From a virus (taxonomy: Duplodnaviria > Heunggongvirae > Uroviricota > Caudoviricetes), in IMG/VR virus record IMGVR_UViG_3300028886_003642: a stretch of 64,000 nucleotides of DNA. One strand, written 5' to 3'. How positions within the stretch are numbered: position 1 is the stretch's first letter; each line of letters begins with the position of its first letter. This document shows, in pieces, positions 1-64,000 of this stretch. The notes under the pieces were generated by a model that was given only the letters and a program-made list of their open reading frames with translations, did no database searches and had not been told where the DNA came from. The translations under genes and the position numbers were made by a program.

Positions 1-527
1 TATCCTATCATACAAGTCAATCATTTCATCATTAAGATACCTATCATACATGTAAGTGCATGTATATCTATAACTATCCAATTCTTCTTCACTTACATAT
101 TCTATCTTTTTTGGTTTTGGCTTTTCTCGTGAAGGAATATATATTAACCCTTCTCTATTTTCTACTTCTATAGTGCCAAAATGTTTAAGTATCCATTGAG
201 CACCAAAATTTTCACCATAATATCCAAAACATCTTGATACTAATGTTTCTAGTGTGCCTTTCTCATGACAAGTAAAACAATTAAAATATACTTTGCCAGT
301 ATCTCTATCTGCTCTTGTCATTATACCTGCTGATGGTCTATTTTCATTACCATTCTTATGAAAAGGACAAGTAAATACTATATCTTGTCCTGGTGATTTT
401 GGCATCCACAGGTCTTTTAAAAGATTAATATTTTCTCTATGTAATGTTTTTTGCAGTAATAGCATTATGTCTTGGACACTAGCCATTACTGGTATATTAT
501 CTTTTCCTATGAATAACATAGGCATTT
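1..527 (-). CDS. DnaG-like DNA primase, N-terminal part (truncated by window edge)
   Basis: Minus-strand ORF starts ATG at 527 (RBS ggtaaaaggtaaATG) and runs off the window. Translation MPMLFIGKDN...FTCPFHKNGNENRPSAGI matches the CHC2 zinc-finger motif CPFH(x)E(x)TPS of bacterial primases. It lies downstream of the DnaC/DnaB-like genes. Confidence 0.5.
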
Positions 528-532
528 ACCTT

Positions 533-826
533 TTACCAAAGAGCTAGGTTTAAAACCTCTTCTAAGCCTAATTCTATTACCTTATCTCTCTTAAAAATTC
601 TGAAAACTTGCTTTGAAGGAACTACTTCAATGAATTTAGCATATTCCCCATTATGTGTAATTTCTGTATAAATGGGGAGTTGTTTTAATACATTAATAGC
701 TATTTCATCTATTTCTTCATATTCTTCACGTTCAATGTCTTCAATTTTATAACGATACTTAGTCATCACTTGGGCCATCTTGTTCTTTGCTTCTTCTAAC
801 ACGTTCATAGTAATCCTCCAATCCAA
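533..826 (-). CDS. hypothetical protein (97 aa)
   Basis: ORF in track, embedded in the replication module. No recognisable motif. Confidence 0.4.
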   Translation of the reverse strand: MDWRITMNVLEEAKNKMAQVMTKYRYKIEDIEREEYEEIDEIAINVLKQLPIYTEITHNGEYAKFIEVVPSKQVFRIFKRDKVIELGLEEVLNLALW

Positions 827-1202
827 AATTATTTACTTCTTTTAGTTCGTATACACCACAATTCTTACATATTCTTAATTTAAATGAAGTGGTTCTTGTA
901 GTACCTCTTGTAGCGTTTCCGCATAAAGCAGTTAAATCTACATCTTTAATAACTGTTTCTGCAACTTGCTTGGAATCACAAAAGGGACATCGTTTTTTAT
1001 TAGCTGGCTGTAAATCATATACATCCATTATTTTAAGCACATCTTCTAGTAGTTTTATATCTTCTAATTCTTCTGGAAACACTGCTTCTAACTTTAACCT
1101 ATTTATTAATTTAGTTAAACCTACCTTAACACCTCTAAGTCTATAACGCATAGGTTTCCATCTATGATTTAATCTTGGCATGTTATCGCCCCTAAAATAC
1201 AT
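759..1202 (-). CDS. hypothetical C4 zinc-ribbon protein (147 aa)
   Basis: CPFC...(~50 aa)...CKNC cysteine pairs. Overlaps the downstream ORF by 68 nt, so the true boundaries are uncertain. Confidence 0.4.
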   Translation of the reverse strand: MYFRGDNMPRLNHRWKPMRYRLRGVKVGLTKLINRLKLEAVFPEELEDIKLLEDVLKIMDVYDLQPANKKRCPFCDSKQVAETVIKDVDLTALCGNATRGTTRTTSFKLRICKNCGVYELKEVNNFGLEDYYERVRRSKEQDGPSDD

Positions 1203-2475
1203 TAGCTACTGTCTTTTTTACTTCTTGTTGTTGTGTTTTTAAATCTTCATCTTTTTCTATATCTTCTAAATCTGGGATATAATTAAATGTTAAGTGATCA
1301 AAATCATATGCATACAAAAGTTTTTTATCTACTAAACCATAACGATTCTTAGCTATACTTAATTGTAATGCTCCTGCTTTCTTTTGAATAGCAATAATTC
1401 TAGTAGACACTTGCGCTAAAGAATATGATCCACCAATAGACTCTGCATCCATATCCACCTGTTCATTACTCTTACTTTCATTTTGTCTACGTCTTGCTTG
1501 TACTACACCAACTACAGGTATTTTATACTGTGTAGACATTGAAAGTAACTCTGCACCAACTTCTCCTTCTATTTCAGCTTCTGTTTGCCCCTTCTTAGGA
1601 TAATCTTGACGAACATATTTAATACCATCAATAAAAACAATATCACACTTAGTCTGCTGAATTAACTGCTCAATTTTACTTACAGTTATTTTTCTATTTA
1701 AATCAGTCATATCTACAACAAATAAATGCTTATCGCTTTTATTCATATCCTCAATATATTCTTTGTAGCCATTTATTTGTAAGCCTTTTTGCATAGCCAA
1801 ATTAGAAAAATTAGTGATGTAAGTATCTATACGATATTGAATATCAAGCTTTGGCATTTCTGGACTAATAAATAAAACTCTGTCTCCATCCATACACGCT
1901 TTAGCAGCACTACTACAAAGTACTTGAGATTTTCCTGTATTAGACTTACTAAGGTAAAGAAATAAATCTCCACCTCTCTGATAACCATATACATATTCAT
2001 TTAATTCTTTAAATGGAGTTTCAATATATATCTCTGCTGGATGTTTATTTCTTTCTTCCCAAACCTCTAATCTTTCCTTATCATGCATCATATCAACACA
2101 AGTTATTTCATTAGTAAGTTTTAACTCATCTACATGAGATAAAAGATATCTAACACCATCATTAGCATCTTTTTCCATCATCTTCCCAGAAGATTGAATT
2201 AAAGTTACACAACGATTAAATAACCTAAATTCTCTAATATCATCTAATACAGATTTAAAATTAGAAGGTAAGTCTGTAAAAGAAAAATTCGGACAATTCG
2301 CAATTAACTGTTCAGCTGTTGGAGTAGATTTATATTTTTCATAATATTCTCTAACATAATTAAACGCATCTCTATGCTCAAAGAAGTAAGTTTCATCTAA
2401 AAAATTATTAGTTAATACAGAGTAATCTTTATCTTTTATTACTTTAGTTATTACTTGACTTTCTGAAAGGCTCAT
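1192..2475 (-). CDS. DnaB-family replicative DNA helicase
   Basis: Walker A LSKSNTGKSQVL, Walker B-like VFIDGIKY and the H4-like motif VVGVVQARR, typical of the DnaB C-terminal RecA-like domain. 4-nt ATGA overlap with the upstream loader gene. Confidence 0.75.
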   Translation of the reverse strand: MSLSESQVITKVIKDKDYSVLTNNFLDETYFFEHRDAFNYVREYYEKYKSTPTAEQLIANCPNFSFTDLPSNFKSVLDDIREFRLFNRCVTLIQSSGKMMEKDANDGVRYLLSHVDELKLTNEITCVDMMHDKERLEVWEERNKHPAEIYIETPFKELNEYVYGYQRGGDLFLYLSKSNTGKSQVLCSSAAKACMDGDRVLFISPEMPKLDIQYRIDTYITNFSNLAMQKGLQINGYKEYIEDMNKSDKHLFVVDMTDLNRKITVSKIEQLIQQTKCDIVFIDGIKYVRQDYPKKGQTEAEIEGEVGAELLSMSTQYKIPVVGVVQARRRQNESKSNEQVDMDAESIGGSYSLAQVSTRIIAIQKKAGALQLSIAKNRYGLVDKKLLYAYDFDHLTFNYIPDLEDIEKDEDLKTQQQEVKKTVANVF

Positions 2476-3191
2476 AAGTTACCCTTCCTTCTATATTGAT
2501 TTGTTGAAGCTCTTCTACTTTCTCCGATTATCTGCAATGAAATATCACTCAATATTCTATCAGCAGTTCTCACACCGCACTTTGACGCAAGCTCTTCTTG
2601 ATTTAAGTTACTAGTAAATATAGTTGCTTTTTTATTTCTATATCTGTTATCAATTACATCTGCAAGCACTGAATCATCATACTTACTTAAATGTATCGCT
2701 CCAATATCATCTAATATAAGAAGATTTACGTTTAATGCTTTTTGAATTACTTCCTGACGTTTTTCATTATCATCAAAATTTTTTGCATTAGCTAAAAAAC
2801 TAGGAACATATACAAAATAAGCTACATTAGGATTAAAACCATTACCTAAACTATTCATTGCTAAATACGTTAGCATAATTTTAATTGCCCACGAACTTTT
2901 ACCACTGCCTGCATTATAACCCCAAATATATAAAAACCGTCCTTCATCCACAAAGGCATCTATATCAGTCTTTATATCGTTTAAAGTATAAAATACATCT
3001 ACGTCTTCATCAGAAGGTGTTAATAATATTTTATCATAACTCTTAAACTTATCTGGAACTTCACTTGCAAAAAGCAGGTAGTCAAATTCTCTACGCATTG
3101 CACAGAATTTATTACAACCTTTAGTCTTTTCTAAGTGACAAGATCCATTAAACCAACACTTATCTTCATAATGATACTCATACTCATTCAC
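2472..3191 (-). CDS. DnaC/IstB-like AAA+ helicase loader
   Basis: Walker A GYNAGSGKSSWA, Walker B LLILDDIG and sensor TIFTSN. N-terminal Cys cluster. Translationally coupled to the DnaB-like gene. Confidence 0.7.
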   Translation of the reverse strand: MNEYEYHYEDKCWFNGSCHLEKTKGCNKFCAMRREFDYLLFASEVPDKFKSYDKILLTPSDEDVDVFYTLNDIKTDIDAFVDEGRFLYIWGYNAGSGKSSWAIKIMLTYLAMNSLGNGFNPNVAYFVYVPSFLANAKNFDDNEKRQEVIQKALNVNLLILDDIGAIHLSKYDDSVLADVIDNRYRNKKATIFTSNLNQEELASKCGVRTADRILSDISLQIIGESRRASTNQYRRKGNL

Positions 3192-3192
3192 T

Positions 3193-3399
3193 TTACCACC
3201 CCCTCCTTTTCTCCCAACTATAACATCTTTTAAAATCTTTTTCTAAATTACAAGTACGAGTAAAGCTATTAAAATACTTACAAGAACTACATTTTGATTG
3301 CCTATAGCTTAATCTAACCACATTATTATTCTTACCTTCTTGATAGGTTTGAAAAAGCATAAGAACAATTAGTATCCAACAAGACATTATAAGCCACAT
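3193..3399 (-). CDS. small hydrophobic protein (68 aa)
   Basis: ORF with an N-terminal hydrophobic segment MWLIMSCWILIVLMLF, directly downstream of the consensus promoter at 3420-3455. Confidence 0.35.
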   Translation of the reverse strand: MWLIMSCWILIVLMLFQTYQEGKNNNVVRLSYRQSKCSSCKYFNSFTRTCNLEKDFKRCYSWEKRRGW

Positions 3400-3419
3400 C
3401 TATCTATCCCCTTTCTGCA

Positions 3420-3455
3420 CATATTATCATAGCACAAAAAAGAGAAAATGTCAAG
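3420..3455 (-). promoter_or_regulatory. sigma70-type promoter (-35 TTGACA at 3449-3454, 17-bp spacer, -10 TATGAT at 3426-3431)
   Basis: Minus-strand reading ccccTTGACAttttctcttttttgtgcTATGATaatat, upstream of the ORF that starts at 3399. Confidence 0.55.
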
Positions 3456-3472
3456 GGGAAATTGCTTTCCCC
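3455..3472 (-). terminator. rho-independent terminator-like hairpin (GGGGAAA/TTTCCCC) followed by a T-run on the minus strand
   Basis: ggggaaattgctttcccc inverted repeat. On the minus strand a T-rich run (ttttctctttttt) follows it. Confidence 0.45.
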
Positions 3473-3483
3473 TTACAAAAATA

Positions 3484-3657
3484 TTTAGATAATTCTAACA
3501 AGGTCAATATCAATATCTACATCTGATAGCTGATAATCTAAATCACCAATATCTAAATTTGCTTCAATTTCTTCATAGATTTCTTCTTCTGTAGTATCAT
3601 CTGGAACTACTATAGTTACTTTAGCTTTACCATTTACATAGCAATTTGCTGTTACTT
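3484..3657 (-). CDS. small acidic protein (~58 aa), not in ORF track (<60 aa)
   Basis: Manual translation MKEVTANCYVNGKAKVTIVVPDDTTEEEIYEEIEANLDIGDLDYQLSDVDIDIDLVRII with RBS AAGGAGAG 6 nt upstream. Confidence 0.35.
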
Positions 3658-3660
3658 CTT

Positions 3661-4305
3661 TCATTTTACTCTCCTTATATATTCTGGATATACTTTACTA
3701 GCACTAACTTTTTTACCTGCCTCATCTACTAATACTTTCTTACCACTAGGAGTTTTTACTTCGTAATATTTAGGTAAAGGTTCTTTACCTTGTTCTCGCA
3801 TGAAGTCATCAAATATATCTGTGCCATTTTGTTGTCTATATAGATTAGACATAGCACACATTATATTTACGTTAAAATTTAATATATCACTATTATCATA
3901 GCCCCAAAGAACTTCTTCTATGTTATCTTCTCCGATTGCAGTAAACTCGTCCATGGACGTAAATTTTTCAACAGTACTAAAATAATCTATACACTCATAT
4001 TTCTTGCCATCATATACTTTATTAGGAATAAATGTAATTAAAAATTCTTTTGGAGTTAACCTAGCTAAAAGTTGTGTTGTTTCTGTACCTGCCTGAAATA
4101 TTAAATAACTATTATCTTCTAACTTACAAATACAATTAAAATCTTTAACTAAATATCTACAAAGACTCATATATTGATATCTATCATATGGGTCTAGATT
4201 TAATAAAATATTATCTATTATTGACTTATATTTCTCATGCCACCATTCAGTAGTTTTCTTATTACCATCAATTACTTTAAAATTAGTAGATGCATCCATC
4301 GTCAT
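3661..4305 (-). CDS. hypothetical protein (214 aa)
   Basis: Long minus-strand ORF. No recognisable motif. Confidence 0.5.
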   Translation of the reverse strand: MTMDASTNFKVIDGNKKTTEWWHEKYKSIIDNILLNLDPYDRYQYMSLCRYLVKDFNCICKLEDNSYLIFQAGTETTQLLARLTPKEFLITFIPNKVYDGKKYECIDYFSTVEKFTSMDEFTAIGEDNIEEVLWGYDNSDILNFNVNIMCAMSNLYRQQNGTDIFDDFMREQGKEPLPKYYEVKTPSGKKVLVDEAGKKVSASKVYPEYIRRVK

Positions 4306-4510
4306 AATCTATTTCCCTGTATATTACATCTGGTTTAAAAACTTCACTTATTTCAAATAAAATAAAATCATCTTCATGTTCTGTACCATCATCAACAATA
4401 ACATCATGAAATGCTTTTGTGTCTTCAAAAATAAAATCACTAACGTATGTTGTAGAATCTGGGCTATAGCAATAAAGTTTTCCTGTACTACGATTAACTG
4501 CAATTATCAT
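4283..4510 (-). CDS. hypothetical protein (75 aa)
   Basis: ORF in operon context. Confidence 0.3.
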   Translation of the reverse strand: MIIAVNRSTGKLYCYSPDSTTYVSDFIFEDTKAFHDVIVDDGTEHEDDFILFEISEVFKPDVIYREIDYDDGCIY

Positions 4511-4800
4511 GATAAATCTCCTTTTTTAATAACTTCCAATAATTCTGAATCTTTTAAGTTGTATAACTTGCCACAATTAAGATCTGCTGTACCATATTCT
4601 TTCATTAAAATATTATAAAGTAATTGCAAAAATCTTTGATGAGGATACTTTGCATGTAACTTTATCAATTCTTGCCCTAATATTACTATATCTAATTTAC
4701 TTTCCACTAGAACCAACTCCACCAGTACGAATATCTGAAAGTGGTTTATCATCATCTGTAATATAATATGAAGAAAAAATGCCTTGAGCAATTCTATCAT
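4507..4800 (-). CDS. hypothetical protein (<=97 aa; start probably an internal Met)
   Basis: ORF overlaps the dUTPase 3' end by ~100 nt, so a later start is likely. Confidence 0.3.
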   Translation of the reverse strand: MIELLKAFFLHIILQMMINHFQIFVLVELVLVESKLDIVILGQELIKLHAKYPHQRFLQLLYNILMKEYGTADLNCGKLYNLKDSELLEVIKKGDLS

Positions 4801-5143
4801 ACTTCTTAATTTCTACAGACTCATCCCCATAATTATATAATGCTACTAAAAGATTGCCATCGTTTTGGATATTGCTATAATAAGAACTATCTATAATTCC
4901 TGTAATATTAGCAAGCATTAAATGTTTTTTAATTCCTATAGAGCTACGCACATGAATAGCCAAATACTCATTACTAGGCATATATGCTTTTACATCTGTC
5001 TTAAATACATGCATAGTATTAGGTGCTATAATAGCATCTTCATTACTATAAATATCATATCCTGCTGATCTTAAATCAGACCTTGTTGGTAATTTTACAT
5101 CTTTACTAGCATCCTTTACTCTCTCAAACCCTCTGTACCGCAA
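4697..5143 (-). CDS. dut: dUTP diphosphatase (trimeric dUTPase)
   Basis: Five conserved dUTPase motifs are present: AGYD, RSSIG(IKK), GIIDSSYY, YDRIAQGIF, and the C-terminal RTGGVGSSGK (motif 5, RxxGxGSxG). Confidence 0.8.
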   Translation of the reverse strand: MRYRGFERVKDASKDVKLPTRSDLRSAGYDIYSNEDAIIAPNTMHVFKTDVKAYMPSNEYLAIHVRSSIGIKKHLMLANITGIIDSSYYSNIQNDGNLLVALYNYGDESVEIKKYDRIAQGIFSSYYITDDDKPLSDIRTGGVGSSGK

Positions 5144-5331
5144 AATTCTTCCTCCTTTGGATCAATCTTCTTCATTAAACTAGTTGCAACTTCAAGTTTT
5201 TTCATAGCTACTGATACTTCCAAAATTGCAACATCAACATATTCCTTATCAACATAATTAAGATGATTTTCTGCAACCTCCAAGTCAGAAATTGCTTCAT
5301 CAATCAGTTTCTTTACTTCTTCCTTGCTCAT
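5116..5331 (-). CDS. hypothetical coiled-coil protein (71 aa)
   Basis: ORF in track. Confidence 0.35.
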   Translation of the reverse strand: MSKEEVKKLIDEAISDLEVAENHLNYVDKEYVDVAILEVSVAMKKLEVATSLMKKIDPKEEEFCGTEGLRE

Positions 5332-5675
5332 TAGAAAACCAAATCCTTTCTTATTTTACTTTCATCTTGCTTTTTCCTAGTTACAGACTCTTGTGGTCTA
5401 TTATTATTTTGTTCATATGCCATCTGCCTATATCCACACAATACAGATCTATGAACCATTTGAACTCTTTCTATTTTAGGTATTTTTTCTAAGAGTTCAC
5501 ATTGAGCTATCCAGCTTATTTTAGTTGGATAGAATCGTTTTTGTCTACATACTTTTAGAAAATCTTTAATCTCTTTCATTAAAGCACTATCATCTCCAAA
5601 CTTAGATTCAGCAATTTCTAAAAGCGTTAGGTTTTTCTTAGGCTTCTCCTGTTTAGGGATATTAAATAGACCCAT
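5331..5675 (-). CDS. hypothetical protein (114 aa)
   Basis: First ORF after the consensus promoter at 5700-5732. Confidence 0.45.
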   Translation of the reverse strand: MGLFNIPKQEKPKKNLTLLEIAESKFGDDSALMKEIKDFLKVCRQKRFYPTKISWIAQCELLEKIPKIERVQMVHRSVLCGYRQMAYEQNNNRPQESVTRKKQDESKIRKDLVF

Positions 5676-5699
5676 ATTTGCTCCTCCTCAATTTCTATA

Positions 5700-5732
5700 C
5701 ATAGTATATCACACTTCTAAGGGTTTGTCAAG
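5700..5732 (-). promoter_or_regulatory. sigma70-type promoter (-35 TTGACA at 5726-5731, 17 bp, -10 TATACT at 5703-5708)
   Basis: Minus-strand reading cttcTTGACAaacccttagaagtgtgaTATACTatg. Confidence 0.55.
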
Positions 5733-5772
5733 AAGAAAAATAAAAAAGGACAGGAAAATTTTCTCCTGTCCT
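5733..5772 (-). terminator. rho-independent terminator (GGACAGGA...TCCTGTCC stem plus T-run)
   Basis: Inverted repeat at 5747-5754 and 5764-5771. On the minus strand it is followed by TTTTTTATTTTTCTTCTT. Lies just downstream of the ORF ending at 5783. Confidence 0.6.
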
Positions 5773-5782
5773 ATCCTCTAAT

Positions 5783-6433
5783 TTAATCCTTCTTATATAC
5801 ATTATTGCCTATTGGTTTTGGTGGAGTTGTGAGTGCTTTTATAGGCTCCCAACCAAAATCATTTATACGACTAATAAAAGTTTGATAAGCTACCTTTCCG
5901 CATTCTCGCCACCACTCTTTAGCAGTTTTTGTAATACCGTCTATAGTTATATAGTGATTTCTTCTTGTATTATTTCCCTGCTTTAAATGTGTAGTCCACC
6001 TACAATTTTCTTTACAATAATTCCCATCTACATCAATCCTGTCTAACGTAGTCTCCTTCTCACCAAATTCTTCTACATGTACTTGATAACTTTCATACAT
6101 ATCAGACATAAATTCTTCAAATGTATTCCACTCAACTTTTATACCTCGTCCACCGTAATTTTCATACCCAATACATTTAGGAGAAGTACAACGTCTTTTT
6201 GCATCATGATAAATATGATAAAATCTAGTACCTGTCATTCCATGTGTAGATGTATAACCACTATGCTTTAAACATCCACAAGACTTTACCATACCACTAC
6301 TTAAATGGCTATAGCTAACAGTCTTAAATCCTCCACATTCACACTCACAAATCATTTTTGTACGTTCACCCTTTTTATACCTAACACCTATAATAGTAAG
6401 CTTACCAATTCTTTCTCCAATATGGTAATTCAT
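5783..6433 (-). CDS. Cys-rich HNH-like endonuclease-family protein (paralog of 17401..18423)
   Basis: N-terminal GKLTIIG...CECECGG...SCGCLKH Cys module. C-terminal RFYHIYHDAKRRC...YGGRGIKV...LDRIDVDGNYCKENCRWTT resembles a degenerate HNH motif (D-x-I-D...N...N-C/L-R-W-T). Confidence 0.5.
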   Translation of the reverse strand: MNYHIGERIGKLTIIGVRYKKGERTKMICECECGGFKTVSYSHLSSGMVKSCGCLKHSGYTSTHGMTGTRFYHIYHDAKRRCTSPKCIGYENYGGRGIKVEWNTFEEFMSDMYESYQVHVEEFGEKETTLDRIDVDGNYCKENCRWTTHLKQGNNTRRNHYITIDGITKTAKEWWRECGKVAYQTFISRINDFGWEPIKALTTPPKPIGNNVYKKD

Positions 6434-6463
6434 ACTAACATTGCTAATAAATATCGCCTCACT

Positions 6464-6889
6464 TTAAATAGGATTATCATTCATCAACCTTTCTGCTAGA
6501 GAATTGCTAACCCATTTACCAATACGTTGTTTAAGGGCATCTACATCTGCAAGTTGCTTTTCAGCCTGTGTTAAATTCACATAACCATTAAAAGAAATAT
6601 TATTACCTGCTACATTAAAGATAAGTGTATCTTCTACTAATCCATCTGGATTATAAGCAAAGATATCAAATACTGGCCCTTGTGGTTTAATATTACCACG
6701 AATACGTACAATAGAAAGTGGTTCAATGTAATCTTGGCTTACTTCTACTTCTTCGACATTAATTGTGTCATATTCACCAGTTTTAATGAGGTTTGCTTTA
6801 AGTGTACCTGCATTATCCTCTTGATCACAAGCAGAAATAATCTGACCATTTCTACCATTTTTTAATAAATATACATACATGTTTATCAT
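6464..6889 (-). CDS. hypothetical protein, tandem paralog A (141 aa)
   Basis: Shares clear similarity with the adjacent 6907..7506 product, e.g. ...NGYVNLTQAEKQ...ERLMNDNP versus ...VGYAKLTEAEIS...ERLVNDNP. Confidence 0.5.
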   Translation of the reverse strand: MINMYVYLLKNGRNGQIISACDQEDNAGTLKANLIKTGEYDTINVEEVEVSQDYIEPLSIVRIRGNIKPQGPVFDIFAYNPDGLVEDTLIFNVAGNNISFNGYVNLTQAEKQLADVDALKQRIGKWVSNSLAERLMNDNPI

Positions 6890-6906
6890 ACCTCCTTTAA
6901 ATATTA

Positions 6907-7506
6907 TTAACCTTCTCCATCTCCTGTTTCTGTACCACCTTCAGTAGGTTCTGTACTTCCTCCTTCGGTTTCTGAACCACCTTCTCCACCAGTATCTGGG
7001 TCAGGGTCAGGATCAGGTTCTGGATCTGGGTCAGGATCTGGAGTTGGTTCAGGCTCTGGTTCAGGATCTGGTTGTGGATCTACCTGTTCAGGATTGTCAT
7101 TAACAAGTCTTTCACTAAATAATCCTTCAATCCAACTTGTAAGTCTAGTTTTTAAAGATGTAATATCACTAGCACTAATTTCTGCTTCAGTTAATTTAGC
7201 ATATCCAACAAAGCTAACAAGATTAGCAGTTACAGTAAATGTCATCTTATCTACTTCTGTTACTCCTTCTGGAATATTATATGGAGTAATAGTAAGTCTA
7301 GGGCCACCAGATGCGAAATACCCTTCTACTTTTACAGCAGATAATGCTGTTACCACATCAGAACTTACCTCAATAGTTTCTAGATCAATTTTACGATAAG
7401 ATCCAACCTTTAAAAGATTACTACGTTCTGCAATGGCACTTGCTTCAGTGTCATATGCATTAATAAATTGTCTATTAAGACCGTTTCTTAAAATATATAC
7501 GTTCAA
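6907..7506 (-). CDS. hypothetical protein, tandem paralog B with C-terminal (D/E)P-repeat and Gly/Glu/Thr-rich tail (199 aa)
   Basis: The N-terminal 140 aa are homologous to paralog A. The C-terminal tail reads PQPDPEPEPEPTPDPDPDPEPDPDPDPDTGGEGGSETEGG. Confidence 0.5.
   Translation of the reverse strand: MNVYILRNGLNRQFINAYDTEASAIAERSNLLKVGSYRKIDLETIEVSSDVVTALSAVKVEGYFASGGPRLTITPYNIPEGVTEVDKMTFTVTANLVSFVGYAKLTEAEISASDITSLKTRLTSWIEGLFSERLVNDNPEQVDPQPDPEPEPEPTPDPDPDPEPDPDPDPDTGGEGGSETEGGSTEPTEGGTETGDGEG
6990..7090. repeat. short tandem DNA repeat (gggtca/ggatct units) encoding the DP/EP tail
   Basis: gggtcagggtcaggatcaggttctggatctgggtcaggatctgg... reiterated hexamer-like units. Confidence 0.5.
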
Positions 7507-7509
7507 AAC

Positions 7510-8004
7510 TCATCCCTCCAAATTTAATAAAACAACTTTATTATTATCTAAAGACGCTTTTACGTCTATTATTCTTTGATTTGATGATCCTTTAAAAGCT
7601 AATGTTATATCACGATTATTTAATTCAAATTCCCCATCCACTAATACATCTATACAGGATAAATCAATTCCGTCTAGTTCTTCCCAAGTATACCCAGTAT
7701 AACACCAAATATTTTTATGAGGCAATTCTTCTTTTATCCTTTTTGCAAATTTTAGTATATCATTTCTATTACTAAAAGCCAAAGGATCTCCACCACTAAA
7801 TGTTATACCATCTACTTCTGGTTTTGCAAGGTACTTCAAAATTTTATCTTCGGTTTCTTTTGTGAATATATTACCACAATTAAAATCCCATGAATTACTA
7901 TTATGACAACCTAAACAACAATGATTACAACCACTAACAAATAGCACACAACGAATACCCATACCGTTATTAATGGAAGCCTTATCTATTTCTAAATATC
8001 TCAA
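7510..8004 (-). CDS. nrdG: anaerobic ribonucleoside-triphosphate reductase activating protein (radical SAM)
   Basis: CVLFVSGCNHCCLGCHN matches the NrdG CxxxCxxC cluster region. 164 aa. Translationally coupled to nrdD (ATGA overlap at 8001-8004). Confidence 0.8.
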   Translation of the reverse strand: MRYLEIDKASINNGMGIRCVLFVSGCNHCCLGCHNSNSWDFNCGNIFTKETEDKILKYLAKPEVDGITFSGGDPLAFSNRNDILKFAKRIKEELPHKNIWCYTGYTWEELDGIDLSCIDVLVDGEFELNNRDITLAFKGSSNQRIIDVKASLDNNKVVLLNLEG

Positions 8005-10220
8005 TCCATCTCAACTCCAGTATGTTTTACTCGCATCTCTACTTCTTGCTGTTTACCTAAATTAAATGCTTTCTTATAATCTGAAGTCATATACCCTGTG
8101 ACCCTACGTAATCTTTGAATATCACTACTACCACACTTAGGACAAGTATCATTCATTTCATCACAATACCCACAATTTTGACAAGTATCATTAGGGACAT
8201 TTATAGCGAAATATGGAATATCTTTATCCATGGCATAAATAACTATCTTCTCTAAAGCGTCTATATTATGTTTAGCGGTAGCATCAAGTTCTACGTAAGT
8301 TATACAGCCAGCATTTGAATATCCTGTCAACTGTGATTCAATATCTATTTTTTCAAATACATCAACCTTTTTATATACAGGTACATGTATACTATTTGTA
8401 AAATATTTTTTATCTGATACTTTAGAAATTACTCCATACTTTTTCTTAAATTTATTCATTGCTGTATAACAAAGATTTTCAGCAGGAGAAAAATATACTC
8501 CAACATTTAATTTATGTTCTAATTTATAAGCTTTACATCTATCATAAAATAATTTCTCGATACGTTTAGCCAACTCCATACCTTCTTCTGTTGTATGGTC
8601 ACATCCAATAAGTATTTCTAAAGTTTCACTTAGCCCTAATTGACCGAGAGCCAATGTACCATGTTTCATAGCAGATCTAATATCTTTACCATCATAACCT
8701 ACCATAGTATTATTTTCCCACATAAAAGTAGCAGATGCTGGATCTTGAGAACAAATCCACTCATATCTTTCAACAAGCATCTCAATACCTTCAGATATTT
8801 TAACATCTAAGTATTCCATAAATTTTTCCACTAAATCATCATTATCACTTAAAGATTCTTTAGTCTCCATAGCTAAAGTAGGAAGAATAATAGTAACTGG
8901 AGTAATATTACCTCTACCATCTTTAAGCTGACCAAGACCATTTATATCGAACCCATTATATGTGCGGCATCCCATAGTTGCCATAAATGTATTTGGATCA
9001 TTCTTATCATACCCCTCATTTACAGACCAATCTATGTTAGCATAGTTAGGATAAAGTCTTTTAGCCGTACATGTTAAAGCTAATCTAAATAAATCATAAT
9101 TAGGATCTCCTTTATGTTTATTTATTCCTTCCCCAACCTGGAAAATGACGCAGGGAAACACAGAAGTTTTGTGTAATCTCCCCACACCTCTGATACTTCC
9201 TTCAAGCAATGCCCTAATAACAAGTCTTCCCTCAATACTAGTACATGTGCCAAAATTAATTGAAGAAAATGGTAACTGATTGCCAGAGCGACTTTGTAAA
9301 GAATTTAAATTATGGTATAATCCCTCAACTGCCTGTTCTGTTTCTTTTATCGTCATATCCATCGCATATTTATACACTTTAGGTATCTTTTTATACCAAT
9401 TATCATCAATAGATATATCAACTACATTTGCTCCACAAGGTTCTTTATATACAATAACCAAATCATCTGCTTCTTCAATATATTTTAATCCATCACAAAA
9501 ATGCTTATTAAAGGACTTTCTTACATAAGGAATCATAGTCCAATCAACATGTGTTGCAGCAACTCCACCAAATTGAGCAAGACTTTGAAGCTGAAAAATA
9601 ACTGCAACTAACTGCATAGCAGTATTTATAGAATTGGCAGGTCTAATATCTACTTGTCTAGTATTAAAACCATACATAAGTAAATGATCTAAAGGACAAG
9701 ATAAACAATTATGAAGCCCAAGCGCATAACTATCAAGATCGTGTATATAAATTTCGTTATTTAGATGATTATCTCTTGCCATTTTAGACATACAGTAATT
9801 TAAAGCGTAGTCCTTTAAAAGTTCATTGGTCATTTCACCTTTACGACCACCAAAAGATCTTTCATCCACATTAGCATTTTGGTTTTGAACATTTTTTGCA
9901 AATAATTTTTCGTCTACTATATCTAATAGTTGTGCATATTTTTCTCTTGCTACATCATGCAAATGTCTATAAGAAATATAACTTCTTGCTACATCATAAA
10001 AGTGAGAGTGCATCAACTCATTTTCTATAGCAGTTTGTATATCATGAACAGAAATATCTGATAATTTTCTCAATTTTTTTGTAACTTTCTGTACCACAGA
10101 ATTTATATCTGAATAAGATAAATCCCCTGCTTTTTGTACTGCCTTGTATATCTTTTCCGCATTAAAATCCTGTAAGCTCCCATCTCTTTTTCTAACCTTT
10201 ACCACATAACTCACCCTCAC
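8001..10220 (-). CDS. nrdD: anaerobic ribonucleoside-triphosphate reductase (class III RNR)
   Basis: N-terminal ATP-cone. C-terminal CxxC...CxxC zinc site (CQNCGYCDE...CPKCGS). Glycyl-radical motif RVTGYM near the C-terminus. 739 aa. Confidence 0.85.
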   Translation of the reverse strand: MRVSYVVKVRKRDGSLQDFNAEKIYKAVQKAGDLSYSDINSVVQKVTKKLRKLSDISVHDIQTAIENELMHSHFYDVARSYISYRHLHDVAREKYAQLLDIVDEKLFAKNVQNQNANVDERSFGGRKGEMTNELLKDYALNYCMSKMARDNHLNNEIYIHDLDSYALGLHNCLSCPLDHLLMYGFNTRQVDIRPANSINTAMQLVAVIFQLQSLAQFGGVAATHVDWTMIPYVRKSFNKHFCDGLKYIEEADDLVIVYKEPCGANVVDISIDDNWYKKIPKVYKYAMDMTIKETEQAVEGLYHNLNSLQSRSGNQLPFSSINFGTCTSIEGRLVIRALLEGSIRGVGRLHKTSVFPCVIFQVGEGINKHKGDPNYDLFRLALTCTAKRLYPNYANIDWSVNEGYDKNDPNTFMATMGCRTYNGFDINGLGQLKDGRGNITPVTIILPTLAMETKESLSDNDDLVEKFMEYLDVKISEGIEMLVERYEWICSQDPASATFMWENNTMVGYDGKDIRSAMKHGTLALGQLGLSETLEILIGCDHTTEEGMELAKRIEKLFYDRCKAYKLEHKLNVGVYFSPAENLCYTAMNKFKKKYGVISKVSDKKYFTNSIHVPVYKKVDVFEKIDIESQLTGYSNAGCITYVELDATAKHNIDALEKIVIYAMDKDIPYFAINVPNDTCQNCGYCDEMNDTCPKCGSSDIQRLRRVTGYMTSDYKKAFNLGKQQEVEMRVKHTGVEMD

Positions 10221-10225
10221 TTTTT

Positions 10226-10253
10226 ACATAAAACAAAAAGCAAGACATCTTGC
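10226..10253 (-). promoter_or_regulatory. leader hairpin plus U-tract between the nrdD promoter and RBS (possible attenuator)
   Basis: GCAAGAcatcTTGC stem at 10240-10253, followed on the minus strand by TTTTTGTTTT, within the ~55-nt nrdD leader. Confidence 0.3.
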
Positions 10254-10274
10254 CTTGCATATTTGTTCTCTAAT

Positions 10275-10308
10275 TATATTATACCATAAATTTATTTATT
10301 TGTCAATC
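10275..10308 (-). promoter_or_regulatory. sigma70-type promoter for nrdDG (-35 TTGACA at 10301-10306, 17 bp, extended -10 TGGTATAAT at 10278-10286)
   Basis: Minus-strand reading gattgacaaataaataaatttaTGGTATAATataatt. Confidence 0.6.
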
Positions 10309-10518
10309 CTCATTTGGAGTTAATGACTTAACAGTTTCTTCGGCCTGATCATCCACTAAAGCATTTGCTCTTTCATAAAGACTAGCAATATAGTCATCTA
10401 CATCTTCATCTTTAAGATCTTCAACATTAGCATCATAGCCAACCTCAAATTTATAGAATTCATCCTTAATTTTCATAGTCCTAGAACTAACACAATGTAT
10501 AGAATTTACTTTTGGCAA
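10303..10518 (-). CDS. hypothetical acidic protein (71 aa), TTG start
   Basis: RBS GGAAGGTGGA lies 5 nt before TTG. Confidence 0.4.
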   Translation of the reverse strand: MPKVNSIHCVSSRTMKIKDEFYKFEVGYDANVEDLKDEDVDDYIASLYERANALVDDQAEETVKSLTPNED

Positions 10519-10689
10519 TTAATCCACCTTCCTATCCAAATATACAATTATTAAATTAAGTATAAATATTGATAATACAAAATCTATTATAGTACCAACA
10601 ACAGCACAAAAAAGATTACCGCTAAAATATGTTTCTACTAGCCAAAGAGTAGACGTTGTAATTGTTGCTACTACTAATGCTATTACTGA

Positions 10690-10960
10690 AAATATTGAAC
10701 ACTCCCACCACCTATAGAGGTGGGGGATTCCTGATTCATCGACTAATGCGCCAAAACCTTAGTTTCAGTGTCTTACATAATCTCCAAAGGCGTAGAGGTT
10801 ATTTCTAACCTCAGTTCCCGTATGACCTACGGTACTATTTTTCTTATGCTATATCTTTTGCTTTTGCTAAAATATTTATTGCCGCATTTCTATCTCTATC
10901 ATGATGCGCTCCACATACAGGACATACCCAATCTCGCACAAGTAAATTCTTTACTAGTGG
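10690..10960 (-). ncRNA. candidate TnpB-associated ωRNA (reRNA) region, estimated to span the tnpB 3' end and the right-end hairpin
   Basis: In IS200/605 the ωRNA overlaps the tnpB 3' end and extends past the RE. The flank has GC-enriched stems: gaggttatttctaacctc (10795-10812), cccgtatgacctacgg (10817-10832) and cccacc-acctatagag-gtggg (10704-10726). The 5' limit inside tnpB is a guess. Confidence 0.35.
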
Positions 10961-11962
10961 ATTTTTATATCCACATTCATAACAAGTTTGACTTGATGGG
11001 TAGAATGTAGGTATTTTTACTACTACACCGCCATGTTCTTTTGCTTTATATTCTAATTTAATAAAGAACTTACCCCATGCTACATCACTTATTGCTTTTG
11101 CTAACTTGTGATTCTTTAACATGCCTTTGATGTTTAACTTCTCAATAGCTATAAAAGCATTGTCTTCTGTTAAGTGATAAGTTAATTTATGCTGAAAATC
11201 ATCTCGTACATTCTTTATTTTTTCATGAATACGAGCAACTTTTATCCTTTGCTTTTCATATTGTGCTGAACCCTTTTTCTTACGAACTAATTTTCTTTGA
11301 GCACGAGCTAATTTCTTTGCAAATTTAGCAAGTATTTTTGGATTCTTTACCACATTACCATTAGTATCTGCATAAAAATCTTTTACTCCTACATCAATAC
11401 CTATTTCATGTCCACTATTAGAAAGCAATTCTGTTTCATATTTTACACAAATAGACACATAATATTTATTAGATGCTGTGCAAGTAACTGTTGCATTTAC
11501 AATTTTTCCTACCAAATCACGAGAAAGTTTGATTTTCACTTTCCCAATCTTTGGTAGTTGAATTGTATTACCTACTAATTTAATATTATTACTTACACAC
11601 TGACTTCTATATTTCTGACAATATGCATGTTTAGACTTAAACTTAGGATACTTAGATATCTTTTTAAAGAATCTATCGTATGCTACTTGTAAATCTCGAA
11701 GGGAATTTTGAAGTGCCGTACTATCAACTTCATTAAGCCAGCTATACTCATCATACTTTTTAAGGTCTGTAAGCATAGCATTTGTAGCACTATAATTAAC
11801 ACTTTTATGATTGAATTTCCATTCATCTCTACGAACCTGTAGAAAATGATTGTAAATAAACCGCTTACAACCAAGAGTTTTATTTATCAATATCCTTTGC
11901 TCTTTTGTAGGATAAATCCTATACTCCATGCCACGAGTAATTTCTACTATCAAAATTCTCAC
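10844..11962 (-). CDS. tnpB: TnpB (IS605 OrfB family RNA-guided endonuclease)
   Basis: N-terminal YRIYPTKEQ motif. RuvC-I GIDVGVKDF, RuvC-II IAIEKLNIKGM, and zinc finger CYECGYK...CPVCGAHHDRDRNAAINI containing RuvC-III. The true start is probably TTG/ATG a few codons inside the listed ORF, after RBS AGGAGGTG. Confidence 0.85.
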   Translation of the reverse strand: MRILIVEITRGMEYRIYPTKEQRILINKTLGCKRFIYNHFLQVRRDEWKFNHKSVNYSATNAMLTDLKKYDEYSWLNEVDSTALQNSLRDLQVAYDRFFKKISKYPKFKSKHAYCQKYRSQCVSNNIKLVGNTIQLPKIGKVKIKLSRDLVGKIVNATVTCTASNKYYVSICVKYETELLSNSGHEIGIDVGVKDFYADTNGNVVKNPKILAKFAKKLARAQRKLVRKKKGSAQYEKQRIKVARIHEKIKNVRDDFQHKLTYHLTEDNAFIAIEKLNIKGMLKNHKLAKAISDVAWGKFFIKLEYKAKEHGGVVVKIPTFYPSSQTCYECGYKNPLVKNLLVRDWVCPVCGAHHDRDRNAAINILAKAKDIA

Positions 11963-12130
11963 CTCCTAATTATATTGTAACATATGTAAGAAATAATTGC
12001 AAGTAGTTTGTGGCAATTCATCTCCACCCTTCGCTTCGCTTAGAGGATGAAGGCTTCTTGCCACACTCTGCTAAAACTACTTGTCCAAGGACTTTAAGCA
12101 TTTTTAATGTTTCTTTATAGGCATCTTTTA

Positions 12131-12478
12131 TCATTTTTTAACCTTCACAAACTTGACAGCCATAGTCTTTTTCTCAATAACACAATCTGCAAATTCAGCA
12201 CCATCAATTTCACCTGTAGCAATAGAATCTTCCAAAGCTTCTTCATTTACTACCTCCTTCAGTAACCATTTTGCATTTAGCTTTTTAACTACTTCTAAAG
12301 TTTTTTCTGGGTCTAATTTTTGTGATACTCTTTCTTCTACAATAGCTCTATATTCATTTCCTTCATATGAACCTACACCTTGAGATTTTACTTCTGCCTT
12401 TAGCTTATCTACTTCTTTCTTTAAAGCTGTCAACTCGGCATTCTTAATGGCAAGCAAATCAATTTTATTTTCTGACAT
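12131..12478 (-). CDS. hypothetical coiled-coil protein (115 aa)
   Basis: ORF with RBS AAGGAG. Confidence 0.4.
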   Translation of the reverse strand: MSENKIDLLAIKNAELTALKKEVDKLKAEVKSQGVGSYEGNEYRAIVEERVSQKLDPEKTLEVVKKLNAKWLLKEVVNEEALEDSIATGEIDGAEFADCVIEKKTMAVKFVKVKK

Positions 12479-12586
12479 ATATAGTGTACTCCTTAAAATA
12501 ACATATTAATTAGACATGGAATAATTCGATAAAGCAATAATATACTGAAAATTCCTAAGATAGCTATGACAAGCATAGCCATAAAC

Positions 12587-13069
12587 CTATACAATTTCAT
12601 ATTCATTATCTTTTAGCTGTTCCTCTACTGATTTTTCATCTGAACTATATTTAAGTTTATACACTGGATACTTATCTGGTGGCATGTATGGAAATTCTAC
12701 TGGAACTCTTGATTCTCTACAGGTAAATTTAACCCCATCTGGTTCAGCAAAAATTCTACCTTCTACATCATAACATTCTCCAGTTTCTTTATTTTTGAAT
12801 ACTGCTGAATATCTTTTATTTTGCCGTGTATTGCCATCAGGATCTAATATATCTGACCACTCATCCTCTTCTCCAGTTAATGGAGTTAAAGGTTTCCAAC
12901 TCCAAAGCCTATCTACAAGTGTAATTACAATAGAAGCTGACATATTAGTATGTCCTTGATCTACAAGTGTTTTTATAACCTCTAATACAGCTTTGTTCAT
13001 ATTATCGTCATAGAAATCAAAGTTATATCTTTTAAGTTCTTCTTCTGCCCAAGTTAACATATCTGACAT
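12587..13069 (-). CDS. hypothetical protein (160 aa)
   Basis: ORF in track. Confidence 0.45.
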   Translation of the reverse strand: MSDMLTWAEEELKRYNFDFYDDNMNKAVLEVIKTLVDQGHTNMSASIVITLVDRLWSWKPLTPLTGEEDEWSDILDPDGNTRQNKRYSAVFKNKETGECYDVEGRIFAEPDGVKFTCRESRVPVEFPYMPPDKYPVYKLKYSSDEKSVEEQLKDNEYEIV

Positions 13070-13079
13070 AATATATACC

Positions 13080-13979
13080 TCATTTTAAGAAATCAGCGTT
13101 CAAAATAAAACTATTATTTCCTGCACCAATCTTAGGAGTTTCGCCATTCCATTTTTCTATTGCTCTTTGACGTAATACATTTTCAGTTAAAGATTCTTGC
13201 AATTTAGCGTTAGCTTGTGCTTGACCTTCAGCTTCAATAATAGCAGCATCTGCCTTACCTTTAGCAGTAACTCTAGCTTTTTCAGCTTCAACTTCAGCTT
13301 GTTCTTTTTCAATACGAACACGTTGGAGTTCATTTTGTGCATTCACAACATTTTGAATTGCAGTTGCAGTAGCTTCATCAGGAACTACATCAGATAAGTT
13401 AAAAGTTTCAATTACAATGCCATATTCCTCTAAATCATTTCTAAACGCTTCAAATATCTTTTGATTAATCTCTGGGCGTTTATCTCCTACAAGTTCCATC
13501 AGACTATACTGGCTAGTTATATTATTAAGTGCTTCATACATAGCATTTTTCATGTAGCCATTTTGAATTGACTCAATATTTTGCCCTCTGAACTTTGCAT
13601 AAACAGCAGGTAGTTTTTCTACATCCATATGATAAGCATAAGTAACAGATGTGTTTACCTGCTTACCATCTTTAGTATTAACATTTACACTCTTATCTAC
13701 CTTCTTATCATCCTTATCACTACCGTCTACAGTATTTTTAGTATAATATACTGTTTCAGTAGAGATAGGATATTCACTCACATGTTTCCATGGAGCTACA
13801 ATATGAAATCCTTGTGACAAAGTTTCGTTTTCAATACCACCGTCCATGTTGTAGACTACACCAGCATATCCAGGGCCAATTCTATTTACACAAGTAAACA
13901 TGCCTACTGTACATACTGCCATACCAACAAAAATTCCAATAGCACCAAGATTTTTAATTTCCATAATGCACTCCTTCAA
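13080..13979 (-). CDS. SPFH/band-7 (stomatin/prohibitin/HflKC-like) membrane protein
   Basis: N-terminal TM segment, then GYAGVVYNMDGG...FHIVAPW...(SPFH core) and a C-terminal coiled-coil typical of band-7 proteins. Confidence 0.7.
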   Translation of the reverse strand: MKECIMEIKNLGAIGIFVGMAVCTVGMFTCVNRIGPGYAGVVYNMDGGIENETLSQGFHIVAPWKHVSEYPISTETVYYTKNTVDGSDKDDKKVDKSVNVNTKDGKQVNTSVTYAYHMDVEKLPAVYAKFRGQNIESIQNGYMKNAMYEALNNITSQYSLMELVGDKRPEINQKIFEAFRNDLEEYGIVIETFNLSDVVPDEATATAIQNVVNAQNELQRVRIEKEQAEVEAEKARVTAKGKADAAIIEAEGQAQANAKLQESLTENVLRQRAIEKWNGETPKIGAGNNSFILNADFLK

Positions 13980-14108
13980 AAAATCTTATTGAAAAATTTC
14001 TTTATCTCTCTACCTACTTCCTTACCATAATGAAAACATAGATACGCCCAAATAACAATAAAAGCTATTAAGATACAAAAGAACATTGCTCTCATGTTTA
14101 ATCAACTC

Positions 14109-14627
14109 TCAATCTAAAATCTCTATTGTAGCATATCGTACACCAAATTCATTACATTCAGCAACAGAATTCATAAAAATATCTAATACTCCATCTGTAG
14201 CAACTCTGTCTTTTATAACATAAATCTGACCATTATACCGAACTCTTGTCCCTAAAGGTAAACCATTCATAGCTGCACACCCCACATAAGGAACTTCACC
14301 ATTAGCCATAACACTATTAGGAGTTAGTCCATCATTAAGAGCGTATGCGCTCACCTTTACTTGCATTGTCCTATAGCTTAATTGTTGTGCCTTTTGTACC
14401 TGACCTTTTAACTCTGAAATTTCCTCATTCTTAGATTGAAGGTCAACTTTTAATTCATTTACATATTCAGCTTGTTTTTTAACAGAAGTATCTAATACTT
14501 CTATTGCTTGACTTCTTGATTCTAATTTTACTTCTAATTCTTTTGTGTGGTTATACCACAATACATTACTTCCAATTAGCATTCCTGCTAAGATTAAACT
14601 TCCTACAATTTTCTTTTTCTGAGTCAT
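14109..14627 (-). CDS. membrane-anchored 3D-domain protein (MltA/RlpA-like fold; possible cell-wall-binding/lytic function)
   Basis: C-terminal VSAYALNDGLTPNSVMANGEVP...GTRVRYNGQIYVIKDRVA...DIFM resembles the 3D domain. The start is moved to ATG at 14627 (MTQKKKIVGSLILAGMLIG signal-anchor) because the -10 of the consensus promoter (14696-14701) lies inside the longer ORF (to 14705). Confidence 0.55.
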   Translation of the reverse strand: MTQKKKIVGSLILAGMLIGSNVLWYNHTKELEVKLESRSQAIEVLDTSVKKQAEYVNELKVDLQSKNEEISELKGQVQKAQQLSYRTMQVKVSAYALNDGLTPNSVMANGEVPYVGCAAMNGLPLGTRVRYNGQIYVIKDRVATDGVLDIFMNSVAECNEFGVRYATIEILD

Positions 14628-14693
14628 TCGCCCGCCAGTCGAGCAAGTCCTTTTGGCTTGCTTTGCTGACTTCCCTCCTTTGATTTGATAAAC

Positions 14694-14726
14694 ATAGTAT
14701 AGCACATTTTTAAGTGCTTGTCAAGG
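14694..14726 (-). promoter_or_regulatory. sigma70-type promoter (-35 TTGACA at 14719-14724, 17 bp, -10 TATACT at 14696-14701)
   Basis: Minus-strand reading atccTTGACAagcacttaaaaatgtgcTATACTatg. Confidence 0.55.
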
Positions 14727-15287
14727 ATAAATTCCAAATTTTTCCAAGTACAAATGAAATTCTACAAATTCTGGGATTGAAATTTCAGACTTCTTTATTA
14801 CTGCTCTTTCAAATGTATGTTTTGTATTATCTGGAAATGTTATAGTAAATACTTGACTGGTTTCTTCCATAGGATAACCTAGTATATTAAAGTATTCTTT
14901 AAACATTTTTACTTTTTCTTTTGCTATTTCTTCATATTCTTTTTTCTTCCATCCTTTTTTCTTTACTAATCCTGCTCGTTTTTTAATAGCAAAAGGATGT
15001 GTCTGCCACATGTCAAAATGTATCTTTATAGTTTTACCTTCAAGATGTGGAAATTTATCTATAAACTTTTGTATAGGTTTATATATCCATATCATTCCTT
15101 TTTCTTCGCCTATAACTTCATCTAATATGAATTTTGCCATTTTATTAGTATGAGAATCTTGTAGCCAAATTACATTTTCTTCTTGCGGATTTCCATAGAA
15201 AAGGCTGGGCTTTAAGTGACTAGTATAGCCAGTATAGCCATTTTTATGCTCTAGCATATGTTTACTGTTAATCACTCTTGATTTCAT
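14721..15287 (-). CDS. hypothetical protein (188 aa)
   Basis: ORF that overlaps the SNF2 gene end by 20 nt. Confidence 0.45.
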   Translation of the reverse strand: MKSRVINSKHMLEHKNGYTGYTSHLKPSLFYGNPQEENVIWLQDSHTNKMAKFILDEVIGEEKGMIWIYKPIQKFIDKFPHLEGKTIKIHFDMWQTHPFAIKKRAGLVKKKGWKKKEYEEIAKEKVKMFKEYFNILGYPMEETSQVFTITFPDNTKHTFERAVIKKSEISIPEFVEFHLYLEKFGIYP

Positions 15288-17004
15288 CTAGTTCTCCTTC
15301 CCCTGTTAATAGGAAATTTAATACTTTTTCATCTTTAAGATCATACTTATGATCCACTAACGCATCTCCAAGAGCACCCTTCCTTTTTACTATTGAGTGA
15401 ATATTTTCATCTATAGTATGTTTGCAGACAAGTGTGATTACAGTTACAGTTTCTGTCTGACCTATTCTATGACATCGATCTTCACACTGAAGTTTTTCAC
15501 TAGCACTCCATGATTCATCTAAAAATATTACATTAGATGCTTTGTTTAAGGTCAGCCCAACGCCCATTGCTCCAACCGTACCAACTATAATATGACAGTC
15601 ATCCTTTTCATTAAAGTATTTAATTTGCCCTTCCCTATCCTTTATTTTACCAGTTATTACAGCTGAAATCAAATAATTGTCACTTAGAAATTTTCTGAAA
15701 TTTGATACTACTGTTTCCCAACAAGAAAATACAATGACAGATTCGTTTCGTTCAATAATTTCTTGTATTAACTCTAATGCTCTATCAAACTTAACAGACT
15801 CTTTTACAGTACTAGAAAGAATACTAGTATCAGCTGTTGCTTGTCTAAGTCTTATCATTTGACTAAGTGGATTTATACTTAATTTAATATTATCAATATC
15901 TGCCACAATAGCATTTAAAACATCTTTATATATTTTCTTTTGCTTTACTGACATATCCAAAAACTCTTCCACATAAATTTTAGGGGGCAATTGTTTTAGT
16001 ACATCAGCTTTTCTAAGCCTTTTAGACACTGATATAAGCTTTGCTTGTAATTCATCTAAATGCTTATGCCCCACGACTTCGTAATTACCAAACCCACCTA
16101 GTATATCATATCTAGATCTAAAATTACTAAAATTGCCTGTAAATGCTCCCGTAATCTTTAGTGGAATATAAAGGTCATCTGGTCTATTCATGAGTATAGT
16201 ACCAGTAAGTAAGTACACATATTTAACATGATTAGTTAATCTTAATAATGCCTTTGATTGTTGTGCAGAAGGTGAAACTATTTTATGACTTTCATCTACT
16301 ACAATACAATTAAATACACCCTTATCCATTAACTTAACTAACTTATCTGTAATAGTTTTCTCTCTAATTGACTCAATGTTAGTAACATAAATAGAAACAT
16401 CATTCTCAAGATTATTTAAATCTTCTAATTTTTCTTTTGTACCTTTAGTAAGCCATATACCTTTGCTATTCTGTCTATTACCTAAAATTTTACACTTAAC
16501 TCCTGTTGTATGCTTATTTACTTCATTTTCCCAAGTATACTTAAGCAGGTTCATTGCTGGTAGTATAAGTACTTTGTTTATCTGCCCTAGCTCTATTCTT
16601 TTTAGTATTGTAGCTATTGTGCAATTAGTTTTTCCAAGTCCTTGGTCGAGATTATAAATATAACGATCAAAAGCCATTCCTTCATCAAAAGTTTCTTTTT
16701 GATATGGATATAATTTAGTAGTTAATGCTTTAGGTAAAGTTATTGTGTGATCTACTATTTTTTCTCCATATTTTTTATTGTCAATTGGCTTCCCATAAAT
16801 ATCTATTCCCTCTTTTGGGAGAATATCTTTAAGTTCTGACAAAGCATCGTAAGGTATCTCCCACATCTTTTCTTCATTATGCCAATATCTTGGAGTTATT
16901 TTTCTTATTGCATCTACTATATTTTGTTTGTATCTAAATGTTAAAAATAAACTTTGTTCTATTCCTTTTAATTTTTTTGGTTTTCCATATTTTGCGTTTA
17001 TCAT
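15268..17004 (-). CDS. SNF2/RAD54-family helicase (DEAD/DEAH-like ATPase)
   Basis: Motif I LDQGLGKT, motif II IVVDESHKI, TGT motif, and C-terminal helicase motifs ...LTLNKASNVIFLDESWSA...QCEDRCHRIGQT. Confidence 0.8.
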   Translation of the reverse strand: MINAKYGKPKKLKGIEQSLFLTFRYKQNIVDAIRKITPRYWHNEEKMWEIPYDALSELKDILPKEGIDIYGKPIDNKKYGEKIVDHTITLPKALTTKLYPYQKETFDEGMAFDRYIYNLDQGLGKTNCTIATILKRIELGQINKVLILPAMNLLKYTWENEVNKHTTGVKCKILGNRQNSKGIWLTKGTKEKLEDLNNLENDVSIYVTNIESIREKTITDKLVKLMDKGVFNCIVVDESHKIVSPSAQQSKALLRLTNHVKYVYLLTGTILMNRPDDLYIPLKITGAFTGNFSNFRSRYDILGGFGNYEVVGHKHLDELQAKLISVSKRLRKADVLKQLPPKIYVEEFLDMSVKQKKIYKDVLNAIVADIDNIKLSINPLSQMIRLRQATADTSILSSTVKESVKFDRALELIQEIIERNESVIVFSCWETVVSNFRKFLSDNYLISAVITGKIKDREGQIKYFNEKDDCHIIVGTVGAMGVGLTLNKASNVIFLDESWSASEKLQCEDRCHRIGQTETVTVITLVCKHTIDENIHSIVKRKGALGDALVDHKYDLKDEKVLNFLLTGEGELDEIKSD

Positions 17005-17168
17005 AAATTAAACTTCCTTATCGCAATACTCATTATTCCTGCTACAAAAGCATTTACAAAAGAAAAATAATGTGTACTGAATATTGTATCTATACCTAAA
17101 AGTAATATTGTTCCTTGTACAAATCCTACAATCATGCTTGCTATTACTGACGCGAATAATATTCTCAT
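17001..17168 (-). CDS. small membrane peptide (~55 aa; MRILFASVIASMIVGF...)
   Basis: Internal ATG with strong RBS AGGAGAAAGAGAAATG. The listed 83-aa ORF (to 17252) lacks an RBS. An overlapping 30-aa hydrophobic ORF (17181..17273, MSENSVKWFLYGALTVLIIEMLFYLFVLIV) with RBS GGGGAGAA precedes it. Possibly holin-like. Confidence 0.35.
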   Translation of the reverse strand: MRILFASVIASMIVGFVQGTILLLGIDTIFSTHYFSFVNAFVAGIMSIAIRKFNL

Positions 17169-17305
17169 TTCTCTTTCTCCTATACAATTAGTACAAATAA
17201 ATAAAATAGCATCTCTATAATTAATACTGTTAATGCTCCGTACAAAAACCACTTAACACTATTTTCTGACATTTCTCCCCAACTCTTTTCTTTTAATTTC
17301 TGTAC

Positions 17306-17338
17306 ATAGTATAACACACTTTCGTCCTTCTGTCAAGA
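17306..17338 (-). promoter_or_regulatory. sigma70-type promoter (-35 TTGACA at 17331-17336, 17 bp, -10 TATACT at 17308-17313)
   Basis: Minus-strand reading gctcTTGACAgaaggacgaaagtgtgtTATACTatg. Confidence 0.55.
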
Positions 17339-17368
17339 GCAAAAAAGGGGAAATTTTACTTTCCCCTT
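17339..17368 (-). terminator. rho-independent terminator (GGGGAAA/TTTCCCC plus T7)
   Basis: ggggaaattttactttcccc, followed on the minus strand by TTTTTTT. Lies downstream of the 17401..18423 gene. Confidence 0.6.
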
Positions 17369-17400
17369 AAATTCCTTTCCCTAATTTTTCTAATAATTTA

Positions 17401-18423
17401 TTAAGATATTCCACTACTTATGCGGGTTCCTTTAGGAGTCTCTAATGCTTCCCTAAAAGACATTCCATTATGTAATCTGCGTCTAACCGTATGCCTACCA
17501 ATGTTATATAATTTACACCAATAAGATATAGGTTTCTTGACACCATCAAGCTCAAACATCTCTATACCATTTCTCTTTTTTGTCTTACGAGGTACTATTT
17601 CTAATGCTTCATATATATTCCAACCATCCCTAAGTCTTCTTGCCACTAAATCATATCTCTTATCATATCTTTCAGCTAAATCCCATACTAAGTCAATCTT
17701 ACCATCAAATTCTACACGTAAAGAAGTTCTTCTATTAAGTATTTGTTCATGACATGTTGCCCAACGACAGTTTTCCTTACAATAATTACCATTATAATCT
17801 ATACGGTCTAATGATGTATCATTTTCTCCATATTCATCGACATGTTCTTGATACTCATCATACATAGCATCACGAAATGCTATAAATGAATTATTCCATT
17901 CTTCACATACTTTTATTCCTCTTCCACCATAATTATGATATTCACAATTACTTTCATTATTACATCTATTTTTCATGTCTTGCCAAATTCTATAAAATCT
18001 TGTCCTAGACATATTATGAGTTATTTCTGACTCTGATACATACTGAGATTTCTTACAGCCGCACGATTTTGATATGCCATCTCTCAATGCCTGTGTAGTC
18101 AATTTCTTTCTTGTACCACAAGAACAAACTATATTCCACCAAGATGCCCTTTTCTCATATCCTGCATATGATTCAACATACCACTCACCAAAAGTCTGCC
18201 CTGTTAAATCTATAAATAAAGCTTCATGTAGTCTTTCTTTTCTCAAACATCCACATGACTGAGAAAATCCTTTCCTTAAACTATAACCATTAACTCTCAA
18301 ATGCTTTTCTGGATCACAATCACATACACAATCCCAATACCCACCACCAAGATAACTAAGTGCAGTCAATCTTCCAAATTTTTGTCCTGTAATATCTATA
18401 ACACTTTTATGCAAAAATATCAC
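17401..18423 (-). CDS. Cys-rich HNH-like endonuclease-family protein with duplicated N-terminal Cys module and C-terminal DNA-binding-like region
   Basis: Two copies of GQxFG...C.C.C...SCGC module. RFYRIWQDMKNRC...YGGRGIKVCEEW...LDRIDYNGNYCKENCRWAT is near-identical in pattern to 5783..6433. Confidence 0.5.
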   Translation of the reverse strand: MIFLHKSVIDITGQKFGRLTALSYLGGGYWDCVCDCDPEKHLRVNGYSLRKGFSQSCGCLRKERLHEALFIDLTGQTFGEWYVESYAGYEKRASWWNIVCSCGTRKKLTTQALRDGISKSCGCKKSQYVSESEITHNMSRTRFYRIWQDMKNRCNNESNCEYHNYGGRGIKVCEEWNNSFIAFRDAMYDEYQEHVDEYGENDTSLDRIDYNGNYCKENCRWATCHEQILNRRTSLRVEFDGKIDLVWDLAERYDKRYDLVARRLRDGWNIYEALEIVPRKTKKRNGIEMFELDGVKKPISYWCKLYNIGRHTVRRRLHNGMSFREALETPKGTRISSGIS

Positions 18424-19106
18424 ACCTTATTTTTAATATATTCTAACAACTTATTTATATACTCAACCAAGCTACTTCTTAGAAAGAATAGTCCCGCGAC
18501 CATAGATGTCATAGAAGCCCATTTACCTAAATCTTCCAATGAACCTAATGGGTCTAGTTTACTTCTTTCCTTTACATACCAATGTATAGATGCTGTTAGC
18601 TGTTGACCTAGTGTATATGTTAGGTTACTTGCTTGTTGTTGTACTACATCATGTACTCCATTTTTTAGTGCTGTGTTTATTACATCTTTTTGCGCATCTA
18701 TATTTTTCTCTAATTCTTTATACCACTGTTTTGCCTCATCTATATTTTTTGGCTCTACAAATGCATAAGAATCTACAATAGCTTTTGTAGTATCTGCTAT
18801 TACTGTATTTACAGTTTCTTTTACTATCTCTTTTGGTTTTTCTTTATTTTCTGTTGATAACATTACTACTTCTTTACTTATTATTTGATCTATATCTATT
18901 ATTTTTAATACAAAAGATTGTGTAGTAAAATCTTTCTTAGTTATAGTTACTGGTAATACTCCTACTTCTATTCCACTTATTGAAGTATTTCCTAAATTAT
19001 CAGTTGTTCTTTCTATTAAACCTTTACCTTCTAAATTAAATACTACTGAAGCTTCTTTAACTGGTTCTCCTGTTAAATCTTTTGTTTGTATTTTAATTTG
19101 TGCCAT
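18420..19106 (-). CDS. hypothetical protein with C-terminal hydrophobic segment (228 aa)
   Basis: ORF that starts immediately after the IscB-end hairpin. Confidence 0.45.
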   Translation of the reverse strand: MAQIKIQTKDLTGEPVKEASVVFNLEGKGLIERTTDNLGNTSISGIEVGVLPVTITKKDFTTQSFVLKIIDIDQIISKEVVMLSTENKEKPKEIVKETVNTVIADTTKAIVDSYAFVEPKNIDEAKQWYKELEKNIDAQKDVINTALKNGVHDVVQQQASNLTYTLGQQLTASIHWYVKERSKLDPLGSLEDLGKWASMTSMVAGLFFLRSSLVEYINKLLEYIKNKV

Positions 19107-20645
19107 CTAAATTTGTGGCGTTCTCCATCCTCTATAAGATAAAGGAGAACGCCACTTTCACCTCACTTTCTAAATAAGAATTATTATGTTGTAAAAATTT
19201 AATCTTTGAAGGTACTTTTTCAACTTTATTTCCAAATAAATCTTTTAATACAAAAGACCCTCTTTGCCTTAATCCTCCAATAAACCATAACTTATCATTA
19301 TACTCTACTGTATCATGCAAACAAAACCCCCTTACAAAATGTCCTGCTTGTGCTCTTTTACGAACACCACCTTTTGTTAGCACTTCTCTATGTAGTTTAC
19401 GATTATGTCTTCTTACTTGCTTTCTAAGAAAATAATAATCAAGCCGTTCTGCTTTAAGATTATTTGATATACAGTAAGCATCTGTAGTATGAGACTTTTC
19501 TATATTATTTTCTATACGCTTTACTTTTGTAATATAACCATAAGTTAAACTTACATTAACATAAATTTCTTTTAACTTATTATAAAAAGCCCATCTCATT
19601 ATTCCCATAAAAGTAGCGTCTTTAAATGACATACCTCTTTTTATATTTTTAGGTAAATCTATTAAACCTTTATGGTATTTATTGTGGCAAGACTCACATA
19701 ATGTAATTAAATTGTTTGGAGCATTACCCCCAGTTTTACGAGACTCAATATGGTGGACATTTAACACCTTATCTTTAGATTTTCCCTTACAGCATTGGCA
19801 TTTATGATCATCTCTAAACAATACATATTCTCTCACATTACCAAAACCATACTGATCACCTTCTTGATATTCCTTTCCGCTTATATTAGGATTTTTAATC
19901 TTTTGAATATCAAAACTAGCAACTTCCACTATAATTTTAGTTATAGGTAATATTTTATGTATATCAGCAACTAATTTTAAGTGTACATGAATTTTATTTT
20001 CTATAGAAGGTGCAAGCCAACCTTTAGGTTTTTCCCTGTTTAAAAATCTTGCAGATCTATAACGTGTTTTTCTATTTCTACGAGAACGTCTTAACTCCTT
20101 TCTTGTAGATAATAAATTTACTATACTTTGCTTACCATCACCAGAGCGCATAATAGTCTCTGACGCATACAATTCTTTCTTTTCAGTAGTTGCTGAAGCT
20201 CCAATATGTACAGAACCTGCATCTATACCTAATGTTATTGGTTGTTTATACCCAGCACTACCATATTTTAATTTAATTGTAAATGGTGTATACTTATATA
20301 TTTCTGCTCTACCACTTTTAAGCAATTTTCTTGCTTTTTGTGGGTTACAAGGCATAAGTGGTTTACCATTTTTGTTTAGTACATAAACTAACAATGAGTT
20401 TACCTCCTATTCCTGAGTTACACGACCCTTCGCCAATGTTATAATAGCTTGCTTAAATGTTAAGCCGTCCCCAGGTTGACTGTTCCTACCCATCAGAACT
20501 GTTTACAGAGCCTGTTCAGAGCTACAAACTAGGATCTATATTCATAGGTGAAATAACTAAAATAACGTAGTCAATTAAGACTTAGGCTAGTCAACTAGTG
20601 CTTGGTTCCAAGCTTCCACCTCTATAGGTGGTGGGTTATTGACCC
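19107..20645 (-). mobile_element. IscB-type IS200/605-superfamily element (iscB plus upstream ωRNA), no tnpA
   Basis: iscB is flanked by a 12-bp perfect hairpin GTGGCGTTCTCC...GGAGAACGCCAC (19115-19155, spanning the stop codon) and by an upstream hairpin ccacctctataggtgg (20617-20636). Exact ends were not determined. Confidence 0.5.
19132..20394 (-). CDS. iscB: IscB (OMEGA RNA-guided nuclease; Cas9-ancestor with PLMP, split RuvC and HNH domains)
   Basis: PLMP motif NGKPLMPCNP. RuvC-I ITLGIDAGSVHIGAS. Arg-rich bridge helix RRSRRNRKTRYRSARF. HNH DHKCQCCKG...NVHHIESRKTGGNAPNNLITLCESCHNKYH. RuvC-III-like HTTDAYCI. TTG start 7 nt after RBS GGAGGT. Confidence 0.85.
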   Translation of the reverse strand: MLVYVLNKNGKPLMPCNPQKARKLLKSGRAEIYKYTPFTIKLKYGSAGYKQPITLGIDAGSVHIGASATTEKKELYASETIMRSGDGKQSIVNLLSTRKELRRSRRNRKTRYRSARFLNREKPKGWLAPSIENKIHVHLKLVADIHKILPITKIIVEVASFDIQKIKNPNISGKEYQEGDQYGFGNVREYVLFRDDHKCQCCKGKSKDKVLNVHHIESRKTGGNAPNNLITLCESCHNKYHKGLIDLPKNIKRGMSFKDATFMGIMRWAFYNKLKEIYVNVSLTYGYITKVKRIENNIEKSHTTDAYCISNNLKAERLDYYFLRKQVRRHNRKLHREVLTKGGVRKRAQAGHFVRGFCLHDTVEYNDKLWFIGGLRQRGSFVLKDLFGNKVEKVPSKIKFLQHNNSYLESEVKVAFSFIL

Positions 20646-20650
20646 ACAAT
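20395..20650 (-). ncRNA. candidate IscB ωRNA
   Basis: A 250-nt GC-enriched, stem-rich non-coding region lies immediately upstream of iscB: gggtcaataaccc, ccacctctataggtgg, gcttggaaccaagc, ctagttgactag. In IscB systems the ωRNA is encoded 5' of the ORF and overlaps the RBS. Confidence 0.45.
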
Positions 20651-20998
20651 TACCATCCTTTCTATTATTGTATTTGCATCTTCTATTTCTATATGAATTA
20701 TCTGACCAAAAATATCAAATTCATATTTTCCTTCTCTTAACCCTGTGATAGTTATTATACTTCCTTCACCTTTTTTATATACTTTTCCTATATCTTCTAT
20801 AATAAATCCAGCCTCCACATTTTGCAGAGGCTTTCCTTCTTTATTTATTACACAAAATTTTACTGTAGCTCTATACTCACTATCTAAAAAATTAATAAGT
20901 TTATTACTTAATTTTTCTAAGTATTCATCACTATGTTTATCCATGAACCTTAATAGATACGGTATTATTGAAGCTACTAAATTTGCTATGAATTGCAA
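20636..20998 (-). CDS. hypothetical protein (120 aa)
   Basis: ORF in track. Confidence 0.4.
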   Translation of the reverse strand: MQFIANLVASIIPYLLRFMDKHSDEYLEKLSNKLINFLDSEYRATVKFCVINKEGKPLQNVEAGFIIEDIGKVYKKGEGSIITITGLREGKYEFDIFGQIIHIEIEDANTIIERMVIVGQ

Positions 20999-21011
20999 CT
21001 AACTCACCTCT

Positions 21012-21350
21012 CTAATCCTCCTTCTTTAATTCGTGTGGAATTTGTAATACTTTATTATATACAGAAGTTACTACCCCATTTCCACCTAAATTATGATATG
21101 CTATATACATATTACTTATATTTTCTAGTTCTTCTATTTGTATTTTTCCTATTCTACTAAAATGATTATAGGCTTGTAATATCCTATCTCTTAATACTGC
21201 TCTTATACCATTTTTAATAGCTTCTGATTCTTCTCGTTCTTTTTCTTTTTCTTCTTCCCTTTTCTTTAATTTAATTCCTACATATCCTACTATTATGGTC
21301 ATCAGTCCTTGTAGTATTAAAGTTAAACTCATTTTATCACCTCCTGCCAA
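21012..21350 (-). CDS. hypothetical membrane protein (112 aa, one N-terminal TM then charged KREEEKEKEREE stretch)
   Basis: MSLTLILQGLMTIIVGYVGI TM helix. Overlaps the upstream gene by 14 nt. Confidence 0.4.
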   Translation of the reverse strand: MAGGDKMSLTLILQGLMTIIVGYVGIKLKKREEEKEKEREESEAIKNGIRAVLRDRILQAYNHFSRIGKIQIEELENISNMYIAYHNLGGNGVVTSVYNKVLQIPHELKKED

Positions 21351-23637
21351 AATGTACGCATATTAATCTTAAGTTGTCTACATAGATGGTTTCTAATGCT
21401 TTTTCTACAACATCCTCATTGTTAGTAGCATCACCATCTTCTACTATTCTTTCTGCTTCTTTATTGGCTGGTGTTATTGAATATGTTACTCCATCATAAT
21501 CTATATAAAACTCTCCACCTAAAAGGTTTACTGAAGTCTTACTTAGCCTACTATCAGTTATTACCTTTGGTAGTGGTCTATTTTTATCTAATAGTTCTAT
21601 ATCTACTTCTCTATCATTCTTTGTTAAGTAGTATTCCCCATACATATAATACTTACCATCTACTTCTTTTATTATTAATATCTCAAAATCTAAGTCTACT
21701 GGCTTTCTTATAGGCTCTACTATTGGTCTATACTCCTCATACACTTTAGGTTCAGGTTTAGGTATAGGTTCTACTTTATTAAAGTTTATTGTTATAGGTA
21801 CTGAATCTCCTACTTTTCCTTTTTCTTCATGCGAACCTGTATATGTTATGTTTATTGTTGAGCGAGGATTATTTATTTCTTGTATAAGTCCTCTTACTGT
21901 ATTTTTAGCATCATCTACATCTGCCCAACTGTTGCCACTATTATCGTGCCAACCTATTGCAACATATGGTTGGTCATAATTAGAATTATTATTAGGTTCA
22001 TTAAACACATAACCAAATATTCCATTTGGATCTTTAGACCAAGCTGAATATGTATGTGTTATACCTTCTCCTTCTCCTGTTGATGTAAAGAATACTACAT
22101 CTTTAGATATTCCTGTATACCACTTAAATACTCTATTGTCTTTAATGTTCTTGCCTACTATATCAGTTCTTCCACCAAGGAAATATTCATAACTTTTACC
22201 TTTTAGCATGGAAGTTACTCTCCAATTTTCTAGCGAATCAGTTATTGTAGCTAAATATTTATCACCAACTGCATCTCCACCTTCAGTTCCTTCCTTTGCG
22301 GAATTAACTGCATTTGCCCATATATTTAGTATAGACTCTCTATTATCAGTATTATTATATGCAAATGTTGTTAGTATATGTTTAGCTAATTGTGTATATT
22401 GATCATCAGTTAAATTATCAAAATCCGTAGCTTCAGTTAAACCACTTAGCTTTACATTCTCATTAAAATATGCCTTTACTGCTTCTTGTTCATCAGTTGG
22501 TAATGGTCTATTATGATAGCCTTTATATTCATCTAAGCATCTATCTCTAATAATAGCATATTCTTCACTAGTTAGATTTTCAAAGTCTTTATATACTATA
22601 TTTTTTAGATAGTTTTCATAATAAAACTTAGCTAGACTTTTCATTGCAGGCTCATCTTTTACATCGGCCCCATAAGTGCTACCATTTTCATATACATTGT
22701 AAGAGTTTGCTGAGTCTATATTTGAATAGAAGGTTATATTTTCTGTATCTATATCTAAAGTGCTATTGTCTACGGCTACATTTCCATAAAAGTTAATATC
22801 TTTTGCGCTTATATTACCTTTTCCACTAGGATAATTAAAATAAGTACCAGTAGTTGGTGCATAGAATGTTAAATCTTTATCAGTAGATATATTAGCACCT
22901 ACACTAACCATGCCTTTATAGTCTTTATCATAATCCGCACCAAAAATAAGATTTCCTGTAGAAGTTATAGGAGAATTTATATTAGTATCTACCTTAGATA
23001 TTAAATTAGTATCTCCAGTAGATATAAAAGTACCATTTTCTAAATTTATATTTTCTCCTACAACTATAAAATTATTAACTTTTGTATCGCCTGTTATTAA
23101 CGCATCATTACTAGATTTTAGATAAATCTCACCATCTTCACCTAATTCTACTTTATCAGCCTTTATTATACCATTCATATTTACTATATTACCGTGTTCA
23201 TCAGGCTCAAAAGAAATTAATGGGTCATTTGACATACTAAAATTAGTCATTATATCATCTGAAATATTTTTTGTAGATGCTATAAATGCTCCAGTATCTA
23301 TTTGGCAACCTTCGCCAAAAAGAATACCATTAGGATTAATTAGTATAACCGTACCATCAGATTGTATTCTGCCAAAAATAGAGGATAGGTCATTACCTAC
23401 CACTCTATTTAAGGCTATTCCACCATTCTGATTAAATCTTACTAATTCATTTCTATCTACATTAAAAGTATTCCAGTCAATAGCTACTCTATTAGTATTT
23501 TGTGTTATTACCATTGAGTTACCATCTCTAGCTATATCTGCGCTACCTGACCTAATATTTTCACCAGTAGGTAGCGCAAAAGCAGTATTAAATGTTGCTA
23601 GTGATGCTAGAGATATTGCTAAAGCTGAAAATTTCAA
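21337..23637 (-). CDS. secreted TPS-domain (filamentous hemagglutinin N-terminal, TpsA-like) protein, 766 aa
   Basis: Signal peptide MKFSALAISLASLATFNTAFA. Then ...VITQNTNRVAIDWNTFNVDRNELVRFNQ...ALNRVVGNDLSSIFGRIQSDGTVILINPNGILFG, matching the haemagglutination-activity/TPS domain (NPNGI motif). TTG start after RBS GGAGGTG. Confidence 0.6.
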   Translation of the reverse strand: MKFSALAISLASLATFNTAFALPTGENIRSGSADIARDGNSMVITQNTNRVAIDWNTFNVDRNELVRFNQNGGIALNRVVGNDLSSIFGRIQSDGTVILINPNGILFGEGCQIDTGAFIASTKNISDDIMTNFSMSNDPLISFEPDEHGNIVNMNGIIKADKVELGEDGEIYLKSSNDALITGDTKVNNFIVVGENINLENGTFISTGDTNLISKVDTNINSPITSTGNLIFGADYDKDYKGMVSVGANISTDKDLTFYAPTTGTYFNYPSGKGNISAKDINFYGNVAVDNSTLDIDTENITFYSNIDSANSYNVYENGSTYGADVKDEPAMKSLAKFYYENYLKNIVYKDFENLTSEEYAIIRDRCLDEYKGYHNRPLPTDEQEAVKAYFNENVKLSGLTEATDFDNLTDDQYTQLAKHILTTFAYNNTDNRESILNIWANAVNSAKEGTEGGDAVGDKYLATITDSLENWRVTSMLKGKSYEYFLGGRTDIVGKNIKDNRVFKWYTGISKDVVFFTSTGEGEGITHTYSAWSKDPNGIFGYVFNEPNNNSNYDQPYVAIGWHDNSGNSWADVDDAKNTVRGLIQEINNPRSTINITYTGSHEEKGKVGDSVPITINFNKVEPIPKPEPKVYEEYRPIVEPIRKPVDLDFEILIIKEVDGKYYMYGEYYLTKNDREVDIELLDKNRPLPKVITDSRLSKTSVNLLGGEFYIDYDGVTYSITPANKEAERIVEDGDATNNEDVVEKALETIYVDNLRLICVHFGRR

Positions 23638-23736
23638 GTTATATCACCTCCATACTACTGCTTGTAGTAACATTAAGAAGAATTGAATTTCCATTGCATT
23701 ATATTTCCTCCATACAACTTTTATTAAATACCAAAA

Positions 23737-25722
23737 CTAGACTCCATATGGACTTACTGGCGGATCAAAGTTGCTAGTCCACCTAGCTATCGAAGATATT
23801 CTAAACTCATCAATATAAGAATTCGTATAGTTATTATATTGACTTGAATCCATTCCAATAATAAAATCACTAAATGAAAGCGTTTGTTCTGATATACCAC
23901 TTTGACTTGATGACAATACACCATCAATATATATAGATATTACACCACCACTACCAACTATAGCTATATGGTGTGTACCATTTAGTATAGCTGAGGAACT
24001 TTGTATATCAATTAAAGATGTACCAGACACAGAAATAATAATATATCTAAATTTACTATTAAAACTATCATGCCTTACATAACAAAGCATATGCGGTCTT
24101 ATAGATTCATTAACTACACCAAACAATCCTTGATACCCATAATTATTATCAGTATAAACTAACCAAAAATCTACTGTAAATGCATGAGTATTTATAGAGA
24201 AAGAACTATCAGCTTTTATATACTTCTTAGCATTATTTGTATTATTAGCTTGCATAGCACTACCAAATTTCTTATATATACTACTATATGTTGGATCTAT
24301 ACCAACTGCTTGCCAAACTACTCGTGCTTTACCAACATCTTCTATATTATTATCAAAGTGCATCAATACAAGGGTATTTGCATCAATTACCTCACTACCA
24401 TTTCCATTATTAGCTTCATTAGTTACAGGATAATTTATAATATAATCACCATTTGTTAGTAATCTTACTGACATTGTAGTTTTATTTGGATAAGTCACAT
24501 TATAGTCAGTTCCATGTACAGACTGACTCCAACTACCATCAATATCTACTACTGCTGATATTTCTGATAATTCTGCTGATGCATTTTCACTTGTTCCTAT
24601 AAAACATTGCTTAAATGCTATACCATTTGATATATTTAATAATGCTAACATCTCTGGTGTTAATGCATTTATTTGTGCGATACTCATACCATCTTCTTCT
24701 ATATCAGTAGATGTTGCCCACTCCCCTTGTATAGCATCATATACCTTGTAAGTAGTTAAATCTGTAGTTATCGCAAATTTAACTGTGGTATCTGTTATTG
24801 TATTAGTTATATTTATTGATTGTACTGTAGATACTGCTCCTGTATTTATTAGTGATGTTGGTTCTATTGTCTGTGGTTTTGGCTGTCCTGTTACTTTTAC
24901 ATTTGTCGAAGAAGTATCATCTGTTAATACTCTAAATGGTGATATAGTTGCTAAATTTGATATTGCTGGCATATCATCACTAAATGATGGTACTAATGCT
25001 TCTTTCTGTGCATTTGTTAGTGTATTCCACGAATTAGATAATTGTGTTAATGATGCTCCTGTATATAATGAATTATTTGAAAGAAAAGCAAATTTAGATG
25101 GAAGTGTAACACCATTCCATGGTGGAGTAAAATTAGATGTCCACAACGCTCCATCTACAATAACAATGTCATCTAACTCACCGTTAAAATAAGTTACACT
25201 TTGCATACCGTCCCAGCCAATGCATAACTTATTACCAAAATCAACATTATCCAACCATGTTTGTGTTCCTGTTGCAACTCCATCAATATATATTGTTGCG
25301 GTTGTTCCTTGTTTAACTAAAGCAATGTGATGAACAACGCTTACACTATAAGCAGATGAAGATATACATTGAGTAGCGTAACCGTCATTCTTAAATGATG
25401 CGTATGGAATCCATGAACCAGCTCTACCAACAGCTAATCCAGGCCCATACGCCGCATATTTCACTAACGCTACTGGATATTGAGTTGGTTGCAATGCTTT
25501 AACAAATACAGATATAGTATAATCATCAGATGAAGAAAAATTATATGATTGAGATAAGTCTACCACTAAATAATTGCTTCCTGAAAATCTAATAGCTTTT
25601 CCGCTAACCTGAAAATCATTATCGTCAACTACACTAACTGAACCATTATTTGTTATCGTATTTCCTGCCAAATCTTCTATTCCATTTGATGTAGCTCTAA
25701 GTCTAATCAAAAATTCTGACAT
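23737..25722 (-). CDS. tail fibre-like protein with two LamG/concanavalin-A-like lectin domains
   Basis: Repeated LamG-like segments: ...VLMHFDNNIEDVGK...FTVDFWL...; ...FQVSGKAIRFSGSNYLVVD...TISVFVKA.... Located within the fibre gene array. Confidence 0.5.
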   Translation of the reverse strand: MSEFLIRLRATSNGIEDLAGNTITNNGSVSVVDDNDFQVSGKAIRFSGSNYLVVDLSQSYNFSSSDDYTISVFVKALQPTQYPVALVKYAAYGPGLAVGRAGSWIPYASFKNDGYATQCISSSAYSVSVVHHIALVKQGTTATIYIDGVATGTQTWLDNVDFGNKLCIGWDGMQSVTYFNGELDDIVIVDGALWTSNFTPPWNGVTLPSKFAFLSNNSLYTGASLTQLSNSWNTLTNAQKEALVPSFSDDMPAISNLATISPFRVLTDDTSSTNVKVTGQPKPQTIEPTSLINTGAVSTVQSINITNTITDTTVKFAITTDLTTYKVYDAIQGEWATSTDIEEDGMSIAQINALTPEMLALLNISNGIAFKQCFIGTSENASAELSEISAVVDIDGSWSQSVHGTDYNVTYPNKTTMSVRLLTNGDYIINYPVTNEANNGNGSEVIDANTLVLMHFDNNIEDVGKARVVWQAVGIDPTYSSIYKKFGSAMQANNTNNAKKYIKADSSFSINTHAFTVDFWLVYTDNNYGYQGLFGVVNESIRPHMLCYVRHDSFNSKFRYIIISVSGTSLIDIQSSSAILNGTHHIAIVGSGGVISIYIDGVLSSSQSGISEQTLSFSDFIIGMDSSQYNNYTNSYIDEFRISSIARWTSNFDPPVSPYGV

Positions 25723-25725
25723 ATG

Positions 25726-27435
25726 TTAATTCACCTCCAATGAGGTAATATTACAATTAATTATGTTACTGTATGGATATTCTGGAACATTAAAATTTGT
25801 GTCATATCTACAAACATTAGAAAATCTAAACTCATCAACATTCCATAATTTAGTACTTGTATTATATTGAATCATACAAAACACATTAAATGCTGTATTT
25901 GTTGAATAAAAACTACATGATCTTTGAGAAACTAATGTACCGTCAATAAATAAACTTCCATTACCATTTTTCCTAGTAAATGCAAAATGATGCCAATTTT
26001 CATCCATATAATCTATCATTGTAACACTATATATGTAATCATTTGATACTTCATGTCTACCTACCCTTAATTCTGTTCCATTATAAATATAAAAACTTAA
26101 TTGACCATAGCCATTTCCACAAAATATAGACAAAGATGTACCACTAAAACTACTATCAACAATCTTAAACCAAAATTCAATAGTAAAATCACTATTCAAT
26201 GCGCTATTTATAGCAGATATTAAACTGTTATCACTAATCATCATTGCATTAGCATTAGTATCATCATTTATATATAAACCTTTATCAAATTTTCCTGCAA
26301 CATACTCTATATTATAAGATGAATTAACTACTGGGTCTGCATAAGCTGTTTCGTTTATGACTGATTCATTGAAATGAATTACTACTAAATCATTAGAATC
26401 TATTAGATACCTTTTTCCTCCACCTTCAACATAAAAATCATCAAAATCTATTTCATCACTTACACCAATATCAATAGTAGACAATGTTTGTGTAGTTATT
26501 GGATATTCTTTATAATTATATAGTTTAGCTTTACTGTTTTCTATTTTTAGAAAATCACTTGTACCAGTATATGCTGACGCATTATTATAGTTTTCTAATG
26601 TTAATGTTACATTATCACTACCGCCAGTTTTCTTTAATACATCTATTGGAGGTTTACAATAATTACTATCCCCAACTTGTAATAGCATTTCATATGGAGC
26701 TACTACATTTGTTATTATTTTTTGTGCATACGTACTTGTAGAATTAAATGTAGTTCCTATTACATCCCATTCACTATCTACCCAAGTTGTTGATGTTGTA
26801 GTATTAGCTTTATACAGTACATTATTATTTATTACTAAATCTCCAGACGAATAGCTTGTTCCACTTGTCCATTCATCTATACTACCTCCACCACTGATGC
26901 TTGCTGAAATTTCAGTAAATTTTGTATCATCAAATGTAGATGAGCTTGTATGTGCCGTAGTACATCTATAAATCTTATCATTATATATAACAACATCATC
27001 TAATGCATAAGTTGTTGAAGATGACCAATAATCTAATCCTCCACCACCACCAGCACTGATTTCTGCCCATTTCGTATCATCAAATGTACTTGTTGATGTA
27101 TGTGCAGTACTGCATTTATAGATTTTATCATTATATACTACTTGGTCATTTAATGCATAATCAGTACTAGATGCCCAATAATCAATTCCTCTTTTGTCTA
27201 AGTCTACTCTTGTCCAAACAGCTGTTCCATCAGGTAATGTATCTCCTACATCTAATGCTGATACATCAGGTTTTGTAGTAGCAGTTGTTCCAGCTGTAGT
27301 ACATTTTAGAGTATTTCCATCATAATTTACAATATCATTTAAGATATATGCTGTACCTCTTTGCAGGAGTTTTATATGCTCTGCAAGTTCAGCATGATAA
27401 GCTTGTAAATTTTCATTTGTTACTAACTTGCTCAC
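25726..27435 (-). CDS. tail fibre protein with ~40-aa W..Y..GD.V.Y...Y.C.TAHTS..TFD..KW repeats (ChtBD3/CBM5_12-like) and C-terminal LamG-like domain
   Basis: Repeats such as WASSTDYALNDQVVYNDKIYKCSTAHTSTSTFDDTKWAEIS occur three times. C-terminal ...LVVIHFNE...FTIEFWFK... LamG-like. Confidence 0.55.
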   Translation of the reverse strand: MSKLVTNENLQAYHAELAEHIKLLQRGTAYILNDIVNYDGNTLKCTTAGTTATTKPDVSALDVGDTLPDGTAVWTRVDLDKRGIDYWASSTDYALNDQVVYNDKIYKCSTAHTSTSTFDDTKWAEISAGGGGGLDYWSSSTTYALDDVVIYNDKIYRCTTAHTSSSTFDDTKFTEISASISGGGSIDEWTSGTSYSSGDLVINNNVLYKANTTTSTTWVDSEWDVIGTTFNSTSTYAQKIITNVVAPYEMLLQVGDSNYCKPPIDVLKKTGGSDNVTLTLENYNNASAYTGTSDFLKIENSKAKLYNYKEYPITTQTLSTIDIGVSDEIDFDDFYVEGGGKRYLIDSNDLVVIHFNESVINETAYADPVVNSSYNIEYVAGKFDKGLYINDDTNANAMMISDNSLISAINSALNSDFTIEFWFKIVDSSFSGTSLSIFCGNGYGQLSFYIYNGTELRVGRHEVSNDYIYSVTMIDYMDENWHHFAFTRKNGNGSLFIDGTLVSQRSCSFYSTNTAFNVFCMIQYNTSTKLWNVDEFRFSNVCRYDTNFNVPEYPYSNIINCNITSLEVN

Positions 27436-28148
27436 AATACTGCCTCCCCAAATATACTTTCTATTAAGTCAGAATTATCTTCTATATCATATGTTAATTG
27501 TGTAAATTTTGTATCGTCAAAAGTACTAGTACTGGTGTGTGCTGTATCACATCTATAAATGCAATCTTGATACATTACTATGTCATCAACTGCATAATCA
27601 GTAGAAGATTGCCACTCACTTATTCCATTTTCACTAGCACTTACTTCTGCCCATTTTGTTGTATCAAAAGTAGAAGTTGCTGTATGTGCAGTTGTACATT
27701 GATATATATTTCCACTATATATTACTATATCTCCAACATCATAACTTTCTCCAATAGTATAAAAATCTATACCTTTATTGCCGATTAAAGTCCATTTACT
27801 TGCATCAGCTGTAAATGTAGTTGAAGTATGATTAGTATTACATTGATATATATTATTATCATGTATTACTAAATCACCTACAGAATATGTAGTTCCTGTA
27901 GCCCAATCTGAAATAGTTGTACCTCCGCTACCACCAACTAAGTCAAATTTTGTAGAATCAAAAGTTGTAGTTGAAGTATGCTCTGTTTTACATCTATAAA
28001 ATTTTCCATCTTGTATTACAGTATATCCTACTTTATATTTTTTATTGGCTTGCCAATTATTTAATGGTAAGCCATTTGATTTTAGATTATCGTGAAATCT
28101 TGATAATCTATCTAAGTCTATTACTTTTTCATCAGGCAAATTTCTCAC
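27432..28148 (-). CDS. fibre-repeat protein (four HTS-repeats); start probably TTG at 28139 after RBS GAGGTG
   Basis: YRCKTEHTSTTTFDSTKF, YQCNTNHTSTTFTADASKW, YQCTTAHTATSTFDTTKW, YRCDTAHTSTSTFDDTKF. Confidence 0.5.
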   Translation of the reverse strand: MRNLPDEKVIDLDRLSRFHDNLKSNGLPLNNWQANKKYKVGYTVIQDGKFYRCKTEHTSTTTFDSTKFDLVGGSGGTTISDWATGTTYSVGDLVIHDNNIYQCNTNHTSTTFTADASKWTLIGNKGIDFYTIGESYDVGDIVIYSGNIYQCTTAHTATSTFDTTKWAEVSASENGISEWQSSTDYAVDDIVMYQDCIYRCDTAHTSTSTFDDTKFTQLTYDIEDNSDLIESIFGEAVL

Positions 28149-28191
28149 CTCGTTTCTGTGTATAAATAAAAAAGCTCAATCCATACTATAT

Positions 28192-28224
28192 CTAGTATAG
28201 CATAAATTGAGCCATCTGTCAAGT
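28192..28224 (-). promoter_or_regulatory. sigma70-type promoter (-35 TTGACA at 28217-28222, 17 bp, -10 TATACT at 28194-28199), nested between the arms of a terminator hairpin (GCTCAAT at 28174-28180 / ATTGAGC at 28206-28212)
   Basis: Minus-strand reading gacTTGACAgatggctcaatttatgcTATACTag. On the minus strand the hairpin is followed by TTTTTTATTTAT. Confidence 0.5.
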
Positions 28225-28225
28225 C

Positions 28226-28654
28226 TTAATTAAACATATCGTCAATATCTTGATTGTCAGCAATAGTAATATTATCACCAGTAATTCTTACCCAATTAGC
28301 AGAATCATTACTGAAATCACTAACATCTGATGTATGAGCAGTAATACATCTCCAAAGCGCATAATTAGCAAGCACTATATCATCTACTTGATATTGAGTA
28401 GAACCTGCCCATTCTGTTATTACTACTCCACTATATGCATTGGAACTCAAAATCTCGAACTTGTCATTGTCAAAAACTGTATTTGCAGTATGTGCTACTG
28501 TGCATCTGTATAATTCACCATTATGAACTACAATGTATCCAATTTTATATGCGTTACCAGTTGTCCAATCATTTAATGGCAAGCCTTTTTGTTTCAGATT
28601 GTCATGAAATCTTGCAAGTTTGACTTTATCTATCAAATCATCATAAACAGCCAT
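28226..28654 (-). CDS. fibre-repeat protein (two HTS-type repeats, 142 aa)
   Basis: YRCTVAHTANTVFDNDKF and WRCITAHTSDVSDFSNDSANW. Same N-terminal DK.KLARFHDNLK..GLPLN.W motif as 27432..28148. Confidence 0.5.
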   Translation of the reverse strand: MAVYDDLIDKVKLARFHDNLKQKGLPLNDWTTGNAYKIGYIVVHNGELYRCTVAHTANTVFDNDKFEILSSNAYSGVVITEWAGSTQYQVDDIVLANYALWRCITAHTSDVSDFSNDSANWVRITGDNITIADNQDIDDMFN

Positions 28655-28668
28655 TTACCTCCCCTCCA

Positions 28669-28866
28669 TTACTTAAAAATATCATCTACTTCTTCATCTG
28701 TTGCTATATCTGCAAATGGTTCTAAATCCTCTCCATCTCGTATTGCGTGAATGTATGAATATGGAGTTACTATTTGCAGATGATCTAGTGCTTCTCTAAC
28801 AATAATGTACTCATCTTTTACATTTTTATAAACACTCCAACGGTTACGAGGCTCCATTACCACCAC
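28669..28866 (-). CDS. hypothetical acidic protein (65 aa)
   Basis: ORF in track. Confidence 0.3.
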   Translation of the reverse strand: MVVMEPRNRWSVYKNVKDEYIIVREALDHLQIVTPYSYIHAIRDGEDLEPFADIATDEEVDDIFK

Positions 28867-28871
28867 CCTCT

Positions 28872-29444
28872 TTATAAAAACATAGCGTCAATATCATCAT
28901 CACTAGCAATACTAATTTCTCCCATAGCTACATCTACCAGTGTGCTAAAACTGATTTTATAATCCCCATTAGCTATTATATCATACTTATTATTAGCTAT
29001 TACAAAAAGATCTTTTATTTCTATTTCTTTATCTCTTTTCATCTCAGCAATATATACTGCAACACCTATATTTCCTTGCCAATTTGTAAAATCAACGTCA
29101 TTTAATTTACCTAATGGCATTCCTCTTGCAAAATCTCTTAACATCACAAATTCACCATTTAAATAAACATAATAATGTTTAAGGTCATTAGTTAATGCAA
29201 ATCTTACTTCTGCATTTAGTTTATCTGAAATATTTTCTGTTACATTTAGTACATTTTGTCTTAAATACAACTTTCTAGGAAGAATTAAAAAATCATCATG
29301 TATACCTATTGATTTTACTCTATGACCAAAATTATCATCAAAAGTTAAGGTTTTTATTGCTCCTAAATCTTCTAAGGAGTCAACTTCTATTTTTTCATAT
29401 CCTCCACCAATAAGTACATCTTCTATTTCATCTGGCAAAACCAT
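28872..29444 (-). CDS. hypothetical protein (190 aa)
   Basis: ORF after the promoter at 29514-29546. Confidence 0.45.
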   Translation of the reverse strand: MVLPDEIEDVLIGGGYEKIEVDSLEDLGAIKTLTFDDNFGHRVKSIGIHDDFLILPRKLYLRQNVLNVTENISDKLNAEVRFALTNDLKHYYVYLNGEFVMLRDFARGMPLGKLNDVDFTNWQGNIGVAVYIAEMKRDKEIEIKDLFVIANNKYDIIANGDYKISFSTLVDVAMGEISIASDDDIDAMFL

Positions 29445-29513
29445 TATGTTTCACCCCATATATAAATAAAAGCCCAACCAAAAGGTTAGGCTTATTTCCT
29501 GTCCTCTCTAATT

Positions 29514-29546
29514 ATATTATACCATAATTAAAACATTTTGTCAAAT
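29514..29546 (-). promoter_or_regulatory. sigma70-type promoter (-35 TTGACA at 29539-29544, 17 bp, extended -10 TGGTATAAT at 29516-29524)
   Basis: Minus-strand reading aatTTGACAaaatgttttaattaTGGTATAATataatt. Confidence 0.55.
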
Positions 29547-29773
29547 TATTCTCCATCCTCAGTAGGCTCTTCAGGATTTGTGATTGGTTCTTCTGGTTCA
29601 GTAGTAGGCTCTTCACTACCACCGCTACTTTCTGGCGTATACTCATAAGTATCATCACCAATTTTTACACCAGAACTATATTTAGAAGTATTTACAGTAT
29701 ATTTACCTGTTAATGCATCTTTTTCTACGTGTGCTTCTATTGCACCTTTATAACTCTTTAAATCAGTTGCCAT
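29546..29773 (-). CDS. hypothetical protein with acidic PE/PT-rich C-terminus (75 aa)
   Basis: ...GGSEEPTTEPEEPITNPEEPTEDGE. Confidence 0.4.
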   Translation of the reverse strand: MATDLKSYKGAIEAHVEKDALTGKYTVNTSKYSSGVKIGDDTYEYTPESSGGSEEPTTEPEEPITNPEEPTEDGE

Positions 29774-29788
29774 GTTATCATTCCTCCA

Positions 29789-32700
29789 TTAGTTAAACAA
29801 ATTATCTATATCTGAATTAGTAGCATATATTAAATCACCACTACCACCAGAACTTATTTTTATCCATTTATCACTATCACCATAAACAGTAAAATCAGTT
29901 AAATGTGCATTTGGTGAAACTGCTCCAACATCTATATTTACTGAGTCTACAGTTAACTTTATATATTTAGCATTTACTGCATCTTCTGTCCAATTTTCAT
30001 ATGTAATATTATCTATACTTGTTTCTATTGTATATGTAAATGACATTTCAGAAGTAGATTCTGTATAATCTATGTCTGTTATATGCTTAACTGAACCTAA
30101 ATCTATTATTTCTGAATATGGTAATGTAATAGTATCATCTACGTCTATTACATTATCTGATGCTTCGTATATTTTAGCATCTGTTGGCGGCTCATCTGCT
30201 ATACTTTCATGTGTTATTAAAGATTTCCACAATCCATCTCTATAAGATACAACTTGGTCTTTTAAGTACAGTTTATCTACTGCCCAATCTTTTACTAACC
30301 AGTTTGTATCTAATACTTGCCATTTAGAAATATCTCCTAAAAATGTACCTGATGTATGTGCTGTAATACACCTATATGTCTGATTATCATATATTACATT
30401 ATTGCCTACAACATAATAAGTATCAGTTTCCCACAATTGTATATTAGCAGAACTTACTTCTACCCACTTAGATTTATCGAATTGAACATCATTATTATCC
30501 TCTAATGCTATGTATATTTTATCTTCATATACTACTAAATCATCTTTTTTATAACCTTCATAATTTGGATTTTGAAATGGCTCAGTTGGTATATCAAAGT
30601 CATCTATATATTTTTCTCCCTTAGTAATAAGAAGTTCATCAATACCAAATACTCCATGGTCACGCTGACTATGTCTATCCCCCATAGACAAATATATAGG
30701 CAAACTATCTGCTCTTGTAGACGTAGACTCTTTTTTACCATTAATAAATGTAGTACATTTTGTTGGCGAAATAACAAATGCCATATGATTCCACACCCCA
30801 CCAACAAAATTAGTTGGCACAAATTCATAAGGAGAACTATAAAACACCTTCAATCCTTGATACATTGGGAAAGTAATAACTCCCCCTATATTTCCAATAC
30901 TAACATGGGCATTCTCACTAAATCCCCTATCTGTAGCAACTATCCAGAATTCTATAGTATATACCTCATCATTCTGAAAACTATACTGTGGGCTAGAAAT
31001 ATTACCATATCTACCACATAAATCTATTCCTGACCCAAACTTCCCTTCTCCAAGAGCTGGATTATCAGAAATACCAAAGTTATCCCCATATTCATTATAC
31101 CCTTTATCATTTGGATTATCAAAATGCAATAAAGCTAATACATTTGGGTCTGGTGCTCCCCTCCACATTTCTATACTACACTTATTTACTTGTCTCCATT
31201 TAGCCCTTTCAAATGCAATATCATTATTAGCAACTGTACAAATATACAACTGGTCTTCATATATTACAGTATCTCCAACTTTATATGTAGTTCCACTTAC
31301 CCATTGTCTTATATTAGCACTTAGTGGTTCCCAATCAGCTTTATCTAATTCAAATGTTCCAAGTGATGTATGTGCTGTTGTACATTTATATGGTGTATTA
31401 TTATAAAGTACAACTTCACCTTCTAAATAATAGGTATTAATTACCCAATCTTTAACTTGCCACTTTGTATCTAATATGTCCCAGTTAGCTATGTCTGTAT
31501 AAAAATCACTACTATCTGAAGTATGTAATGTTTTACATCTATATATTTGATTATCTTTTATTACAACATTTCCAACTTTATAATCTGTAGATGATTGCCA
31601 TAAGCCAATATCAGCAGAGCTTATTTCATCCCATTTTGTTGGATCAAATGTACTGCCACTTGTATGTGCTGTATTACATTTGTATATTTTATTATTATAT
31701 ATAACTACATTTGAAGTAGTATATGCTTCATTTGCTCTCCATATATCTATTCCAGTACTACCAATAGCATCCCAATAAGCAATATCAGTATTAAAAGAGG
31801 TTGAATCAGATGTATGGTCTGTATTACATCTATATAATTTATTATCATGTATTACTAATTGACCAATTTCATAGTCGGTAGAAGGTGTCCATGTACTTAT
31901 TTCGTTTATTGTTGGCGAAAGTTCTTCCCAATTTAGTTCTTCTGTAGCATCCCAAGTACTTTCAGAAGTATGTGGAGTAGTACACCTAAAAATTTTAGCA
32001 TCATGAGATACTAAATCTCCAATAACATAGTCCTTATTTGCTTCCCAATTTGGTATTCTAGTAATACATGCACTTATTTCATTCCACTTATCAGAATCAG
32101 CATTAAATGTTGCTCCAGACGTATGTGCAGTAGTACACTGATATATCTTATTTGCATATACTACTACATCTCCAACAATATAATCAGTATTTTGTTCCCA
32201 TTGATCTAATCCACCGCCACTTACTTTTTGCCAATTAGAAATAGTAAAATTAGTATCATTATTTGCTGTAATACATTTATATAGAATACCATTATAATTT
32301 ACATACTGACCTACTACATAATCACGACTACCTACCCAATCGTTTATTGAGTCTGTAAGTAAATCCCATTTAGCAATAGTAAATGAAGCATCATTATTTG
32401 TAGTATTACATCTATATAAATTACCATTATGTCTTACCAGTTGATTTTGGTAGTAGTGTGTACTACCTACCCAATCTCTAACATACCCATTTGGATCATG
32501 CAATAATTGCCATTTTAAATAATCAAAATTTGCTCCTGATACATGTGGGTCTATACATTTATATAACACATTATTGTAATAAACAACCACATCTTGATCA
32601 TACCACGCATTACTTGTCCATGGAATAATACTTGCAAATACTGGCTCCCACTTTAATGTATCATCAGTAAATACACCACTTGAAGTATGAGTTTCAACTG

Positions 32701-33424
32701 CTCTATATAATAAACCATTTTTAGTTATTAATTGATCTTTTAAATAATTTGTTACACTATGCCATTCTGAAGCTCTAGCTAAATTACCTACAATATCCCA
32801 ATAAGGAACTTCTCCAGCATTTGTAAATGTGCTTGCAGAAGTATGATCTGCATTACATTTATATATTACATTATTTACTATTACTGTATCATCTTCATAG
32901 TAAAATTTATTCAGTACCCATGGTCTAATACTTGCATATATCTCTTGCCACTTTGACTTATCTGGCTCAAATGTACCAGAAGCTGTATGATTTACTTTTG
33001 CCCTATACAAAGCATTTGCATATATTACAATATCTCCACGAGAATAAATCTCACCACCAAGCCAAATCATTATGGGGGCAGAATTATCTGTAGCCTCAGT
33101 TAATGACATTACTTTCCAAGTAACTGATCCTTCTGTTAATACTGAACCAGTAACATTATTTCCTGGCTCTATACCACCACTTGTACCACCAGTTATACAT
33201 TTAGCATATTGATGTGATTTCATATTAGGCCATCTTACCACATCATTAGCTATATAAGTAGTATTTTCTTCCCACTCTGTCCAATGTAAAGCAGTTTGTA
33301 GATGGTCTATACCCAATACTTTTGAGTCAATATCGTCCAATATGTTATTAAAAGTATCTGAAATAAAATAATCTGTAGGCTGTACTTTAATTATATTTAA
33401 CTTTTCTGTATGTGTTGCAGACAA
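29789..33424 (-). CDS. giant tail fibre / receptor-binding protein (1211 aa) with roughly 14 or more HTS-type ~40-aa repeats, a LamG-like domain and a C-terminal head
   Basis: Repeats Y.C.TAHTSG.TF..DKW.EIS recur through residues ~100-720. Then ...LALLHFDNPNDKGYNEYGDNFG...YTIEFWIV... LamG-like. Directly downstream of the gpJ-like gene and the promoter at 33473-33505. Confidence 0.6.
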   Translation of the reverse strand: MSATHTEKLNIIKVQPTDYFISDTFNNILDDIDSKVLGIDHLQTALHWTEWEENTTYIANDVVRWPNMKSHQYAKCITGGTSGGIEPGNNVTGSVLTEGSVTWKVMSLTEATDNSAPIMIWLGGEIYSRGDIVIYANALYRAKVNHTASGTFEPDKSKWQEIYASIRPWVLNKFYYEDDTVIVNNVIYKCNADHTSASTFTNAGEVPYWDIVGNLARASEWHSVTNYLKDQLITKNGLLYRAVETHTSSGVFTDDTLKWEPVFASIIPWTSNAWYDQDVVVYYNNVLYKCIDPHVSGANFDYLKWQLLHDPNGYVRDWVGSTHYYQNQLVRHNGNLYRCNTTNNDASFTIAKWDLLTDSINDWVGSRDYVVGQYVNYNGILYKCITANNDTNFTISNWQKVSGGGLDQWEQNTDYIVGDVVVYANKIYQCTTAHTSGATFNADSDKWNEISACITRIPNWEANKDYVIGDLVSHDAKIFRCTTPHTSESTWDATEELNWEELSPTINEISTWTPSTDYEIGQLVIHDNKLYRCNTDHTSDSTSFNTDIAYWDAIGSTGIDIWRANEAYTTSNVVIYNNKIYKCNTAHTSGSTFDPTKWDEISSADIGLWQSSTDYKVGNVVIKDNQIYRCKTLHTSDSSDFYTDIANWDILDTKWQVKDWVINTYYLEGEVVLYNNTPYKCTTAHTSLGTFELDKADWEPLSANIRQWVSGTTYKVGDTVIYEDQLYICTVANNDIAFERAKWRQVNKCSIEMWRGAPDPNVLALLHFDNPNDKGYNEYGDNFGISDNPALGEGKFGSGIDLCGRYGNISSPQYSFQNDEVYTIEFWIVATDRGFSENAHVSIGNIGGVITFPMYQGLKVFYSSPYEFVPTNFVGGVWNHMAFVISPTKCTTFINGKKESTSTRADSLPIYLSMGDRHSQRDHGVFGIDELLITKGEKYIDDFDIPTEPFQNPNYEGYKKDDLVVYEDKIYIALEDNNDVQFDKSKWVEVSSANIQLWETDTYYVVGNNVIYDNQTYRCITAHTSGTFLGDISKWQVLDTNWLVKDWAVDKLYLKDQVVSYRDGLWKSLITHESIADEPPTDAKIYEASDNVIDVDDTITLPYSEIIDLGSVKHITDIDYTESTSEMSFTYTIETSIDNITYENWTEDAVNAKYIKLTVDSVNIDVGAVSPNAHLTDFTVYGDSDKWIKISSGGSGDLIYATNSDIDNLFN

Positions 33425-33472
33425 GCTTTCTCACCGCCTTTACAAAAAAAAATAAATCCGCAATCTCTACCT

Positions 33473-33505
33473 TTATTATACCACAAAAGGGCTAATTTGT
33501 CAAGT
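33473..33505 (-). promoter_or_regulatory. sigma70-type promoter (-35 TTGACA at 33498-33503, 17 bp, extended -10 TGTGGTATAAT), nested inside a terminator hairpin (AAATCCGC at 33453-33460 / GCGGATTT at 33510-33517)
   Basis: Minus-strand reading ctacTTGACAaattagcccttttGTGGTATAATaaagg. The hairpin is followed by ATTTTTTTTGT on the minus strand. Confidence 0.55.
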
Positions 33506-33527
33506 AGAAAGCGGATTTACTTACTAA

Positions 33528-36500
33528 TTATGTTTCACCATAAAGCTGAGTTTCATACCAATTACTATTTCTATATCTATAGTACCTTCTATTAACACCT
33601 TCAGCCCTAGTAAAATCATTTTGTAATACATATTCTTCTTTTAACTCTATTTCATGAATTACTGCATCATTATCACCATTAGCACCATCTACTCTATATG
33701 CTTTAGTTGAAGGAATATATCTAACACCATCTTGACCTGTAATGCCACTTAAATCTGTAGTAGTACTATCAGCGACTAAAATTAAAGGTGCATCTTCAAA
33801 TGTCATAGTAGAAAATTCTACGTAAGTAGACTCAGGTATTTCAATATGTGTTGCAGTAACAATACTATCAGCATACGTTTTTGCCATTTGATCTACGTCA
33901 TCACCATCTTGTGGATATATAATACCAACAACTCTAGGTACATGATATATTAGATGTTTATCATAATGGTCAAATGAGTATAAATCTTTTTGTTTATTAT
34001 AAGAACCAATTTCCAATTGAACATCACTAACTCTTTGAAGTCTATTCCCCATCTGCACACAAAATTCATTCCAGAATAGTGTAATATCAGTTGGGAACTC
34101 TTTTGTAACATTTCCATCATCATCAGTTACTTCAACAACAGCGTCATATTTAAATTCAAACTCTTTTTCATTACAAGTACATTTAATATAGTATTGTGTA
34201 GTATCTTCTGGTTCAGCATCATTTTCATTATTATGCACATTTATATTATCAGACTGATTAAACTTATTTCTTAGATTATATGTAAAGTTTATATCATGCC
34301 CAAATATAGTACCTGCTGGATAATTATAATTATAAACTGTTTTATCTCCACGCTCAGCAGCAAATTTAAGATTAGCCATGGGAGATGGACATTCACTTCT
34401 GCGTTTAGTGTAAAATGTTACTATATCATCTATATTAAACTGCTCTTCTTCATCTACCGTACCAGACCTAAGTTCATACTGCTCATCTGCAAAATTACCT
34501 TCTGTAGCTACTCTCTTATCATCAACCTGCAATTCATAATCCAAAAAATAAACTTTAGAATATGCTGGATGATCTCTTGGTATAGTATCATATACACCAT
34601 GAATTACATTTGTTAGCGTATAATGACCATTAGGTAATTTAATCATTGTATCATATGTTAGTATCTCACCGTCAATTACCATCATATTTCTATTAGATTT
34701 ATTTGTATATACAGATGGATAATCTAATATTTTTTGACATTTATCATCAAACAAATCTCTTGCTTGAGCACCAATAACTTCTATCTCAAACCCAGTATTA
34801 TCTTCATCATAAATTTCTTTCGTACCATATACTAATTGAGCTACCATTGACCAATCATTAGTTCGTGTTCTTCTAGCATATTCTGTTCCAGTATATCTAT
34901 AATTAACATAATAATCATCATCATTTGTAGGTCTAGCAGCATAAGCATTAACATAAGTATCCAAAGATTTAGTCCATTCATACGGCATTTCCATATACAT
35001 ATAGTACTGGATTGATGACGCATATTTTTTAGGATTAGTCCATTCTGGTACTTCTGCATAAGCATACCTTGTATTTTCAAATCCATATATATCTTCAATT
35101 GCAGTTACCTTTATAGCATTAGCTGTAAGAGTAGCATAATCTATATCTGTAACTCTATATATTTGATTATCTATTCCATATGACAACCAATGTACTATTA
35201 TTGGATCACCAAGACCAATATCATGACCAAACCTATTTGTAGTAAACTCTACTGTAGATAATGGATAACCAGAAGCTAATTGTGAGATTTTTGCTAACCA
35301 ACCAGCGTTCTTAGGTACAGTATAATAAACTCCCTCAACTGAAGACTCTTTATAAGATCTTGTTATAAATCTATTGGCCACATCTTGGTATATTACTGTA
35401 CCATCAACATATTTATTAGAAGCATGAGTAAATGAAACAGTTGTTGCTGAAGATGTTTCTGACCAATCTAATCTTGTAAATTTCATGCTTTCACAATTAC
35501 TTGGGTTAAAAATAGGCAATGTACTTGGGTCATAATCACCACGAATAAGCTTAAATGTAAGTCTACCTGTATACGGATTATCATACATTATACCATTTAT
35601 ATGATTTAATATCTTTTGAATATATGAACCAGCCTGTGCTTCTGATGTAATTAAGCATGATACACCTAGTCTTTCTTCCTCACAAGTTATGCCTAATTGC
35701 AATAAACTCTGTGCATCTATATCTGTTATTCTATCATAATTACATCCCCATAAATCATTTGTAAGAATTGCATAGATTGCCTCTGCTGGGTTCAAATCTT
35801 CATCCAATTTCCCTAAATGCCAAACACCATTATCAAGAAGCGTGTCTAAAGGATCTACTAAAGAAGCTACCTCATCTCTATTTGTTTGAGGATAATTATC
35901 TCTAACTGCATCCGCAGCATCCCTTAACGCTTGGAAAGTTTCTTCTGTTTTCTCATGAGCTTCATCTGCTTCTTGTTTTGCTTTATCATATTCTTCTTGT
36001 GCATCAGTAATTACTTGCTGATCTCCACTACGTTCAGCTTCTTCCAGTCTTTCTCTAGCTCTATCCATTACATCTATTTTTAACTGTTCTGCTTTATAAT
36101 AAGCGTCATATTCTCCTTTAGCTTCCCGCAATTCTTTTGTATAATCTTCCATATAAGTTTGTACTGATTGGTCTTGATTAGATATATATGCTAAAATATT
36201 ATCAACTAGCTCACCTATACGTTTAGAATATAGACCAAATAAATCTGACTTAAATTCTTCATATAACTTTGTTGGATAGTTTACTACCTCAAACCACATT
36301 TCTGGCATAGTTGACTGTTTACCAATATACGCACCATCAACTTTATTTCTATCAGATACTACACAAGTTAAAAACATCGGATATCTTGGAGTCAATCCCC
36401 TCAAATCTTCCTCTATAGTATCTGCTTTCATTTCATTTACCATCCATGAGTCTTTTGGTTGTTCATAAGTACCAAAATAAAACCTTACTTCCCCAATAAA

Positions 36501-37439
36501 GCCTCCACCTTCATCTACACCACCAAACATTTGGTCATTGTCGATATATGCAGATATACCAGTAGGATTATCTTTTTTATATGCTATATGATTATCATTA
36601 TCCCAAACACCAGTTTCTGTAGATTGCTCAACTTCAGTATCATATACATTCATCCACAATCTCTTAACACCGATATTTTCATCTGTCCAACAAAGAATAT
36701 GTTGCCAGCCAAGATAATATTTAAATCCTTTTTGAATAGTGGTACGTAATAAATGTTTACCTATTAAGTATGATAATAGCCATAAAATAAAATTAAGTAA
36801 TGCTTGCATTATAAGAGCACGTTTTTTACCTGGTCCACTAAGGTCAATAGTTCCCTCTACAGGTGCTGGCCCAGTGGAAGTAATCGCATTTAAAACAGTT
36901 GTCGAAGGTGGTGTCTTCTGTTTAGGCACATCACCAATTTTACCAGAATTATTATTCATACCAGAAGTTCCGCCTCCAGTAACAGTAGCAGCAGGTAATC
37001 CGCCAATAGTCATAGCCTCTGTTGTTCTTCCTGTTATCTCTACTCCTGTACCAGCAGTAACCTTTATAGTGTCTTTCTCTGATACAGCAAGAATAATTGG
37101 AATTAAACTAAGTATCCAAGGCCAAATATCAAGATTACTATGTGCTCCATACTCTTCTGTATAAATATCTGCTCTAAATGCACCATAATAAGAAATTAAA
37201 GGATTTTTTATCATTACTCTACCTAATGCTACAGGTATTGGTTGACCTATTTGATTTGAATTACTATCTGTATATGGTGAAGCTTGCATAGAAGAAGTAG
37301 AATCACTATCACTATTATTTCTATTAAGTAGCCACAAAAGTAAAGTAGATATTCCCCAACCCAAGAATGAATTGAACCAACCTCCACCTCTACTTGTACT
37401 ACTAGATTTACTTTTAACTGTAGCTGCCATATTAACCAC
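33528..37439 (-). CDS. host-specificity protein J-like tail tip protein with a ~480-aa N-terminal extension (TM helices plus coiled-coil)
   Basis: Central region resembles lambda gpJ: ...LSTVEFTTNRFGHDIGLGDPIIV versus lambda TVDFSVGAEGLRHVPGDVIEI, and W...L.....YG.G.. / ITCxxxL blocks. Immediately downstream of the gpL-like gene (8-nt overlap). N-terminal hydrophobic helices and an EEAERSGDQQ...EADEAHEKTEE coiled coil. Confidence 0.55.
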   Translation of the reverse strand: MVNMAATVKSKSSSTSRGGGWFNSFLGWGISTLLLWLLNRNNSDSDSTSSMQASPYTDSNSNQIGQPIPVALGRVMIKNPLISYYGAFRADIYTEEYGAHSNLDIWPWILSLIPIILAVSEKDTIKVTAGTGVEITGRTTEAMTIGGLPAATVTGGGTSGMNNNSGKIGDVPKQKTPPSTTVLNAITSTGPAPVEGTIDLSGPGKKRALIMQALLNFILWLLSYLIGKHLLRTTIQKGFKYYLGWQHILCWTDENIGVKRLWMNVYDTEVEQSTETGVWDNDNHIAYKKDNPTGISAYIDNDQMFGGVDEGGGFIGEVRFYFGTYEQPKDSWMVNEMKADTIEEDLRGLTPRYPMFLTCVVSDRNKVDGAYIGKQSTMPEMWFEVVNYPTKLYEEFKSDLFGLYSKRIGELVDNILAYISNQDQSVQTYMEDYTKELREAKGEYDAYYKAEQLKIDVMDRARERLEEAERSGDQQVITDAQEEYDKAKQEADEAHEKTEETFQALRDAADAVRDNYPQTNRDEVASLVDPLDTLLDNGVWHLGKLDEDLNPAEAIYAILTNDLWGCNYDRITDIDAQSLLQLGITCEEERLGVSCLITSEAQAGSYIQKILNHINGIMYDNPYTGRLTFKLIRGDYDPSTLPIFNPSNCESMKFTRLDWSETSSATTVSFTHASNKYVDGTVIYQDVANRFITRSYKESSVEGVYYTVPKNAGWLAKISQLASGYPLSTVEFTTNRFGHDIGLGDPIIVHWLSYGIDNQIYRVTDIDYATLTANAIKVTAIEDIYGFENTRYAYAEVPEWTNPKKYASSIQYYMYMEMPYEWTKSLDTYVNAYAARPTNDDDYYVNYRYTGTEYARRTRTNDWSMVAQLVYGTKEIYDEDNTGFEIEVIGAQARDLFDDKCQKILDYPSVYTNKSNRNMMVIDGEILTYDTMIKLPNGHYTLTNVIHGVYDTIPRDHPAYSKVYFLDYELQVDDKRVATEGNFADEQYELRSGTVDEEEQFNIDDIVTFYTKRRSECPSPMANLKFAAERGDKTVYNYNYPAGTIFGHDINFTYNLRNKFNQSDNINVHNNENDAEPEDTTQYYIKCTCNEKEFEFKYDAVVEVTDDDGNVTKEFPTDITLFWNEFCVQMGNRLQRVSDVQLEIGSYNKQKDLYSFDHYDKHLIYHVPRVVGIIYPQDGDDVDQMAKTYADSIVTATHIEIPESTYVEFSTMTFEDAPLILVADSTTTDLSGITGQDGVRYIPSTKAYRVDGANGDNDAVIHEIELKEEYVLQNDFTRAEGVNRRYYRYRNSNWYETQLYGET

Positions 37440-38328
37440 CTAATCCAATATCACCAGTATCACCGTTAGTATCTTCATATCTAAGATTATCTTTTACCCA
37501 ATATGTACCTTTACAAGTAGGATGTGTAAATGCATTATAAGGCATAATATAAGGTACACCACTAAAATTATCAGAATTACCAAACTTCCTTGCACATACT
37601 GAAAATAAATTCTGACATCCAGGATATACCTTAAAGCTACCTTGCCAATCTGATGACCTTATTGGATATTTTATTTGAATCCAATCTGCTTGTGCATTTA
37701 CTATTGCTCTATAACTATTACCCATTTTTAAAAACCCATCTATTGGCCAACCCTCTTCATGTTCTCTAAGATTTGTTGAATAAAGCCTCATACCATTAAC
37801 ATGCTTATCTAAATAGCATTGTAATGCATAATTTTCTGGCTCAAGTGTACATTTGTTATCATAAATACAATTTTGACAATAATAAGAAAGCTTACCTCTT
37901 GGAATCAATCTATTTAAAACATTTTCTATTGTAATAGTTAATTCTGCATAACTACCATCAAAAGATACTTGTGTAACTACACCCCTTAAAATTAAAGCAT
38001 AATCACTATTATTTAATCCATGCACCCTGTATACTCTTACTCTTACAATATCTTCTTCTGGTGGTGCTCCTTGAAATAATAATGCTATATTATTTGTTCT
38101 ACTAACTGTTATTGTTGTAGTTTCAGTATTACCGCTGGAATTACCAGTTTTTAATGAATCACCACGTTTTATATACTCAGGATTAAATACATACCACTGA
38201 TTATTAAGGAAAGCTGATTTAGCATAGCCACTTGATGTATATGTAAAATCTACATTAGCATAAGTAAATATATATAATTCTACTGGTTGTGCGTCTTGAA
38301 TCGAAGTTTCATCATCATAAAAACTCAT
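37432..38328 (-). CDS. minor tail protein L-like (gpL family, 4-Cys cluster)
   Basis: C-terminal ...YYCQNCIYDNKCTLE...QCYL...GCQNLFSVCARKFGNSDNFSGVPY parallels the lambda gpL Cys cluster and its FRNNVGNFGGF segment. Confidence 0.45.
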   Translation of the reverse strand: MSFYDDETSIQDAQPVELYIFTYANVDFTYTSSGYAKSAFLNNQWYVFNPEYIKRGDSLKTGNSSGNTETTTITVSRTNNIALLFQGAPPEEDIVRVRVYRVHGLNNSDYALILRGVVTQVSFDGSYAELTITIENVLNRLIPRGKLSYYCQNCIYDNKCTLEPENYALQCYLDKHVNGMRLYSTNLREHEEGWPIDGFLKMGNSYRAIVNAQADWIQIKYPIRSSDWQGSFKVYPGCQNLFSVCARKFGNSDNFSGVPYIMPYNAFTHPTCKGTYWVKDNLRYEDTNGDTGDIGLGG

Positions 38329-39566
38329 ACTAAATCATCCACCTCCTTCATTGATAATGATGTAGTTGCTGCTGTATTTGACTCAAAATCTAACTTTAAA
38401 TTATCTGAATCTAATCTAACTAAATTAAAATAAGAAACCATTAATACCTCATCTACAGGTATTGCTCTTGGAACATTACTAGTTAAAATCAATTTACCAT
38501 AAGTTTTATTCCCTATTACTTCTGTAGTATAAGACATTATTTCTAAAATATATGACTCCCATTTTTTTGTAAATATTATTATTGCTTTTTTACGCCCATT
38601 ATTTGCATAAAATTTAAATAATAAATGAAATCTTGTATAAATGTAATTACTATTTGGTCTTATATCTAAATCTACTTGAAAATCATTTGCCCAAGTTGGA
38701 CAATAAAATGATTTATACCTTCCCTGCACCCTATGAAAAAAGTGTATCATATTAGTTATTCTTTTTATACCAAACAAAAAAAATGTCATGTTATGAGTAT
38801 CATAAGAATATGTATTTATTGTATCATAAACAAATGTTCCTGTAGTATTATCCATTAGCTCTACTTTCTTTTCTAATAACAAATTATTAGAATCATCCCC
38901 TACCCATTGAGGAGTAAAAAGTAACACTTCTTTTCCATTATAAAATTTTGGTAAGTGAAATCTGTTGAACTGTTCAATATCTTCCCAATCATCATAGCGA
39001 TATTTATTAGGTATATGTAATTTACTTTCATGAAGTATAAGCTCAAAATTAAGACATTCTTCATCACCATTTGAATACAAGTATTGAATAGCATCAGTAG
39101 TTTTAGTAGTTACTTGTTTTAATGGAAATATCCAAGTGTTTTTCATATTTAATGGTCTAGCTATTTTCTTCTTTAATGTTATTATACCATCTGTATAGGA
39201 ATGAACCTGCCTAACAATATTTACACCAGATTGTGTAAAATCATCCTTAACAAATATTTCAATCCACTCACATTCATCAAAATTATAGTAATAATCATTA
39301 TCTATATATAAAGCCTTACCATTAGCTATGAAATCCTCACGTAAATAACTTCCTTTATTCCATATAGGAATATACCAAACATCTGATTGTCTTATTCTTG
39401 ACATCCCTCTAAGCCACTGTGCTTGATATTGATCCATAGCTGAATAATCATAACTAAAGTATTGTCTTGGTTGTTGTCTTATTTTTATGCGTTGTTCATG
39501 CCCATCATAAGAAGTCAATACATCAGTCAAGTATTCTATATTTTCTGATATCTTTGTTTGTGCCAA
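38325..39566 (-). CDS. hypothetical tail protein (413 aa), first gene of the L/J/fibre operon
   Basis: ORF that follows the promoter at 39610-39642 and is coupled to the gpL-like gene (ATGA overlap). Confidence 0.45.
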   Translation of the reverse strand: MAQTKISENIEYLTDVLTSYDGHEQRIKIRQQPRQYFSYDYSAMDQYQAQWLRGMSRIRQSDVWYIPIWNKGSYLREDFIANGKALYIDNDYYYNFDECEWIEIFVKDDFTQSGVNIVRQVHSYTDGIITLKKKIARPLNMKNTWIFPLKQVTTKTTDAIQYLYSNGDEECLNFELILHESKLHIPNKYRYDDWEDIEQFNRFHLPKFYNGKEVLLFTPQWVGDDSNNLLLEKKVELMDNTTGTFVYDTINTYSYDTHNMTFFLFGIKRITNMIHFFHRVQGRYKSFYCPTWANDFQVDLDIRPNSNYIYTRFHLLFKFYANNGRKKAIIIFTKKWESYILEIMSYTTEVIGNKTYGKLILTSNVPRAIPVDEVLMVSYFNLVRLDSDNLKLDFESNTAATTSLSMKEVDDLV

Positions 39567-39609
39567 CTATTTCACCTACCTTTAATATATAATAAAGCCC
39601 CTATTTTCT

Positions 39610-39642
39610 ATATTATAGCATAATAGAGGCTTTTTGTCAAGT
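39610..39642 (-). promoter_or_regulatory. sigma70-type promoter (-35 TTGACA at 39635-39640, 17 bp, -10 TGCTATAAT), flanked by inverted repeat AAAGCCCCTATT / AATAGAGGCTTT
   Basis: Minus-strand reading gaacTTGACAaaaagcctctattaTGCTATAATatag. Confidence 0.55.
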
Positions 39643-39757
39643 TCTTTGTATTTAAATACCAAACTAATAACTCCAGTTCGGCGAAAGCATTTTTTTACTT
39701 TATATTTCTATAAAGATTAGACTATATCTTATCCATGCCTTATATTAAGGTTTAGGT

Positions 39758-40915
39758 TTATTCATATCCTGTTTTATTAACAGTACTTCCATTTATGGAA
39801 TAGTCGTTGACCCATTTTATTGGGTGCTGATTTTCTATTAACATCTGATAAATTTTTATAACTACTTCTAGTTTTATCAGCTTTAAGAAGTTCCAGCAAT
39901 TAAAATAATTATTCATGTACAAATTTCTTTGTAATGCAACCATCTCTAAATAATCGAAGACATCTATCTCGTAATCATCATCATCTACTTCTTCACGATG
40001 TAAGAATAAGAACTTAAACACACCCCAGATCAACCAAGGTTCATAGACTGGTCTGTTATTATGAGTTTCACCCAATCTAATAGTTATATTTAGTCTTGGA
40101 TACATACAATTACTAAGCATAAAATATAATAATGAATATTGTAATGCTATTGCTTTATATGTTCTAGGTAAATGTGTTACGTTAAAAGGCTTAAACGAAT
40201 CATCATATACCTTATTAGTAGTAACCATATATTTATCATTAGCTGTATATTCTGCTATACCTTTTGGCATTGCAGACCTTGGAACATCTTCTTCATATAC
40301 TACTCTCCTAATAGGTATTCTAATATCTACAATATATGTTTCTACAGATGCTATACGTTTTTGCATATCTGTGCTATTCTTATATGCTACCCTATTATCT
40401 GAACCGTACAACTTATCCCCCTTACTAATAATAGGATTCCATATATATGATTCACCATAAAGCTTTTTCTTTAATTTTGCTATGGGGAAGAATCTATTTA
40501 TAAGTGAAACATCAAAATGTATCTCAAATTGATGACTCATTTGTATAGTAAAATCTATATGTAAATCACCAATAGTTTCTATATTATCTCTATGTATATA
40601 AGTATTACCATTCTCATCATATACATCAAATGTTGCTGCTGGATAGTCATAAATATATAACCACCCTTCTTGCCTTGTTAATACTTCTTCTGAATCATCT
40701 ATCTCACCAAAAGGTATTTTTAAAAAGTTCCATCCTTTCATAGTAATAGTATCCCCATACCACGGAGATTTCATAGTTCCTAAATCTGGTTCTGGGTCTA
40801 TTACAAATATACCTTGAAAGTATGGTTTTGCAAAATATTTGTCACTTGTAGTCATCCTCTGTAAAAAATATTTTGGCCCGACAATACTTGCCTTACCTAA
40901 TATATTTTCTGGCAT
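39758..40915 (-). CDS. uncharacterized large tail-module protein (385 aa)
   Basis: Member of the 10-gene block between the tape measure and L/J. No recognisable motif. Confidence 0.5.
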   Translation of the reverse strand: MPENILGKASIVGPKYFLQRMTTSDKYFAKPYFQGIFVIDPEPDLGTMKSPWYGDTITMKGWNFLKIPFGEIDDSEEVLTRQEGWLYIYDYPAATFDVYDENGNTYIHRDNIETIGDLHIDFTIQMSHQFEIHFDVSLINRFFPIAKLKKKLYGESYIWNPIISKGDKLYGSDNRVAYKNSTDMQKRIASVETYIVDIRIPIRRVVYEEDVPRSAMPKGIAEYTANDKYMVTTNKVYDDSFKPFNVTHLPRTYKAIALQYSLLYFMLSNCMYPRLNITIRLGETHNNRPVYEPWLIWGVFKFLFLHREEVDDDDYEIDVFDYLEMVALQRNLYMNNYFNCWNFLKLIKLEVVIKIYQMLIENQHPIKWVNDYSINGSTVNKTGYE

Positions 40916-40925
40916 AGGCTATCAC

Positions 40926-42194
40926 CTACCCGTCAATACCTTTTCTTGTTGTAGTAATATCTCCTATAGTACTATCACTATCATCTTCATTTTGTCTAAT
41001 GCTTATACCATCAAACCCAAATCTTCCTCTACGCATTGACATAGAAAATACCTGACACAAATCATTAGATTTTGGATAGCTCATCTCATAACAGAAACTT
41101 GTCTGCATATTTAACATACATACAAAATATACACCGCTTACTTGACCAGCACCTGCATAATTATTTAATGCATCTGGGTCTACTTGCACAGCCATAAACA
41201 TAGGCATATTTAACGTAATACAATTTAATGTATTTATGTTTCTGCCCCAGTCTAACTTACCTTGAGATTGAATATAGCCATAATGAGGTATCTTACCATT
41301 ACCAGAAGAACCACCATAAGGATCTCTAACTGGCATTGATAATCTTTTTCCAGTTACGTTATCTGTACCACTAGATGCCCATCTAATATATCCTCTGCTT
41401 TCTTTTGGAGCATCGTCTATATCCATTCTTAAAAATGTATTTGATATTCTACCACTACTAAGAACAGGAAGTATATTTGCATCCTTAATTTCATGGAAAG
41501 GGTCATCTGCGTCAGAATTAGCGAATAACTCATAAGCTTGCTTAATAGTACTAGGAACGGCAGAACCACTCATAAAAATTCCTCCTTCCCAATCATCATA
41601 CTTATTAAGCATACCAACTATTAAATGTACTGCTCTATAATCCCAACCATTTGCCTGATCTCCACCAACATTTTCAGCTACTAAACTAAATACTAAAGTA
41701 TCTGTTGGAAGTGTAGTATTATTACAATATAGTGTATATGCATTTTCATTTGTATCTGGATTTTCCTGTTCGGTATATTCATAATTCTCATTTCTATTTA
41801 CTACAGGCATACATACAAATTGTACTTGATTTCCCCTATAATTTAATGGTACTAAATACTGATTATACCATCTTTGCGTTTGAGAATACCCTTCTGATAT
41901 AGTCATTGCTACACCTTGATAGCCTATATCAGTATCTGGTGTTGCTATATCCATTGCAGCGTCATCAGTAGTACCAAATGGACTTACATATTCAAATGAT
42001 CTTAAATGAATAAAATACGTATTTGTTTTATCCATAAATACAAACTTTTTACCATCTACAGAAGACCTATCGTATACATTTACATCATCTTTTAATGCGT
42101 CTACTACTGTAAATCCTCTACTTGTTATATACTCAGCCATTTTTTCAATGACTTGATTGGCTGTTTTTAAATTATTATATGCTACATATGCCAT
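40926..42194 (-). CDS. uncharacterized tail-module protein (422 aa), N-terminal region paralogous to 52948..53859
   Basis: Shared N-terminal pattern (A..I..L...G.TV...(x)n..G..F.....T.YI.L.S.E) with the 303-aa protein. Confidence 0.5.
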   Translation of the reverse strand: MAYVAYNNLKTANQVIEKMAEYITSRGFTVVDALKDDVNVYDRSSVDGKKFVFMDKTNTYFIHLRSFEYVSPFGTTDDAAMDIATPDTDIGYQGVAMTISEGYSQTQRWYNQYLVPLNYRGNQVQFVCMPVVNRNENYEYTEQENPDTNENAYTLYCNNTTLPTDTLVFSLVAENVGGDQANGWDYRAVHLIVGMLNKYDDWEGGIFMSGSAVPSTIKQAYELFANSDADDPFHEIKDANILPVLSSGRISNTFLRMDIDDAPKESRGYIRWASSGTDNVTGKRLSMPVRDPYGGSSGNGKIPHYGYIQSQGKLDWGRNINTLNCITLNMPMFMAVQVDPDALNNYAGAGQVSGVYFVCMLNMQTSFCYEMSYPKSNDLCQVFSMSMRRGRFGFDGISIRQNEDDSDSTIGDITTTRKGIDG

Positions 42195-43886
42195 TTATAT
42201 TATCAACTCCTTATAGTCATCTACTAAAAATAATAGCCCAGTATATCTATTTGAAATACCTATAAATTTTTTACCTAAGTAATTGTACTCGTGCATCCTA
42301 TTATCATCATCATACAGTCTTTGACATGAATATACAAAGTTTAATTTACAATATATAGAATATGTGTTAGTGTCTAATGGCTCTCTCTTAATGTATATAT
42401 GTATAGGGTACATTATAAAATGATTGTTAAGTACATTATTTGTTTGAAAAGGAAATAGCTTAGTAAATACTTTTGGATCTCCTTGTCTTGCCATAGAGAG
42501 AAGTAAAGAATAATTATGTTCATATTCCCCTATATTATCACCATTTGTTAAAGTTGGAAAATGAGGTATACTATAATTATCAAGTTCCCAGTCATCATAA
42601 TTTACACCATCTCCTTCTGCCCCACTAGAATTAAAAGAAGTAATTATAGTAGGAACAAGGATATTTGAAGTCCACCCTAAACCGCCAACCCACCTATCTG
42701 GATCATCTTCTGCTAACTTACCCTTAAACATATAGCTCTGTGCTCGTTTTTCTACATTATTAAAATGCTTAAAATTTCTATATGACCCAAAATTAGGTTT
42801 ATAAGAACTATGCCATAAATTACACACTCTGTCTTTAATATTACTATCTGCATATGCACCAAAAATAACTAAAGGTACTCTCTCTGGTACAAAACTATAT
42901 GGATCTCCTATACGAACTGTATGCCCATAAGAACATAAATATGGGGTTCTATCCCTTTCTTTGTCTCTATCATTCACCTCTAAATGTTCATCCCCTTCTG
43001 GATGACCATTAGCCATCATACTAAGAAAAGCTACCCCATCTGATTTACAAATCAATGCCTCCTCTGGACTCATTAAATCACATCCACCAACCAGCTGAGT
43101 ATCTTTAACTGAAATAAATGAATTTAAACATGTAGTATTTGCTACATAATTTTGATTTTTTAAAAAATAAAAACAAATAGTCTTATTATACAAGCTCATA
43201 GCAAAACTAAAACTATCAACATTGCTACTAATTATATCATCAGCCACTATATCCCACATATGATAAAATGGGTCTAATATTAGTATAGGACTTGATTTTA
43301 TTGTAGCATCTTCATACAAAAGACCATCATATATACTATCAACACCTATACCACTACGCATTGGATGTCTTTGAGTGTATCTAAATTTTGCTCTCTTTGA
43401 AATCTTATTATTAGCATCCAAATTAAATATGCTTAGATCAAAAGCTACACAGATACTTTGCCTCGAACTAAATCCATCATCCGGTCTTAACCCTTTTGTG
43501 TAATCAGACCATGTAATAGCACCAGATTTAGAAACAAATATTAAAATAGGGCATGGCATCCACGAATAAAATATGCAATAAACAGGATAATTTATATCAG
43601 CAAAATGAGATATTTTAAACTCAGAAAAGTCATCTAGATTAAATGCAGAATTAGTACTATTATCAACAACATTAGAATAAAAAATTAGAGGGGTCGTATC
43701 TTTTATATAATCTGGCATATCATTTACCCAAGGAACTGGTGTATTTATATCTTCAGTAGCAGTAAAATCTGTATTTGGAGCTATATTACAAATAAATGTC
43801 TTTATATTTTCCATTGTTATTCTTAATACTTCTGACAACGGACAATTTTTAGGATAATTATTAAATACTTTATACATACTAACCAA
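42195..43886 (-). CDS. uncharacterized tail-module protein (563 aa)
   Basis: ORF that overlaps the upstream gene by 8 nt. Confidence 0.5.
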   Translation of the reverse strand: MVSMYKVFNNYPKNCPLSEVLRITMENIKTFICNIAPNTDFTATEDINTPVPWVNDMPDYIKDTTPLIFYSNVVDNSTNSAFNLDDFSEFKISHFADINYPVYCIFYSWMPCPILIFVSKSGAITWSDYTKGLRPDDGFSSRQSICVAFDLSIFNLDANNKISKRAKFRYTQRHPMRSGIGVDSIYDGLLYEDATIKSSPILILDPFYHMWDIVADDIISSNVDSFSFAMSLYNKTICFYFLKNQNYVANTTCLNSFISVKDTQLVGGCDLMSPEEALICKSDGVAFLSMMANGHPEGDEHLEVNDRDKERDRTPYLCSYGHTVRIGDPYSFVPERVPLVIFGAYADSNIKDRVCNLWHSSYKPNFGSYRNFKHFNNVEKRAQSYMFKGKLAEDDPDRWVGGLGWTSNILVPTIITSFNSSGAEGDGVNYDDWELDNYSIPHFPTLTNGDNIGEYEHNYSLLLSMARQGDPKVFTKLFPFQTNNVLNNHFIMYPIHIYIKREPLDTNTYSIYCKLNFVYSCQRLYDDDNRMHEYNYLGKKFIGISNRYTGLLFLVDDYKELII

Positions 43887-46332
43887 TCCTTATTGCTAAT
43901 TTTTCCATTACATATGGAAATGGATTATGACCTCGTAATGCAGTACTATCATATAAATCAACAACATCACAAGATTCCCACGGTTCATTCAATACCTTAA
44001 ACCTATGTCCAAAAGAAGAATCATAAGCATCATAAACATATAATCTTCCATCCCAACCACACGGAACAATCAAATATTTACTACCATCTTGAGCAACATA
44101 TTCTCCAGATTCTATATATTTATCAAACGTACAAAAAACACATGGTATTGTAGCACACTGACAACTTTCAAAATGATCCTTAGATTTATCGAAGAACACA
44201 GACACTGGTATAAACTGTGTATTACAAATATAACTAGTACCCATGATATGATTAACTCCAGTAATATTATTATACCCATGTGTATTAATAAATATAGTAC
44301 TATTTATTTCCCTAGCGTTATTACTTGTAGGAAATAACATATGATCATTATTATTATATCTATACACATTATTAAGTATAGACGCATAGTCTGGAGGAGG
44401 GCCTGCCGTAGGCCAAGAAACAACTGTAGCATCCTGTATTATACTATATATATTTTTCCATATACCCTCTATAGACAACACTCTAAAATTACTCGTATTT
44501 GCACCGTTAAATTTACACGGAGTCAATAATGTTGCGGGATGTCCCCAACTAACATTATGAAAATCTAAATCATAACTATTACCATGCACATAAGTTTTTG
44601 TTCCTCCTCCTGCTGGAGTATACACATACACATCATTACTTATTCCTAAAGACCCTCCAGCACAATATAAACTATAAGAATAATTTTCTGTTTGTTTATA
44701 CGGAAATCTTCCAAAAGATATTGATTGCCAGTTATCTAGTTGCTGATGATTTCCATCTACCTTAATCGTAATGCTACAATTTTTATCGTCTGACATGGTA
44801 ATCCAACAATCATACAGCATGTGATTAACACCATCAGTATCCTCATAAAAAGAATAATCATTTATGTTATTATCACTTATAACAAACCACGGAGCACCAG
44901 TTCCTGGATAAACTGTTGAATGATAAGGCTCATTTTCTGACCCCGATGATAAGTATCTACGACAAGGCAAAGTATTTATTAAATTTCTACCAGCATAATT
45001 TTCACCACAAGTATCTGTCTGACATAAAAATTCGTAATTAGTATTTGCTTGAAATTGCTCATTTGCCCATAACGTATCAGAATATCCTGTATGAACAATG
45101 ACAACAAATCTTTGGCCAGTATTCATAAATAAATTTGGAGATTGTAACCCAGAACCATATTTATTAACATGATACTGTTCTATATATGGAAGTACACTCC
45201 ATTCTATAACATTTTCACGTTTCTGTGTAGATAACTTATTAAACTCACTAGTGTACCAATCATTATTGTGGTCTAAATGACCAAGACTAAAACCTTTCAT
45301 AAAATCATTATAAGAAGTATTAGTTATCTTATCGCAAATTAATGACACATAATACTTATCTCTATGTACAGGTAGATGCCACTTTTCAATAGCTTTGTCG
45401 CTTATATAATTATATATAAAGTCATAAAATACATCAAAAGTTTCTAGTGCAAAGTAATCACCATCTCTTGCCTCAGTTACCCATCTATCTATATCAATTA
45501 TATAATCATCTGGAACTTTATTATCTATGAAATTTCTATAATCTAAATAAAATGAGCTTTCTTTGTAACTTGGGTCAGTAACAATTACAAGCCTAATACC
45601 CCAAACTCTACATATATTCATTATATCAATAACAGTACTTATTGCGTCATTAAAGTTATCTAAATCAGATATTTCCTTCTCTATGCCTCCTATAAGTATA
45701 TGTGTTGGTAACTGTGATCTATATATATTCACATCTACACTATCATAATCTACACCACCAACAATATTACTAAGTATATTAAATACCTGAGATATATTTG
45801 ATGAAGAAAGTGTGTAATCAAATGTAGGTGTAGTAAAATCACCAAATTTAGTTATAGTCGCATTAGGATAAGATACTGAAACTATATTCTCTAAACTATC
45901 AAATCTTATGCCATCAACTTCGTGATGCCAAGAATTTGCAATATCATCTCCCCACCCCATATCAGCATATGATTCTGGTTCATCTTTAGGACTAACTACA
46001 TAATCAACAAAAATACGAGAATAGTCTGACATTATATGTAAGTTACCACAAATAACAAATCTATATGCTTCAGAATGAACTTCATAGTCACTTAACGGAC
46101 ATTCATATGTAGAACCATAAAAAGTATTTAATCTATTGTCTAATCTTCTCCAACACCTACCATCAGTGTTTCTTGCAACATTTAATACAAAACCACCGTC
46201 TTCAAATATAGAAATCCCACTCTCCCACGCACTAGAATAAGGAAATGCATTAGGCACATAGCATGTTGCATAATAGAAAGCAGAATCAATAGCATCAAAA
46301 TTATCATATGCTGAAAATCTTAAATTATACAA
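43879..46332 (-). CDS. uncharacterized tail-module protein (817 aa), paralog of 51154..52941
   Basis: KYGSGLQSPNLFMNTGQRFVVIVHTGYSDTLW ~ KYGSNPPNIFKNTGELVSVGVHTSYDPFLW. PGTGAPWFVISDNNINDY ~ PTTGCPWFTISSKNIADY. YCAGGSLGISND ~ YCAGGNQALSPD. NTSNFRVLSIEGIWKNIYS ~ NLSNFRIMNGEGTWEDIYS. Confidence 0.55.
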   Translation of the reverse strand: MYNLRFSAYDNFDAIDSAFYYATCYVPNAFPYSSAWESGISIFEDGGFVLNVARNTDGRCWRRLDNRLNTFYGSTYECPLSDYEVHSEAYRFVICGNLHIMSDYSRIFVDYVVSPKDEPESYADMGWGDDIANSWHHEVDGIRFDSLENIVSVSYPNATITKFGDFTTPTFDYTLSSSNISQVFNILSNIVGGVDYDSVDVNIYRSQLPTHILIGGIEKEISDLDNFNDAISTVIDIMNICRVWGIRLVIVTDPSYKESSFYLDYRNFIDNKVPDDYIIDIDRWVTEARDGDYFALETFDVFYDFIYNYISDKAIEKWHLPVHRDKYYVSLICDKITNTSYNDFMKGFSLGHLDHNNDWYTSEFNKLSTQKRENVIEWSVLPYIEQYHVNKYGSGLQSPNLFMNTGQRFVVIVHTGYSDTLWANEQFQANTNYEFLCQTDTCGENYAGRNLINTLPCRRYLSSGSENEPYHSTVYPGTGAPWFVISDNNINDYSFYEDTDGVNHMLYDCWITMSDDKNCSITIKVDGNHQQLDNWQSISFGRFPYKQTENYSYSLYCAGGSLGISNDVYVYTPAGGGTKTYVHGNSYDLDFHNVSWGHPATLLTPCKFNGANTSNFRVLSIEGIWKNIYSIIQDATVVSWPTAGPPPDYASILNNVYRYNNNDHMLFPTSNNAREINSTIFINTHGYNNITGVNHIMGTSYICNTQFIPVSVFFDKSKDHFESCQCATIPCVFCTFDKYIESGEYVAQDGSKYLIVPCGWDGRLYVYDAYDSSFGHRFKVLNEPWESCDVVDLYDSTALRGHNPFPYVMEKLAIRIG

Positions 46333-56584: not shown

Positions 56585-56726
56585 GTAATCATCTCCTAGA
56601 AATCTATTTTAATAACAAACCAAAGAAGTCCATACTAAAATATAGCATAGACTTCTTTGACCAGCTTTCAAAATACCTATAATACTCATATCATATGTAC
56701 TTTGAAAACTTATCTACCTTATACTT

Positions 56727-56759
56727 ATATTATACCACATATTTCTGATTTTGTCAAAT
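56727..56759 (-). promoter_or_regulatory. sigma70-type promoter, repeat copy 3 (TTGACA-17-TGTGGTATAAT)
   Basis: Third copy of the ~45-bp repeat cttatattataccaca..tttt..caaatt(t)tgtcaaatttta. -10 at 56729-56734, -35 at 56752-56757. Confidence 0.55.
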
Positions 56760-56760
56760 T

Positions 56761-56946
56761 TTAAATAAAAGGCTGTTTTCCTTTCTTTTTTGCCTTTACT
56801 GATCTTTGACCTTCATTATATGCGAATTTTTCTATATATTCAACTAAATGTTTAATCTTGTGAAAATTATCATCAAAGCCTGTAAGCTTTTCTAATCTCC
56901 AAATTAATTCATCCCAACATTGCTCTGAACTTTTTAGTTTACTCAT
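56761..56946 (-). CDS. small hypothetical protein (61 aa)
   Basis: ORF driven by repeat copy 2. Confidence 0.4.
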   Translation of the reverse strand: MSKLKSSEQCWDELIWRLEKLTGFDDNFHKIKHLVEYIEKFAYNEGQRSVKAKKKGKQPFI

Positions 56947-56966
56947 CTTCTTTCTACCTTCTACTT

Positions 56967-56999
56967 ATATTATACCACACTTTTTCAAATTTGTCAAAT
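56967..56999 (-). promoter_or_regulatory. sigma70-type promoter, repeat copy 2
   Basis: -10 at 56969-56974 (TGTGGTATAAT on the minus strand), -35 TTGACA at 56992-56997. Confidence 0.55.
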
Positions 57000-57005
57000 T
57001 TTACA

Positions 57006-57158
57006 CATCTTTACCAACAATATATATCTCACCATCATATACTTCAAGATCATCTATGTCAGCAAGAATATAATTATTATTTGCTACTATCTTTAATTTA
57101 AGTTCATCTTCTGGCTCACAAAATGCCAACTTTTCCATTAGTTCTTCTACACTCATCT
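57006..57158 (-). CDS. small acidic protein (~50 aa), not in ORF track
   Basis: Manual translation MSVEELMEKLAFCEPEDELKLKIVANNNYILADIDDLEVYDGEIYIVGKDV with RBS GGTGAAAGAG. Confidence 0.35.
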
Positions 57159-57174
57159 CTTTCACCCTATACTT

Positions 57175-57207
57175 ATATTATACCACATTTTTCAAATTTT
57201 GTCAAAT
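57175..57207 (-). promoter_or_regulatory. sigma70-type promoter, repeat copy 1 (abuts the tape-measure stop codon)
   Basis: -10 at 57177-57182, -35 TTGACA at 57200-57205. Confidence 0.55.
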
Positions 57208-57208
57208 T

Positions 57209-60200
57209 TTAAAATCTACTTGTTACACTAGCATATCTTCTACTAAAGTCTAACATTATTCTTTGACCTTCTGGAGATCTTAATAACTGTTTCATACCTT
57301 CTTGCTCATCACGAACAAGTGCTACACTAATATTAGCTGTATTGCTTATATTATTACTAATATCTTTACCAAAATTACTTATTCCTCTTGCTGTTTGTTC
57401 TTGTGCTAGATCTGATACTAATCCACCTTGAGCATAATGTGGTATTCCAGATTTTATTTTAGTAAAATTACCACTATTAACTGCATTAAGGAAATTAGTA
57501 CCATACTTTTTAACAGAACTTGCTTTAATAACATATTCACCATTTGAAAGCATTGTAGGAATACTATCAGAAGTACTTGTACCTGGTCCACTTATATAGC
57601 CACCTTCAGCAAAACCACCCAATCTAAATGCAATATTTGATAGTGCTTGTGCAGCTGCTTTTGCTTGTATTTCTAATTGCATAAAAGCTGTCTGCAATCC
57701 TGTTGTCATAGTTGTAGCAGTAGTCTGTATTTCTGTAGCAGCTACAGCTACAGTTGTAGATGCTTGTTGCATAGCCTGACCTAACTGCTGAGTATCGGCT
57801 GGTGTAGTATTAACATCTGTAATATTCTGACTTAAATTACTAACATTCTGTGCTGTATCACTTAAAGAAGTAGAAAACGTACTTAAACCAGTATTTGATG
57901 TTTCTTGTAGTTTTTCATTAAACTGCTGTAAGCTACCTTGAGTTATATTTGCGCCATTAAAACTTATTGATTGTTGGCTATTAGAACCAAATTGCGAATT
58001 TGCTAATGCTGGTAACTCATAAGTCTGTTTCTGATACCCAAATGCAGGACTAGTTAATGTTGGCATTGGTGTTCCACTATAGCTTACTGCATTATTTGCT
58101 ACAGACAAACCACCATAACTACTAATAGCTTCTCCTTTAATAATATTTGCAGCATCTCTTAATGCTTGTGCAACACCTTGAGCACCCATCCTAATGTCAG
58201 CTTGTACTTCTGCTGATGTTCTACCAAAATCTGAATTATTTATATGTAAACTTTGAGGATTATCTATCTCATATCCACCAAACCATTTATCCATCATAGA
58301 CTTAACCATTCTCTCAGCAGAAAACTTTTGTATAGTCTTTAAGAAATTAATTGCAAGATTTCTTAAAGCTTCCCCAAGATTTTCTGCCTCGTTTATACCA
58401 TCTGTTAAGAATGTTACTAAACCATCTTCTAAGGCTTGCTTTGCAGTTACTCTTAAATCTCTCAAATAATTGGGGTATTGCTCAGCTATTAGTTTAGCTT
58501 TTTCTCGTGCCTGTGTAGCATCCCAAAGTTGTCGATCAATTATCAACAAAGCATCTGCACTTGCACCAGCTTTTTCAAGACCATCTTTAACTTTAGCTAA
58601 TCTAGAAATCTCAGAGTCCCAAAAATCAGCTTCAGCTTGCCCTTGCCAAGACTTTAATTGTCTTTCTCCATACTCTTTCTGTAATGTAGTATATTTATCA
58701 GAAGCTGTAAAAATGTCTAAAGCATTATCAAAAGGCTTTCTAATTGCTTCTAACCCTGAATTCATCATATCCTTAAAGTTATTCATTACCTTCTTAACTT
58801 CAGACATACTCTGCTGATATAGCTCATTCATACCATGTGCTAAATAAAATTTAGCCTCATTAGTTATCTTAGTAAGATATTTAAATACTCCCCAAATTCC
58901 ACCTTGAGTGCCACCACCATCACCTTTAGTGTTATAAAAATAATTAAAATAATTTTCAAGAACTCCATCGAACTCATCAAAAGAAATTTTGCCAGTACTT
59001 AAATTAAATAAATGACCTTCCCAATCTGACTGTATTTTAGATAAATTATAATCCATAGTTCTTTTAGCTACAGATATTGTAAGATCAGCAACTTTCTTCT
59101 GATAATCAACAGTTATTTCCTGAATATATTTATCCTTTATGTCTCCTTCTAAGCCTTGCACATCAACACTATTAAGCTTTTCTTTATATTCAGATTCTAA
59201 TTTTTTTAACTGAGCATCGATCTTATTTAACTGATAGGATTCTAAGGTTGCTGCTGAGTCTAGAACTTTCTTTCTTGCCTCATTTATTGCTTTTAAATAA
59301 GCAGAAGCAGTTTCACTTGTATTTGCTTGTGACATTCTTATAGGATTAACATTATAACCTCTCTTACCAGAAAAAGATGCTAAGTCACCATAACCAACAA
59401 TACCACTTTCTAAATCAGATATAGGCACAGTTACAACTTTACCCCTACCACTAGAAGCATGAGTAATAGTACCATCACCGTTGTAAATACCAGTATGTCC
59501 TATTTTTTGCCCTTCAACTACACCATAATCACCGCCAAAATACATAGAAACAAAATCTCCACGTTTTGGCTGATAACCAGATCCTTTTAAATGAAACGCT
59601 CCTACATCATTAAATTGTCTAGCTTGTTCATCAGCAGTTCTAACTATTTCAACACCCAATCCCTTGTATACTTCTTGAACAAATTTTGAACAGTCTATAC
59701 CTCTGCTAAGATCATTTCCTAAATAATATGGTGTACCAAGCCATTTATTTATTTCTGAAGTTAAAGCATCTCCTACACCAGAAACTACATTCCTAGCTGT
59801 ATTACTAGCATTAGCTAAATCCTGATTTACATATTTAATATTATCCTTTCTTGCTTGTGCCTGACCAACTTTATCAGCGGGACGTTCCACATATCTAGTC
59901 CACCCTTCTACGGCAGCTTCTATGGTTCTTCCATTATCATTATAATATTTCAATGCTTGAGCAAACGCACCACTTTCTGTAGTCCAAATTTCATGCAATA
60001 AATAAGCACTTTGCGTTAGTATATGATTAATATCACTAAAATTATCTTTAGCAAACTGCTTTAATCCATCCCAACGCTCATTGTGCCACTGAGCAATGCC
60101 AAAAGAAGTACCATTATCTCCAATAGTATTAGTATCTAGATATCTTCCAGACTCACCCATTAAAGATGCAATTATACCTCTAACCATGTTATCCTCAAGT

Positions 60201-63178
60201 CCACCTTGAGTTAATTGTCTATATACTATTTCAGTATTAGACATTCCACTAGTTGTTTGAGCATTTAATAGTAAATTATCCCTTCCCATCTGAGTTGCAA
60301 ATAAATTATCATGCATAGCTCCAACATCTGCAAACTTTTCCGCAGCTGCTTTTGTTATTGCAGCAACTTCTTGCTGTCCTCTAACTGCTTTATTAAGTTC
60401 TCTTGTATACTGACTTATCTCCCTATTTAACTTATGTAGTTCTTTACGCTGATCATCCTCATTTTTAAATGGGGTTTTTTCTATTTCAGCCTTTTCAGCT
60501 AAAGCCTCCTGTAATTTAGCTTCAGCTTCTTCTCTTTCTATTTGTGCTTTTTGAGTATAGTATTCCCTAATAGACATGAATCCTTCATCAAAAGCAATCT
60601 TATTTTTAGCAAGAGTTTCCTTCAAATTAGCTATATGATCTTTTAATTGCTCCTTTAATCCTTGAATATGAGCTTTCATAGCTTTTTGTGCTGCTTGTAT
60701 TGCTTTATTACGAGCTTTTTCATCTTCTTTATCCTGAGCAGTTCCTTTCATTCTTGGAACATCCCTACCTTTAGGAATATCCCTATTTCTCGCTCTATCT
60801 ATCAAATCAATTACTTTTTTAGTTAATTTTCCAGATTCACCCAGATAAGTATCAAATCCATTAGTTTTCTTGTTTCCAGTCCATCCAGTATCTATCGTAT
60901 TATTATACTGACCCTCTACATCAGAAAACGCATAAAAAGCATTTTTTGATTCACTTAAAAATGTCTTTGAAGCTTCAGCATATTCATTAGCCTTAGACTC
61001 ATTACCAAGTTTAGCATTAACCCAACCAAGAAAAGCTTGTGTTAGCCCAATAAACCCTTTGACTAAACCCTCAATCAAACTTACTCCTGATTTCATTACA
61101 GCCCATAACATCTTAAATATCTTTATAACACCTAAAAGTGTACCAATAAGCGTGGTTAATGCACCTATCATATCTTTTATGAAATTAACCATAGTCTCTA
61201 TTGGGTCGCTTCCACCAACAATGGACTGTATCATATTCAACAAAGCATCTGCACATGAAGTAGCATATACAACTATATCTAATAATCCATCAGCCAATTC
61301 TTTTAGCCAATCACTAAGATGAAAATTACCTTGTTCATCAAACTGACCTAACGACTTTGTAATAGTCTGAGCAGTTTCAACAATAAGTGGCCCATACTCA
61401 TCAACTATCGTCATTGCAGCAATGCCCCAAGTCTCTTGCAACTGTTCTATAGCACCAACAGGAGTATTAGCATATTCTTCCATTACCTTAGTATATTCTT
61501 GAAATTTCTTCATCAAATACTCATATAATGCATCAACATTACCCTTAAACTGAGCAAGATCTTGATTAGTAATGCCCAAAATATTTGCTACCTGTGATGT
61601 TCTAGCTGTAATACTACCTTGAGCTAAATCACGAGTTTCTTGTAGTACCTGATTAGGAGCCAATCTACCAGTCTTTGCTACACCAGCTACACCAAAAATA
61701 ACATCTTGGGCTTGTTTTGGAGTCATACCCTTATTTAAAAGCATTGGCAATACGCCTTGCTGTGCTGTAAGAATATCATTTAAGTTCAATACTGTTTTAG
61801 CAGCTTCCTGCATAGCTCTGCTAAATAAATACGCTGATTCAGCAGTAGCTTCTTCATTAGTTACTGCTCTACCATTAACAGTGGCTGAAGTCTTTAATGC
61901 TGCTTTTGTAGTTAGCATAGTTGTATCACGTTGAGCCATTAGTTCAAATCCAGGCTTTAATGCTGTTGCAACTAATTGTGCTATAGATCCAAGTGCCGAA
62001 GCCAAATTATTGATTGCACCTATCAGTAAATTACCCGCAACCAGCATACCGCCAATAGTAGCAGCTGCTATAGATGCTGTACCAGTAAGTTTACTTAAAG
62101 AACCCCCAGCAGCATTACCTTTAGCCAATACATCTGCCAAAGCCTCACCAAATGAACCAAGACCTTTTGAAGATCTACCGAGAAAATGAATAAACTGTGT
62201 AGCATCACTTGAATTATACCAACGATCACCGCCAACAGTTCCACTACTGCCTCCACCTCTAGATCCTCCACCACCAGATCTATTATTATACCTAGTATTA
62301 ACTCTAAGAGTCATCCTATTTATTCTACGTATCTGATTAGTAATAATGGCTAATCTTTTTTCTACAGCAAATAAATCAGACTGGTCTGCTTCAACTTTTA
62401 ATTTTGGTAAATCTTTTGCACCACTAGCTTCTATTTTTATCTTTGAATTTTGCTTAATAGACCTTAAATATAATTCCATATTCTTCAGTTTACCTAAAAT
62501 TGGATTTAGTCCACTTTCTGTAAACTGAATAGAATTGTTATTCTTTAAATTAGCTAATACATTAGATACTTGTCTAACCCTATCTAAAGAATTTTGTACA
62601 CTTTTTACAGTTATACCAAAAGTTATATCACTCTTTAATCCTGCAAGCTTAGACATATCTTTAGTAAATGTATTTATTCCTTTTAAGTCTGCATTATTTT
62701 TTACATTTATTGTAAAACTTACATTCTTAAGGTTATTTATGTCCTTTGATAAACCTGCTAATTGACTTTTAACTTGTGCAGTAGTAGCATTTAAACTTAT
62801 AGTGTGCTTGCCAGTAATAAAGTTTAAATCATTCCTTATTGACTGAAGTTGCGAAGATACTCCTTTTGCATCCAAAGATAAAGTTATTTTAGTAAAATCT
62901 TTAAATGATCTTAATGTACTTAATAATCTATCGGCTTTTGCTTGAGCGTCAGCAGTAGATAGTTTTACTACATTATCTTTATTAAATGTACGAGAAATGA
63001 AATCCCCTAAATTCTGAATAGACATTCTCGCACTTCTAGTTTGTGCTTTTACATCTATAGTTTTATTCTTAAATTCATTAAGCAGATTCTTTAATTCTTG
63101 CATACTTTGCTTTGCTTTATCTGCTTTAAGATTTATCTCACCATCTAACTGTAAAATGGTTTTTTCTTTCCCTGCCAC
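57209..63178 (-). CDS. tail tape measure protein (1989 aa) with embedded lysozyme-like/transglycosylase-like and NlpC/P60 peptidase domains
   Basis: Long coiled-coil N-terminal half. Hydrophobic Gly/Ala-rich segment GTASIAAATIGGMLVAGNLLIGAINNL. NlpC/P60 signature ...GIDCSKFVQEVY...IGHTGIY...THAS. Lysozyme-like ...SLMGESG...FGIAQWHNERW. Strong RBS GGGGGGAGGAG. Preceded by a chaperone gene that has a frameshift site. Confidence 0.8.
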   Translation of the reverse strand: MAGKEKTILQLDGEINLKADKAKQSMQELKNLLNEFKNKTIDVKAQTRSARMSIQNLGDFISRTFNKDNVVKLSTADAQAKADRLLSTLRSFKDFTKITLSLDAKGVSSQLQSIRNDLNFITGKHTISLNATTAQVKSQLAGLSKDINNLKNVSFTINVKNNADLKGINTFTKDMSKLAGLKSDITFGITVKSVQNSLDRVRQVSNVLANLKNNNSIQFTESGLNPILGKLKNMELYLRSIKQNSKIKIEASGAKDLPKLKVEADQSDLFAVEKRLAIITNQIRRINRMTLRVNTRYNNRSGGGGSRGGGSSGTVGGDRWYNSSDATQFIHFLGRSSKGLGSFGEALADVLAKGNAAGGSLSKLTGTASIAAATIGGMLVAGNLLIGAINNLASALGSIAQLVATALKPGFELMAQRDTTMLTTKAALKTSATVNGRAVTNEEATAESAYLFSRAMQEAAKTVLNLNDILTAQQGVLPMLLNKGMTPKQAQDVIFGVAGVAKTGRLAPNQVLQETRDLAQGSITARTSQVANILGITNQDLAQFKGNVDALYEYLMKKFQEYTKVMEEYANTPVGAIEQLQETWGIAAMTIVDEYGPLIVETAQTITKSLGQFDEQGNFHLSDWLKELADGLLDIVVYATSCADALLNMIQSIVGGSDPIETMVNFIKDMIGALTTLIGTLLGVIKIFKMLWAVMKSGVSLIEGLVKGFIGLTQAFLGWVNAKLGNESKANEYAEASKTFLSESKNAFYAFSDVEGQYNNTIDTGWTGNKKTNGFDTYLGESGKLTKKVIDLIDRARNRDIPKGRDVPRMKGTAQDKEDEKARNKAIQAAQKAMKAHIQGLKEQLKDHIANLKETLAKNKIAFDEGFMSIREYYTQKAQIEREEAEAKLQEALAEKAEIEKTPFKNEDDQRKELHKLNREISQYTRELNKAVRGQQEVAAITKAAAEKFADVGAMHDNLFATQMGRDNLLLNAQTTSGMSNTEIVYRQLTQGGLEDNMVRGIIASLMGESGRYLDTNTIGDNGTSFGIAQWHNERWDGLKQFAKDNFSDINHILTQSAYLLHEIWTTESGAFAQALKYYNDNGRTIEAAVEGWTRYVERPADKVGQAQARKDNIKYVNQDLANASNTARNVVSGVGDALTSEINKWLGTPYYLGNDLSRGIDCSKFVQEVYKGLGVEIVRTADEQARQFNDVGAFHLKGSGYQPKRGDFVSMYFGGDYGVVEGQKIGHTGIYNGDGTITHASSGRGKVVTVPISDLESGIVGYGDLASFSGKRGYNVNPIRMSQANTSETASAYLKAINEARKKVLDSAATLESYQLNKIDAQLKKLESEYKEKLNSVDVQGLEGDIKDKYIQEITVDYQKKVADLTISVAKRTMDYNLSKIQSDWEGHLFNLSTGKISFDEFDGVLENYFNYFYNTKGDGGGTQGGIWGVFKYLTKITNEAKFYLAHGMNELYQQSMSEVKKVMNNFKDMMNSGLEAIRKPFDNALDIFTASDKYTTLQKEYGERQLKSWQGQAEADFWDSEISRLAKVKDGLEKAGASADALLIIDRQLWDATQAREKAKLIAEQYPNYLRDLRVTAKQALEDGLVTFLTDGINEAENLGEALRNLAINFLKTIQKFSAERMVKSMMDKWFGGYEIDNPQSLHINNSDFGRTSAEVQADIRMGAQGVAQALRDAANIIKGEAISSYGGLSVANNAVSYSGTPMPTLTSPAFGYQKQTYELPALANSQFGSNSQQSISFNGANITQGSLQQFNEKLQETSNTGLSTFSTSLSDTAQNVSNLSQNITDVNTTPADTQQLGQAMQQASTTVAVAATEIQTTATTMTTGLQTAFMQLEIQAKAAAQALSNIAFRLGGFAEGGYISGPGTSTSDSIPTMLSNGEYVIKASSVKKYGTNFLNAVNSGNFTKIKSGIPHYAQGGLVSDLAQEQTARGISNFGKDISNNISNTANISVALVRDEQEGMKQLLRSPEGQRIMLDFSRRYASVTSRF

Positions 63179-63231
63179 ATCTCCTCCCCCCTATTTATAT
63201 ATAAAAAGCCTCACCATTATATAGGTAAGGC

Positions 63232-63950
63232 TTATTTTCTCATATCTTCAACTATTTTTTGTATTTTCTTTCCAGATCCTCCAAAAGCCATACCTATTCC
63301 TAATCCTACAGCGTCTATAAAATCTGCTGTATGCCTCATGTCTTGTTTAACACATTTTTCGTAAAACAATGTTATCTCTTCTCTCGAATATTCTCTAAGT
63401 ACCTTATTCTTATCGTGTCCGTGTTCTATTAAAACTTGCAGAACTTCATAGATACTTACTTCTTGCTGGTCTTTTTTGGCTTTTCCTCGTCCTTTTTCTC
63501 GACCAGATTTTGAGTCTTCTCCTTTAGCTTCTGCAAGAACTTCTTGAAAAAAGATTTATTCACCTCATAAATCTTAAATAATAGATCAATACCTTCTTCA
63601 GCACTAATAAGCTCTGCCTCGTCATAATCTAAATTAGTAGATTTTACAATAATATTCTGAATTAAATCAGCAGCATCTTCACCAACTAATCCTATAATTT
63701 CTACCATACCAATTAATCTGATAGCATTATCTGAGTTAATATCTCCAGAATTTACTGCAAGTTTACCAATAGCATTAGCAGCTACTTCACTGTTATTTAC
63801 AATAGCAGCTGCTAAACTACTCATTTGACTAGCAAGACGAATTGTATCTAACATTGCTAATTTATGTACAATTACCGTTTTACCATCTACTTTAATTTCC
63901 TGTTCTGACAATAATAGTTCCATTTCAGAAGTATTTTTTTCTTCACTCAT
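63232..63950 (-). CDS. tail assembly chaperone G and its -1 frameshift extension (GT-like fusion)
   Basis: 0-frame product is 164 aa (63456..63950). A slippery heptamer T_TTT_TTC (plus-strand gaaaaaa at 63546-63552) sits near its end. The -1 frame stays open for ~108 codons (FFQEVLAEAKGEDSKSGREKGRGKAKKDQQEV...IQKIVEDMRK) and ends at 63232-63234, just before the TMP RBS. Confidence 0.55.
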
Positions 63951-64000
63951 GTTTCATCCTCTCTCTTAAAAATAAAATTAAATCTTAATATCGACCTTAG
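63947..64000 (-). CDS. C-terminal fragment of upstream gene (probably a tail structural gene), runs off the window
   Basis: The only open frame ends ...LRSILRFNFIFKREDET with TGA overlapping the chaperone ATG (ATGA). Confidence 0.3.
   Translation of the reverse strand, partial: LRSILRFNFIFKREDET

Follow-up and report, generated by a model that had tools for sequence, protein, structure and literature searches.

The window, a stretch of phage DNA of 64 kb analysed at its full length, carries at 10695-12070 on the minus strand a complete tnpA-less IS200/IS605 element of 1376 bp. It is a non-autonomous insertion sequence of this family, made up of a left end, a tnpB gene and an ωRNA scaffold that overlaps the right end. 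The insertion is intact and recently mobile, and its sole cargo is the RNA-guided nuclease TnpB and the guide-RNA scaffold. Because no tnpA lies within it, the element is a non-autonomous derivative and not a full IS605-type element. It is an ordinary example of the known tnpA-less IS200/IS605 TnpB type, and its interest lies chiefly in its population context, that of a phage lineage with several polymorphic TnpB and IscB insertions.

Boundaries and ends of the insertion

A megablast of window positions 9800-13200 against GenBank phages returned zero matches. The phage is thus without an isolate relative in that collection, and IMG/VR and metagenome contigs were used instead. Comparison with related phage contigs makes both ends of the element base-exact. 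Its first base, 12070, is set by the empty sites of three contigs (L001, L104, and L107), and its last base, 10695, by four copies of the element, all of which end in GTGTTCAA and then run into four unrelated flanks. In L001, the base corresponding to window 12071 is joined straight to 10694, and the same element is found 395 bp downstream; in L104 and L107, the insertion site is likewise empty. The occupied allele reads GTAGTTTTAG-element-TATTTTCAG and the empty allele GTAGTTATAG-TATTTTCAG, with neither a target-site duplication nor terminal inverted repeats. The element starts with CAGAG, ends with GTTCAA and is inserted 3' of a specific short motif, as IS200/IS605 units are. The initial annotation had placed it at 10685-12085; the comparison with related genomes gives an insertion with clean boundaries at this place, but the exact limits are 10695-12070.

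The insertion splits a phage gene:

10519-12134, minus strand: host gene, a 79-aa open reading frame (ORF) with its 5' part at 12071-12134 and its 3' part at 10519-10694

Read by eye, the product appears to have two hydrophobic membrane-spanning segments, and the interruption of this small membrane-protein ORF (79 aa) is a refinement to the initial annotation. The ORF is intact in L001 (2435..2674) and L104 (2195..2434). In the window, what remains is a 38-aa product running into the left end, with the translation MIKDAYKETLKMLKVLGQVVL followed by AECGKKPSSSKRSEGWR and a stop. The element lies in an accessory region and adjoins a Tad3 anti-Thoeris gene. IStrons, the group I intron and tnpB composites of Clostridia, are also tnpB-only, reside inside genes and carry the ωRNA at their 3' end. 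They differ from the present element, in which the left end is only 117 nt long and the interrupted ORF is truncated without splicing rescue; no Rfam intron family was detected across the window at gathering thresholds, or in 10000-12600 at E <= 10.

The signals assigned to the two ends are as follows:

11954-12070, minus strand: left end (LE), 117 nt, from the fold and the four-copy alignment
12058-12064 with 12010-12016, minus strand: outer stem of the left end, GTGGCAA/TTGCCAC, from the fold
12053-12056, minus strand: proposed left guide tetranucleotide G_L, AAGC, by analogy with IS608
12022-12052, minus strand: imperfect palindrome IP_L, arms CTTCATCC / GGGTGGAG
12033-12039, minus strand: GCGAAGC loop motif of IP_L
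11974-11982, minus strand: promoter-like extended -10 in the left end, TGTTACAAT
11962-11967, minus strand: AGGAGG ribosome-binding site in the left end
10695-10730, minus strand: right-end (RE) signals for a Y1 transposase
10727-10730, minus strand: right guide G_R, GAAT, identical to that of IS608
10704-10726, minus strand: right-end hairpin IP_R, CCCCCACC-TCTATA-GGTGGTGGG
between IP_R and TCAA, minus strand: spacer AGTGT
10695-10698, minus strand: cleavage tetranucleotide C_R, TCAA, identical to that of IS608

Subterminal imperfect palindromes with guide and cleavage tetranucleotides are thus found at both ends, as in the IS200/IS605 family. Like the present element, IS608 from Helicobacter pylori inserts 3' of a short motif with no duplication, lacks terminal inverted repeats and carries subterminal imperfect hairpins at both ends; the absence of tnpA sets the present element apart from it. 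At the right end of IS608, G_R GAAT precedes the hairpin on its 5' side and C_R TCAA makes up the last four bases (PMC5934647); at its left end, the cleavage point is 19 nt from IP_L (PMC3201880) vs. 18 nt to the foot of IP_L here. On the right, the cleavage point and the hairpin foot are 10 nt apart in IS608 and 9 nt apart here. At the left, the target is TTAC in IS608 and TTAG (within TTTAG) here, and the guide is AAAG in IS608 vs. the proposed AAGC; the fourth position has changed on both sides and complementarity is kept, AAGC pairing with TTAG in the IS608 register. However, the TTTAA junction of the copy in L001 does not fit this left-end guide rule. Judged from their sequences, single-stranded DNA hairpins are retained at both ends, and at the right end they are accompanied by the guide and cleavage tetranucleotides that a Y1 HUH transposase uses in IS608.

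Folded as a single sequence, the left end gives a z-score of -1.87, and the arms of IP_L covary in relatives. The nested inverted repeat annotated initially at the left is real, but only part of it lies in the element: its outer arm, 12074-12083, belongs to the phage flank, beyond the boundary at 12070/12071, and is present in no other copy. The perfect 10-nt complementarity between this flank (CAAGTAGTTT) and an element segment at 12000-12009 (AAACTACTTG) was considered as a target-recognition feature. It is probably due to chance, since in L102 an almost identical internal sequence goes with a flank that is unrelated, and the internal segment is missing from L001 and L101.

TnpB and its candidate guide RNA

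The features of the coding sequence and of the predicted RNA are listed below; the three residues are aligned with ISDra2 TnpB and given in the 372-aa numbering.

10844-11953, minus strand: tnpB coding sequence, 369 aa from TTG at 11953
11393-11395, minus strand: codon of RuvC D190 (GIDVG)
11141-11143, minus strand: codon of RuvC E274 (AIEKL)
10892-10894, minus strand: codon of RuvC D357 (HDRD)
10695-10842, minus strand: ωRNA scaffold candidate, 148 nt, six helices, may extend 5' into the 3' end of tnpB
10679-10694, minus strand: predicted 16-nt ωRNA guide TATTTTCAGTAATAGC, in the phage flank past the right end, positioned from known TnpB ωRNA architecture
12071-12075, minus strand: candidate TAM (target- or transposon-adjacent motif) TTTAG, phage flank abutting the left end on its 5' side

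The TnpB ORF spans 10844-11962 on the minus strand and is open from a GTG at 11962 (372 aa); the TTG at 11953 stands 10 nt after AGGAGG. The Pfam domains HTH_OrfB_IS605 (PF12323), OrfB_IS605 (PF01385), and Cas12f1-like_TNB (PF07282) all score above their cutoffs, as does the NCBIfam model IS200_TnpB NF038281 (475.3 bits vs. 425), and the protein has the architecture of TnpB, with an HTH/REC region, a split RuvC and a zinc-ribbon target-nucleic-acid-binding domain. From sequence alone, its identification as TnpB is unambiguous. The IS607_TnpB model NF038280 reaches 173 bits vs. a cutoff of 350, and the element is too short to hold another gene, such as an IS607-type serine-recombinase TnpA. The type V CRISPR-Cas (Cas12f-like) model V_cas_c2c8 reaches 129 bits vs. 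a cutoff of 350, and no CRISPR repeat array was found in 9500-13500.

Among solved structures, ISDra2 TnpB from Deinococcus radiodurans is the best natural match (8h1j, 8bf8; E = 1.5e-94, residues 9-365). The ISDra2 TnpB-ωRNA complex (8h1j, 8bf8, 8ex9/8exa) shares with this TnpB the domain order, the D-E-D RuvC triad and the CxxC...CxxC zinc finger, both CxxC pairs of which (CYEC and CPVC, C327/C330 and C347/C350) align. The annotated stand-alone canonical TnpB, with RuvC residues free of substitution, is borne out in this way. The ISDra2 ωRNA comes from the 3' end and continues through the right end, as predicted here, and a 5-nt T-rich TAM lies 5' of the left end, as does the candidate here. 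The ISDra2 TAM is reportedly TTGAT, vs. TTTAG/TTTAA here. ISDra2 TnpB is also longer (408 vs. 369 aa), with a C-terminal tail that is missing here, and ISDra2 has its own tnpA and resides on a bacterial chromosome, whereas the present element lacks tnpA and resides in a phage.

The catalytic D-E-D and zinc-binding residues are kept in all four copies, among which dN/dS is 0.11-0.16; by these measures TnpB has stayed intact under purifying selection.

The stop codon of tnpB is followed by 149 nt up to the end of the element. The ωRNA-type structured flank proposed in the initial annotation is only marginally better than shuffles as a single-sequence fold (z = -1.97). Since single-sequence MFE z-scores are weak over the folded regions (about -1.7 to -2.0), the case for structure rests on covariation, which is strong. 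In 15 further loci, covariance model R1 has a hit to the homologous RNA immediately 3' of tnpB. Across 19 homologous sequences, 41 of the 47 pairs show compensatory changes and 92.2% of cells pair vs. 34-48% in slid controls, values that none of 500 shuffles reached. The alignment used for the pair counts was fitted to the structure of the model, which inflates pairing somewhat, but the slid-partner control indicates that this fit is not the whole cause of the excess. The last helix (10704-10726) is also the right-end palindrome IP_R; because it doubles as a transposase DNA hairpin, its covariation alone is no proof of an RNA role. Taken as a whole, the 3' flank of tnpB is, on comparative grounds, a conserved, covarying RNA structure, with the features of an ωRNA/reRNA scaffold that ends at the right-end boundary. 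From the four close copies, a long-range interaction is predicted between GAGCGC inside the ORF and GUGUUC at the terminus, and an alternative GAAC/GUUC helix is supported by covariation. No Rfam family covers the TnpB flank; the RAGATH-18 hit (20 bits vs. a threshold of 44.9) is noise.

By the architecture of known TnpB systems, ωRNA production, a guide length of 16 nt and a TAM would be expected. Three left-end junctions, TTTAG/C, TTTAA/C, and TTTAG/C (the slash marks the junction), yield TTTAR as a TAM candidate. The empty sites read TATAG/TATTTTC in L001 and L104 and TTTAG/TATTTTT in L107. The empty alleles of L001 and L104 also carry the guide sequence TATTTTCAGTAATAGC after the TAM position. 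No off-target site for this guide occurs in the window at 0-1 mismatches. With its ends, TAM candidate TTTAR, 148-nt covarying scaffold and predicted guide defined, the element is a delimited natural system, and its compact nuclease (369 aa, ISDra2 clade) is directly testable.

Mobility, persistence and alternative readings

The four copies are 88-94% identical and occupy four sites in three unrelated backbones; L101 and L102 have nothing in common with the window outside the element. None of the four contains tnpA. As annotated initially, no TnpA was found in the six frames of the 64-kb window by tblastn and a 7-sequence TnpA HMM (best E = 0.58), and the same search found none in L001, L101-L104, L107, or L137 (best E = 0.58). 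The gap from the left end to tnpB is only 117 nt and holds no Y1 HUH transposase TnpA. The closest database relatives (63-72% identity) also stand alone, in surroundings that are phage-like, plasmid-like, or chromosomal; at about 56% identity there are relatives with a Y1 tnpA, either fused or as a neighbour. In tnpB-only IS1341-type derivatives, tnpB likewise stands alone, both ends are retained and mobilisation in trans is presumed. Nothing fundamental distinguishes the present element from these, but here sibling phages with empty and with occupied alleles document the mobility. These alleles, and the 395 bp that separate the positions of the same element in two near-identical genomes, are clean evidence of ongoing trans mobilisation of tnpB-only elements, and the insertion pattern points to a putative cognate TnpA acting in trans.

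It is highly likely, in our view, that this TnpB-only element is moved by a transposase supplied in trans, while TnpB and the ωRNA retain or spread it by cutting empty alleles. Peel-and-paste transposition, by a TnpA provided by the host or a co-resident element, would make new insertions. Transcription of tnpB would start at the promoter-like site of the left end, and the 3' part of the transcript would be bound as ωRNA, with the phage flank TATTTTCAGTAATAGC as a guide of about 16 nt. The complex would then cut DNA in which TTTAR precedes TATTTTCAGTAATAGC, that is, an empty allele, left behind by excision or brought in by a co-infecting phage, and recombinational repair from the occupied copy would restore or spread the element (restorative or non-restorative homing). 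Restorative homing driven by TnpB is reported by Meers et al. (PMC10055086).

The same nuclease activity may be given a larger share: TnpA-independent homing between co-infecting phages could be the main route of persistence and spread, with negligible transposition. PMC11870625 reports a TnpA-independent gene drive of IS605 in plasmids, and a review (PMC13565253) proposes such drive or homing for phages. The absence of tnpA from the four copies and from the 64 kb of phage, while TnpB is yet under purifying selection, is consistent with it. So are the three recovered empty alleles, all of which differ by one base from the TAM and 16-nt guide of the window (TATAG instead of TTTAG in L001 and L104, a C-to-T change at target position 7 in L107), as resistant alleles would. 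However, one difference in 21 nt is about what chance gives at a backbone divergence of 4-14%; the probability that all three alleles differ is estimated at about 0.4, and the two that carry the same variant are not independent. The escape-allele reading of the empty sites was therefore rejected as not significant. Homing, moreover, cannot create new sites, and four copies at four sites with canonical junctions require at least three transposition events; nor were two independent genomes found with the element at the same site. The identity profile of the window and L001 around the sites, a mosaic backbone with 70-100% identity per 100 nt, is uninformative on co-conversion tracts. We regard homing as the main route as rather doubtful, and trans-supplied transposition remains the preferred source of new insertions.

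We know of no demonstration of TnpB homing in phages so far, and it stands as a proposal. A wider reading, which we hold to be unlikely, is that guide-RNA nucleases (several TnpB lineages and IscB) are for this phage lineage the counterpart of the free-standing homing endonucleases of T4-like phages, including transposase-free spread by the RNA-guided cutting of empty alleles when phages co-infect, with resistant survivors. They would then be the main presence/absence differences between sibling genomes, and surviving empty alleles with a point variant in the TAM or seed would be drive-resistant. The seg and mob homing endonuclease genes of T4-like phages, and the IS605 plasmid gene drive (PMC11870625), are similarly selfish nuclease genes, with presence/absence polymorphism between close phages. 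The parallel possibly extends to the manner of spread, in which the empty allele is cut and recombination then makes the copy (review PMC13565253). Whereas seg and mob recognize their target by protein, recognition here would be by guide RNA and TAM, and the present element, which has transposon ends as well, clearly moves to new sites by transposition. If such a role were true, the lineage would provide a naturally occurring case, in viruses, of OMEGA non-restorative homing, or gene drive.

Alternatively, TnpB might have been domesticated to serve the phage, as an RNA-guided repressor or a weapon against competitors, and no longer behave as a transposon. Its place in the accessory region beside Tad3 and the match of the guide to the intact allele of a gene in sibling phages are compatible with this. 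So is the internal promoter-like TGTTACAATATAATTAG, which fits a promoter class repeated across the phage (7 matches vs. 1.15 expected). But the nuclease triad is intact, in contrast to TldR-type derivatives, which are nuclease-dead; the transposon has kept both ends with their cleavage signals, and the same element sits in unrelated backbones. In addition, near-identical phages differ in the presence of the insertion, which costs the phage a gene, and we consider domestication very unlikely. That the element is an inert relic, whose 3' structures are a transposase-binding DNA hairpin and a terminator with no guide RNA, agrees with the missing tnpA, the weak z-scores (3' flank -1.97, left end -1.87) and the sub-threshold Rfam match, but it is extremely improbable given the dN/dS values, the residues kept in four copies, the approximately 100 nt of covarying helices upstream of the approximately 36 nt that a transposase needs (IS608 precedent), and movement among three unrelated backbones at 88-94% identity.

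The second RNA-guided nuclease that the initial annotation noted about 8 kb away is an IscB gene (19132-20394), accompanied by a HEARO RNA (20418-20643). At least six different OMEGA insertions occur within about 10 kb of related phage genomes, and the lineage could serve to test whether RNA-guided nucleases drive homing or exclusion when phages co-infect a cell. TnpB in phage is common in itself, with homologues in 424 GenBank phage records.

Insertion boundaries and end signals

Scanning IMG/VR with the TnpB protein led to a 92-kb viral contig, of which L001, L103, L105 and L137 are pieces and whose backbone is 93-98% identical to the window. In L001, window position 12071 directly abuts position 10694. 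The same site is also empty in two more variants of the phage region, L104, part of a 55-kb contig, and the 1.8-kb contig L107. In the window, the occupied site has the sequence GTAGTTTTAG|CAGAGTG...GTGTTCAA|TATTTTCAG, compared with GTAGTTATAG|TATTTTCAG where it is empty. The junctions are unambiguous, and the element therefore extends from 12070 down to 10695 (1376 bp, minus strand). Comparison of occupied and empty alleles showed neither target-site duplication nor terminal inverted repeats at its ends. Related genomes without the insertion, with which the initial annotation had proposed a comparison, thus give clean boundaries, with TTTAG 5′ of the window element's left end.

The L001 contig holds the same element (94% identical) 395 bp downstream of the window's site, between a 71-aa ORF and nrdD. 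Further copies, L101 and L102, were found in Logan assemblies (92% and 89% identical to the element); they share no other DNA or protein likeness with the window. The right ends of the four copies are all GTGTTCAA, followed by four unrelated flanks, and the left junctions, readable in three copies, are TTTAG|C in two of them and TTTAA|C in one. A single IS lineage has thus recently inserted into three unrelated backbones, at four or more sites.

In IS608, 19 nt separate the left cleavage site C_L (TTAC) from the foot of the left hairpin 3′ of it, with AAAG as the guide G_L; on the right, C_R (TCAA) follows the hairpin foot at 10 nt, with GAAT as G_R (PMC3201880, PMC5934647). The right end of the element, GAAT|CCCCCACC-TCTATA-GGTGGTGGG|AGTGT-TCAA|, has the same G_R and C_R, with 9 nt instead of 10 from hairpin foot to cut. 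At the left end, TTTAG|CAGAGTGTGGCAAGAAGC|CTTCATCC-loop-GGGTGGAG, 18 nt separate cut and foot, compared with 19 in IS608. The four bases 5′ of the left foot are AAGC, which pair with TTAG in the register where IS608 pairs AAAG with TTAC; hence, the fourth position is altered on both sides and complementarity is kept. Relatives with 63-69% protein identity have compensatory left hairpin arms, such as CGCCGTCC/GGACGGCG and CTCCCGCTT/AAGCGGGAG. With boundaries placed by inference, they also carry TTTAN 15-17 nt upstream, the last base of which fits position four of the guide in each relative (TTTAT for the guide AAGA, in two cases, and TTTAC for AAGG). As for the nested inverted repeat first described upstream of the gene, its inner part corresponds to the left-end hairpins, whereas its 10-bp outer arm (12074-12083) belongs to the phage flank. 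This arm, outside the insertion and with no counterpart in other copies, was taken as a coincidence.

The TnpB protein and its candidate 3′ RNA

The element carries the following gene.
10844-11962, minus strand: tnpB, a single open frame of 372 codons

An alternative TTG start at 11953, 10 nt past AGGAGG, gives 369 aa, the length assigned by gene callers to the closest database relative. The protein contains the Pfam domains HTH_OrfB_IS605, OrfB_IS605 and Cas12f1-like_TNB and scores 475 bits with NCBIfam IS200_TnpB (curated cutoff 425); the NCBIfam IS607_TnpB and type V models score far under their own cutoffs. Among solved structures, ISDra2 TnpB (8h1j, 8bf8, 8ex9/8exa; E ~1.5e-94, almost full length) is its top natural match. 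This alignment retains both zinc-finger pairs, CYEC and CPVC, and the RuvC triad, whose substitution would have refuted the initial annotation, is intact (D190, E274, D357 in the 372-aa numbering). The canonical TnpB with RuvC and zinc finger recognized from the sequence is therefore supported by both the family models and the ISDra2 alignment, and the protein is apparently active. Pairwise dN/dS values among the four copies are 0.11-0.16, and TnpB function is therefore being maintained.

The 3′ flank, 149 nt from stop codon to right end, matches no Rfam family, and its single-sequence fold only marginally beats shuffles (z ~ -2). However, a covariance model (R1) built from the four close copies finds a homologous element directly after tnpB in 15 further loci, including Succinivibrio genomes, other viral contigs and the closest stand-alone relatives (L109-L112). 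In the 19-sequence alignment, which is fitted to the model and so biased toward structure, standard pairs occupy 92.2% of cells, a share that drops to 34-48% if each partner is shifted by 1-3 columns; compensatory double changes occur at 41 of the 47 pairs, and none of 500 shuffles reaches the observed values. Given this shifted control and how many pair types occur, a real conserved fold is the only reasonable reading, and the structured ωRNA candidate suspected at this place is upheld. By the IS608 precedent, a transposase would need only the last helix and the neighbouring tetranucleotides; the remaining ~100 nt of conserved helices fit an ωRNA scaffold. By analogy with known TnpB architecture, the flank TATTTTCAGTAATAGC (10694-10679), which occurs once in the window, would serve as the guide.

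Absence of tnpA and routes of mobility

TnpA was searched for with the Y1 TnpA of P0111 (called as a tnpA-tnpB fusion in a relative of 56% identity) and with an HMM from seven such TnpAs. In six distant loci, the P0111 probe detects a tnpA upstream of tnpB. Neither probe nor HMM has a match in any frame of the window, L001, L101-L104, L107 or L137, in agreement with the absence of tnpA noted at first; the closest relatives (63-72% identity) are likewise stand-alone. Judged from its sequence, the element has every feature sought of a TnpB/ωRNA unit and of IS200/IS605 ends, and lacks only a TnpA gene. In identity and architecture, it is very probably a non-autonomous IS200/IS605 element; we are less confident of the trans-acting TnpA and of a role in homing.

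Since homing makes no new sites, the four canonical junctions lead us to infer repeated peel-and-paste transposition by TnpA supplied in trans from a presumed donor. TnpB-ωRNA would then cut TTTAR followed by the flank sequence, that is, the empty allele, and recombination after the cut would restore or spread the element. Restoration or spread of this kind has been shown for bacterial and plasmid IS605 elements (PMC10055086, PMC11870625; for a review see PMC13565253). Pure TnpA-independent homing between co-infecting phages is an attractive alternative, each recovered empty allele being one base off the window's TAM and guide (TATAG in L001 and L104, C-to-T at target position 7 in L107). However, these differences fall within chance expectation and homing leaves the four sites unexplained. 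Finally, purifying selection, together with the polymorphism and the intactness of both triad and ends, contradicts the inert-relic as well as the domesticated-regulator reading.

In three Succinivibrio copies with 54-56% TnpB identity (L028 141-308, L029 741-884, L030 1332-1478), only the first ~50 residues of Y1 TnpA are left. These residues also persist in the protein P0105; in this clade they lie upstream of tnpB or are fused to it. They look like remnants of tnpA decay within the clade.

GenBank has 424 phage records with TnpB homologues (best, Enterocloster phage CB473P3, 53.7% identity), and phage-borne tnpB has already been noted in several papers.

Polymorphic OMEGA insertions and phage surroundings

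More interesting than the element itself, six different OMEGA-type insertions lie within ~10 kb of this phage lineage and are distributed differently among sibling genomes. Besides the element, they include the following (window positions).
19132-20394, minus strand: IscB gene (RRXRR and HNH; NCBIfam guided_IscB, 382 bits)
20418-20643: HEARO RNA, forming with IscB a unit at ~19114-20645, minus strand
~18648, inside ORF 18420..19106: 2.2-kb insertion (L137 4459-6662, ORF 5004..6491) in a sibling without IscB
~10321-10350: 448-aa distant TnpB-like gene (L104 2633-4116, ORF 2672..4018)
~12147-12158, within the 3′ end of a 115-aa ORF: 365-aa IS200/IS605-type TnpB (L107 364-1602, ORF 387..1484)

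The IscB and HEARO unit, the second RNA-guided nuclease already reported for this region, is a clean presence/absence polymorphism: L137 (3993-3998) joins 20646 to 19113 with a 6-nt overlap. The L137 insertion, in the L001 phage, encodes a 495-aa distant TnpB-family protein (NF040570, 72 bits, under the cutoff of 100) and cuts a 228-aa ORF to 170 aa. In L104, where the element sites of both the window and L001 are empty, the 448-aa gene lies at the 3′ end of a 72-aa ORF, counterpart of the window's 71-aa ORF. Because the ORF end is present as a diverged ~30-bp duplication on the flanks of this gene, the upstream ORF retains an alternative C-terminus. The borders of the L107 insertion are marked by a diverged 12-nt duplicate of the 115-aa ORF end (TGTCAAATTTGT / TGTTAAGTTTGT); the 3′ flank of its tnpB is ωRNA-like (R1, 47.7 bits), and the ~36 nt from flank homology to start codon are too short for a left-end hairpin. 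L102, a 27-kb Logan contig, also has a second, diverged TnpB 3.2 kb upstream of its element copy (1801-3065; 367 aa, IS200_TnpB 460 bits), with its own ωRNA-like flank (R1, 41 bits) ending ...GGTGGTGGGAGG..AA.

The window's insertion splits a 79-aa ORF with two hydrophobic membrane-spanning segments (read by eye), which is uninterrupted in L001, L104 and L107 and cut to 38 aa in the window. The neighbourhood is that of a phage and encodes tail-fibre and baseplate proteins, helicases, NrdD, NrdG and, adjoining each other, two further proteins.
12587-13069, minus strand: match to Tad3 (Pfam PF25185, E = 2.9e-30), an inhibitor of type I Thoeris, encoded two ORFs upstream of the insertion
13080-13979: SPFH/Band-7 protein, after the Tad3 gene

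With this anti-Thoeris protein two ORFs away, the TnpB hot spot therefore sits in an anti-defence/accessory region. DNA homology to L001 and L104 ends ~90 nt into nrdD (8001-10220), at ~10128, and their NrdD proteins have only about the first 25 residues in common with that of the window. A mosaic boundary, as seen in this alignment, adjoins the hot spot at nrdD.

Before nrdD lies a promoter with perfect TTGACA-17-TATAAT elements, extended by TG (10270-10306, minus strand) and followed by a terminator-like hairpin (10240-10258). In L001 (2890-2902 and 4271), the element is located between the -35 of this promoter and its start of transcription. There, 21 nt are gone (TTTGTGGTATAATATAATTAG in L104), exactly TTTAA to TTAG. 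Two origins are suggested for this loss: a deletion of the transposase type, running from one target-like motif to the other, or one-sided repair after TnpB had cut at +21. The promoter-like motif TGGTATAATATAATTAG has seven window hits at up to 2 mismatches (1.15 expected), all on the minus strand.
10270-10286, 29508-29524, 53872-53888, 56721-56737, 56961-56977, 57169-57185: hits
11966-11982: near-identical hit within the left end of the element, just ahead of the ribosome-binding site of tnpB

The motif marks phage intergenic regions, the nrdD promoter belonging to this class, and terminates in TTAG, the predicted insertion target.

Follow-up and report, generated by a model that had tools for sequence, protein, structure and literature searches.

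We found that two copies of an identical 20-nt hairpin in a phage genome are probably the right-end (RE) hairpins of two separate non-autonomous IS200/IS605 elements, one encoding TnpB and the other IscB, and that the same transposase, TnpA, most likely serves both. The two elements lie in the 64,000-nt stretch of phage DNA that was analysed (the window).

An inverted-repeat search of the window showed that positions 10704-10723 and 20616-20635 form an exact 20-nt inverted repeat. The initial annotation had described the hairpin downstream of tnpB (10704-10726, reading CCCACCACCTATAGAGGTGGGGG) and the one upstream of iscB as near reverse complements over about 18 nt. Both hairpins are present and they are reverse complements, but the match is exact and covers 20 nt, and the second hairpin, which reads CCACCTCTATAGGTGGTGGG, is found at 20616-20635 rather than 1 nt away at 20617-20636. 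A 19-mer search allowing up to three mismatches returned only these two places in the window, a third match being the near-palindromic TnpB copy itself on the other strand. Hairpin-repeat matches in 100 shuffles numbered 0.00. The parts of the sequence that do not depend on the stem, namely the loop and the bulge-side extension TGGG, were also identical in both copies. Identity between the two REs ends exactly at the limits of the 20-mer, and the flanking RE sequence differs. Based on empty sites in a sister phage, the 20-mer is located 9 nt inside the RE tip of the TnpB element and 10 nt inside that of the IscB element, which bears out the earlier suggestion that the hairpins could be subterminal ones of the IS200/605 type. 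The copies read as reverse complements because both genes are on the same genome strand, with tnpB on the active strand of its element and iscB antisense to the transposon top strand, so that both 20-mers are RE hairpins.

The sister phage is a contig about 95% identical to the window in which both sites are empty. It was found through IMG/VR only; with both element regions as megablast queries, no match was obtained among GenBank phages. The TnpB element is 1376 bp long (10695-12070, minus strand) and encodes tnpB only, as IS1341-like elements do. Its left end (LE) begins with CAGAGTGTGGCAAGAAG and its RE finishes with GGGAGTGTTCAA. The sister locus without the insertion (L090) reads GTAGTTATAG joined to TATTTTCAG, and both junctions are unambiguous to a single base. 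Comparison of the filled site, in which TTTAG precedes the element and TATTTTCAG follows it, with the empty site, in which TATAG is joined to TATTTTCAG, indicated a precise insertion without target-site duplication. TTTAG (12071-12075, minus strand), directly 5' of the LE, represents the TAM or target motif. The sister phage carries its own copy of the element, 94% identical and sitting after TTTAA, at a distance of 395 bp from the window-equivalent site. Since the sister copy is elsewhere and the IscB element is absent there, both elements have been mobile recently.

The gene tnpB (10844-11962, minus strand) has 372 codons as its longest ORF and likely starts at Met12. Its RuvC-type product was identified by Pfam matches (OrfB_IS605, 1e-26; Cas12f1-like_TNB, 4e-24; HTH_OrfB_IS605, 5e-16) and by structures of ISDra2 TnpB (E = 1e-94). 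Subterminal imperfect hairpins are located on the same strand at both ends of the element. The LE contains an imperfect palindrome (12009-12065, minus strand) with the outer stem TGTGGCAA/TTGCCACA and the inner part CTTCATCC-TCTAAGCGAAGCGAA-GGGTGGAG. Its DNA fold is weak and not significant (-10.2 kcal/mol, z = -1.6), and its layout, GCAAGAAG..hairpin..GATGAATTGC, agrees with the LEs of autonomous IS605 elements. The RE hairpin, CCCCCACCTCTATAGGTGGTGGG (10704-10726, minus strand), which was recovered by the repeat search and by folding, has a 9-bp stem with a single bulged T and the loop CTAT (DNA fold, z = -3.0). It also appears in the minimum-energy RNA fold, where it is predicted to be the last stem before the guide in the TnpB guide RNA. 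From the RE boundary and the known layout of TnpB guide RNAs, the first 16 nt past the RE, UAUUUUCAGUAAUAGC (10679-10694, minus strand), are predicted to be the guide. No Rfam match for the TnpB guide RNA was obtained, even at E <= 1.

The non-autonomous IscB (ISC) element is about 1537 bp long (about 19109-20645, plus strand). Its top strand is the plus strand of the window, and iscB is antisense to it. The sister locus without the element (L141) reads CATCT followed by ACAATTACC; the insertion was precise and without target duplication, with a 1-nt ambiguity left in the boundary. CATCT (19104-19108, plus strand) is the putative TAM 5' of the LE and overlaps the start codon of a neighbouring 228-aa gene. 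The closest IscB relatives have the same register (CCACTC/AAAAT and CCACTT/AAAAC, with the slash at the boundary). The RE tip reaches 2 nt past the TTGAC that is usual in the family (two extra C). Another boundary, with a TAM ..CAT, an LE from CTAAA and an RE ending at the canonical TTGAC, was rejected, as it needs a SNP in the sister phage. We preferred 19109-20645 because in the closest relatives (L117 and L119), as well as in the TnpB LE, the boundary falls 5 nt ahead of (T)GTGGC, and because the sister site then requires no mutation. One of these relatives, L117, sits in a split tRNA-Cys gene.

The gene iscB (19132-20394, minus strand; 420 aa) was identified by Pfam matches (RRXRR of the RuvC domain, 3e-65; the inserted HNH domain, 1e-8) and by solved IscB chains (best E = 3e-47; OgeuIscB, 2e-44). 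The perfect 12-bp hairpin that had been noted at its 3' end was confirmed and constitutes the LE hairpin (19115-19155, plus strand), with the stem GTGGCGTTCTCC/GGAGAACGCCAC at 19115-19126 and 19144-19155 and the loop ATCCTCTATAAGATAAA, in which CATCCTCTATAAG is found. DNA folding gave -14.4 kcal/mol (z = -8.2) for this hairpin, which can be aligned both with the TnpB LE and with the corresponding end of L119, the closest IscB relative. Directly upstream of iscB, cmscan detected the guide-RNA scaffold HEARO (RF02033; 20418-20643, minus strand) over the full model (1-211), scoring 125 bits where the gathering threshold is 83 (E = 2e-25). The element end, placed at 20645 by the empty site, is 2 nt past the model start at 20643. 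The IscB RE hairpin (20616-20635, plus strand; 6-bp stem CCACCT/AGGTGG; DNA fold, z = -3.1), found by both the repeat search and cmscan, coincides on the minus strand with the first nested stem-loop in HEARO, at about model positions 9-32. The stem here is a short variant with a TCTATA loop; in the closest relatives of IscB (75-77% aa) its place is taken by a longer stem-loop. Given the HEARO start and the published layout of IscB guide RNAs, the 16 nt 5' of the scaffold, AGGAUGGUAAUUGUGG (20644-20659, minus strand), are predicted to be the guide. An exact look-up of the TnpB protein found no record; that of IscB found a sole record, the same phage locus at 100% identity (ENA ERZ27252065 k141_62998).

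The likeness between the LEs was much more limited. The proposal that the hairpins flanking both elements share a stem and core held for the two REs over 20 nt, but in a pairwise alignment the LEs matched only in short blocks, TGTGGC and CATCCTCTA, and lacked the RE hairpin. The sequence cgcttagagg is indeed present at the tnpB left end (12037-12046) and is the complement of CATCCTCTAAG. The two LEs align on the predicted strands, and the blocks TGTGGC and CT(T/C)CATCCTCTA are in register, at a distance of 5 nt from the boundary; the shared stretch is only about 15 nt and similarity outside these blocks is low. Within the window, members of the 11-mer class CATCCTCTAWR are confined to the two left ends; 0.24 were expected, and at least two arose in 2 of 100 shuffles. 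The IscB LE is without the internal-loop segments GGAAAC and GAGGAAT, which are conserved in the LEs of IscB relatives, and may be a poor substrate as these segments are missing. Scanning viral contigs with the degenerate pattern TGTGGC N5-9 YCATCCTCTA gave at least 118 matches, nearly all due to chance and none resembling an IS end, with the closing GCCAC in only 7 of the at least 118. This suggested that the LE variant is confined to this phage lineage. A composite transposon spanning the 10 kb between the 20-mers is also excluded, since the two REs are not on the same strand and the region is not flanked by an LE/RE pair.

Further copies of the hairpin were found at the ends of many IS200/IS605 elements. 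The identical 16/20-mer constitutes the RE in two autonomous tnpA-tnpB elements (L042 and L028) and the LE in two others (L008, and L260 from Butyrivibrio), and Y1_Tnp was confirmed in such hairpin-bearing autonomous elements (E = 1e-43 to 1e-46). These cognate elements were seen only in other genomes or contigs. The 20-mer was observed in 107 bacterial-genome stretches from many taxa and is frequent in IS605 elements from bacteria of the gut and rumen, and the 16-mer was observed in 89 viral stretches. The nearest relatives of the two nucleases have a hairpin at the equivalent position with a different sequence, and the hairpin core was found in none of their loci (0/105 for TnpB and 0/24 for IscB, 0/129 in total). 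The match is therefore specific to the co-resident pair and exceeds a generic GC clamp. TnpB elements (ending in ..TAGTTCAC) and IscB elements (ending in ..TAGTTGAC) have the RE architecture GAAxC-hairpin-GGG-8/9 nt-end in common, and the flanking sequence varies immediately past the RE end in both. Across 25 REs, compensatory changes were observed in all 9 hairpin pairs (84% paired, versus 38-58% in slid controls). Three hairpin classes, with a TCTATA loop, with a CTTTAG loop and of a long TTCAAGCG type, are present on both TnpB and IscB REs.

Four Y1 queries found no tnpA in the 64-kb window, with nothing better than E = 0.2. Neither element encodes TnpA, and so their mobility needs TnpA in trans; the hairpins are identical, and so the same TnpA most likely serves both. 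Trans-mobilisation of both elements by one TnpA is a well-supported prediction. In the proposed mechanism, the Y1 HUH transposase TnpA would recognise the hairpins into which the LE and RE fold on a single DNA strand, excise the active strand as a circle, and insert the circle 3' of a short target motif without target-site duplication. Because the active strand encodes tnpB whereas iscB is encoded by the other strand, both guide RNAs would adjoin the RE of their element. The RE hairpin would then double as a guide-RNA stem: in the TnpB RNA it would be the last stem preceding the 3' guide, and in the IscB HEARO RNA it would be the first hairpin past the 5' guide. TnpA would be supplied in trans, most likely by an IS605 element of the host cell. 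The binding of TnpA to the ends of both elements and the ends of both guide RNAs are predictions of this scheme. The target motifs differ between the TnpB element (TTTAG/TTTAA) and the IscB element (CATCT), which counts against a shared TnpA. By analogy with IS608, no consistent rule was obtained for the pairing of the TnpA DNA guide with the cleavage site.

Alternatively, the 20-mers could be true RE hairpins representing a widespread end variant, with the two elements relying on separate TnpAs, or having been served in separate hosts. The many bacterial and viral stretches containing the hairpin, as well as the differences in target motif and LE between the two elements, are in line with this. 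However, with the core in 0 of 129 relative loci, descent is unlikely to have brought the same variant twice into one phage, and target choice in IS200/IS605 elements is set by DNA-DNA pairing in the LE, which allows a single TnpA to use different motifs. We consider separate transposases unlikely. Less likely still, and improbable in our view, is that the hairpin is relevant only as a guide-RNA stem and became identical through a recent recombination or gene-conversion patch without any role of TnpA. A patch would fit the sharp limits of the identity, and the hairpin is inside both HEARO and the predicted TnpB guide-RNA fold. However, the two RNAs hold complementary versions of the stem in unrelated scaffolds, so RNA function gives no cause for identity; the copies match on a single DNA strand, namely the top strand of the transposon, on which TnpA acts; and the identical hairpin forms the LE of autonomous elements, where there is no guide RNA. 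GC-rich stems in a genome of 31.5% GC could also suggest intrinsic terminators or other phage regulatory stem-loops beside the two genes, but a terminator scan reported 0 of the 4 hairpins, none is followed by a T-run, and the sister phage lacks the hairpins wherever the element is absent, making this very improbable. A chance likeness of two generic GC-clamp hairpins, which the near-palindromic sequence might favour, is refuted by the shuffles (0.00 matches expected) and by the identity of the loop and TGGG, which pairing does not require.

A shared TnpA has precedents in bacteria. Meers et al. (2023 preprint, 10.1101/2023.03.14.532601) described one TnpA that excises TnpB and IscB families with similar ends, and an RNA upstream of iscB that is bounded by the RE. 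In this ISGst1-5 network of Geobacillus stearothermophilus, TnpB-only and IscB-only IS605-family elements have similar LEs and REs, all families are excised by a single TnpA whose gene lies elsewhere, the guide RNA adjoins the RE in both kinds of element and the target motif adjoins the LE, as in the phage pair. The phage pair differs in its location, in the lack of tnpA in the window and in being known from sequence alone; its RE hairpin is identical over 20 nt, while its LEs and target motifs (TTTAR versus CATCT) differ more. Kapitonov, Makarova and Koonin (2016, PMC4810608) reported ISC and TnpB-only IS605 elements with shared termini and tnpB antisense. Their ISC2-1_KR and IS605B-1_KR of Ktedonobacter racemifer resemble the phage pair in sharing termini with subterminal hairpins and in having tnpB antisense to iscB, and a Y1 transposase in trans was predicted for them; they differ in sequence family, host and target site (GTGG). 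ISDra2 of Deinococcus radiodurans (8BF8, 8H1J) has a clearly homologous TnpB and a guide RNA made of the tnpB 3' end and the RE. Its stem 4, just before the pseudoknot strand and the guide, is contacted mainly through the backbone, and by position the window TnpB hairpin may correspond to it. Unlike the window element, ISDra2 is autonomous (tnpA and tnpB), with the TAM TTGAT. IS608 of Helicobacter pylori, the TnpA paradigm, likewise has imperfect subterminal palindromes on one strand, inserts 3' of a short motif without duplication and is cleaved a few nt beyond the RE hairpin on its 3' side; its hairpins differ in sequence from those of the phage pair.

The arrangement is thus already described in bacteria and is not a new kind of system. 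The phage genome provides a clean natural case, base-resolved by the sister genome, of TnpB and IscB elements side by side, both recently mobile, without a transposase and with the same predicted transposase-recognition hairpin inside their guide RNAs. It would extend the published picture of one TnpA with many passengers from the bacterial chromosome to a phage, implying that, during infection, the elements carried by the phage rely on a transposase of the host. The two elements also offer natural substrates for asking how far a transposase dictates a guide-RNA stem.

The hairpins of the phage pair are identical, yet the core is missing from the nearest-relative loci, and each of the three hairpin classes occurs on REs of both kinds. 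On this basis we tentatively suggest that the RE hairpin may be an exchangeable module that follows whichever TnpA is available locally and not the lineage of the nuclease. If so, co-resident OMEGA elements would come to share one TnpA's hairpin by convergence or exchange, and the guide-proximal stem of both guide-RNA scaffolds would be shaped by transposase compatibility. A linked possibility concerns the empty sites of the sister phage, which may be alleles escaping homing cleavage by the window nucleases: relative to the window, the TnpB site has a SNP in the TAM, and the IscB site fails to match the predicted guide at a position two bases from the scaffold-proximal end of the guide.

The window, with a GC content of 31.5%, reads as a phage genome and matches an 80-kb metagenome contig in ENA (ERZ27252065) with 100% identity. 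It carries tnpB (10844-11962, minus strand), with OrfB_IS605, Cas12f1-like zinc ribbon and HTH domain matches, and iscB (19132-20394, minus strand), with RRXRR and HNH matches. The nearest solved relative of the TnpB was ISDra2 TnpB (E = 1e-94), while the IscB matched solved IscB chains with a best E of 3e-47 (OgeuIscB, 2e-44). With Rfam, the IscB guide-RNA scaffold HEARO was found at full length on the minus strand, at 20643-20418 (125 bits vs the gathering score of 83).

The hairpin sequences at 10704-10723, downstream of tnpB, and 20616-20635, upstream of iscB, were found to be exact reverse complements over 20 nt, a match slightly understated in the initial annotation, which called them near reverse complements. 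This 20-mer has no further place in the 64 kb at up to three mismatches, and a chance match of the two hairpins is excluded, as 0 were expected in shuffles. A role as terminators is likewise excluded, since none of the hairpins was flagged as a terminator or has a T-run, and they are missing wherever the element is missing in a sister phage.

Around both sites, this sister phage (IMG/VR contig IMGVR_UViG_3300028048_000107) shares ~95% identity with the window. Where the window has its TnpB insertion, the sister phage has an empty site (GTAGTTATAG/TATTTTCAG, the slash marking the junction), and the 1376-bp TnpB element thereby spans 12070-10695 (minus strand), with the junctions TTTAG/CAGAGTGTGGCAAGAAG ... 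GGTGGTGGGAGTGTTCAA/TATTTTCAG and without target duplication. The IscB element is missing from the sister phage, and the empty site CATCT/ACAATTACC places it at 19109-20645, with a 1-nt ambiguity. The empty sites indicate that both elements are discrete insertions that, since the divergence of the two phages, have either moved or been lost. From one end of its element, the 20-mer is set in by 9 nt (TnpB) or 10 nt (IscB).

The TnpB element splits a 68-aa hydrophobic ORF (MLKVLGQVV...) at codon 10 (12101-12071 and 10694-10519, minus strand), which is uninterrupted at the sister-phage locus (L090, start 2468). The empty site there (L090 2494-2498) reads TATAG, vs TTTAG in the window (12071-12075, minus strand) as the target motif (TAM) 5' of the left end (LE). 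The difference changes Leu to Ile in the small ORF, and TATAG may be an allele that escapes TAM recognition or an ordinary polymorphism. Further along the sister phage, 395 bp away and after TTTAA, lies a copy of the TnpB element with 94% identity. Its LE (L090 2903-2975) has a 10-nt deletion, the 3' arm of the outer LE stem (GCCACAAACT) being gone, and the hairpin at its right end (RE) has substitutions including an A-to-G change that gives CCGCC and GGTGG with a G-T pair. This copy may be decaying.

We read 89 viral stretches containing the 16-mer core of the 20-mer on the strand giving CCACCTCTATAGGTGG, and found three contexts: TnpB REs (..GAAGCC-hairpin-GGGTAGTTCAC/variable flank), IscB REs (..CAAGCC-hairpin-TGGGTAGTTGAC/variable flank, the reverse complement of the HEARO 5' end) and LEs (TTTAAC/..GCAAGAAxxCC-hairpin-GGGATGAATTGC). 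The window's TnpB copy (GGAATCC-hairpin-GGGAGTGTTCAA/) fits the first context and its IscB copy (AAGCTT-hairpin-GGGTTATTGAC../) the second, so that the TnpB element has its active (top) strand on minus and the IscB element on plus. In context, each 20-mer is an RE hairpin. With both genes on the minus strand, iscB is antisense to the top strand of its element and tnpB is not, which makes the two copies reverse complements. Opposite nuclease-gene orientations have been reported for ISC and TnpB-only IS605 elements with common termini (Kapitonov et al. 2016, PMC4810608), and the RE has been described as the boundary of the RNA upstream of iscB (Meers 2023 preprint).

Aligned on their own top strands, the two LEs have their boundary 5 nt before TGTGGC, and both carry CT(T/C)CATCCTCTA, an 11-mer class found only at these two places in the window (0.24 expected). 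The TnpB LE has the frame of standard IS605 LEs (GCAAGAAG..hairpin..GATGAATTGC), and the IscB LE is homologous to that of the closest IscB relative (L119). Both the perfect 12-bp hairpin at the iscB 3' end (19115-19155) and the cgcttagagg at the upstream end of tnpB are present as first described. The perfect stem reflects absence of the internal-loop segments GGAAAC and GAGGAAT, kept in the LEs of all inspected IscB relatives; their loss may affect the competence of this LE for the Y1 (HUH) transposase TnpA. The four ends therefore comprise a pair of identical RE hairpins and a pair of LE structures that are related but further diverged; each end carries a CC-TCTA(T)A core.

The RE hairpin is also part of the guide RNAs, for which the predicted termini are ~16 nt past 10695 (end of the TnpB RNA) and ~16 nt ahead of 20643 (start of the IscB RNA). 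In the HEARO alignment, the IscB copy is the first nested stem following the 5' guide. The TnpB copy is predicted to form a stem of 9 bp with a single bulged base, followed directly by the last 9 nt of the element and then the guide. By position, this stem would be the counterpart of ISDra2 guide-RNA stem 4, with which TnpB makes mainly backbone contacts. Across 25 REs of TnpB and IscB elements, compensatory changes were found in 9/9 base pairs, and pairing was 84%, vs 38-58% with the partner columns slid. The hairpin is conserved in structure and variable in sequence. A role in RNA only does not explain the identity: it leaves unaccounted for a match on one DNA strand between unrelated scaffolds, and the same hairpin occurs in LEs, which carry no guide RNA.

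At the hairpin position, a different and longer stem-loop is seen in the closest IscB relatives (75-77% aa; L117-L119), and hairpins of the CCCACGACTTCAGTCGTG type in the closest TnpB relatives (54-60% aa; L368-L373); the similarity is therefore not that of a generic GC clamp. The 16-mer core was found in 0/105 TnpB-relative and 0/24 IscB-relative loci, while the 20-mer is common at IS605 ends of gut and rumen Bacillota and other bacteria. The hairpin variant therefore does not track nuclease phylogeny. The co-resident TnpB and IscB elements share one variant, that of a widespread tnpA-bearing IS605 group, a pattern that fits elements having adapted to, or exchanged, the hairpin of a single available TnpA.

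No Y1 transposase gene was found in the window with four diverse TnpA queries (no hit better than E = 0.2). A search for an IS605 tnpA with matching ends found autonomous tnpA-tnpB elements bearing the same hairpin in other genomes and contigs, with the Y1_Tnp domain confirmed (E = 1e-43 to 1e-46). The 16/20-mer hairpin is the RE of such elements in L042 and L028, and the exact 20-mer is the LE in L008, L037, L066 and many bacterial genomes (e.g. Butyrivibrio MAG L260). Within single autonomous elements the LE stem differs from the RE stem and the loop YTCTATAR is retained, which would make this loop, the CTATAG core of the initial annotation, the likeliest recognition feature. TnpA would bind the window hairpins, and a single TnpA would be common to both elements. 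This one-TnpA reading is supported as far as sequence analysis can go. The remaining serious rival is a separate TnpA for each element, both merely bearing a common end variant, which would agree with how common the 20-mer is in IS605 ends of gut and rumen bacteria. The arrangement adds a new, well-resolved example, borne by a phage, to a kind of system already known.

The target motifs differ, TTTAR for the TnpB element vs CATCT for the IscB element; target choice of IS200/IS605 elements can be encoded by the LE itself (Meers 2023 preprint, 10.1101/2023.03.14.532601). The IscB RE tip (20644-20646) has two C's past the family's canonical ...TTGAC end, so that one mismatch to the sister-phage site arises in the 16 nt upstream of the scaffold: the predicted guide AGGAUGGUAAUUGUGG differs from the empty site ..TTGTAG (L141 ~3993-3998) at position 15/16, beside the scaffold. 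There is experimental precedent for RE cleavage slipping at a former donor site (same preprint).

Several further observations were made. The 20-mer is highly multi-copy in single MAGs (Erysipelotrichaceae isolate A75_L1_316316, Succinivibrio RUI234, Fervidobacterium UBA8200 and a Proteocatella MAG), often at contig ends, which indicates active IS605 expansions. The RE tip of the window's TnpB element, AGTGTTCAA, recurs unchanged at a Paenibacillus herberti locus (L319). In two viral contigs of 207 and 236 kb (L117/L118), the closest IscB relative is inserted in a tRNA-Cys gene within a tRNA array, splitting it in the D-loop (4280-4365 and about 2690-2720). LE-type and IscB-RE-type hairpin copies lie 288 nt apart at L070 6007-6310, which looks like a protein-less PATE-like derivative keeping part of the HEARO RNA. 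A promoter-like TTGCAA-17-TACAAT with a TG extension (12002-11974, minus strand) is located inside the TnpB LE, upstream of tnpB; the matching LE position reads TTGACA..TATAAT in autonomous relatives. Upstream of nrdD, a perfect sigma-70-type promoter match (TTGACA-17-TATAAT, 12/12; 10306-10278, minus strand) is followed by a terminator-like hairpin (10258-10237, minus strand). The sister phage lacks the -10 part of this promoter stretch, and its TnpB element occupies that spot instead.

Follow-up and report, generated by a model that had tools for sequence, protein, structure and literature searches.

A probable selfish IscB–ωRNA element of the IS200/IS605 type in a phage genome of about 199 kb

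The locus at 19107-20650 of the window (the whole 64-kb stretch of DNA analysed here) was described, in a preliminary description made from the sequence alone, as a phage-borne IscB nuclease gene preceded by a structured RNA. It raises the question of whether such a nuclease is a selfish insertion sequence (IS) or was co-opted by the phage that carries it. IscB is an RNA-guided nuclease ancestral to Cas9, and IscB–ωRNA systems, well studied in bacteria and in genome editing, have also been noted on viral contigs. The window matched a section of a 199,041-nt metagenomic contig (ena:ERZ27256887:k141_1382811) at 99.98% identity, and among the neighbours of the locus are genes for tail and tail-fibre proteins, an SNF2 helicase, DnaB and NrdD. 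Megablast of 18400-21400 against 50,697 GenBank phage records returned no match, IMG/VR yielded none when scanned with the left-end sequence as an exact pattern, and a protein-level search of GenBank phages revealed only distant IscB-like genes (at most 52% identity, in 34 records).

The IscB protein and its upstream ωRNA

The iscB gene (19132..20394, minus strand) encodes a protein of 420 aa from a TTG start codon at 20394-20392, which is preceded by AGGAGG at 20408-20403. Profile searches bore out the full IscB architecture that had been proposed for this protein. Specifically, the Pfam RRXRR profile (PF14239) matched residues 3-179 over its whole length (E 3.4e-65; profile positions 1-174 of 174), corresponding to the N-terminal PLMP and RuvC-I portion, while the Pfam HNH profile matched residues 199-242 (E 1e-8), with the HNH domain inserted between RuvC-II and RuvC-III. 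The KPLMP motif occupies residues 11-15, and RuvC-I is followed by an Arg-rich bridge helix at residues 95-120 (LSTRKELRRSRRNRKTRYRSARFLNR; 12/26 Arg or Lys), in the region of which the AF2 model placed a helix at 91-107 with low confidence. Sequence searches against solved IscB chains yielded 11hr (E 2.7e-47) and OgeuIscB (7xht, E 2.1e-44), and the top Foldseek matches of the AF2 model were all IscB–ωRNA–DNA complexes (8csz_D, E 4.6e-26). The sequence alignment to solved IscB ended at around residue 335; the Foldseek alignment spanned whole chains (503 columns), with a linker at 329-354 modelled at pLDDT below 50 and a beta-rich stretch at 360-413, the candidate C-terminal TAM-interacting domain (TAM, transposon-adjacent motif), at pLDDT of roughly 60-80.

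The RuvC residues D58, E157, H302 and D305 aligned with D60, E192, H339 and D342 of engineered OgeuIscB (enIscB). Among 32 homologues, D58, E157 and D305 were invariant and H302 nearly so (90% or more). The HNH pair H214/H215 aligned with the HH pair of OgeuIscB, and the zinc cysteines of the HNH domain (C199, C202, C233 and C236) were present. At the level of sequence alignment the protein is confirmed as an IscB with a complete set of RuvC and HNH catalytic residues, and the loss of such residues that the preliminary description had considered was not seen. Moreover, the dN/dS of iscB against copies at other sites was 0.11-0.17, and a ratio of about 0.11 indicates purifying selection on the gene.

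The ωRNA expected directly upstream of the gene was recovered by covariance-model search. The scaffold (Rfam HEARO, RF02033) lies at 20418..20643 on the same minus strand and ends 23 nt before the iscB start codon, and its match, which spans model positions 1-211 of 211, scored 125 bits (gathering score 83; E 6.8e-27). This was the sole above-threshold Rfam match in the whole 64-kb window, and an Rfam scan beside the TnpB gene of the window found no ωRNA there. The RNA probably continues to about 20395, overlapping the ribosome-binding site of iscB. The elevated GC content noted earlier for the roughly 250 nt upstream of the gene held up as well: 20395-20643 has a GC fraction of 0.414, whereas the window averages 0.315 (sd 0.034), and the region falls within the top 0.7% of 249-nt windows. 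The folding energy of the single ωRNA sequence was not more stable than that of shuffles (z -0.46), so that fold stability by itself lends no support to a structured RNA. RNAalifold on 16 ωRNA copies from different loci, however, revealed compensatory changes, with one or more double changes that preserve pairing at 26 of 48 pairs, and the structure is supported, in terms of comparative sequence data, by this covariation together with the covariance-model match.

The flank immediately 5′ of the scaffold was unrelated among copies at different sites. The predicted guide of the window copy, AGGATGGTAATTGTGG (20644..20659, minus strand), thus falls outside the element, in the 3′ end of an upstream 120-aa open reading frame (ORF). 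We take its length to be 16 nt, after the guide length of OgeuIscB; the OgeuIscB work describes guide nucleotides +5 to +16. Apart from its own site, the guide had no other good match in the window, where only 3-mismatch matches at about chance level occurred. Because the guide lies 5′ of 20643, the functional unit reaches to about 20659, beyond the 20650 at which the locus had been bounded, and the transcript 5′ end that had been anticipated at 20640-20650 should instead fall 5′ of 20643, near 20659 or beyond. A weak sigma-70-like promoter match was located at 20664..20691 (minus strand). This match, which fits 9/12 positions in a consensus scan only, could start the ωRNA transcript some 14 nt before the scaffold; such matches numbered 22 in that region against 10.5 expected, and the match is no evidence of function.

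Ends, insertion site and mobility of the element

Comparison with related copies delimited a mobile element of 1,537 bp at 19107..20643 (minus strand), which consists of the ωRNA and iscB and is of the IS200/IS605 type. On the IscB-sense strand it reads 5′-GTCAATAACCC...CCACAAATTTAG-3′. Homology between the window and a copy of 88.9% identity at another site (L006) begins and ends exactly at 19107 and 20643, the former being precisely where the preliminary description had placed the left edge. Both boundaries agree with those of a subfamily copy at a further site (L153). In another subfamily copy (L154) the left end is exact and the right end, ...CCACAGTTAAG, diverges in its final ~8 nt, while for a contig that begins within the element (L008) only the right end could be seen, and it agrees.

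Each end carries a subterminal hairpin. The left-end (LE) hairpin at 19115..19155 (IS top strand, corresponding to the plus strand of the window) has a 12-bp stem, starts 8 nt inside the boundary and folds as DNA at -14.4 kcal/mol (z -6.6; 0/200 shuffles as good); the equivalent hairpin of L008 has altered inner stem bases and a z of -6.7. The right-end (RE) hairpin at 20616..20631 (plus strand), CCACC-TCTATA-GGTGG, ends 12 nt short of the boundary. Together with its surroundings (20595-20650, 56 nt) it folds at z -4.3, and compensatory changes were present in other copies. Both hairpins are on the same strand, with TCTATA as the basis of both loops, and the opposite strand of the RE hairpin constitutes the first stem-loop of the ωRNA. 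The ωRNA is thus bounded by the right end of the element, matching the IS200/IS605 anatomy of Meers et al. At that end, GTCAA (20639..20643, minus strand; TTGAC on the top strand) forms the transposon-encoded end motif (TEM), which takes the place of the transposon-adjacent motif (TAM) beside the guide at the occupied locus, and which was the first stretch of homology in most pairs of copies. By analogy with the findings of Meers et al., the TEM would prevent cleavage of the occupied locus. A circle junction, with the ends of the element abutted, would read ...AAATTTAG|GTCAATAAC....

The TAM itself (19101..19106, minus strand) reads ATGGCA on the IscB-sense strand (GCCAT on the IS top strand), and the downstream 228-aa gene (18420..19106) uses its ATG as start codon. 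In the subfamily, ATGG (CCAT on the top strand) abuts the left end in 5/5 sites. In the wider family, ATG[A/G] (ATGR) does so in 34/36 sites, with ATGAA as the commonest form (16/36), against a chance frequency of about 1% for the motif at a fixed position. About half of the insertions sit exactly before the start codon of a gene, because the motif contains ATG. Such placement may keep the cost of insertion low in a tightly packed phage genome; this is only partly supported, because the left end in the subfamily provides no Shine-Dalgarno sequence at normal spacing ahead of the downstream ATG. On the other side, the insertion rewrote the last codons of the upstream 120-aa phage ORF (20636..20998, minus strand) and supplies its stop, so that it ends in VIVGQ* instead of VIVDGTN*. 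The latter ending is predicted from the rejoined window flanks, and P0121 of an empty-site contig ends exactly so.

The insertion point lies between ...GTGG and ATGG.... Two contigs with ~90% identical flanks (L123 and L124) lack the element and are colinear with the window minus 19107-20643 without a gap at the junction, indicating a precise insertion with no target duplication. The empty junction reads ...GGTAATTGTGG|ATGGCACAA.... A TAATG shared by empty sites and seemingly replaced by the element was dropped from consideration after the flanks were rejoined, as it turned out to be a coincidence of divergent relatives.

In both of these empty alleles the protospacer differs from the guide at 3/16 positions and is followed by an identical ATGGCA, while at the occupied locus GTCAAT stands in place of ATGGCA after the guide sequence. 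The insertion polymorphism is reciprocal in L006, which carries the element upstream of a 190-aa gene at a site that is empty in the window (29447|29444), and in which the insertion site of the window is in turn empty; this empty allele has 4/16 mismatches to the guide and a non-consensus motif, ATGT. No exact guide target was found among these three empty alleles.

Elements at least 86% identical were found at five different sites, with ATGG directly after each of them. In 19 inspected pairs of related copies at different sites (78-99.9% identical), the outer flanks were unrelated and the scaffold-side boundary mostly coincided with the start of the scaffold or lay a few nt away from it. Occupied copies of the window's own site were all essentially identical; five contigs from separate samples showed 100% identity over the portion of the element that they hold, and two of these hold it entirely. 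In 8/8 contexts examined, iscB was co-oriented with its neighbours. Together, these comparisons of contigs indicate that the element is a discrete, recently mobile insertion. Some relatives have decayed ends: the LE hairpin of L006 no longer folds (z -0.7), and in L009 and L010 homology is lost ~60 nt before the left end, with ATTAA instead of GTCAA.

A Pfam scan of twenty 100-200-aa minus-strand ORFs of the window revealed no Y1 TnpA (PF01797), tblastn of the window with a Y1 TnpA seed gave no match, and no TnpA was present within 6-10 kb of the element in related contigs. These searches covered the 64-kb window out of a phage genome of ~199 kb, and the nearby parts of relatives. A single relative (L047) contained an adjacent, probably truncated Y1_Tnp, and neither an HUH-motif filter over all loci nor tblastn with the L047 TnpA retrieved a further TnpA. 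Since no Y1 TnpA was found, the element is considered non-autonomous.

A selfish element that may home between phages

Taken together, we consider it most probable that 19107-20643 is an intact, recently mobile, non-autonomous IS200/IS605 (ISC-type) selfish element in a ~199-kb phage, which would cut element-free alleles and be copied into them by recombination. The preliminary description had left the choice between a selfish IS and a co-opted nuclease undecided. The former is favoured because the insertion is discrete, empty alleles exist in relatives and the guide is the flank of the element's own site; of the latter, there was no sign of retargeting against other elements.

The proposed cycle follows from the anatomy of the locus and from the homology of its components to GstIscB and OgeuIscB. 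The element would be co-transcribed with the upstream phage gene, which has the same orientation, or transcribed from just past it, so that the ωRNA would carry at its 5′ end ~16 nt of flanking phage sequence as its guide. IscB and this ωRNA would then recognise the same 16 nt followed by ATGG(CA), a combination expected solely at element-free sites. The element itself should escape cutting, because GTCAAT follows the guide sequence at the occupied locus. IscB may cut an element-free allele, either the donor joint that excision leaves behind or the genome of a related phage that infects the same cell, and recombination with the occupied genome may copy the element in, in the manner of homing endonuclease genes, as is proposed for the family. 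Insertions at new sites are precise, lack a target duplication and invariably adjoin ATGG. This pattern fits single-strand 'peel-and-paste' transposition, with Y1 TnpA presumably supplied in trans from the host or another element.

This cycle may in turn make the element a natural RNA-guided gene drive among phages. In this role it would cut element-free co-infecting relatives where the 120-aa gene meets the 228-aa gene, and recombination would copy it into them independently of TnpA. We advance this stronger reading tentatively, as a real possibility that falls somewhat short of being the probable one; 'non-restorative transposon homing' in phages is still theoretical according to a 2026 review. 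If true, ATGR elements would settle exactly at gene starts, ATGR containing a start codon, and would serve as programmable homing endonuclease genes of the free-standing kind, with a part in shaping the mosaicism of large phages from gut or rumen.

Any cutting of relatives that lack the element would amount to competition among phages as well, and the phage might have co-opted IscB–ωRNA as a weapon that destroys or excludes co-infecting relatives (marker exclusion or superinfection competition) rather than as a means of self-propagation. In line with such a role, the guide targets a site in ~90% identical relatives without the element and iscB is under purifying selection, while the element adjoins an HNH endonuclease gene (17401-18423) that is itself an insertion polymorphism, resembling the homing-endonuclease islands of phages (PMC13565253). 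However, a guide formed by the native flank is the default state of any IS200/IS605 element, no retargeting, guide array or fixed position was evident, and the presence of the same element at five sites is the behaviour of a transposon and not of a fixed phage gene. Exclusion and homing are moreover compatible, and inseparable by sequence alone. We consider co-option as a weapon unlikely. It is less likely still that the locus is an inactive relic, a decaying insertion that neither cuts nor moves and is carried along by the phage. The lack of a nearby TnpA and the decayed ends of L006, L009 and L010 would suit such a relic, but the window copy retains every catalytic residue, a dN/dS of ~0.11, a 125-bit full-model ωRNA and two intact end hairpins, and the five insertion sites among close copies argue for recent mobility.

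Finally, PHROGs families 119 and 2214 as well as GenBank phage records name such genes 'HNH endonuclease', a label that would fit an ordinary protein-guided, free-standing HNH homing endonuclease with a cis-regulatory leader as its upstream RNA. This we regard as hardly credible, given the whole-length IscB match, including PLMP, the split RuvC and the bridge helix, and given that the RNA belongs to the HEARO/ωRNA family, solved in complex with IscB. Phage genes that carry this name can thus be RNA-guided nucleases.

The locus offers a test case in which the element is intact and its ends, guide and TAM are all defined, phages of ~90% identity supply natural empty alleles, and a sister phage has the element elsewhere, features that make RNA-guided homing between co-infecting phages directly testable. 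It is also a source of a compact 420-aa IscB with a probable ATGG-type TAM.

Comparison with known IscB systems and phage homing genes

A close parallel in organisation is the ISGst IscB element of Geobacillus stearothermophilus (GstIscB; Meers et al. 2023, PMC10055086). As in the window, its guide lies outside the element, its TAM abuts the left end, its insertion is scarless, and its TEM resembles the TAM while differing from it, a difference that spares the occupied locus in GstIscB and is predicted to do so here. The catalytic Asp is numbered D58 in both proteins, and both have a His-His pair in the HNH domain. The lack of an adjacent TnpA is likewise common, as ~98% of iscB loci are non-autonomous and TnpA is rarely adjacent (PMC10055086). 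The TAM of GstIscB is TTCAT (PMC10055086), which corresponds to ATGAA when read on the IscB-sense strand, whereas that of the window subfamily is ATGG (NCCAT on the top strand) and that of the window itself ATGGC. Furthermore, GstIscB resides in a bacterial chromosome and targets the sister chromosome, whereas the window element resides in a virulent-looking ~199-kb phage genome and its likely target is the genome of a co-infecting phage. For the window element, unlike GstIscB, no cognate TnpA was identified, and its activity is inferred from sequence.

OgeuIscB–ωRNA (7xht, 7utn, 8csz) shares the domain order and catalytic residues of the window IscB, and its ωRNA belongs to the same Rfam family. 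ATGGCA also fits the TAM reported for OgeuIscB, NWRRNA (PMC12660989). The window protein is smaller (420 aa versus 496 aa; identity ~25% in structural alignment), with ~35 residues missing between the bridge helix and RuvC-II and a putative TAM-interacting region at the C-terminus that is ~30 residues shorter.

Virus-borne IscB/HEARO genes have already been reported, and the window element is a further natural example. According to that study (Goltsman et al. 2022, PMC9755519), more than 16% of HEARO/IscB contigs are viral or prophage-derived, few have TnpA, and 65% have an RF02033 match in the 5′ UTR; it does not appear to deal with inter-phage insertion-site polymorphism, empty sites or guide-target logic in phage genomes.

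The window element also resembles the free-standing homing endonuclease genes of T-even phages (SegF, SegB and Mob; PMC13565253), which likewise lie between conserved phage genes, are co-oriented with them and show presence/absence polymorphism between related phages. As with these genes, cutting of the allele without the element and copying at co-infection are predicted for the window element. However, specificity in the T-even genes resides in protein–DNA contacts, while the window element is predicted to rely on a 16-nt RNA guide and a TAM; it further differs in having transposon ends and in moving to unrelated sites. Self and non-self would be told apart by the presence or absence of the insertion in the window element, and by substitutions in the nearby gene in the T-even homing genes.

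An intact iscB gene with its ωRNA

At 19107-20643 (− strand) lies an element with transposon ends in which both iscB and the ωRNA gene are intact; its guide derives from the flank, and the transposon-adjacent motif (TAM) next to it is conserved. The iscB ORF (19132..20394, − strand) has a TTG start preceded at eight bases by AGGAGG, and its 420-aa product matched Pfam RRXRR (PF14239) end to end (E 3.4e-65) and contained an HNH domain (Pfam, E 1e-8). By sequence, the protein matched solved IscB structures (11hr, E 2.7e-47; OgeuIscB 7xht, E 2.1e-44), and the top structural matches of its AlphaFold model, the confidence of which was moderate only (pLDDT 65), were IscB-ωRNA-DNA complexes (8csz_D, E 4.6e-26, 503 aligned columns). 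On alignment, all RuvC residues and the HNH His pair (H214/H215) were present, with D58, E157, H302 and D305 corresponding to the published catalytic residues D60, E192, H339 and D342 of OgeuIscB/enIscB (PMC13095665). D58, E157, D305, H214 and H215 were invariant among 32 homologues, and H302 nearly so. Residues 11-15 read KPLMP, 12 Arg/Lys lie within residues 95-120, and the dN/dS of iscB, measured against copies at other sites, was 0.11-0.17.

Upstream of iscB, the whole HEARO model (RF02033) matched at 20418..20643 (− strand), scoring 125 bits (gathering score 83), and was the sole Rfam family above threshold across the 64-kb window. HEARO is now named IscB ωRNA (PMC10055086; PMC13565253). 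The preliminary description, which had proposed an IscB protein with an ωRNA in a GC-rich stretch upstream, is therefore borne out by the profile, solved-structure and full-length covariance-model matches, and by a G+C content of 41% versus 31.5% for the window (top 0.7% of same-sized windows). The folding energy of this stretch alone was unremarkable (z −0.46). In an alignment of 16 ωRNA copies from different loci, double changes preserved pairing in 26 of the 48 predicted pairs. Five independent assemblies (L003, L004, L005, L007 and L008) break off inside the ωRNA gene rather than at the element boundary, at element positions 124-142 (window ~20502-20520), which suggests conflicting assembly paths, for example from several element copies or variants per sample.

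All ORFs of at least 100 aa that are not antisense within a larger ORF lie on the − strand, and the neighbours with phage-family matches include an SNF2 helicase, a free-standing HNH endonuclease, and tail-fibre, tail and tail-assembly proteins, next to further phage-type genes (DnaB, dUTPase, the anti-Thoeris protein Tad3, and NrdD, i.e. anaerobic ribonucleotide reductase, together with its activase). Over 21,263 nt the window aligns at 99.98% identity with part of a 199,041-nt metagenomic contig. An identical IscB protein and relatives of 85-92% identity were found on phage-like contigs, and five contigs from separate samples hold element sequence that is 100% identical over the part held (two of the five hold it whole). 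The closest copies in bacterial genomes, at most 66% identical, belong to Bacillota MAGs of gut and rumen origin, a hint as to the host range. In all eight contexts seen, iscB was co-oriented with the neighbouring genes, an arrangement in which the guide could be supplied by read-through transcription. At 20691-20664 there is a weak promoter-like match, of a kind that is common in AT-rich window DNA.

Several other features of the window were observed. The ORF at 12587-13069 (− strand) matches Tad3 (PF25185, E 2.9e-30), which inhibits type I Thoeris defence, and is an anti-defence gene in the accessory region that also holds iscB. A 766-aa protein (21337-23637, − strand) encoded on the border of the tail-fibre module has an N-terminal TPS domain (PF05860, E 7e-25) of the two-partner-secretion, filamentous-haemagglutinin-like type, which is unusual in a phage structural region. 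L002 and L003, contigs that are otherwise near-identical, have ~300 additional bases at window ~14726, and the 96-aa ORF encoded there gives a faint zinc-ribbon match; this is another small insertion polymorphism of the phage population.

Boundaries, ends and empty sites

The element is inserted without a scar, and related phages are polymorphic for both its presence and its position. In contig L006 (IscB 90% identical), element DNA of 88.9% identity over 1,546 nt sits elsewhere, immediately ahead of a gene for a 190-aa protein. The empty sites are reciprocal, as the window site is uninterrupted in L006 and the L006 site is uninterrupted in the window (29447|29444). Joining the window flanks predicted an uninterrupted upstream protein ending in VIVDGTN*, and exactly this ending is present in P0121 (92% identical to the 120-aa protein encoded upstream of the element). 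Both the P0121 contig (L123) and L124, 90% identical to the window flanks, cross the junction without a gap (...GTGG|ATGGCACAAATT...). Taken together, these sequence comparisons delimit an element of 1,537 bp (19107-20643) inserted without target duplication. The insertion changed the end of the upstream coding sequence to VIVGQ*, with the stop codon coming from GTCAATAA, whereas the downstream 228-aa gene (18420..19106) kept its ATG. Copies sharing 86% identity or more sit at no fewer than five sites (window, L006, L008, L153 and L154), all on phage-like contigs, and the element is thus discrete and recently mobile. Viral IMG/VR contig IMGVR_UViG_3300024999_000040 (148.7 kb) holds two IscB-ωRNA copies (L033 and L037), 83% identical to each other and at different positions.

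With the IS top strand corresponding to the window + strand, a 12-bp left-end hairpin (19115-19155, z −6.6) starts 8 nt inside the left end and a right-end hairpin (20616-20631, z −4.3) ends 12 nt inside the right end, the loops of both being based on TCTATA. In nineteen pairs of related copies from different contexts (78-99.9% identical), the ωRNA-side edge of homology was usually at, or a few nt from, the first bases of the scaffold (GTCAA... or CTCAC...), and the flank beyond was unrelated, as a flank-derived guide requires. On the other side, ATGA or ATGG directly followed the element at 34 of 36 sites, with ATGG at all five sites of the window's subfamily, where ~1% would be expected by chance for a fixed 4-mer of this kind. 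On the top strand the GstIscB TAM reads TTCAT (PMC10055086), which on the opposite strand gives ATGAA, the most frequent form among these copies, and the OgeuIscB TAM, NWRRNA (PMC12660989), fits the ATGGCA of the window. Twenty of the 36 insertions lie exactly before an ORF of at least 50 codons, compared to 23% of random same-strand ATGs opening such an ORF (p = 3e-5), a placement that is a side effect of the ATG-containing TAM.

In several subfamilies AAAGG lies 6-8 nt ahead of the downstream ATG; it is absent from that of the window. There, the layout at 19107-19175 (− strand) is ...GTGAGGTGAAA-[hairpin]-AAATTTAG-ATG, the left-end hairpin lying 3 nt after a Shine-Dalgarno-like GAGGTG and 8 nt ahead of the downstream ATG. 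Speculatively, the hairpin in the mRNA might bring GAGGTG near the ATG and restore downstream translation; the GAGGTG-hairpin stretch also codes for the IscB C-terminus.

Guide, target and mobility

The predicted guide is AGGATGGTAATTGTGG (20659-20644, − strand), upstream of the scaffold, for which we assume a length of 16 nt, the OgeuIscB value. Its counterparts in the empty alleles of L123 (AGAATGGTGATCGTGG) and L124 (AGGATGGTAATCGCAG) each have three mismatches and are followed by ATGGCA, and that of L006 has four and ATGT; none of these three alleles matched exactly. The window contained no other good match. The predicted guide thus points to its own locus in the state that lacks the element, in keeping with the canonical model.

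No Y1 TnpA was found among the twenty minus-strand ORFs of 100-200 aa in the window, nor by tblastn of the window with a Y1 TnpA seed, and none lay within 6-10 kb of iscB in related contigs with Pfam annotation, so the element is non-autonomous. Only one of ~150 fetched loci, L047 (contig OGVK01001323.1; IscB 64% identical), had an adjacent Y1_Tnp ORF (L047:1701-2066), on the same strand as iscB and overlapping its end; this ORF is probably truncated, since it stops at profile position 111/121. Such rarity agrees with the report of tnpA near ~1.5% of iscB genes (PMC10055086). To account for the five insertion sites, a transposase must have been supplied in trans, and none was located in the window, which covers 64 kb of the ~199-kb genome.

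A second OMEGA-type gene of this phage encodes a 372-aa TnpB (10844-11962, − strand; OrfB_IS605, Cas12f1-like TNB and HTH domains), followed before nrdD by ~620 nt lacking any ORF of at least 100 aa (10221-10843), in which no Rfam family matched. The TnpB genes of L006 are at other positions, suggesting that TnpB elements move among these phages. A free-standing HNH endonuclease gene (17401-18423, − strand; PHROG 374) lies just downstream of the 228-aa gene, which is hence flanked by two selfish nuclease genes. It shows insertion polymorphism, being absent from L124 and L006, both of which jump from ~18441 to ~17416.

Role of the element and comparison with known systems

Judging from the family, the RNP most likely cuts the guide-plus-TAM sequence, which exists only where the element is absent. 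The cut allele would be either the donor joint after excision or the genome of a co-infecting relative, and recombination with an occupied genome would then restore or spread the element. Of the roles considered in the preliminary description, that of a selfish IS is supported by the scarless, discrete insertion and the empty alleles, whereas co-option of IscB-ωRNA as an anti-competitor weapon gained nothing beyond the default flank-derived guide; we regard it as unlikely, bearing in mind that sequence cannot separate co-option from homing. Some relatives do have eroded ends (the L006 left-end hairpin; both ends in L009), but for the window copy decay into a relic is contradicted by the selection, residue and end-hairpin data and is very improbable. 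A protein-guided HNH homing endonuclease is the least plausible reading of all, being contradicted by the full-length IscB match. The eroded relatives (L006:11225-11302; L009:2459-2470 and 3940-3966) retain an intact iscB: the L006 left-end hairpin fails to fold (z −0.7), and in L009/L010 the right end reads ATTAA rather than GTCAA and homology stops ~60 nt short of the left end. They may be immobilised copies.

IscB-ωRNA, HEARO and their transposon biology are already known, and PHROGs already includes such IscB genes under the label 'HNH endonuclease'. Goltsman et al. (PMC9755519) place >16% of HEARO-encoding contigs in viruses or prophages, and report TnpA linkage in few HEARO contigs. On phage-encoded IscB or RNA-guided homing between co-infecting phages, the literature searched yielded only a remark in a 2026 review (PMC13565253), which mentions 'non-restorative homing' into co-infecting phages as theoretically possible. 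To this the window adds a natural case that is clean: the empty sites are reciprocal, and guide, TAM and ends are all defined. Its arrangement is that of the IS200/IS605 elements of Meers et al. (PMC10055086), which have the TAM directly beside the left end and a guide external to the element. In the occupied locus GTCAA at the right end (top strand TTGAC) takes the place of the TAM beside the guide and, if the analogy with Meers et al. holds, should protect the element's own copy from cutting. In phages, the proposed cutting of a co-infecting relative would be equivalent to the action of free-standing homing endonuclease genes.

What the first reader, a model, noticed from the sequence alone, without database searches (positions are those of the whole stretch)
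25726..33424. Four consecutive fibre genes built from the same ~40-aa repeat (W..Y..GD.V.Y.....Y.C.TAHTS..TF...KW), including a 1211-aa giant
The repeat resembles chitin-binding domain type 3 / CBM5_12 modules. It occurs ~14 times in 29789..33424, 3 times in 25726..27435, 4 times in 27432..28148 and 2 times in 28226..28654. These are combined with LamG lectin-like domains in 29789..33424 and 25726..27435, and in the neighbouring 23737..25722. Long arrays of near-identical repeats across adjacent genes are substrates for recombination that could rapidly reshuffle receptor specificity. Carbohydrate-binding repeats also suggest glycan receptors.
Basis: partly seen in the sequence, partly recalled or inferred. 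Interest (0 to 1): 0.6.

Follow-up and report, generated by a model that had tools for sequence, protein, structure and literature searches.

The report
Phage tail-fibre genes with chitin-binding-type repeats
An uncultured phage from an anaerobic, probably rumen or gut, community carries a cluster of tail-fibre genes built from 26 old, diverged copies of a small chitin-binding-type sugar-binding module plus other lectin domains; this is a large but fairly ordinary example of a known kind of phage host-recognition locus.

Summary
Four minus-strand genes (29789-33424, 28226-28654, 27432-28148, 25726-27435) carry 16, 2, 4 and 4 copies of a ~45-aa module. The module matches Pfam CBM_5_12 (E 2e-96 to 3e-16), and the two units I modelled (G15, G16) fold like the tandem CBM12 pair of Vibrio chitin oligosaccharide deacetylase. 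LamG domains are confirmed in two genes and probable in the giant. The giant also ends in a CBM32/discoidin-like domain.

- The copies are not near-identical. Median identity is 35% amino acid and 54% nucleotide, and the longest shared exact word is 20 nt.
- Each copy is closest to the same-position copy in related phages, so I find no exchange between the adjacent genes.
- Exchange does occur between related phages at matching positions. One ~500-nt tract is 93-100% identical, with synonymous sites matching too, inside a gene otherwise 56-70% identical.
- The gene set downstream of a conserved core differs in every relative.
- The four genes are not strictly consecutive. Three other ORFs lie between them.

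Five adjacent products share an unexplained C-terminal peptide (…DIDxLF). A distant relative diversifies its equivalent gene with a DGR, which supports a receptor-binding role. Ligand and host are unknown.

Verdict: a new member of a known kind, of modest interest.

The parts
29789..33424 (-). g1211, the giant fibre protein. Layout: N-terminal ~46-aa anchor-like segment; one degenerate long-loop unit (aa ~47-118); 13 CBM5/12 units (G1-G13, aa ~120-747); a LamG-like insert (aa ~755-950); 3 more units (G14-G16, aa ~950-1090); a CBM32/discoidin-like beta-sandwich (aa ~1093-1195); C-terminal peptide YATNSDIDNLFN.
   Evidence: Pfam CBM_5_12 E 2e-96 and Laminin_G_3 at 25.8 bits. Unit map. PHROG 9851 tail fibre, E 1.5e-44. 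AF2 model of the last 215 aa has pLDDT 88.7. Foldseek hits are the CBM12 pair of Vibrio COD and CBM32/F5_F8 folds. F5_F8_type_C E 3.4e-4, below the curated cut-off.
29546..29773 (-). g75, a small ORF with an acidic, Pro-rich C-terminus. It is present in two of the three relatives that show this region (L004, L005).
   Evidence: Gene calls on L001, L004 and L005. Sequence and ribosome-binding site. No Pfam hit.
28872..29444 (-). g190, a repeat-free protein conserved in all close relatives. It belongs to a narrow family that links remotely to the middle domain of g661. It ends in IASDDDIDAMFL.
   Evidence: No Pfam or PHROG hit. Only 5 clusters in 5.8 billion proteins and 8 representatives. P0128 matches g661 aa 225-447 at E 3e-19. 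The AF2 model is poor, pLDDT 52.8.
28669..28857 (-). g62, a small conserved ORF that ends in the same C-terminal peptide (IATDEEVDDIFK).
   Evidence: Gene calls. Sequences.
28226..28654 (-). g142: an N-terminal helix motif (LARFHDNLK), 2 CBM5/12 units, and the C-terminal peptide IADNQDIDDMFN. Conserved at 88-90% nt in L003 and L007.
   Evidence: Pfam E 2.9e-16. Units. Conservation.
27432..28148 (-). g238: the same N-terminal helix motif (LSRFHDNLK), 4 CBM5/12 units, and a degenerate C-terminal peptide (SDLIESIFGEAVL). It is more likely 235 aa, starting at the TTG at 28139, which has the better ribosome-binding site. Its stop overlaps the start of g569. It is the first gene of the variable cassette.
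   Evidence: Pfam E 2.4e-32. Units. Start codon and RBS. The L005 orthologue has 5 units.
25726..27435 (-). g569: N-terminal helix (LQAYHAELAEHIKLL), 1 divergent and 3 canonical CBM5/12 units, a middle domain, and a C-terminal LamG domain (aa 412-539). Units C2 and C3 are the most similar pair in the window (77% aa, 73% nt), which points to a one-unit duplication or loss.
   Evidence: Pfam CBM_5_12 E 8.6e-25 and Laminin_G_3 E 8.8e-13..
23737..25722 (-). g661: two LamG domains flanking a middle domain (aa ~225-447) that is homologous to the wider g190 family. It has no CBM5/12 units and is the last fibre-like gene of the cluster.
   Evidence: Laminin_G_3 E 1.4e-27, 2 stretches. PHROG 3545, 13163 and 15809. 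P0128 comparison.
33528..37439 (-). A gpJ-like tail-tip (host specificity) protein immediately upstream of the cluster. It fixes the cluster's place in the tail module.
   Evidence: Phage-tail_3 E 6e-8. PHROG 1101 E 1.8e-108. tblastn hits to tail proteins of Gram-negative siphophages. The gene order is conserved in L003-L007, L010 and L011.

Best explanation
This is the distal tail-fibre (receptor-binding) locus of a large uncultured siphovirus-like phage from an anaerobic, probably rumen or gut, community.

**Gene content.** After the gpJ-like tail-tip gene comes a conserved core: a 1211-aa giant, then g75, g190, g62 and g142. A swappable cassette follows (g238, g569, g661).

**Building blocks.** The proteins are strings of small, independently folding lectin-type modules:
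- 26 ChiA1-ChBD/CBM12-type units
- LamG domains
- a CBM32/discoidin-like domain
- a g190-type domain

**Proposed mechanism (inferred, not shown).**
- The N-terminal parts anchor the proteins to the tail tip.
- The CBM5/12 arrays form extended beads-on-a-string stalks. They give multivalent, individually weak binding to a beta-linked polysaccharide on or around the host.
- The more variable LamG, discoidin-like and distal modules set the specificity.

**Evolution (shown).** Specificity evolves by homologous exchange between related phages at orthologous positions, by replacement of the lectin insert and of whole distal genes, and by occasional gain or loss of one unit. It does not evolve by recombination among the diverged paralogous units within this genome.
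For: **Domain identity.** Pfam. PDB sequence hits to the CBM12 pair of Vibrio COD and to the ChiA1 ChBD. A confident AF2 model and Foldseek probability 1.00 to the COD CBM12 pair, plus CBM32-type folds for the C-terminal domain.

**Tail-fibre context.** The cluster lies directly after the BR0599-like and gpJ-like genes, and this order is conserved in seven related loci. PHROG tail-fibre families match. Distant relatives in cultured phages are annotated as tail fibre or minor tail proteins. BFVD holds many phage proteins with the same modules.

**Receptor-binding role.** In the distant relative L010, the CBM-containing gene right after the giant is the target of a DGR: there is an RT gene, a TR/VR pair, and 17 of 19 mismatches fall on template adenines.

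**Anchor end against variable end.** L003 is collinear with the window at ~77% nt from the tail-assembly genes through the gpJ-like gene into the first ~690 aa of the giant. Identity then drops to 30-50%. The LamG insert is the least conserved segment in all four comparisons, and it is replaced by a different domain in P0005, P0007 and P0014.

**Exchange.**
Against: - No ligand, host or virion association has been shown.
- CBM5/12 units could be purely structural spacers.
- The aromatic position that aligns with the key chitin-contact Trp of ChiA1 ChBD is Phe in 22 of 26 units and Trp in only 2. Chitin-grade affinity therefore cannot be assumed.
- Canonical tail fibres are trimers. Nothing here tests the oligomeric state.
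- The host hint (a 3-kb contig binned into a rumen Erysipelotrichaceae MAG) is weak. It fits poorly with the Gram-negative-phage affinities of the gpJ-like protein and with the TPS-domain gene.
- The shared C-terminal peptide has no explanation in this model.
Confidence: 0.72

Rival explanations
1. The arrays act as an intragenomic recombination engine: near-identical repeats within and between the adjacent genes recombine and rapidly reshuffle receptor specificity.
For: Many copies of one module lie in four neighbouring co-oriented genes. Unit number differs by one between orthologues (g238 has 4, the L005 orthologue has 5; g569 has 4, the L007 orthologue has 3). C2 and C3 look like a fairly recent duplication. 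Array length ranges from 5 to 25 units in the family.
Against: - Median unit identity is 54% nt and the maximum is 73%. The longest exact shared word is 20 nt.
- Between-gene identity equals within-gene identity.
- Every unit is closest to its positional orthologue in another phage, so there is no concerted evolution.
- The cluster is 100% identical in two samples.
Confidence: 0.07
2. The CBM5/12 arrays mainly bind environmental insoluble polysaccharide (plant-fibre cellulose, fungal or other chitin, or mucin-type glycans) rather than the host cell. This would hold the phage on particles where hosts live, as proposed for Ig-like decoration domains in the 'adherence to mucus' model. The distal LamG or other modules would bind the real receptor.
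For: - The units are of the ChiA1-ChBD/CBM12 type, whose characterised members bind insoluble chitin (the ligand information is from my own knowledge of the family).
- High copy number suits avidity for a polymeric surface.
- The source is probably a rumen or gut community: there is a RUG MAG hit and the phage encodes an anaerobic NrdD.
- Distant relatives occur in marine Vibrio phages and cyanophages, which live in chitin-rich habitats.
Against: The proteins are encoded in the tail-tip fibre module, not with the head or tail-tube genes. A related phage directs a DGR at one of the CBM-containing genes, which is typical of true receptor-binding proteins. There are no binding data of any kind.
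Confidence: 0.13
3. The CBM5/12 units are structural only. They would be rigid spacer beads that set fibre length, with no ligand binding. All recognition would reside in the LamG, CBM32-like and g190-type domains.
For: - The key ligand-contact Trp is mostly replaced by Phe.
- Units are strongly conserved by position between phages, up to 100%, whereas the lectin insert is the variable part.
- Four units use an 'NND' motif in place of 'HTS'.
Against: - g142 and g238 consist of little except CBM units and terminal motifs, so they would have no function under this model.
- Exposed aromatic positions are still conserved in 24 of 26 units.
- Mosaic exchange tracts fall within the array itself.
Confidence: 0.08

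Closest known systems
CBM12/CBM5 chitin-binding modules (Pfam PF02839), e.g. the B. circulans ChiA1 ChBD (PDB 1ED7) and the tandem CBM12 pair of Vibrio chitin oligosaccharide deacetylase (3WX7, 4NZ4)
   Same: The same ~45-aa module and the same W…Y…G-D-x-V…Y-x-C-x-x-x-H-T-S…aromatic…W signature. Sequence E-values to the solved chains go down to 3e-7. The predicted fold superposes with Foldseek probability 1.00.
   Different: There is no catalytic glycoside hydrolase or deacetylase domain. Copy number is 16-17 in one protein, against 1-2 in the enzymes. The position of the key ligand Trp is Phe in most units. The context is a phage tail module. The ligand is unknown.
CBM5/12-containing 'tail fiber-like' and 'minor tail' proteins of sequenced phages (PHROG 9851; Synechococcus phages S-CAM1 and S-CAM3, Prochlorococcus P-SSM2, Vibrio phages BONAISHI, Yong and 2.275.O, Pelagibacter phage Mosig, Gordonia and Rhodococcus phages), and many uncultured-phage entries in BFVD annotated ChiA1-BD, ChiC_BD or CBM 5/12
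   Same: Arrays of the same module in proteins annotated as tail fibre or minor tail.
   Different: Identity is only 22-35%. Only 31 of 50,697 phage records match at all. As far as my literature searches show, none has been functionally characterised. The arrangement here of four repeat-bearing genes plus LamG, CBM32-like and g190-type modules is specific to this uncultured clade.
Modular, mosaic side-fibre and receptor-binding loci downstream of gpJ in siphophages (lambda stf/tfa-type loci; CBM-rich adhesion devices of Gram-positive siphophages, as in PMC8540738)
   Same: The position after the tail-tip gene. A conserved proximal part with swapped distal parts. Lectin or CBM modules are used for saccharide recognition. 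Mosaic exchange occurs between related phages.
   Different: The module type (CBM5/12 arrays) differs. A peptide at the extreme C-terminus is shared by several products. No recognisable tail-fibre assembly chaperone was found.
DGR-diversified phage receptor-binding proteins (Bordetella phage BPP-1 Mtd type)
   Same: The distant relative L010 carries an RT gene and a TR/VR pair with adenine-specific differences, targeting the C-terminus of the CBM-containing gene next to its giant.
   Different: The window itself has no TR/VR-like repeat pair, and no RT was seen in or next to the cluster.

Membership tests
CBM5/12 (PF02839, ChtBD3-type carbohydrate-binding module) | Sequence match to the family profile above the curated cut-off | tested here: met
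   316, 86.9, 111 and 59.7 bits against a cut-off of 26.2 for the four proteins. 26 units were found with my own HMM.
CBM5/12 (PF02839, ChtBD3-type carbohydrate-binding module) | Small antiparallel beta-sheet fold like the solved CBM12 and CBM5 modules | tested here: met
   The AF2 model of units G15-G16 plus the C-terminal domain has pLDDT 88.7. Top Foldseek PDB hits are the tandem CBM12 of 3WX7, 4NZ4 and 9JT0, probability 1.00, E 2e-4. This is a predicted structure, not a solved one.
CBM5/12 (PF02839, ChtBD3-type carbohydrate-binding module) | Conserved exposed aromatic ligand-contact residue (Trp687 of the ChiA1 ChBD; the residue's role is from my own knowledge and was not found in the searchable library) | tested here: inconclusive
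   The aligned column is aromatic in 24 of 26 units, but it is Phe in 22 and Trp in 2. The H-T-S motif is kept in 18-20 of 26 units. Four units have N-N-D instead.
CBM5/12 (PF02839, ChtBD3-type carbohydrate-binding module) | Binding to chitin, cellulose or a related polysaccharide | not testable with these tools
   This needs pull-down or glycan-array experiments.
Phage tail fibre / receptor-binding protein | Encoded in the tail module, distal to the tail-tip (gpJ-like) gene | tested here: met
   The order is conserved in L003-L007, L010 and L011.
Phage tail fibre / receptor-binding protein | Homology to proteins annotated or shown to be tail fibres | tested here: met
   PHROG 9851 'tail fiber protein', E 1.5e-44. 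tblastn hits to tail-fibre and minor-tail genes. This is annotation-level evidence only.
Phage tail fibre / receptor-binding protein | Presence in the virion, oligomeric fibre structure, and a role in adsorption | not testable with these tools
   The phage is uncultured, and neither proteomics nor multimer prediction was available.
LamG / concanavalin A-like lectin (PF13385) | Profile match above the curated cut-off | tested here: met
   g661 scores 97.1 bits (two copies) and g569 scores 49.1 bits against a cut-off of 27.6. For g1211 the test is inconclusive: 25.8 bits, E 1.4e-5, just below the cut-off.
F5/8 type C / CBM32 discoidin domain (C-terminal domain of g1211) | Profile match and beta-sandwich fold | tested here: inconclusive
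   Pfam F5_F8_type_C scores 21.2 bits against a cut-off of 28.2, E 3.4e-4. Foldseek matches CBM32 modules, neuropilin b1 and factor VIII C2 at probability ~1.0, but with E of 4e-3 to 1e-1 and TM-scores (normalised to the target) of 0.3-0.5.
Repeat-driven recombination cassette system (long near-identical repeats that recombine within a genome) | Long tracts of near-identical DNA between units or genes | tested here: not met
   Maximum 73% nt identity over a unit. The longest exact word is 20 nt. There is no concerted evolution.
Diversity-generating retroelement target | An RT gene plus a template/variable repeat pair with adenine-specific differences | tested here: not met
   There is no TR/VR-like pair anywhere in the window. 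The feature is met only in the distant relative L010.

The most novel reading that the evidence does not exclude
The acidic-hydrophobic peptide at the extreme C-terminus ([I/Y]A[T/S/D][N/D]x[D/E][I/V]Dx[L/M/I]F) could be a common plug-in tag. It is shared by five adjacent products (g1211, g190, g62, g142 and, in degenerate form, g238) and by at least 37 of 120 giant homologues across a divergent family. Through it, several different lectin-type fibre proteins would be docked onto one adaptor, or handled by one assembly factor. That would be a C-terminal attachment or assembly logic, unlike the N-terminal anchoring of classical tail fibres. The long CBM12-type arrays might at the same time tether the virion to insoluble polysaccharide particles.
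Probability: 0.2. Interest if true: 0.6.

Novelty: new member of a known kind. Interest (0 to 1): 0.35.

Why it matters
The locus shows how an abundant but uncultured clade of large phages builds its host-recognition apparatus. Contigs in this clade reach 126-199 kb and come from anaerobic gut or rumen-type samples. The apparatus is made almost entirely from small lectin modules. The locus also gives a clear case where many tandem repeats are not a recombination engine: the units are old and positionally stable, and diversity comes from exchange between phages and from cassette swapping, or from a DGR in one relative.

Practically, g142 and g238 are compact candidates for glycan-binding probes. 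The variable LamG or discoidin-like insert flanked by conserved units suggests a natural site for engineering specificity. None of this changes current understanding of phage receptor-binding proteins.

Tried and rejected
- **Megablast of 20 kb against 50,697 phage records:** no match. No cultured close relative exists in that collection.
- **Exact-sequence look-up of the 238-aa protein:** failed, probably because gene callers start it at the TTG at 28139. The 142-aa protein worked.
- **Host identification by scanning bacterial genomes with the TPS-domain protein:** one 3-kb contig binned into a rumen MAG. This is too weak to name a host.
- **Structure prediction of g190:** even with the richest allowed alignment, pLDDT was 52.8. 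I did not use it for a fold search. g190 has no Pfam or PHROG hit and only 8 representatives among 1.84 billion proteins.
- **Literature searches** for CBM5/12, ChtBD3 or chitin-binding modules in phage tail fibres: nothing specific. The 'CBM_5' in the Oenococcus phage paper is only a numbering label. A search for the ChiA1 W687 work found nothing in the searchable library.
- **DGR in the window:** considered and rejected.
- **Intragenomic concerted evolution:** considered and rejected.
- **Patchy identity as protein-level constraint only:** considered and rejected, because synonymous codons also match in the tract.
- **PHROG scan of the ten large ORFs upstream (37432-52941):** only the two tail-assembly genes were identified.

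Full report
**1. What is there.**
The region 23.7-33.4 kb contains a run of co-oriented minus-strand genes. All have Shine-Dalgarno-like motifs. Gene finders called them in the same way on two metagenome contigs that are 100% identical to the window: ENA ERZ27252065 k141_62998 (80 kb) and Logan SRR7971122.

In the order of transcription the genes are:
- a gpJ-like tail-tip gene, 33528-37439 (Phage-tail_3; PHROG 1101, E 1.8e-108)
- g1211, 29789-33424
- g75, 29546-29773
- g190, 28872-29444
- g62, 28669-28857
- g142, 28226-28654
- g238, 27432-28148 (more likely 235 aa from the TTG at 28139)
- g569, 25726-27435
- g661, 23737-25722
- a TPS-domain gene and holin-like genes

**2. Check of the observation.**
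Pfam CBM_5_12 matches g1211, g569, g238 and g142 at E 2.1e-96, 8.6e-25, 2.4e-32 and 2.9e-16, far above the curated cut-off.

An HMM built from the window's own units finds 16 + 4 + 4 + 2 = 26 copies. It finds none elsewhere in the six-frame translation of the window. The period is 135-156 nt.

LamG (Laminin_G_3) is solid in g661 (two copies) and g569. It is marginal in g1211 at 25.8 bits against 27.6.

The four repeat genes are interrupted by g75, g190 and g62. The copies are not near-identical.

**3. What the module is.**
The nearest solved sequences are the tandem CBM12 pair of Vibrio chitin oligosaccharide deacetylases (3WX7, E 3.4e-7) and the 45-residue chitin-binding domain of B. circulans chitinase A1 (1ED7).

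A single unit aligns to 1ED7 as WEQNTDYIVGDVVVYANKIYQCTTAHTSGATF against WQVNTAYTAGQLVTYNGKTYKCLQPHTSLAGW. The units are therefore of the ChiA1-ChBD/CBM12 type.

An AlphaFold2 model of the last 215 residues of g1211 is confident, with pLDDT 88.7. It covers units G15 and G16, the C-terminal domain and the tail peptide. Foldseek places the two small modules on the COD CBM12 pair (probability 1.00). It places the C-terminal domain among CBM32/F5_F8-type discoidin beta-sandwiches, and also near beta-sandwich proteins of the Agrobacterium phage Milano and 7-7-1 fibre complexes. Pfam sees F5_F8_type_C in that domain only below threshold.

The column that aligns with the last Trp of the 1ED7 segment is Phe in 22 units and Trp in 2 of 26. 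From my own knowledge this Trp is W687, the key chitin contact; I could not find the source in the library. The fold and the aromatic character are kept, but chitin-grade binding cannot be assumed. Four units (G5, G6, G13, G14) have N-N-D in place of H-T-S.

**4. Are the repeats recombination substrates?**
Pairwise identity between units has a median of 35% aa and 54% nt. The best pair (C2/C3 in g569) reaches 77% aa and 73% nt. The longest exact DNA word shared anywhere in the region is 20 nt. Identity within genes (0.35) equals identity between genes (0.37).

When units from the related loci are added, each window unit is closest to the same-position unit of another phage (62-100% for 24 of the 26 units). 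Its best paralogue in the same genome is far behind (29-60%).

The arrays are therefore old and positionally stable. There is no concerted evolution and no detectable exchange between the adjacent genes. Two samples carry the cluster without a single difference.

**5. Exchange does occur, but in another form.**
The giant has 188 homologues at E <= 1e-5 in the 5.8-billion-protein collection. Nearly all come from metagenome assemblies and are unnamed. One is labelled 'MAG TPA: Chitin oligosaccharide deacetylase [Caudoviricetes sp.]'. They carry 5-25 units, with a median of 15.

Block-wise identity to g1211 is strikingly patchy:
- P0005 is 83-98% identical from the N-terminus to G6, and 17-49% from G12 onward.
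- P0006 is 96-100% identical in G6-G8 (91% in G9), but 38-61% in the N-terminal third.
- P0007 and P0008 are 95-100% identical in G10 (89-95% in G11).
- P0004 is 88% identical in G15.

The DNA shows the same pattern:
- L005 is 93-100% identical over aa ~331-525, inside a background of 56-70%.
- L003 is 89-100% identical over aa 91-270.
- L004 is 92-94% identical over aa 1006-1050.

In the L005 tract, 95% of identical residues also use the identical codon, against 66-71% elsewhere. These are recent DNA exchanges between phages, not regions of stronger protein constraint.

Three further observations fit this picture:
- The LamG insert (aa ~755-950) is the least conserved segment in all four comparisons (30-68% nt). 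In P0005, P0007 and P0014 it is replaced by a different, discoidin-like domain.
- One-unit differences exist between orthologues. g238 has 4 units and its L005 orthologue has 5. g569 has 4 units and its L007 orthologue has 3, with C2 and C3 both matching the same L007 unit.
- At gene level, a core is conserved in L003, L005 and L007: the giant, g190, g62 and g142 (g190-g142 are 84-90% nt identical). L004 ends inside the g142 position, and g75 is seen only in L004 and L005. The genes after g142 differ in every relative: Collar-domain genes in L003; 439, 399, 505 and 438-aa genes in L005; a TnpB insertion followed by 292 and 456-aa genes in L007.

**6. Further anatomy not in the finding.**
(a) Four products end in one peptide: g1211 YATNSDIDNLFN, g190 IASDDDIDAMFL, g62 IATDEEVDDIFK and g142 IADNQDIDDMFN. 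g238 has a degenerate form.
- A loose regular expression for the peptide hits 4 of 769 six-frame ORF pieces in the window, and all four are in this cluster.
- It is kept in the orthologues.
- It is kept in at least 37 of 120 giant homologues, including distant ones and one where it directly follows a CBM unit.
- AF2 predicts a short terminal helix for it.
- In the distant relatives L010 and L011, only the giant carries it.

Its role is unexplained.

(b) g238 and g142 share an N-terminal motif (L-x-R-F-H-D-N-L-K). g569 has a related helix.

(c) g190 has no Pfam or PHROG match and belongs to a very narrow family. Its remote relatives P0128, P0130 and P0132 link it to the middle domain of g661 (E 3e-19). 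Two of them end in the same peptide, and one adds a CBM unit. The g190 model was too poor to use.

**7. Function and mechanism.**
*Shown:* the domain identities, the position in the tail module, the conservation pattern and the exchange pattern.

*Inferred:* these are the side or distal fibres of a large siphovirus-like phage.
- The N-terminal half of the giant travels with the gpJ-like gene. L003 is collinear at ~77% nt from the tail-assembly genes into the giant, and then diverges. This is the usual pattern for an anchor end and a variable receptor end.
- The CBM arrays probably act as extended multivalent stalks with weak affinity for a beta-linked polysaccharide.
- The LamG, CBM32-like and distal cassette domains probably set specificity.
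- Independent support for a receptor-binding role comes from L010, a distant relative whose giant P0041 is 37% identical. There the CBM-containing gene right after the giant ends in a 100-nt variable repeat. Its template lies next to a reverse transcriptase gene, and 17 of 19 differences sit on template adenines. That is a genuine DGR.

The window has no such element.

**8. Host and habitat.**
- The window has 31% G+C with a strong, uniform strand bias.
- It encodes an anaerobic ribonucleotide reductase.
- The gpJ-like protein resembles only those of phages of Gram-negative bacteria, at 23-26% identity.
- A TPS (two-partner secretion) domain protein with a signal-peptide-like N-terminus lies next to the cluster.
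- The only bacterial-genome match to that protein is a 3-kb contig binned into a rumen 'Erysipelotrichaceae' MAG. That is not reliable host evidence.

The host remains unknown. The habitat is probably rumen or gut.

**9. Comparison with what is known, and novelty.**
CBM5/12-type modules in phage tail proteins are already on record:
- PHROG 9851
- cyanophage 'tail fiber-like' proteins, Vibrio jumbo-phage proteins (one annotated 'carbohydrate-binding module family 5/12'), a Pelagibacter phage, and Gordonia and Rhodococcus 'minor tail proteins'
- many uncultured-phage entries in BFVD named ChiA1-BD, ChiC_BD or CBM 5/12

They are nevertheless rare: 31 of 50,697 records. They are also distant (22-35% identity), and in the searchable literature they are uncharacterised.

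Mosaic fibre loci, swappable distal cassettes and DGR-targeted receptor-binding proteins are all well-known themes. I therefore file this as a new member of a known kind. Its less ordinary aspects are the size of the arrays, the all-lectin construction and the shared C-terminal peptide.

**10. Verdict.**
It is right on module identity and on a probable glycan-recognition role. It is wrong on 'near-identical' and on repeat-driven inter-gene recombination. It is right, in a different sense, that exchange reshapes the locus.
- Interest is 0.35.

Noticed in passing
window 20418-20643 (-) and 19132-20394 (-): A full-length HEARO RNA (Rfam RF02033, 125 bits, E 2e-25) lies directly 5' of a 420-aa RRXRR + HNH ORF. 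Together they form an IscB/omega-RNA (OMEGA) type element inside the phage genome, just after the holin-like genes. Relatives L007 and L010 carry a 425-aa RRXRR/HNH gene in a similar position.
   Followed up: partly
window 21337-23637 (-): A 766-aa protein with a signal-peptide-like N-terminus and a TPS (two-partner secretion, FHA-like) domain (PF05860, E 7e-25) lies between the fibre genes and the holin-like genes. It looks like a moron gene. It is present in L005 (96% nt) but absent from L003 and L007. The only bacterial-genome match is a 3-kb contig of rumen MAG RUG14222.
   Followed up: partly
L010 14693-14792 (VR), 15470-15569 (TR), 15744-16835 (RT): A distant relative has a genuine diversity-generating retroelement in its fibre cluster. 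The variable repeat is the 3' end of the 561-aa CBM-containing gene next to its giant. 17 of 19 TR/VR differences are at template adenines.
   Followed up: yes
window 10844-11962 (-); L007 16106-17326: The window has a TnpB gene (OrfB_IS605 + Cas12f1-like TNB domains, 372 aa). In relative L007 a 406-aa TnpB is inserted inside the fibre cluster, between g142 and the variable cassette.
   Followed up: no
window 39758-52941 (-): About 13 kb of large ORFs (385, 422, 563, 817, 522, 436, 647 and 595 aa) have no PHROG match. They lie between the putative tape-measure gene (the 1989-aa ORF at 57209-63178) and the tail-assembly genes. This may be an unusually large, uncharacterised baseplate or distal tail complex.
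   Followed up: no
window 28669-28857 (-), 29546-29773 (-): Two small ORFs lie within the cluster. g62 is conserved in L003, L004, L005 and L007 and ends in the shared C-terminal peptide. g75 is seen in L004 and L005 and has an acidic, proline-rich tail (EEPTTEPEEPITNPEEP).
   Followed up: partly
window 8001-10220 (-), 13080-13979 (-), 15268-17004 (-): The phage encodes an anaerobic ribonucleotide reductase NrdD (E 1.7e-145), an SPFH/Band 7 protein and an SNF2-family helicase. The NrdD gene indicates an anaerobic host.
   Followed up: no
whole window: All ORFs of 100 aa or more that look real are on the minus strand. GC skew is uniformly negative (about -0.16 to -0.33) across all 64 kb at 31% G+C. 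Related contigs reach 126-199 kb, so this appears to be a large phage genome with one long co-directional block.
   Followed up: no
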